A DNA stretch of 20,985 nt from an uncultured virus (IMG/VR IMGVR_UViG_3300010347_001950) (taxonomy: Duplodnaviria; Heunggongvirae; Uroviricota; Caudoviricetes), in IMG/VR virus record IMGVR_UViG_3300010347_001950. One strand, 5' to 3'. Within the stretch, counting starts at the first letter, position 1, and the number at the start of each line of letters is the position of its first letter. The translations under genes and the position numbers were made by a program. Under the pieces are notes generated by a model, which was not told where the DNA came from, did no database searches, and was given only the letters and a program-made list of their open reading frames with translations. Below are positions 1 through 20,985 of this stretch, in pieces.

Positions 1-1017
1 AATAACAGAAATGCAGAACAATATATTGAATTAAAAACAAATTTCGTTGAAGCCACAGACGGAGAAACATTGGCAGTCAATGGGTCTTCTTTCGTAGATT
101 TAATTAAACAGTTTCCAGAAGAAGAAATAGAAATTGTTAGCTCAAGCAAAAAAATGCTTATTGTGAAAAGCAAAAATAAAAAAAGCCGCTTTGCTTTGCC
201 TATTGAAAGCTCGCATAACATAACTAGATTTAAGATTATGGAAGACCCAATTTGTACGATTGCGTGTAATGGCAGTGTGCTTTCAGATGCATTCGCCAAA
301 ACGGCATTTTCGGCATCTGACGACATGGCGTCTGCTCCGCTAACCGCTGTAAGATTGTATATAAGCGGGAGTAAAATGATAGCACAATCTACAGATAATT
401 ATAGAATTAGTGTTTATGAAACAGATATTGATAATTTGGGGCAAACAGCAGAGTTGTTAATCCCAAAAAATACTGCAGAAAGTTTGTCTGTATTATTAAA
501 CAAAATATCAGACGTAATTATATATTGTTATTCAAAATATGTTAAGTTTTGTTGGGATAACACAATTTTTATTTCATTTTTGGAAAACGGAATTGGAAAG
601 CCATTCCCAGATGTCAATAAATTTATTGAATGTCCAGAAAATGCAAAAATTACGATATCCAGGAGTGATTTGTTGAGGGCAATTAAACTGGCGTCTTTGT
701 TCTCGAAAGATTCTTATGTAAATCTTGAAGTAACGGACGAAGGTTTGAATGTTTCTACGTATGATAAAAATCGTGGGGCAAGCCAAGAAGTAATTGTTGC
801 TGATAATATTTTTGGTTCTGCTAACACCGCTGTATCGTGCAAGCATATATTAAAAATTGTTGAAACTATATCTTCGCCATGGATTACAATTTCTTTTGTA
901 GAAATATCATTCGCTAGAGGTTTGTATAGTGCCATTATAATTGATGAAGGTGTATATAAACACCTAATATGTCCGATAATCCCAAACGATAATGAAGATG
1001 AGCAAAATGAATCATGA
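1..1017 (+). CDS. dnaN: DNA polymerase III beta sliding clamp (5'-truncated by window edge)
   Basis: The frame is open from base 1. Beta-clamp-like segments: 'KTAFSASDDMASAPLTAVRL', 'AQSTDNYRIS', 'LLIPKNTAESL', 'GKPFPDVNKFI', 'ISRSDLLRAIKLASLF' and C-terminal 'YKHLICPI'. Directly followed by a holA-like gene. Confidence 0.88.
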   Translation, partial: NNRNAEQYIELKTNFVEATDGETLAVNGSSFVDLIKQFPEEEIEIVSSSKKMLIVKSKNKKSRFALPIESSHNITRFKIMEDPICTIACNGSVLSDAFAKTAFSASDDMASAPLTAVRLYISGSKMIAQSTDNYRISVYETDIDNLGQTAELLIPKNTAESLSVLLNKISDVIIYCYSKYVKFCWDNTIFISFLENGIGKPFPDVNKFIECPENAKITISRSDLLRAIKLASLFSKDSYVNLEVTDEGLNVSTYDKNRGASQEVIVADNIFGSANTAVSCKHILKIVETISSPWITISFVEISFARGLYSAIIIDEGVYKHLICPIIPNDNEDEQNES

Positions 1018-2074
1018 ATCAAGCAGTTGGGATAAATTATATATTATGCGTGGCGATGAATTTTTGTGTAGAATATCCATTGATTCTTTGATTGAGAAAA
1101 ACTCAAATGTACATAGATTTTATAGCGATGATCAAGTAGATGATATATCTAGGTTACTAACAAGTTTTTCGTTAGATTGTAATAATAATGTAGCAATTTT
1201 AATTAATCCTTCTCAACCAGAGATGGATTGTGTATTGAAGATTGTGTCGAAGAATCGTATATCTATAAAATATTTGATTATTTATATGCCCAGTATCGAT
1301 ATCGATAATGATTTGGTTAAAGAATCAAAATTAAAAAATCGAGTATTCGACCACGGTTACATTAATGCAAACGATATAGATAAACTAAGATATTTTATAG
1401 AGCACGTGTGCGCAAAGCAATACAATATCAATATTGGCAAGGATGCTTCTTCGTGGATTGTTTCTCGTGCTCCTACAAATGTAATTAGAATAAATAAATC
1501 AGACAAAGAAGTATTTGATTTAATGCAAATTTCTAATGAGATTAAAAAAATATCTACATTTAAAAAAGATATCAAAATCGACGATGTTAAAAAATATTAT
1601 GTATGTTCGGCAGAATCTGATATTTGGGAATGTATAAACCTAATTATTTCTGGAGATATTAATAAAGCGTATAGTTATTATAATATGTATGTACAACAAA
1701 AAGGCATAATGTCGCTAATTGGTGTTTTATCAAAGCAACTTGGATTGGTTGTTCAAATATATGATTTATATAAACAAGGATTGACAAATCCATACAGCAT
1801 ACAGAAAACACTAGAAGTGAATAATTTTGCCGACAAATATTCGTTTGCTATAGGCGATGATAATTACAAACATAATAATATAAACATCTGGAGAATTAAA
1901 AATATTGTAAATATGATGCACGCATATGATATGAATCAGATTTATAATCAGCTAAATGCAACGATGTGTGCTAATATTGATTTGAGATCTGGTTATAACC
2001 AAAACATTATAGCAGAATATTTGTTTTGTGCTTTAAAAAATGTAGCAAGATATAGCAAAGCATTCATAGATTAG
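992..2074 (+). CDS. holA: DNA polymerase III delta subunit (clamp loader), divergent
   Basis: N-terminal 'LYIMRGDEFL', middle 'DLMQISNEIKKI...IKIDDVKKYY...ESDIWECINLI' and C-terminal 'LIGVLSKQL...IWRIK...IDLRSG' follow the HolA layout, and the length is similar. The true start may be the ATG at 1001 or 1007. Confidence 0.75.
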   Translation: MKMSKMNHESSSWDKLYIMRGDEFLCRISIDSLIEKNSNVHRFYSDDQVDDISRLLTSFSLDCNNNVAILINPSQPEMDCVLKIVSKNRISIKYLIIYMPSIDIDNDLVKESKLKNRVFDHGYINANDIDKLRYFIEHVCAKQYNINIGKDASSWIVSRAPTNVIRINKSDKEVFDLMQISNEIKKISTFKKDIKIDDVKKYYVCSAESDIWECINLIISGDINKAYSYYNMYVQQKGIMSLIGVLSKQLGLVVQIYDLYKQGLTNPYSIQKTLEVNNFADKYSFAIGDDNYKHNNINIWRIKNIVNMMHAYDMNQIYNQLNATMCANIDLRSGYNQNIIAEYLFCALKNVARYSKAFID

Positions 2075-2135
2075 TTCGCGAAGGAAAGCAGCATAACAAC
2101 GGTGTAATATTATATATAATATAAGGAGAACGAAA

Positions 2136-2750
2136 GTGGAAAACTTTGTCTATAATTGGAATAATAAATACAAATTTGATGACAATCTAAAGCTGATAAA
2201 AGCTATAGACGATACTAAAAATTTAAGAAAAAAAGGATACAAAAGAGAAGAGGCAGAAGATTTATTACTCAGCAAAGATATGGATTCTGAAATGGTAAAG
2301 GTGGCGCTTGATTCTGTATACGAGCGCAGACCAAGAAAACAAAAAGCTGCAAGCAGAAAATTGCCTACTTCTTATGAAGATCTAAAGCCATTTATAAGCG
2401 ATTTAATGCACAGAGTAGACACCGAAACATTTGTGGATATGGTAACAATTGCTGAGGATAACAATCCAATTGTACAGTGTGGGAGTAATAAAGATACGTT
2501 ATATCGTTTAGTAGAAGCAGCCAAAATTGCTCCTGTGTGCGAAGAGGCTGTGCATCAAATGTTGTCTCCGTGGTTTGAGGAAGAATTGCTACGCTCTGTA
2601 GAGGCTGCTGATAAAATTAAGGGGACAAAAACCGCGAATAAAATTCGGATGCATCGTGGCAGAATGTTATGCACATGCGATAAATTTATGTCAAGACATT
2701 ATGCAGATTTTGGTCTTGTGTGTGAACATATTATTAATAATTTTCGTTAA
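2136..2750 (+). CDS. Hypothetical phage protein with C-terminal SWIM-type zinc finger
   Basis: GTG start with AAGGAG RBS. C-terminal 'CTCDKF...LVCEHII' is a CxC-x(n)-CxH pattern. Confidence 0.65.
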   Translation: MENFVYNWNNKYKFDDNLKLIKAIDDTKNLRKKGYKREEAEDLLLSKDMDSEMVKVALDSVYERRPRKQKAASRKLPTSYEDLKPFISDLMHRVDTETFVDMVTIAEDNNPIVQCGSNKDTLYRLVEAAKIAPVCEEAVHQMLSPWFEEELLRSVEAADKIKGTKTANKIRMHRGRMLCTCDKFMSRHYADFGLVCEHIINNFR

Positions 2751-2786
2751 TCATTAAGTTTTTGAATTTGCATATTTGTATATAAT

Positions 2787-3533
2787 TTGAATGGGTTAGA
2801 TATGGAAAACGCAATTACATCAATTGATATTAAAGATTCTATAGATATTATAGATGAAAAATCACACAAGCGACTTGTTCCGTTTAAATCACTGATTGGA
2901 ACAGAACAGCCGCTCAAAGCACTGCCAGATGATTTGATGGAAAATGAATTTACTTATCCAAAGCGTTTTGAGGGCAGATGTACTATATGCAAGTCACCAT
3001 ACAGAGATTTGGCCGAATTAGTATATATACGTCTTAACAAAAGTTTATATGGGGTTGTTAAATTTTTCGAAGATTATTATAACGCCCATATGACATGGAT
3101 ATCTGTCAAAACACATATGAATGCCCATTGTGATTTTAGTAAAATCATGATAGAAGGGCTGGGGAGATTATTTTCAACACAAGATCAACATTTGCTTTGG
3201 ACCGGAAGAGAAAATCAGCTAGCAATTACTATTTTGATGGACCAAATAGATGAGGTTTCGAGTCTTGAAATTAATAGAAGCAATAGTGCGGCCATTCTTG
3301 AGCGCGCCAAAGTTCTTCGTGATCTGGCTATTAAGTTAAATGATTTATGCAAAGCGCGCGACGAAGCGATTTTGTCTATGAGAAATTTTAATGCTTTTAA
3401 AATATTAGCAGATTTATTATACGAAATAAAAGACCCGCAAGCGAAAGAAGCCATTCGAAATAAGCTATACCAAATTAAGGTACAGCTAGAAGGGCCCAAT
3501 ACCGAAAGGAATAAGAGTATAGCGGGCAAGTAA
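2787..3533 (+). CDS. Zinc-finger protein, probable terminase small subunit
   Basis: 'RCTICKSP...KTHMNAHC' (CxxC...HxxxH) followed by a helical/coiled-coil C-terminus, immediately upstream of the large terminase. Function inferred from position. The start is more likely ATG 2790 or 2802. Confidence 0.5.
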   Translation: MNGLDMENAITSIDIKDSIDIIDEKSHKRLVPFKSLIGTEQPLKALPDDLMENEFTYPKRFEGRCTICKSPYRDLAELVYIRLNKSLYGVVKFFEDYYNAHMTWISVKTHMNAHCDFSKIMIEGLGRLFSTQDQHLLWTGRENQLAITILMDQIDEVSSLEINRSNSAAILERAKVLRDLAIKLNDLCKARDEAILSMRNFNAFKILADLLYEIKDPQAKEAIRNKLYQIKVQLEGPNTERNKSIAGK

Positions 3534-3534
3534 T

Positions 3535-3543
3535 TGCTATACT
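3535..3543 (+). promoter_or_regulatory. Extended -10 promoter element (TGcTATACT) upstream of terminase large subunit
   Basis: TG-N-TATACT in the short gap between the zinc-finger gene and TerL. No clear -35. Confidence 0.35.
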
Positions 3544-3556
3544 CTTGTAAATATCA

Positions 3557-5692
3557 ATGAATCGTGCTGGTGCCGCAAGATCCAAAAAAGGCGAAGAAGC
3601 CATGCGGCTTTATAATATTAAAAACGAATGGCTTCGTGAATTAAACCAAGTAATTGAAGAGATTGACGCAAAAACCTCTGCCGAAGAATTAAATGGAATA
3701 TATGAATATACAGTAGAAAATAGATATTCTGTACTTCCTCCGCCAGAACCAGAAAAAAATAAGTATAATCCCGACGGCATTTATGATATATTGACTGTGG
3801 CAGAACATCCGTATTTTTTGGGGCTTACACTAACGCCGTGGCAACGCCTTACATTAAAGATATGTTATATGGGCACACCAGGCAATACTCATCTAAAAAT
3901 AAATGACGAACGTGACGAAACTGGATGCGAACATTGCGTATGGTTGCAGAACAAACTTAAAGAAGAAAATCAAATTAAAGCCATAAAAGCACATTCCCCC
4001 ATAATACCAAAAAGTTATTTGCCGACCGAAAATTCTCCTTGTTTAAAATGTAATAGGTTTGACAAAGAATATATTGATATAAAAAGGCAATATTTGATCA
4101 GCCAAGCGGTTACGCCGCAAATGGAAGAAGATGTAATTAAAAAAATGGACGGAGAAATTCGCGATCGATACTATACAGAACGCGACATGATTAATTATGA
4201 TTTATTCCCAGAAGACAAACCGCAGGTTGAAAGCAAAATAGGAAGGGCATTCCAAGAAATAATTCTTGTGTTCGGCAGAAGAAGCGGAAAGTCATTGATG
4301 ACTTCTGTTATTTCGTTGTATGAAGTGCATAGATTAATAGGAATGGTACATCCACAAAAGAGATTTGGGTTGATGGAATTTGATATTATAAGAATTATCA
4401 ATGTGGCTAATTCTGCCTCACAAGCAAAAGAAGCAATCTTTGACAAAACTAGACCACTTGTCCAAAGCAGTCCGTATTTTTCCAAATATGTTGGCAAGGT
4501 GCCAACGCAAGATGAAATTTTCTTTTTAACACCATATGATATTAAAGAGAATGAACGAAGGCTTACATCTGGAATTGACCCAATACCTGGGACGATTCAA
4601 TTAAGAAGTGGACATTCCGAATCAAGCACCATGCTTGGGCTTACATGTTTCCTTATTATCATAGACGAAATGGCTGCTATGGCCAAAGCTGGAGAAAATT
4701 CTCCAGATGAAACATTATATAATTTGCTTCGTCCATCAATAGCAAATTTTGGCTCTGAAGGGAAAATGATTTGTATATCTAACGCCTTGGGTCCATTTGG
4801 GAAATTTTATGAATTATACGAAGCATCTTTTAGTAATCCGAATATGCTTATGCTTAGACTTCCCACATGGATTGTAAACCCAACTGTCGAGGAATCGTTT
4901 CTAGAGGGAGAAAGAATACATAGCCCAAATATATTTGCATTACAATATGGCTCTGAGTTTGGTTCTGCTGGCACAAGCCCATGGTTAGATCAAGATTTTA
5001 TCATAGAGGCTTTTGAAGCGGGTCGAAACAGGAGTAGATTAGAAAGAGGTATGCCAGGCGTATCTTATTTTTTGCATATGGACCCTGCTTATTCTTCAGA
5101 TTATTATACTTTGGTTATTGTACATTCGGAGCCAACATCTGAAATAGGACCAGACGGGAAAAACTTGAATAAAATTTTTGTAGATCACATCCATTATTTC
5201 GCGCCACAAGGTGCCGGCAAACCCGTTGATATAGATGACGTTGATGAATATATTTTAAAATTAGCACAACGATTTAGATTTGCGTCTTTGACTTATGATC
5301 ATTATTGGGGCAGTATGGCTTCGGTACACAAGATGAAAAGTTATGGGCTTGATGCCCGTTTAATTACTTATGGCGGTGGTGTAAAAGAAAATATTTATGC
5401 TGAATTACAAAATTTATTTATTTCTGGCAGAATTGAATTTTATGGGATTGATACTACTGTGGTTAAAAACGGCAGGGCTATTAACCTTGGCGAGGTTACT
5501 TTGGCCAAAAAGCAATTTATAGGATTGCAAAAAAAGTTTAAAAATAACAGATTTAAAATCGAAGCAATGGTGGGGATGCATGATGATATACCGGATTGTG
5601 TAGCCGGAGCAGCCTACGAGGCCATACACTATAAAACTGTTGGCAAATTGCCAAAAACCGTAACAGCTTATACAGGTGCATTTTTAAAATAA
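3557..5692 (+). CDS. terL: Phage terminase large subunit
   Basis: Adenine-binding 'LTPWQ', Walker A 'LVFGRRSGKS', 'VANSASQAK', Walker B 'IIIDEMA', coupling region 'ICISNA', 'RLPTWIVNP', and RNase H-like nuclease 'HMDPAYSSD...YDHY...HDDIPDCVAG'. Confidence 0.93.
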   Translation: MNRAGAARSKKGEEAMRLYNIKNEWLRELNQVIEEIDAKTSAEELNGIYEYTVENRYSVLPPPEPEKNKYNPDGIYDILTVAEHPYFLGLTLTPWQRLTLKICYMGTPGNTHLKINDERDETGCEHCVWLQNKLKEENQIKAIKAHSPIIPKSYLPTENSPCLKCNRFDKEYIDIKRQYLISQAVTPQMEEDVIKKMDGEIRDRYYTERDMINYDLFPEDKPQVESKIGRAFQEIILVFGRRSGKSLMTSVISLYEVHRLIGMVHPQKRFGLMEFDIIRIINVANSASQAKEAIFDKTRPLVQSSPYFSKYVGKVPTQDEIFFLTPYDIKENERRLTSGIDPIPGTIQLRSGHSESSTMLGLTCFLIIIDEMAAMAKAGENSPDETLYNLLRPSIANFGSEGKMICISNALGPFGKFYELYEASFSNPNMLMLRLPTWIVNPTVEESFLEGERIHSPNIFALQYGSEFGSAGTSPWLDQDFIIEAFEAGRNRSRLERGMPGVSYFLHMDPAYSSDYYTLVIVHSEPTSEIGPDGKNLNKIFVDHIHYFAPQGAGKPVDIDDVDEYILKLAQRFRFASLTYDHYWGSMASVHKMKSYGLDARLITYGGGVKENIYAELQNLFISGRIEFYGIDTTVVKNGRAINLGEVTLAKKQFIGLQKKFKNNRFKIEAMVGMHDDIPDCVAGAAYEAIHYKTVGKLPKTVTAYTGAFLK

Positions 5693-5709
5693 ATAGAAAT
5701 TATTTGTTG

Positions 5710-5720
5710 TGTGGTATAGT
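5710..5720 (+). promoter_or_regulatory. Extended -10 promoter (TG-G-TATAGT), probably giving a leaderless mRNA
   Basis: TATAGT at 5715-5720 is preceded by TGTGG context. The ATG at 5726 lies at about the expected +1, and there is no SD. Confidence 0.4.
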
Positions 5721-5725
5721 CAAAA

Positions 5726-6871
5726 ATGTATTTTTGTAAAAAATGTACATATATGAATGTTGAATTGATTGAGCGGGGTAATAATAAATTTTATTGCCCC
5801 AGTTGCCACAAAACGTTTAAATACAAACAGATTAGAACAGCCCAATTTGGTGGTCAAAACGGTGGCATACCACCACAGTATAATGCTGTGCCTTGGGCAA
5901 CACCGCAAACAAGAACAATTGGATATGGAAATCCAACAGACCCCGAAATTGGTTTAGATGGATATATGAGCAAAACCAGAAAATCAGTAGAGGATGATAA
6001 TTCTGGCTATGGGTTGGAAAAAAAACTAGAGATGTTCCATGTTGGATTGGAAGAAGATTTAAAGCCATATGAATTAACCTCCCGCCAAAGGCAGGTGCAA
6101 AAAATGGAAGATGCATTGCGCCGCCGCGATATGTATAAGAAAAAATTATTACAGTCGATACAAGAAAATTCAGTTGAATATATAAAAGAACATTTTAAAA
6201 CACCAGAAAAATATTTGAAGTCTTTTGAATCACAACTCGATGTAGCAAGAACTAACATTGAGCCACCAAGATATAATTTACCAACATTTAGTAAGCACGA
6301 CGAATCGTTTCTGCCGCCGCCATTTAAAATTAAAACTTCTGGTAGATTGGCAAGCACGAAAGTTCAGCATGGTAGAAATACTCCATTTGATTCAGAAGAA
6401 GATGCCGACAATCCATCAACAGTGTGGAGCAAATTACAAAAAACTTATCCATACGAGGCTGGATTTAGAGATCATACATCGTGGGTATATAAACAATCTG
6501 ATTTATATAATGATATGTTAGGCAATGAAGAAATGAAGTTTTTGGTTGCCCCAGAAGACACAACGGCGTTCCCCAAACATTCTCCGCGCCCATATGAATC
6601 ATATGCCCCGTTTGGTGGCCAATCTATACCTAGCAAAGAGGATGTCTCTCCTATAGATAATATAAGCGAAATAAATAATCCATTTTTGCCATTGTCTGTT
6701 AAAATTGACAAACTACACCGAAGTGTACCAAAGAATCTACCAAACGATCCGTTCCCAGGCGAAGATGCGAGCAGGATATTGATGAGACCTCCTTCTCCGC
6801 ACAAACCATTCGGCGCATATCAAGATAGATATTATTATCAATCTACTGCTGACGGAACCCCACTTGGATAA
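5726..6871 (+). CDS. Hypothetical protein with N-terminal Zn ribbon and Pro-rich, probably disordered body
   Basis: 381-aa ORF. 'MYFCKKC...FYCPSC' (two CxxC), then 'KQIRTAQ', then a low-complexity P/S/D/E-rich region. Confidence 0.7.
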   Translation: MYFCKKCTYMNVELIERGNNKFYCPSCHKTFKYKQIRTAQFGGQNGGIPPQYNAVPWATPQTRTIGYGNPTDPEIGLDGYMSKTRKSVEDDNSGYGLEKKLEMFHVGLEEDLKPYELTSRQRQVQKMEDALRRRDMYKKKLLQSIQENSVEYIKEHFKTPEKYLKSFESQLDVARTNIEPPRYNLPTFSKHDESFLPPPFKIKTSGRLASTKVQHGRNTPFDSEEDADNPSTVWSKLQKTYPYEAGFRDHTSWVYKQSDLYNDMLGNEEMKFLVAPEDTTAFPKHSPRPYESYAPFGGQSIPSKEDVSPIDNISEINNPFLPLSVKIDKLHRSVPKNLPNDPFPGEDASRILMRPPSPHKPFGAYQDRYYYQSTADGTPLG

Positions 6872-6880
6872 TTCGTAATA

Positions 6881-6910
6881 TTGTAAAAATCTTGTAATCT
6901 GTGCTATAAT
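6881..6910 (+). promoter_or_regulatory. SigA/sigma70-type promoter
   Basis: TTGTAA (6881-6886), 18-bp spacer, TGTG-C-TATAAT (-10 at 6905-6910) with the Gram-positive TRTG element. Confidence 0.6.
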
Positions 6911-6945
6911 ATATACATGTACTATATTATTGCGCAGAAAATATA

Positions 6946-7476
6946 ATGGGAAACGAATATTCAAATATCAGTAAAAGTAATACAAGCTCAGAATATGAAA
7001 TAATTAATTTTACGAAAAATTTTGAAGTATTTTCGAAAATTGTGCGAAAATTTGACCCTAATTATGATTATATATTAAAGGAACCATCAGACAAAAAAGC
7101 AGTTATTGATAGAATATCATACAACGATATAAAATATATAAATGCTGCAAACAACAGTATCTTGGTTGATATTAGTACCGAACGTGCCACTGGAATTGCG
7201 CGCGAATTGTCTCCTGGATGGTTGTTAACCAAAGATAATTGTAATAGTGCTTATTATATAGAACAATATATTGAAACATTGAACGATGTATTGCCGTCGA
7301 CATGGCATTGGTTATGGGAACAAGCAATTGGCGCAAATCAGTTGTATTTAGTTTGTCTTTGCCCGCCAGTGGGTTTTTGCCATACTTATATTGCGCTTGC
7401 ATACATTGAATATACTATGCCGACACATTTCGAGATCAATGTATTACCGAGTTGGGCAAAGAATATATTTAAGTAA
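6946..7476 (+). CDS. DUF488-like protein
   Basis: 'RELSPGWLL...YIEQYIETL...LYLVCLCPPVGFCHTYIA' resembles the DUF488 'LAPS...Y...L.C.......CHR' pattern, with R replaced by T. Confidence 0.5.
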   Translation: MGNEYSNISKSNTSSEYEIINFTKNFEVFSKIVRKFDPNYDYILKEPSDKKAVIDRISYNDIKYINAANNSILVDISTERATGIARELSPGWLLTKDNCNSAYYIEQYIETLNDVLPSTWHWLWEQAIGANQLYLVCLCPPVGFCHTYIALAYIEYTMPTHFEINVLPSWAKNIFK

Positions 7477-7493
7477 GGGGAAGGCATATGTAA

Positions 7494-7676
7494 ATGAAAA
7501 ATATTTGTGAAGTAATTGTTCCTACATTAACTATTCTTTCTATTGCCGTATATGTTGTGTATAAATATAAGCACATAGACAAAAAAGACAATTATTGTAA
7601 TTTGTGGTATTTAGATTGTGATGCTTGTAAATCTAGAAATCGTTGCAACAAAATGAGAAAGTTATTGTGTTGGTGA
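7494..7676 (+). CDS. Small membrane-anchored Cys-rich protein
   Basis: Purine-rich RBS. N-terminal TM helix 'VIVPTLTILSIAVYVVY' followed by 'C...CDAC...C'. Confidence 0.55.
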   Translation: MKNICEVIVPTLTILSIAVYVVYKYKHIDKKDNYCNLWYLDCDACKSRNRCNKMRKLLCW

Positions 7677-7779
7677 TTTGAAATTATAATATAATATTAA
7701 ATCCAAGCATTTGTTGGTGGTTGGTAACGTATTATTAAAAAATCAACCAAATTGTGTATAATTACAATGGAGATATTAA

Positions 7780-8547
7780 ATGAGCGATATAATGCCAGTA
7801 AAATTAGTAAGTGATTTTGATGATTTTTATGATTGTCATTTCGATTATTCTGGAAATGCAAAATTGAGTTTTATTAGAATTGGAAAAGATCGCGCCAAGA
7901 TAAAGAAAATGTTTTCAATTCTAAAATCATGCGATGTGCAAATCCCTATGTATGGCAAGGTTAGTAATATAAAAATAAACAAAAATAACGAAGGCAAGGC
8001 GATTATTTGTTGTGACGAATATGGTGACAACAAGACAAAAGTTACATTAGAAGAAGCTTGCGATAAGTATCCTGGGTGTTATTATATGAAATATATAGCT
8101 GGCGACGACACTAAGATATGGAGATATATACAGATAGGTGAGAGATCGTTTCTGATATTGTTTCATACAGATATGCCTTGGTATGAGTGTAAGCAAGATG
8201 ATTATTTTAAATTTGGTTCAGATATGCTTGGGGAGGTATTTGCCAATGGATTAATTGACGGTAAATATCCTTTTGCTCAATTCGGGGCTCTTACAATTTT
8301 GTCTACACAAGCGAATGTATTGTTCGCGGTTGATTTTGTTTCAGATTTGTGTGGTAATTTGTATGTAATTAATTATAATAATGCTCCAAAAATATCTAAT
8401 ATTACACTGTGTGACGAGCTGAGCGATATAGACATCGCAAATTTGATAATCCAAAAAATTAATGACAGGTATATTGTTGAACAAAGATGTAATAATGTTC
8501 AAAGATTAGTAGAGTCTGTATTTGTTGACCAAAACAAATCATTTTAA
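7780..8547 (+). CDS. ATP-grasp-like phage protein (divergent)
   Basis: GGAG RBS and an upstream TATAAT. C-terminal 'FAVDFVSDLCGNLYVINYNNAP' resembles the ATP-grasp 'xVDxxxDxxGxxYVxExNxxP' strand pair; 'MKYI...WRYIQIG' resembles the preceding strands. Confidence 0.45.
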   Translation: MSDIMPVKLVSDFDDFYDCHFDYSGNAKLSFIRIGKDRAKIKKMFSILKSCDVQIPMYGKVSNIKINKNNEGKAIICCDEYGDNKTKVTLEEACDKYPGCYYMKYIAGDDTKIWRYIQIGERSFLILFHTDMPWYECKQDDYFKFGSDMLGEVFANGLIDGKYPFAQFGALTILSTQANVLFAVDFVSDLCGNLYVINYNNAPKISNITLCDELSDIDIANLIIQKINDRYIVEQRCNNVQRLVESVFVDQNKSF

Positions 8548-8587
8548 TATATGTATATATAAACGTATATATTATTAGTAATAATAA

Positions 8588-8599
8588 GTTCTTTGAAAA
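8588..8599 (+). promoter_or_regulatory. boxA-like antitermination element
   Basis: GTTCTTTGAAAA matches the Bacillus-type rrn boxA as I recall it. It lies ~90 nt upstream of a stable RNA gene. Confidence 0.5.
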
Positions 8600-8630
8600 T
8601 TTACAAGTTGTATTTATTCGAATCACGCGT

Positions 8631-8682
8631 GTGGTGTCTAATCAAATTTAGGAAGCTACGTTCTTAAATTTGGTGACATTAT
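8631..8682 (+). other. Long hairpin in tmRNA leader
   Basis: ATCAAATTTAGGAA (8641-8654) pairs with TTCTTAAATTTGGT (8661-8674) using two G-U pairs. It is extended by GTGGTGTC/GACATTAT. Confidence 0.6.
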
Positions 8683-8687
8683 GTAAT

Positions 8688-9122
8688 GGGTGTGACGGGT
8701 ATCGACGTATTGTTGGTGGTTGTTGCTGCATGCCGCAGGTGAGTGCCTGGCTGCGTTACAAAGGCATTCAAACAACAAATGCTAAGAATGAACATTCTAG
8801 CTTTAAGGGATTTACGTTCCTAAAGAGTATTAAGAATAAGCTAATGCCAAATATTAATACCCAAAGTAGATCCCTTGTTATGGTTTAACAACAAATTAAA
8901 CCACGTTGTACTATTCTCTCTTGCCAGGAATAGATACAGCGTAACCGATGGCAAGTATACACTGTAGCGACGAATCTAGCGATTAGTGGCGAAAGCAAAA
9001 GATTCTAGGATAGATTTTGTTTGATGCTTGCGTAAATCTATCTGATTATAAAAGTAGCATCTAAGCATGTAGACGCGACAACGAAAACAGTGCGGACGGG
9101 AGTTCGACTCTCCCCACATCCA
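8688..9122 (+). ncRNA. ssrA: tmRNA (transfer-messenger RNA), one-piece
   Basis: Acceptor stem GGGTGTG/CACATCC with G3:U alanine identity pair and discriminator A. 5' 'GG...TCGAC'. T-arm GGGAG-TTCGACT-CTCCC (9098-9114). Helix 2: CGTATTGTT/AACAGTGCG, GTTGTTGC/GCGACAAC, TGCATGC/GCATGTA. pk1: CGCAG/CTGCG + TGAGTGCCT/AGGCATTCA. pk2: ACGTTGTA/TACAGCGT + CTTGCCA/TGGCAAG. pk3: CACTG/TAGTG + GAATCT/AGATTC. pk4: GATAGATTT/AAATCTATC + GATGCT/AGCATC. CCA is not encoded (followed by CGA). Confidence 0.96.
8781..8888 (+). other. tmRNA tag reading frame: (A)AKNEHSSFKGFTFLKSIKNKLMPNINTQSRSLVMV*
   Basis: Resume codon GCT after 'AACAAAT', ~10 nt downstream of pk1. The TAA stop sits in the helix-5 hairpin TGGTTTAA/TTAAACCA just before pk2. 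Confidence 0.85.
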
Positions 9123-9163
9123 CGAAATATTAATAAATTATAATTATAAGGAGATAACACATT

Positions 9164-9592
9164 ATGCCTAAGGAAGTTAAACGAACAGAGACAGCAGATG
9201 ATGAAAAAGTAAATTATGTGTCTCGTATACAACAATATGCGCACAATGGCAATATTGACGTAGAAGAATTGTCAAAAGATATTTCTGTTGATAGGTTTGA
9301 TGTCGAAGAATCTGAATACGAAGTGAAGTGTGATACCATGCCTGAATATTTGGAAGTTAGTGCGCAAGAAGGTACTAACTATCAGTATGCCAAAAACGCA
9401 GATACATTGATGAAATTGAGATTGCTGTTTAAAAAAGCCAAAGATTATAAGGAATTACAAGATAGCATTCGGTCAGATATCGTTTGTTGCAAAGATACAT
9501 TGGGCGAATCTGAATTTAATAAGATGTTAGATATATATAGCAGAGGATATGATAAAGTAATATTGGATGTGATTAGAATTTTGAGCACATAA
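9164..9592 (+). CDS. Hypothetical protein
   Basis: AAGGAG RBS; 142-aa acidic/helical ORF; no recognised motif. Confidence 0.7.
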   Translation: MPKEVKRTETADDEKVNYVSRIQQYAHNGNIDVEELSKDISVDRFDVEESEYEVKCDTMPEYLEVSAQEGTNYQYAKNADTLMKLRLLFKKAKDYKELQDSIRSDIVCCKDTLGESEFNKMLDIYSRGYDKVILDVIRILST

Positions 9593-9643
9593 ACATATTT
9601 AATATTGTGTAGTAAAGCCCAGGAGGTTGAACAAAAGCAGACA

Positions 9644-9838
9644 ATGATTGAAGATAACAAAGTGCGCAAAATAACAATTGAATTTGACGACTATATCGAT
9701 GTGTTGGAAAAAGAAGATGCTAAAGCATGGTATGAGATGTTGCAAAAATTAACCATTGTTGGTTGGTCTCATGGTATAGATATGGGACCATTCAACTGGG
9801 AAAGGACAAAAAAGAGTGCAGAACAACAAGCTAAATAA
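9644..9838 (+). CDS. Small hypothetical protein
   Basis: Fills the gap in a co-directional run. ATG 9644 was chosen over TTG 9605; the start is uncertain. Confidence 0.55.
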   Translation: MIEDNKVRKITIEFDDYIDVLEKEDAKAWYEMLQKLTIVGWSHGIDMGPFNWERTKKSAEQQAK

Positions 9839-10202
9839 CCAGGATACTATTAGTGCCTTGGCTGACCTTCAGTCTATAGAGATGGATACTGAAAAAATCG
9901 AAAGCGATTTATCATATGCTTTTAGTATAGATAAACCATATAAATATTTAAGTGAGGACAGTAACATTTTTATTGATGAAGTAATGAAGCGGTTTGACCA
10001 ATTTAATATTATTAGAAACGAAAATGTGTTTGATTGTGTGCTGTCTAGGAAGCTTTCGCAAACGCAAAATGTTGTTGCCGCAATTGTATCTACAGGCAGG
10101 GGGATGACATGGCAACAAGCTCTTGCTGATGGTGTGTTGAATTATTCAGATTATAATGCTAGAATTAATGAGCTTTCTGAACAGAACAACAAACCAAAAT
10201 AA
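9816..10202 (+). CDS. Hypothetical protein, possibly phage ABA-sandwich-like
   Basis: 'YLSEDSNIFIDEVMKRF...FDCVL...GRGMTWQQALADGVL' parallels the layout of 10882..11298, but only weakly. Confidence 0.5.
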   Translation: MQNNKLNNQDTISALADLQSIEMDTEKIESDLSYAFSIDKPYKYLSEDSNIFIDEVMKRFDQFNIIRNENVFDCVLSRKLSQTQNVVAAIVSTGRGMTWQQALADGVLNYSDYNARINELSEQNNKPK

Positions 10203-10242
10203 TAATTTTCGCACATTTAAAATTTTAAAAAAAGGAGAAAAC

Positions 10243-10869
10243 ATGACACAGGTCAAAACATTATGTGCCGTGTTTGTTTTGGCAGCATCATTACCGCTAT
10301 TTGCGCCTCGCCAAACAAAAAACACAAAAATGTTAGATCAAAATAACATAACAAAAACACATATTCAAAACAAAAATTTATTGTATACCCAAGAAAAAGA
10401 AAAAATAGAAAAATTTATTATTACAATTAAGCCAGGAAATGACAAATTTGCGAAGTCGGTTTCTTCGTATATAATAGAAAGTGCGCAGAAAAACAATATA
10501 CATCCATATATCATTGCCACTACTGGGTATGTAGAAAGTGAATTTGATATGAATTCGCGACCATGCATAGGAATTATGCAGGTGTTATCAAATAAACCTC
10601 GCGATGGTTTGAACCCGCACAATATAAAAGATAATATAGAGCTTGGTAGTAGAGAACTATCTTATCATTATCATCACCGCAAAGCTCTTGCTAGTAGGGG
10701 TGGCGACTACAGGTTGCGATATATGTGGGGGAGATATAACGGATGTGGTGTGTCTACAAGGAATACATATATTAAAAGAGTTATGATTGTTCATAATCGA
10801 TTGAGATATGAAACCCCATCACAATGGGAAAATAGATTAAAAAAACAGCACACATTGTGGAAGAACTAA
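10243..10869 (+). CDS. Lytic transglycosylase (SLT domain) with N-terminal signal/anchor
   Basis: AAGGAG RBS before ATG 10243. Hydrophobic N-terminus 'TLCAVFVLAASLPLFA'. SLT motifs 'YVESEF' (catalytic Glu), 'GIMQV', 'NPHNIKDNIELG', 'RYNG' and 'YIKRV'. Confidence 0.82.
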   Translation: MTQVKTLCAVFVLAASLPLFAPRQTKNTKMLDQNNITKTHIQNKNLLYTQEKEKIEKFIITIKPGNDKFAKSVSSYIIESAQKNNIHPYIIATTGYVESEFDMNSRPCIGIMQVLSNKPRDGLNPHNIKDNIELGSRELSYHYHHRKALASRGGDYRLRYMWGRYNGCGVSTRNTYIKRVMIVHNRLRYETPSQWENRLKKQHTLWKN

Positions 10870-10881
10870 TGGAAAAAGGAT

Positions 10882-11298
10882 TTGTATATGAATACAAAAT
10901 ATATAAGTGATTATCGCCAAGACATTAGCGAAGAAAAATATAATGAATTAAGAATAATTGATGCAAAATTATACGAACTGTTGTATAGAAAATGTGATAA
11001 TCCTGACGGGTATTATGGGTATACTGGATATGGTATGCCAGAAGATGAACCTTCTGTATGGATTAATCGCGTACCACATTATTCCACCGAATTGTCAGAA
11101 ACGATTAATTTAATGAAACAGCTAAACAATAATGAACATATTTATTTACGACGCAGTAATAATATGTGGTATGTGACAATTAAAAAATCACAAAAAAGCA
11201 AAGATAACACGTGTGTTGCCGCAGGGAATACTGTTTCGGAGGCGTTTTGCCGATGCATGTTAGAGTTCACCACACGTCAACGCAATAATACAGAGTAA
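10882..11298 (+). CDS. Phage ABA sandwich domain protein
   Basis: 'VPHYSTELSETINLMKQL...WYVTI...GNTVSEAFCRCML' matches the 'P.YST....A..V...L ... T...AIC.A.L' signature. The start is probably ATG 10888. Confidence 0.6.
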   Translation: MYMNTKYISDYRQDISEEKYNELRIIDAKLYELLYRKCDNPDGYYGYTGYGMPEDEPSVWINRVPHYSTELSETINLMKQLNNNEHIYLRRSNNMWYVTIKKSQKSKDNTCVAAGNTVSEAFCRCMLEFTTRQRNNTE

Positions 11299-11360
11299 TT
11301 AAAGGATACCAAAAAGCGCTAGTAATTCACAAACATAGCGCTTTTTGGTATAAAAAGACA

Positions 11361-12005
11361 ATGGAATTGGAACATATTATAAATTCGTATTGTAAAAACC
11401 ACGCCATCAATGTACATTCTATAATCAATGATTCGTTTATAAATGGGCCTGGTAAAAGAATTGTTGTATGGTTTCATGGATGCCCTTTCCACTGCAGTGG
11501 ATGTTTTAATCCACAAATGTGGGATTTTGAAAACAAAACAATAATTTCGGTCAAAGAATTGGCGCAAATAATTAATCAATACGATGGTGATGGGGTTACA
11601 TTCAGCGGTGGAGAGCCAATGATACAGGCTCCTAGTTTTTTGGAATTATTGCTATTAATTGAGCAGAGAAATTTTAAAAAGGGGATTATATGTTTCACTG
11701 GGTGCGAAAGTGAAGAAATAAATAGCACAAGTATAATAAAAGAATGTATTGATCATATTGATTTGTCGATTATAGGAAGATATGACAAAAATCAATTAAG
11801 AAAAAATTATATAGGGGGCAGTTCAAACCAACAATTTGTTTTTCTAAACAAAAAAGGAAGAGGAAGAGATAAAATTAGTGAAGACGAGATATTAATAGAC
11901 AACGACATTGAGATCCATTACTCCGGAGACAACATGTGTATTACAGGTTATCCAAATATAAACAAAGAAAAATTAATACAATTGGGTATTACAATACTGG
12001 AGTAA
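11361..12005 (+). CDS. nrdG: Radical SAM activase, NrdG-like (anaerobic ribonucleotide reductase activating protein family)
   Basis: 'NGPGKRIVVWFHGCPFHCSGCFNP' (CxxxCxxC), 'GVTFSGGEP', 'FTG', 'GRY' and 'GSSNQ'. Confidence 0.82.
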   Translation: MELEHIINSYCKNHAINVHSIINDSFINGPGKRIVVWFHGCPFHCSGCFNPQMWDFENKTIISVKELAQIINQYDGDGVTFSGGEPMIQAPSFLELLLLIEQRNFKKGIICFTGCESEEINSTSIIKECIDHIDLSIIGRYDKNQLRKNYIGGSSNQQFVFLNKKGRGRDKISEDEILIDNDIEIHYSGDNMCITGYPNINKEKLIQLGITILE

Positions 12006-12008
12006 TGA

Positions 12009-13340
12009 ATGAGTGTAATGAATCATATATATTTGATTGATTATATGGATAGCCGTGGTATGCACTACGAGGCTGATATAGCCACCGATTTGTTAATTAA
12101 AACAGCCCAAGGCAATGTTGTAACGCCAAATCTCCCAGCTGCTGTTTCTACTAACCCTGGCAAGTCTATTCCTCCCAATGTTTTGAATTCTATTTATAAA
12201 TACGTACGCAATCTTATTTCAAACAAACAATATATACAACAATTCTACCCAAAGTTCAAAAGCATGTTGGCGAAACAAATACCCAAAAAACAAGGCAAAG
12301 TGTCATGGATTGGCAAAGCGTACATGGTATTCAAAGGAGGTATGGTACTATTTATAGCCAGGCAGATTTCTATAGATATAGCAACATTGTACAAAAATAT
12401 GGGGAGGAAAGATATAACAGCCGCTGATATTGTTAAACCAATAGCAGACATTCTTTCGTTTTTTAGTTGGCCAATATTTCTTACTCTAATTGCAGTAGAA
12501 ATGCCTTGGGTACAAGATTTAGCGAAAGAACTTGGATATATATCAACTGGTACTAATTCTTACGAAGTAGAGACGGGGCAATCAAGTAAGGAGTCTGCAA
12601 ATTCTCAAGCGGCAAGAGATAAATACGGAAGCTTTATTGATGTATATCAGAAATGTATTGGTGCATATAATGATTACGAGCAGGAAAAAAGTTTGGTATT
12701 AAGCGCAATTGAGAATTCAGCTTTGCCAGATGATTTCAAAACTATTTTTATGAGTATATTGCAATCGGATGGTAACAATAATAAAGACAAAGATATACCG
12801 AGCAAAGAATTTATTTCTGCCTTTGATCGCGCATACTATACAGTATCTCGCAGATTCCCATATATTAGAAGACAAGTTACAGAAATGTTTAATAATGCAT
12901 GGCGAAGCAATAATTATGATGCGAACAAAGCATATTCTATTGCTGGCAAATATGTGATGAATAATCCAAATTATACACAAAGCGAGAAAAAAGAAGCTTA
13001 TTATGTATTGTATGACCTGCTTAACAGAAGGTCGGCGTTGGCGGAGCAACTGAAAACACAAAAATACCAAGATATTTTCTCAAACAAGCCAGAAACTGGT
13101 GCTTTTATTGAAAGACAAAACGAATTCAAAACCTATTACACTAAATACTCAAACGAACTCGCCAATAGATTGAAACAAGCTGGTTTTGCAAACCCATACC
13201 ATCCGCCAACTGATGAAAAAGAAAAATCCAGATATAATACGATAAGGTCACAAATAGTATCTGATATTATAAAGAAAATATCTAATTCTGGTGTGCATAC
13301 GCCAGAATTTATTTCGTGGATGCAACGCAACTTTAAATAA
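12009..13340 (+). CDS. Hypothetical protein with N-terminal 'D...H..D....LLIKTAQ' leader and two hydrophobic segments
   Basis: 443-aa ORF with GGAG RBS. The leader is shared with 18578..19102. Hydrophobic stretches 'AYMVFKGGMVLFIA' and 'ILSFFSWPIFLTLIAV'. Confidence 0.75.
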   Translation: MSVMNHIYLIDYMDSRGMHYEADIATDLLIKTAQGNVVTPNLPAAVSTNPGKSIPPNVLNSIYKYVRNLISNKQYIQQFYPKFKSMLAKQIPKKQGKVSWIGKAYMVFKGGMVLFIARQISIDIATLYKNMGRKDITAADIVKPIADILSFFSWPIFLTLIAVEMPWVQDLAKELGYISTGTNSYEVETGQSSKESANSQAARDKYGSFIDVYQKCIGAYNDYEQEKSLVLSAIENSALPDDFKTIFMSILQSDGNNNKDKDIPSKEFISAFDRAYYTVSRRFPYIRRQVTEMFNNAWRSNNYDANKAYSIAGKYVMNNPNYTQSEKKEAYYVLYDLLNRRSALAEQLKTQKYQDIFSNKPETGAFIERQNEFKTYYTKYSNELANRLKQAGFANPYHPPTDEKEKSRYNTIRSQIVSDIIKKISNSGVHTPEFISWMQRNFK

Positions 13341-13391
13341 TTACAATATGTGATTATTTCATCATGTTTTAAGCACATTAATGTATACAAA

Positions 13392-13424
13392 CGCAAGCTT
13401 GGCTGCTGCACGCCAAGCGAAGCG
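13392..13424 (+). promoter_or_regulatory. GC-rich stem-loop between the 443-aa gene and the sigma factor gene
   Basis: GCTTGGC (13397-13403) / GCCAAGC (13412-13418) with an outer CGC/GCG. No good U-tract. Confidence 0.4.
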
Positions 13425-13451
13425 AATTGATTTAATTAAAAGGAGCAATAT

Positions 13452-14258
13452 ATGAATTCTAAAAACGAAATTAATAACGGGTTGTGTTATAAATCAAAAT
13501 ACAAGAAAAGCGAATTGTATCGATTCTCGCAAATGGACGACAGAGAGCTGTTGTTTTACTATAGAAATGTAGATAGCGAAGATGAAAAAGACAAGGCCTT
13601 GGATGAGTTATATAATAGACATATAAAAATGCTGTCTCTTATTGCTTCTAATATAGCTAGGTTAAATTCATCTGTAGGTACAATAGAAGATTTTTTACAA
13701 AGCGCTAAATTGGCTGCGCTGGAAGCATATAATAATTTTGATTTTGAAGAAGAGCATCATGCCAAATTGTCCACGTATTTATACTCATGTGTATATTATT
13801 CTTTACTAAATATATGTAGCGAAGAATGGTTTATACATTGCCCGCGATATAAACAGCAAATTAAATTATATTTAATGGGGGCATACAACAGATCGCCGGA
13901 GAAAAAGAGACAGATAGAAGAAAAATATAAAACTAAAGAAAACGGTACAGAAATTGATTTGTATGAAGAAAACAAAATGTTATTAAACAAAAATATTTGT
14001 TTGTTTACAGATATTAATGAAGAATATGATGCACAAGACATGGATAATATGTTCTTGCCAATAATAATTAATGATATAAAATCAAAATTGCCAGAAGAAA
14101 AACAAGTTATTTTTAATATGTTTTTTGTCAATCGATATGGCGCGAACGAAATTTCAAAATATTTAAACATACCCATAAATAATATAAGAAGAGATATACG
14201 TTATATACGCAATTATTTTAAAAGAACTATTCCTGATTATATTAACAGTCAAAAATAG
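13452..14258 (+). CDS. Sigma70-family RNA polymerase sigma factor (alternative/phage type)
   Basis: AAGGAG RBS. Region 2 'ALDELYNRHIKML...IEDFLQSAKLAALEAYNNFD...AKLSTYLYSCVYYSL'; region 4 'KLPEEKQVIFNMFF...GANEISKYLNIPINNIRR'. Confidence 0.85.
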   Translation: MNSKNEINNGLCYKSKYKKSELYRFSQMDDRELLFYYRNVDSEDEKDKALDELYNRHIKMLSLIASNIARLNSSVGTIEDFLQSAKLAALEAYNNFDFEEEHHAKLSTYLYSCVYYSLLNICSEEWFIHCPRYKQQIKLYLMGAYNRSPEKKRQIEEKYKTKENGTEIDLYEENKMLLNKNICLFTDINEEYDAQDMDNMFLPIIINDIKSKLPEEKQVIFNMFFVNRYGANEISKYLNIPINNIRRDIRYIRNYFKRTIPDYINSQK

Positions 14259-14281
14259 ATATTTGTATTGAGGAATCAATA

Positions 14282-14479
14282 ATGCAATATTGTTTTAATT
14301 GCCGTAAGGAATATGGTTTCCCTATGGGCAAATATATCGAAAAACGAATATGCGACATGTGCGGGGAAGAACACCAATGCTTTATCGTACTTTCGCAATT
14401 TGTTTTTCCTCCGAAATATTCATCGAATCCTTTGGCGCTAGAATTGTACGAAAAAGCCAAGAATAGAGAAAATAATTAA
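14282..14479 (+). CDS. Small zinc-finger protein
   Basis: GAGG RBS; 'YCFNC...ICDMC...C'. Confidence 0.65.
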   Translation: MQYCFNCRKEYGFPMGKYIEKRICDMCGEEHQCFIVLSQFVFPPKYSSNPLALELYEKAKNRENN

Positions 14480-14520
14480 CACAACGCCCGTGGTTTTAAA
14501 CCACGGGCGTTGTGTTAATT
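14474..14520. terminator. Perfect 23-bp-arm palindrome between convergent genes; probable bidirectional terminator
   Basis: AATTAACACAACGCCCGTGGTTT-T-AAACCACGGGCGTTGTGTTAATT. Confidence 0.75.
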
Positions 14521-14531
14521 TGGCAATGCGT

Positions 14532-14942
14532 TCATTTTATTTCAACTGGAATTTTCTTAGGTTCTTCTTTTGTTTGTGTTTTTGGAATAGTAAGTTCTAA
14601 AATCCCATTTGTATACGTGGCCTTAATTTGTTCTGGGTCAATACCATCTGTTTGGAACGAGTAGTAATATTGTGAGGTTTTTGATCGCTTATTGTTTTCT
14701 TCTTTTGTTTCTCCAGTAACAGTAATTACATTGTCTTTTACTTCCACATTTATATTTTCTGCCGCAATACCTGGCATTGGCATTGTGACCACATTGTTGC
14801 CATCTACCTCTTTGATTTCCATACCCCCCCTATACCAATCTGCGTCATCAAAGCGATTGAACATTTTAAACAGGCTCGGCACAAATGTGTCTAACAACAT
14901 TGGGGCGCGATATGGGTCAAACAATGATAGGGCATTTTGCAT
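14532..14942 (-). CDS. Small heat-shock protein (Hsp20/alpha-crystallin family)
   Basis: AAGGAGG RBS; 'MPMPGIAAENINVEVKDNVITVTGE', 'IKATYTNGILELTIPK', C-terminal IxI/V motif 'KKIPV'. Confidence 0.93.
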   Translation of the reverse strand: MQNALSLFDPYRAPMLLDTFVPSLFKMFNRFDDADWYRGGMEIKEVDGNNVVTMPMPGIAAENINVEVKDNVITVTGETKEENNKRSKTSQYYYSFQTDGIDPEQIKATYTNGILELTIPKTQTKEEPKKIPVEIK

Positions 14943-15001
14943 TTTATTTTATACCTCCTTACTTAGTTTATTTCACATTATTAGACTCATGTTACATACT
15001 A

Positions 15002-15032
15002 ATAGTAACATTTTTTGCTCAAATGTTACTAT
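15002..15032. promoter_or_regulatory. Inverted repeat, operator-like, in divergent hsp20/AAA intergenic region
   Basis: ATAGTAACATTT-N7-AAATGTTACTAT (perfect 12-bp arms). Extra ATGTTAC copies at 14989 and 15141. Confidence 0.5.
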
Positions 15033-15209
15033 GTTTTGGAAATTTTTTTAATTTTTTTATAATGTGTTTGTTGGGTACTATTAATTTGAATATGATGGAT
15101 TAAATAATCAACATTGAATTATGAATAATTTCATCATAATATGTTACGTGATATGTATATAAAGTGCAAAGATTGCAGCATATATCAACAAAGGAGCGTA
15201 CATTATTAA

Positions 15210-16655
15210 ATGAATAAATCACCGGTACTACTACAAGAAGTAATAGATTTTTGGATTTCAAATAATCTAAATGTATTGTTGGTTGGCAAAGCTGGTGTTG
15301 GCAAGACTGCTTTGGTAAAATCAGCGTTTGAAAGAGCTGGCATTAAAGCAAGATACTTTTCGTCTTCTACTATGGATCCTTGGGTAGATTTTATTGGTGT
15401 TCCTCGCGTTGTAGAAGAAAACCAGAACAAATATCTAGAGTTGATACGCCCAAAAGAATTTGCGGAGGATGAAGTTGAAGCTTTGTTTTTTGATGAGTTC
15501 AATCGTGCGCCGAAAAAAGTAAGGAATGCTGTAATGGAATTGATTCAGTTTAAGTCGGTTAACGGGAAGAAATTTAAGAATCTCAGAATGGTATGGGCCG
15601 CAATCAATCCATATGATACAGAAGACGAAGGCAGCGCATATGATGTAGAACCGCTTGATCCTGCGCAGATTGATAGATTCCATGTACAATATGAGGTTCC
15701 GTACAGACCGTCTTATGATTTTTTCAAAACAAAATATGGCGAAAAAATATCCAAAGGTGTAATTGAGTGGTGGGAAAGTTTGCCCCAGAAAGCAAAAAAT
15801 AATGTTAGCCCGAGAAGACTTGAATATGCAATTGATATGTATATAATGGGCGGCAATGTACAACATGTGTTGCCGCTATCTATTAACGCGGTATCGTTGG
15901 TGAATATATTACAAAATGGTTCAGTGGTTGATCAAATGTATGAATTGTATAAATCGAAAAACAAAGAAGGCGCTACTAAATTTATCAAGAACGATAATAA
16001 TTATTTTGCATGTATCGATAGTATTATAAATAATAATAATCTTTTAAAATTTTACCTTGATATAATGCCTAAAGAAAAAATAGCATTTTTGGTAAGCAAA
16101 CATGACAACATATGTAATATGGTATGTTCTGAAGCCAAAGAAAAGAAGATATTTGAAGAGGTTATTACTAATTTGATATCTATAAATAATAAAAATTCAG
16201 AAAGAATTAGGTCTATATGTGGGCAAGTGAACAGAAAGCTTCTTCAGGATATAGATAGTAAATGCGGGTACGATCTGCTTACAGACAATTTACAAATAAG
16301 AAATTTGGCTGAATATTTTGATGAACAATATTTGGATACAACAAAAAGAATTTCGATATTTAATGAATATATGGAATCTATTATTAAACAGCCTGCATTA
16401 ACTATACAAGAGGCAGAGCGAGCGTTGTTTGTTCTTAATGCATTTGTGCGCCACACTCACGAAGGCACATTAGCCACACGCCTTCCGCTTTTAAAGCAAT
16501 TTGTTGAAAATGTGTTTAATACAATTATTTCATTACGGAAAATTGCGTCGTGGTATGATTTTACTATGCTGTATCCATATAAACAACTATATAATAAGCT
16601 TTTTGTTAAAACAAACGCAAAGCTTCGTTTCAATATTAATCTACAACTTCCTTAA
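15210..16655 (+). CDS. MoxR/AAA_5-type AAA+ ATPase with C-terminal helical extension
   Basis: Walker A 'GKAGVGKT', 'DFIGVP', Walker B 'LFFDEFNRA', 'VWAAINP', Arg finger 'LDPAQIDRF', sensor 2 'SPRRL'. Confidence 0.9.
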   Translation: MNKSPVLLQEVIDFWISNNLNVLLVGKAGVGKTALVKSAFERAGIKARYFSSSTMDPWVDFIGVPRVVEENQNKYLELIRPKEFAEDEVEALFFDEFNRAPKKVRNAVMELIQFKSVNGKKFKNLRMVWAAINPYDTEDEGSAYDVEPLDPAQIDRFHVQYEVPYRPSYDFFKTKYGEKISKGVIEWWESLPQKAKNNVSPRRLEYAIDMYIMGGNVQHVLPLSINAVSLVNILQNGSVVDQMYELYKSKNKEGATKFIKNDNNYFACIDSIINNNNLLKFYLDIMPKEKIAFLVSKHDNICNMVCSEAKEKKIFEEVITNLISINNKNSERIRSICGQVNRKLLQDIDSKCGYDLLTDNLQIRNLAEYFDEQYLDTTKRISIFNEYMESIIKQPALTIQEAERALFVLNAFVRHTHEGTLATRLPLLKQFVENVFNTIISLRKIASWYDFTMLYPYKQLYNKLFVKTNAKLRFNINLQLP

Positions 16656-16671
16656 TATAATATAGGGCAAA

Positions 16672-17904
16672 ATGGAAACACAATTAAGTAGAGACGAGTT
16701 TATACAAATTTCCCAAAAATTACAACAATACTATTCTGTTTTTTATGCTCTTTGGGAAAATGGCAAGATTGTTTTTGACAATAATATAAAAACCGCGTCT
16801 GTAGCCGAAGATTATGATGGTGATGGTATTAGTTTTTTGTTTAATAAACAATTTTGGGATTCTTTAGACGAATACAATAGACTATTTGTTATTTGCCACG
16901 AAATGTTACATATTGTTTTGTTCCATTGTCGAAGAATGTGCGAATTGAATCACGAAATAGCGAATATAGCGGTAGATATTGTAACCAACCATATGCTTGT
17001 GTCTATATATGGGTTTGACCGAGAAAAGATACAAAATTGGGAACAATATTGTTGGGTTGATACAGTTTTTAAAGACAATCCGCTATCTCCAAATTATAAT
17101 TTTGAGTATTACTATTTGATTTTATCAAATCAAGATATATCAGAATTATCTTCTGTTTCTGGTGTAGATGAACACAACTATTCATTTGATGTGCCGAGAT
17201 ATATGCGCGAACATATAAATGAATTTTCTGATGATATAATTTCTCAAATACAAGACATTGTGGACAACGAACCATACAACAATACAGGCTGTGTTAACAA
17301 GGGTAATACTCCAGAAGGAATATGGAAAGATATCGTTATAAAAAACAATAATAAAAAACAAAAATGGGAAACAATTATCAATAAATTCGCGGCAAAAATA
17401 TATATGAATTCTGATTTGTACGAAACACAGTGGGCATACGTGAACAGAAGATTCACAAACATTCCTGCGGATATTATTTTGCCATATGATTATTATTATG
17501 ATGACAAAGATCGCCGTATAGATTTGTGGTTTTTTATAGATGCTTCTGGGTCGTGTTCAATTCATAATGATAGATTTTTTAATGTTGTTAGAAGTGTTCC
17601 GTATGAAAAATTCAAAACAAGGTTGTTTTCTTTTGATACAGAGGTATATGAACTAGATATTACCAAGCCACGCATAAGAGGCGGCGGCGGCACATCGTTT
17701 AGTTGTATTGAAAAGTATATACAAAAAGAAATTGAATTTAAAAAGGTAAAGTATCCGTCGGCTGTATTTTTAATAACAGATGGGTATGGCGATATATTAA
17801 ATGCCCAATACCCGTATAGATGGTGTATTTTACTAACTCCAAATGGAGATACAAAATGTTTTAGTAAGAAATCTCATATATATAAGTTGAGTGATTTTGA
17901 ATAA
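16672..17904 (+). CDS. HExxH metallopeptidase-like + vWA domain protein (DUF2201-type partner of MoxR ATPase)
   Basis: 'VICHEMLHI...NIAVDIVTN' zincin-like motif. C-terminal MIDAS 'FIDASGS', 'FDTEV', 'GGGGTSF', 'LITDGYG'. Confidence 0.88.
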   Translation: METQLSRDEFIQISQKLQQYYSVFYALWENGKIVFDNNIKTASVAEDYDGDGISFLFNKQFWDSLDEYNRLFVICHEMLHIVLFHCRRMCELNHEIANIAVDIVTNHMLVSIYGFDREKIQNWEQYCWVDTVFKDNPLSPNYNFEYYYLILSNQDISELSSVSGVDEHNYSFDVPRYMREHINEFSDDIISQIQDIVDNEPYNNTGCVNKGNTPEGIWKDIVIKNNNKKQKWETIINKFAAKIYMNSDLYETQWAYVNRRFTNIPADIILPYDYYYDDKDRRIDLWFFIDASGSCSIHNDRFFNVVRSVPYEKFKTRLFSFDTEVYELDITKPRIRGGGGTSFSCIEKYIQKEIEFKKVKYPSAVFLITDGYGDILNAQYPYRWCILLTPNGDTKCFSKKSHIYKLSDFE

Positions 17905-17960
17905 TAGGCGCTGTGGAATGATATATAGAAATAACCAATATTGCTTGTTGGGAGAATTTT

Positions 17961-18581
17961 ATGACACACCCGAGAGACGTACTACAGCCGCTATTGGATT
18001 CTATATTCCAATGCAGATATTATAAAAAAATAGTGCAGTTTAAAAATTTATATTCATTGGTGAGATATCCAATTGACTTATGGCAAATTATTGAAATTAC
18101 CAAATCAGAACCAGAGGCAACTGTGGGATTAACAATTCAGTATTATAAACAATACGATATTGCAGAAAGAGATACACTTAGAGTGCCTGATTATATAGAA
18201 TATGCAGAACTTTGGGGTAAAAATGGAATCATATATGTAACGAATAGGGGAGATTCTCCAAGAACAGTAGAAGTTCCAAGCATGGCATATGACAGCATAC
18301 CAGATAGCGCAATCGCAGACGTAGTATCTTCTGTGTTTGATGTATATTTCCGTGTTAGGTGGGATTTTGATCCAAATCACTGCTATGCGTTGGTAAATTT
18401 CTGGGATGATACAATTGATGTATCCAGGTATAGTTTAGATTATCAAACGCACGAAACTGCATTAAATATATTATATTATAAACAACAAAACAAAGCCGAA
18501 AGGGCGCTGTTCGGCATACCTCCTGAGCAAAGATTGGCGGAATTGTGGGTGGATGGTAAAAAGGTTGAAACTAATCGTTAG
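17961..18581 (+). CDS. Hypothetical protein made of two internal repeats
   Basis: GGAG RBS. 'LTIQYYKQYDIAERDTLRVPDYIEYAELW' vs 'LNILYYKQQNKAERALFGIPPEQRLAELW'. Confidence 0.75.
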   Translation: MTHPRDVLQPLLDSIFQCRYYKKIVQFKNLYSLVRYPIDLWQIIEITKSEPEATVGLTIQYYKQYDIAERDTLRVPDYIEYAELWGKNGIIYVTNRGDSPRTVEVPSMAYDSIPDSAIADVVSSVFDVYFRVRWDFDPNHCYALVNFWDDTIDVSRYSLDYQTHETALNILYYKQQNKAERALFGIPPEQRLAELWVDGKKVETNR

Positions 18582-19102
18582 CGGAAAAATCTTGTTCTGC
18601 CATATTGCGATTGTTGATAAGGTGTTTGTCTCCTGGTTGTAATATGTGTTTTTATTGGATATAGTTGCTGATATGTATAATTTTGCTGTGTTGATACAGA
18701 CGGAACATTATATTTTACCCAGTCATTAAACGCAATATAAATGCGCCGTGCAATTTGTTGTGGTACTTGCTTGGATTGGATTAGTTGGTTTAAATATCCA
18801 AGGGAATATTGATACGCCTGTTGTGTGTTATATCCTGCGTTTACCATATTCGCAAATAATTTTTCTGATGGTATTAGAAAATATTGCATGTATGGAGAGT
18901 GTGGAATGTTGTATTGGTTGTATATTCCGTATATTGGAAGATTATTAATTGGTTGGTCATATTGTTGTGTTTCTTGTTCGTTGGTACTGTTTTGTTCTTG
19001 TTGTTGGGCAATTTTAATCAGCAAATTATCTATTGCGTCAGACAATTTGTGATTGGTTTTGTCATATCTGTCAGACAATTGTGCAAGCATTTTGGCGTTC
19101 AT
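18578..19102 (-). CDS. Q/N/Y-rich hypothetical protein with 'D...H..D....LLIKIAQ' leader
   Basis: 174-aa ORF. The leader is homologous to that of 12009..13340; the body is low-complexity Q/N/Y. Confidence 0.75.
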   Translation of the reverse strand: MNAKMLAQLSDRYDKTNHKLSDAIDNLLIKIAQQQEQNSTNEQETQQYDQPINNLPIYGIYNQYNIPHSPYMQYFLIPSEKLFANMVNAGYNTQQAYQYSLGYLNQLIQSKQVPQQIARRIYIAFNDWVKYNVPSVSTQQNYTYQQLYPIKTHITTRRQTPYQQSQYGRTRFFR

Positions 19103-19140
19103 GCTTAATAGTTATATAATATAATACAATATTCCTATGC

Positions 19141-19170
19141 CTACTACTCCTCCAATTGTTGGGGTAGTAG
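19141..19170. other. Stem-loop between two minus-strand genes
   Basis: CTACTACTCC / GGGGTAGTAG arms. No clear U-tract on the minus strand. Confidence 0.35.
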
Positions 19171-19209
19171 TTAACAACCGATATATATTATAAATAATAG
19201 AATTTAGTA

Positions 19210-20874
19210 TTACTTTAAAATATTTATATATCTAGATGCCTGTGGATTTTGTTTTATAGCCTCTTGTACGATTTCTGTATAATTACTTGCTACAGGATTG
19301 ACGTATTCTAATGCCCGTCCGTTTTGTTTTACAGCTTCTAGTGCAATATCTGAATAATTAGGTGTGTTTGGTTCGACATAAAACAATGCCAATCCATTTT
19401 GTTTTACAGCCCACAATGCCATATCTGGGTAATTATGTGTTGTAGGATTAACATATTTTAATGTCCACCCGTTTCGTTTTGCAGCCTCTAGTGCAATATC
19501 TGAGTAATTTGGTGTTGCGTCGCCGACAACATACGCCAACGCAAATGGATTGTGTTTTACAGCATATAATGCGATATTTGAATAATTATATGTTTTTGGG
19601 CTAATATTTTCCAACGCCAACGGATTTGTCTTTACAGCTTCTAGTGCAAGATCTGGATAATCAGGCGTTTCTGGGTCAACATAGCCTATCGCGTAAGCGT
19701 TATTCTTTATTGCCAGTAGTGCTATTTGAGTATAATCTGGTGTTTCTGGGTCGACGTATTTCAATGCATTCCAGTTATTTTCTATAGCCTTTCGTGCAAT
19801 TTCAGAATAATCAGGTGTTTTAGAATTTACATATTCCAACGCAAATGGATTTTGTTTTATTTTTTCTGTAATAATTTCTAGATAATTAGGAGCTCTTGGG
19901 TCGATGTATTTTAACAACGGCAAATGTTGTCTTAAAGCCAATTGAGCAATTTGTAAATAATTTGGCAAGCGATAATCAATATATTTTATTAATTCTGGAC
20001 GAAATCTAATTGCTTCTAGTGCAGTATATGGGTTATTTAATAAATTTATATCAACTTTGTTTGAGCTATAATATTGTTCTTTGGCTTTGTAATTCTCGTA
20101 CCATTCATCTACTTTTTGTTGTAATTCTGGAGAAGGTACCGAATTACTGTTGCCTCTTGTTTGGACTATGTTATTGCCTTTATCTAATTCAATTGTAACA
20201 TGCGGCTTGCCGCTTGGATTTCTTAATGAAAATATTTTAGAATCACCGTGTTGTACTTCGTCCCAATACGATCCAACACAATGATTCATTTTATTCCCTT
20301 CAACCATCAGATTATTTTTATTATCCAACTCCACTACATACCAGCCATCATCAAATTTATAAACAACCCTGTAATCTGTTATATTCCCATATTCGTCTCT
20401 CTCCAGTGGAGTATATATTTTCCCTTCTCCTTTACCTGTAATTACTTTATGCCATTCGTCTGATAATTGTATAGCTCTTTTTAGGTTATATGAATTAATA
20501 TCAAATTTCTTATTTTCTTCTGACATACTTCTATACCAATCAAATATGAAGTCAAATACTTCTGTATTGATTGGTGTTTGAGAATGCAATGATTTTCTAA
20601 TTTGTGTTTCTACCCAATCTTTATATGCTGGATATTCGTTATATTTTTGCAGTATATTCTTATATTCTTCTGGCATTTCAAAATGACGTTTAGGCTTATA
20701 TTGGGATTTTAATTCATCAACTGTAATAGATGGATTCTTTTGTACTAATCCAATATGCCCACTGATATCTTCTGTGGGAAGATTAACAATGTAATCTATT
20801 ACTTCTTGACTAGCACCAAGATTAGTTAATCTATTTCTGATTGCTTGTATGTTTTGGGCTATTCTATACCACAT
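19210..20874 (-). CDS. PcfJ-like domain protein with C-terminal DUF4116-like repeats
   Basis: Starts MWYRIAQ. 'SDEWH...LMVEGNKMNHCVGSY...IFSLRNPSGKPHVTIEL...IVQTRGNSN' is the PcfJ-like signature, followed by tandem 25-aa repeats. Confidence 0.8.
   Translation of the reverse strand: MWYRIAQNIQAIRNRLTNLGASQEVIDYIVNLPTEDISGHIGLVQKNPSITVDELKSQYKPKRHFEMPEEYKNILQKYNEYPAYKDWVETQIRKSLHSQTPINTEVFDFIFDWYRSMSEENKKFDINSYNLKRAIQLSDEWHKVITGKGEGKIYTPLERDEYGNITDYRVVYKFDDGWYVVELDNKNNLMVEGNKMNHCVGSYWDEVQHGDSKIFSLRNPSGKPHVTIELDKGNNIVQTRGNSNSVPSPELQQKVDEWYENYKAKEQYYSSNKVDINLLNNPYTALEAIRFRPELIKYIDYRLPNYLQIAQLALRQHLPLLKYIDPRAPNYLEIITEKIKQNPFALEYVNSKTPDYSEIARKAIENNWNALKYVDPETPDYTQIALLAIKNNAYAIGYVDPETPDYPDLALEAVKTNPLALENISPKTYNYSNIALYAVKHNPFALAYVVGDATPNYSDIALEAAKRNGWTLKYVNPTTHNYPDMALWAVKQNGLALFYVEPNTPNYSDIALEAVKQNGRALEYVNPVASNYTEIVQEAIKQNPQASRYINILK
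19213..20001 (-). repeat. Ten full plus one partial 25-aa (75-nt) coding repeats
   Basis: Consensus N-(P/G)-x-A-L-x-Y-V-(D/N)-P-x-T-P-(D/N)-Y-x-x-I-A-L-x-A-(I/V)-K-x. One unit has a 1-aa insertion. Confidence 0.9.
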
Positions 20875-20985
20875 TTTGATTAGTTATTTCTTTTACTTTT
20901 TCCATAAATTCTGGGTTTGATTTGTATTCGTCTGGAATATCGTTTATTTGTATAATTTTTTGCTTTATTGCTTCCAGTATAATTT
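20864..20985 (-). CDS. 3' end of an upstream gene (partial), DUF4116-like repeat terminus
   Basis: The minus strand reads ...IILEAIKQKIIQINDIPDEYKSNPEFMEKVKEITNQNVV*. Its end overlaps the ATG of the PcfJ-like gene. Not in the ORF track. Confidence 0.6.
   Translation of the reverse strand, partial: IILEAIKQKIIQINDIPDEYKSNPEFMEKVKEITNQNVV

Follow-up and report, generated by a model that had tools for sequence, protein, structure and literature searches.

We show herein that positions 8688-9122 of the window, by which is meant the whole 20,985-nucleotide stretch of DNA that was analyzed, are a real phage tmRNA gene, and that the extra length of its tag is due to one discrete hairpin lying in frame, a point that was absent from the preliminary description of this DNA. 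The reading that we hold to be the probable one is that of a working, phage-borne, one-piece tmRNA, acquired by one lineage of huge sludge or digester phage, in which a tag of 11 codons has been split by the in-frame hairpin and in which ribosome rescue is the main benefit.

The gene was recognized through a match of plus-strand positions 8688-9125 to the Rfam tmRNA family RF00023, which covers positions 1-374 of the model with 127.3 bits (gathering score, 47; E = 7e-50). RF00023 is the sole Rfam family above threshold in the window. Pairing by coordinates revealed all the elements of a tRNA-like domain, that is, a 7-bp acceptor stem with a G3.U pair, a T-arm and a discriminator A (Table 1). 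G3.U is an identity element for alanyl-tRNA synthetase (AlaRS). The bases after A9122 are CGA, and the 3' CCA is therefore not encoded in the gene; in many tRNA genes CCA is added post-transcriptionally, and its absence is still compatible with function. The Rfam score is moderate, and the sequence around the D-loop is atypical.

The 435-nt RNA folds at -134.6 kcal/mol (z = -4.68), a value that was equaled in none of 100 shuffles. All four pseudoknots were found. In PK1, PK2 and PK4 both stems are fully paired, while PK3, judged by single-sequence pairing, is weaker. Thus, the earlier claim of a fully foldable tmRNA on phage DNA was borne out, both by the end-to-end match to RF00023 and by coordinate pairing. 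Infernal and ARAGORN had been named in the preliminary description as the means of confirming the boundaries and the resume codon; the Rfam model supports both, but ARAGORN is silent, for a reason that is given below. The RNA is most likely functional in ribosome rescue.

Table 1. Features of the tmRNA gene and of its surroundings, in window coordinates
Feature	Position	Strand	Details
DnaN	1-1017		Pfam/PHROG annotation
Pol III delta	992-2074		Pfam/PHROG annotation
Terminase large subunit (TerL)	3557-5692	+	phrog_2, E 2e-19; 711 aa; marks phage context
Upstream ORF	7780-8547	+	255 aa; no Pfam/PHROG family; unmatched in 81 related phage loci
tmRNA gene	8688-9122	+	Predicted mature RNA of 435 nt; Rfam match extends to 9125
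Acceptor stem, 5' strand	8688-8694	+	Pairs with 9115-9121, 7/7, including G3.U; discriminator A9122
Helix 2, 5' strand	8706-8726 (8706-8714 and 8719-8726)	+	Pairs with 9075-9082 and 9086-9094; runs of 9 and 8 pairs in the minimum-energy fold; Rfam structure line
Pseudoknot 1 (PK1)	8734-8768	+	Stem a 8734-8738/8751-8755, 5/5; stem b 8742-8748/8762-8768, 7/7; interleaved
Tag reading frame	8781-8885	+	35 codons, the first (GCU 8781-8783) being the resume codon; translation and Rfam resume-position alignment
In-frame hairpin insert	8805-8876	+	72 nt, 24 codons; outer stem 8805-8815/8866-8876, 11/11; inner stem 8827-8833/8854-8860, 7/7
Helix 5	8882-8902 (8882-8888/8896-8902)	+	7/7 paired; tag stop UAA 8886-8888 in 5' strand
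Pseudoknot 2 (PK2)	8903-8955	+	Hairpin 8903-8942; loop 8920-8926 pairs with 8949-8955, 7/7
Pseudoknot 3 (PK3)	8967-9005	+	Weakest; small hairpin 8967-8990; 8972-8977 pairs with 9000-9005, 6/6; short first stem; low Rfam posterior
Pseudoknot 4 (PK4)	9008-9061	+	Stem a 9008-9017/9034-9043, 10/10; stem b 9023-9028/9056-9061, 6/6
T-arm	9098-9114	+	GGGAG/CUCCC, 7-nt T-loop, 5/5 paired
Downstream ORF	9164-9592	+	142 aa; acidic; no family; not SmpB-like
Radical-SAM activase like NrdG (anaerobic ribonucleotide reductase small subunit)	11361-12005	+	phrog_626
Sigma factor	13452-14258		Pfam/PHROG annotation
AAA ATPase	15210-16655	+	MoxR-like matches; followed by DUF2201_N gene
DUF2201_N putative metallopeptidase domain protein	16672-17904	+	Labeled 'HNH endonuclease' in PHROGs (phrog_1314)
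PcfJ-like domain with five DUF4116 repeats	19210-20874	-	554 aa

Translation of 8781-8888 gives AKNEHSSFKGFTFLKSIKNKLMPNINTQSRSLVMV, followed by UAA, that is, 35 residues ending in SLVMV, exactly as had been described. The GCU resume codon at 8781 is located 12 nt 3' of PK1 and falls on the Rfam consensus resume position with a high posterior. The mRNA-like domain, to which the extra length had rightly been assigned, thus has an Ala resume codon between PK1 and PK2 and a UAA at 8886-8888 in helix 5, the place where the stop codons of tmRNAs are usually found. Of the other two frames, one runs at once into a stop and the other encodes 13 residues without AA at the end; no short -AA tag is therefore hidden in another frame, and the 35-codon reading is not refuted on this count. 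The tag is neither short nor provided with an -AA degron, for it has 35 residues and a -VMV end, its final residue being hydrophobic and not Ala. A hydrophobic final residue is usual for tmRNA tags, according to the part of PMC4131195 that was available. The inserted peptide is basic (6 K/R vs 1 D/E), and no amphipathic signal was detected in the tag, the hydrophobic moment of which was matched by 3010 of 5000 shuffles.

The tag frame is also open in the 5' direction, from a TTG at 8670, so as to form an ORF of 72 aa (8670-8888) that lies over the 5' half of the tmRNA and could be misannotated as a protein by gene callers. Its product has no relative in a collection of 5.8 billion protein clusters. 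Open frames are not rare in this stretch, since 111 nt on the 5' side of the resume codon are likewise without a stop in the tag frame.

The element that lengthens the tag occupies 8805-8876. It begins 24 nt past the resume codon and takes up codons 9 to 32 in full, from first base to last; were it removed, a tag of ordinary length would be left, with 8 codons from before the hairpin and 3 from after it, 11 in all. Its outer stem has 11 pairs by coordinates and 12 in the minimum-energy fold. Folded alone, the 72 nt reach -19.8 kcal/mol (z = -4.57), and only 1 of 200 shuffles equaled this value. The same segment is handled as an insertion in the Rfam alignment, and when seven bacterial tmRNAs were aligned to the gene with MAFFT, all seven had a gap at this place, with the resume codons lined up. 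No stop occurs across the insert in the tag frame, as compared with two and four stops in the other frames. Among mononucleotide shuffles of the insert, 12.8% are open in a given frame; together with a factor of 1/3 for length, this gives a chance of about 0.04 (roughly 1 in 25, a post hoc estimate) that an insert would be both in frame and free of stops.

These features point to an RNA-level element that was forced to stay in frame, and not to a designed long peptide. Because the RNA structure is strong and the peptide carries no signal, it is the hairpin, rather than the peptide, that is more likely to have been selected or tolerated. The possibility that it is a mobile or otherwise known element was considered and rejected. 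No Rfam family fits it, the best E values (0.42 to 9) being far under the cut-offs. In the window, four matches with up to 2 mismatches were found vs 1.8 expected, two of them being its own arms, and a search of IMG/VR with its stems returned a single match, to an unrelated chance palindrome.

The hairpin also accounts for the silence of ARAGORN. The program reported no tRNA or tmRNA in the window, either by default or with thresholds relaxed to 80%, and gave only spurious calls at 70%. When the 72 nt were deleted in silico, a tmRNA with the same ends was called. Thus, it is the insert that hides the gene from ARAGORN. The call made on the hairpin-less sequence names a different frame, of 11 codons, at 8989-9024, which is situated within PK3/PK4 and not between PK1 and PK2. 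This frame is taken as a heuristic artefact, yet it still counts against certainty about the tag frame.

A near-identical and near-complete copy of the stretch was recovered from five runs, one from each of five studies of activated sludge, anaerobic digester or biogas material, with dates between 2016 and 2025; some of these runs might be the source sample. In the four runs compared with the window, the sole difference was a SNP at 8545, outside the tmRNA; in one of the five runs (X5), the tmRNA itself is free of changes. The one metatranscriptome run contributed two contigs (8738-8888 and 8967-9117, 151 nt each, with a depth of about 4), both of which fall within the tmRNA; the first of these spans the entire hairpin, unspliced and without a joint. 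Since metatranscriptome libraries can contain DNA, the contigs hint no more than weakly at a stable RNA in which the insert is retained. Two low-depth DNA runs also cover the flanks of the tmRNA.

With genes for TerL, DnaN, pol III delta and a sigma factor, the window resembles part of a large, huge-phage-like phage. Synteny with TerL-related phages covers DnaN through the gene that follows TerL. Of the ORFs from there to the end of the window (6946-20874), none could be matched by tblastn in 81 TerL-related loci; the tmRNA accordingly sits in a lineage-specific stretch. The boundary between core and accessory regions is sharp and lies just after 6871. Around the tmRNA gene, promoter-like sites were no commoner than in shuffles (7 vs 5.4), and no plus-strand terminator was found after it.

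No smpB gene accompanies the tmRNA in the window, as the preliminary description had noted, for none of the 24 window ORFs matches PF01668. Among the five ORFs near the tmRNA, which include both flanking ones, no SmpB was found at E values of up to 10. The idea that SmpB is encoded next door was likewise rejected, the downstream 142-aa ORF being without any SmpB signal.

Several other genes of the window deserve mention. The NrdG-like gene is followed by a 443-aa ORF without a family (12009-13340, plus strand), and no NrdD-like match was found in the window. The AAA ATPase and the DUF2201 protein (15210-17904) form a conserved phage pair with no assigned role. The PcfJ/DUF4116 gene is on the strand opposite to that of nearly all the other window genes.

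For TerL, about 90 relatives were found at 38-50% identity, the closest being P0002, P0004 and P0005 at about 50%. In a profile scan of IMG/VR, a relative was encoded by 196 stretches, and identity was 38-47% for the best 80 of these; no related phage was found by a single-protein scan. From the CheckV completeness of the TerL-related IMG/VR records, genomes of about 360 kb are to be expected. Many terminases of this clade (P0004, P0013, P0022, P0036, P0038 and others) are about 1040-1120 aa long and contain intein/homing-endonuclease domains (PF14528), of which the window TerL has none. A tmRNA above the cut-off was present in none of 49 TerL-related whole records (drawn from the best 80 of the 196), among them records of 316, 261 and 169 kb, and in none of the 81 TerL-related loci was there a match by nhmmer or ARAGORN. 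Nor was a tmRNA found in the 485-kb uncultured phage that is the best GenBank match for TerL. The lineage-specific nature of the region (81 loci) and the absence of the tmRNA from the 49 related records together suggest that the gene is a recent accessory acquisition.

Searches with the tmRNA itself gave a similar picture. By blastn, no relative was found among 50,697 phage records. In IMG/VR, an exact 32-mer of the 3' end retrieved no relative; a 21-mer of the T-arm retrieved 55 loci, in which the likeness is confined to the 3' tRNA-like end; a degenerate 5' pattern retrieved 24 loci, none of them a tmRNA; and a 15-mer of the helix 2 region retrieved 20 loci with five tmRNAs, none of which is related. 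In JGI metagenomes, a 25-mer matched only the source contig (about 144 kb, 100% identical). The GTDB genomes had no match for a 25-mer and at least 120 loci for the T-arm 21-mer, and the best full-length nhmmer score among the matches listed was 32 bits, for a Sphaerochaetaceae tmRNA. When 401 Spirochaetota genomes were searched by BLAST, 14 of the 16 hits were to the 3' tRNA-like end, the other two being internal and short (about 50 and 27 nt).

The likeness to these Sphaerochaetaceae/Spirochaetales tmRNAs (L189 and L157) extends to the resume codons, which align, and to the start of the tag, which is AKKE in theirs and AKNE here. Their tags, however, have 14-17 residues and an -ALAA end, unlike the window tag, and the overall similarity is weak. 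For L157, from a Spirochaetales MAG, ARAGORN calls a tmRNA of 430 nt; NN is present in it and its 5' end is duplicated, and this length probably stems from faulty assembly and not from a truly long tmRNA. In a broader comparison, the window tmRNA shares with canonical bacterial SsrA (RF00023) the G3.U tRNA-like domain, helix 2, PK1, a GCN resume codon about 12 nt after PK1, a stop in helix 5, and PK2-PK4. It differs in having a 72-nt in-frame hairpin and a 35-residue -VMV tag, in lacking an encoded CCA, in being on a phage, and in being invisible to ARAGORN.

Phage tmRNAs as such have been published before. The available part of PMC4131195 reports them for phage G and the Bxz1 group, and that of PMC7162821 (Al-Shayeb et al.) notes the occurrence of tmRNA and SmpB in huge phages. 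As in phage G, the mycobacteriophage Bxz1 group and the huge phages, the tmRNA gene of the window is complete and belongs to a large phage, as far as the accessible parts of these sources go (PMC4131195, PMC7162821, PMC12484599). The published phage tmRNAs, in contrast, were detected by ARAGORN or with the pipeline of the tmRNA Website, and their tags are short where the accessible text gives them, for example 13 residues in Bacillus phage G (PMC12484599, in part); none of them matches the window tmRNA by blastn among the 50,697 records. The Melnitz-like/pelagimyophage two-piece tmRNAs resemble the present case in that an extra structured RNA element resides within a phage tmRNA gene, namely a glutamine riboswitch in the Melnitz-like phages (PMC9004378, in part). 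Those genes, however, are circularly permuted and carry a known riboswitch class, according to the same excerpts, whereas the window gene is in one piece, with a hairpin that lies in the tag frame and belongs to no Rfam family.

Long tags had been described as known mainly from Mollicutes. This does not hold for phages, in which 7 of 30 distinct complete tags from IMG/VR have at least 20 residues, vs 1 of 44 distinct bacterial tags, in samples that are small, chosen by sequence pattern and called by ARAGORN. Long tags, of 23-32 residues, occur in L009, L011, L040, L041, L050, L307 and L313. Because 7 of the 30 sampled phage tags are this long, tag length alone is unexceptional for a phage; it is the Val end, together with the discrete in-frame hairpin, that sets the window tmRNA apart. 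All of the 30 phage tags end in Ala, as do 42 of the 44 bacterial ones. The long-tag tmRNAs (for example, L009, L040, L050, L307 and L313, with 24-32 residues) are thus phage-borne like the window tmRNA but differ from it in their Ala ends. By nhmmer, they match the window tmRNA at the 3' tRNA-like end only, and the window tag does not align with the five long phage tags that were compared. In a MAFFT alignment, it stands apart from the VN(T/Q) group (L009, L011, L017 and L040), with no shared tag core. The tags of that group, which start with VN(T/Q) or AN, have a hydrophobic core in common and look like a family of long tags. In two permuted phage tmRNAs, L040 and L041, the tag regions are strongly structured (z = -4.8 and -3.1 vs shuffles), and hairpins inside long tag frames may therefore not be unique to the window. 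A full-text literature search turned up no publication that deals with long tags in phage tmRNAs.

It had been suggested, in view of the -SLVMV end, that tagged proteins could evade ClpXP. Nonetheless, ssrA variants ending in -AAV and -ASV are degraded, though more slowly than -LVA, and degradation is lost in Salmonella without ClpXP, according to the accessible text of PMC11003136. Since these variants, which are other than -VMV, are ClpXP substrates in that account, a terminal Val alone does not spare a protein from ClpXP. The -VMV end would be a weak or altered degron at best. The further suggestions of the preliminary description, that the phage RNA competes for SmpB, sends rescued products to other proteases and counters host defences, are conjectural.

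The probable reading, that of a working tmRNA with a split tag, would imply the following course of events. From what is known of tmRNA biology, the RNA would be cut from a longer transcript and receive its CCA from a host enzyme. It could then be charged by the host AlaRS via the G3.U pair and, together with SmpB, either that of the host or a phage copy beyond the window, enter stalled ribosomes. Translation would resume at GCU 8781 and end at the UAA in helix 5. Because the hairpin is exactly in frame and without a stop, the rescued chains would acquire 35 residues with a hydrophobic -LVMV end. The benefit to the phage would probably be extra ribosome-rescue capacity during infection.

Three other explanations were weighed against this one. 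It is rather unlikely, though well worth considering, that the tmRNA serves rescue only and that the content of its tag is neutral; the hairpin would then have come in as an insertion, perhaps of a small palindromic element, and been tolerated because it was by luck in frame and stop-free, and neither the peptide nor its -VMV end would have a role. Tagging-defective tmRNA variants still support the growth of some phages and bacteria, which is compatible with such a view, and the tag peptide, as seen above, is devoid of any signal (3010 of 5000 shuffles). That the insert is a discrete, self-complementary unit that is absent from the seven aligned bacterial tmRNAs would also be expected, as would the recent acquisition suggested by the lineage-specific region and the 49 related records without a tmRNA. 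However, an inserted element of this sort bears no sign of mobility, since the hairpin is not repeated in the window and its stems have a lone, unrelated match in IMG/VR, and the sequence has remained unchanged in runs from 2016 to 2025.

It appears improbable that the hairpin is a functional RNA module, such as a regulator or sensor, a site for protein binding, or a segment that is bypassed or excised, which gates the translation of the tag or is skipped in it, and that the effective tag is 8 + 3 residues or conditional. In ordinary tmRNAs, helix 5 starts about 24 nt after the resume codon, and this is the distance at which the hairpin begins; moreover, the hairpin runs from codon boundary to codon boundary over 24 codons and is strongly structured. 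The glutamine riboswitch in the tmRNA genes of Melnitz-like phages would be a precedent (PMC9004378, in part). On the other hand, no Rfam family fits the hairpin, the contig from the RNA library crosses the insert without a joint, and there are neither matched take-off and landing codons nor a stop after the take-off site. We give correspondingly little credence to the more specific notion that the hairpin acts as a switch, or as an element binding a ligand or protein, that sets how far the tag is read, with a short tag as opposed to one of 35 residues, or rescue with as opposed to without tagging, as the outcomes between which the phage could change during infection.

Finally, that the RNA is a decoy, which would bind SmpB or ribosomes without tagging and so block the trans-translation of the host, or else a decaying copy, is very improbable, for although its Rfam score is moderate, its D-loop region atypical (a pattern on the D-loop found no tmRNAs in 24 IMG/VR matches), its CCA unencoded and its ARAGORN result negative, and although a tmRNA of phage DS6A that consists of the TLD only has been proposed to titrate SmpB (PMC4131195, in part), all of the helices are intact, the frame is open to the stop in helix 5, run X5 is unchanged inside the tmRNA, and an intact mRNA-like domain with four pseudoknots would be needless for a decoy.

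Phage tmRNAs have been listed in genome papers, but to our knowledge almost nothing is known of their roles. In the small sample compared here, long tags were far commoner on phages than on bacteria (7 of 30 vs 1 of 44). ARAGORN has reported tmRNAs in 402 of 18,146 phage genomes (PMC9004378, in part); because the program misses the window gene owing to the insert, ARAGORN-based counts of phage tmRNAs, as in published surveys, are lower bounds and biased against long or interrupted tags. The window gene indicates that a complete structured RNA element can be accommodated in a tag frame with the frame and the stop preserved, and since both were kept despite the inserted element, it is suggested that the tag is read through. 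If the hairpin did prove to be a switch, doubtful as this is, it would represent a new way to regulate trans-translation from within the tmRNA itself. Constructs with and without the hairpin would form a natural pair, which could reveal how the length of a tag and a hairpin inside it affect trans-translation.
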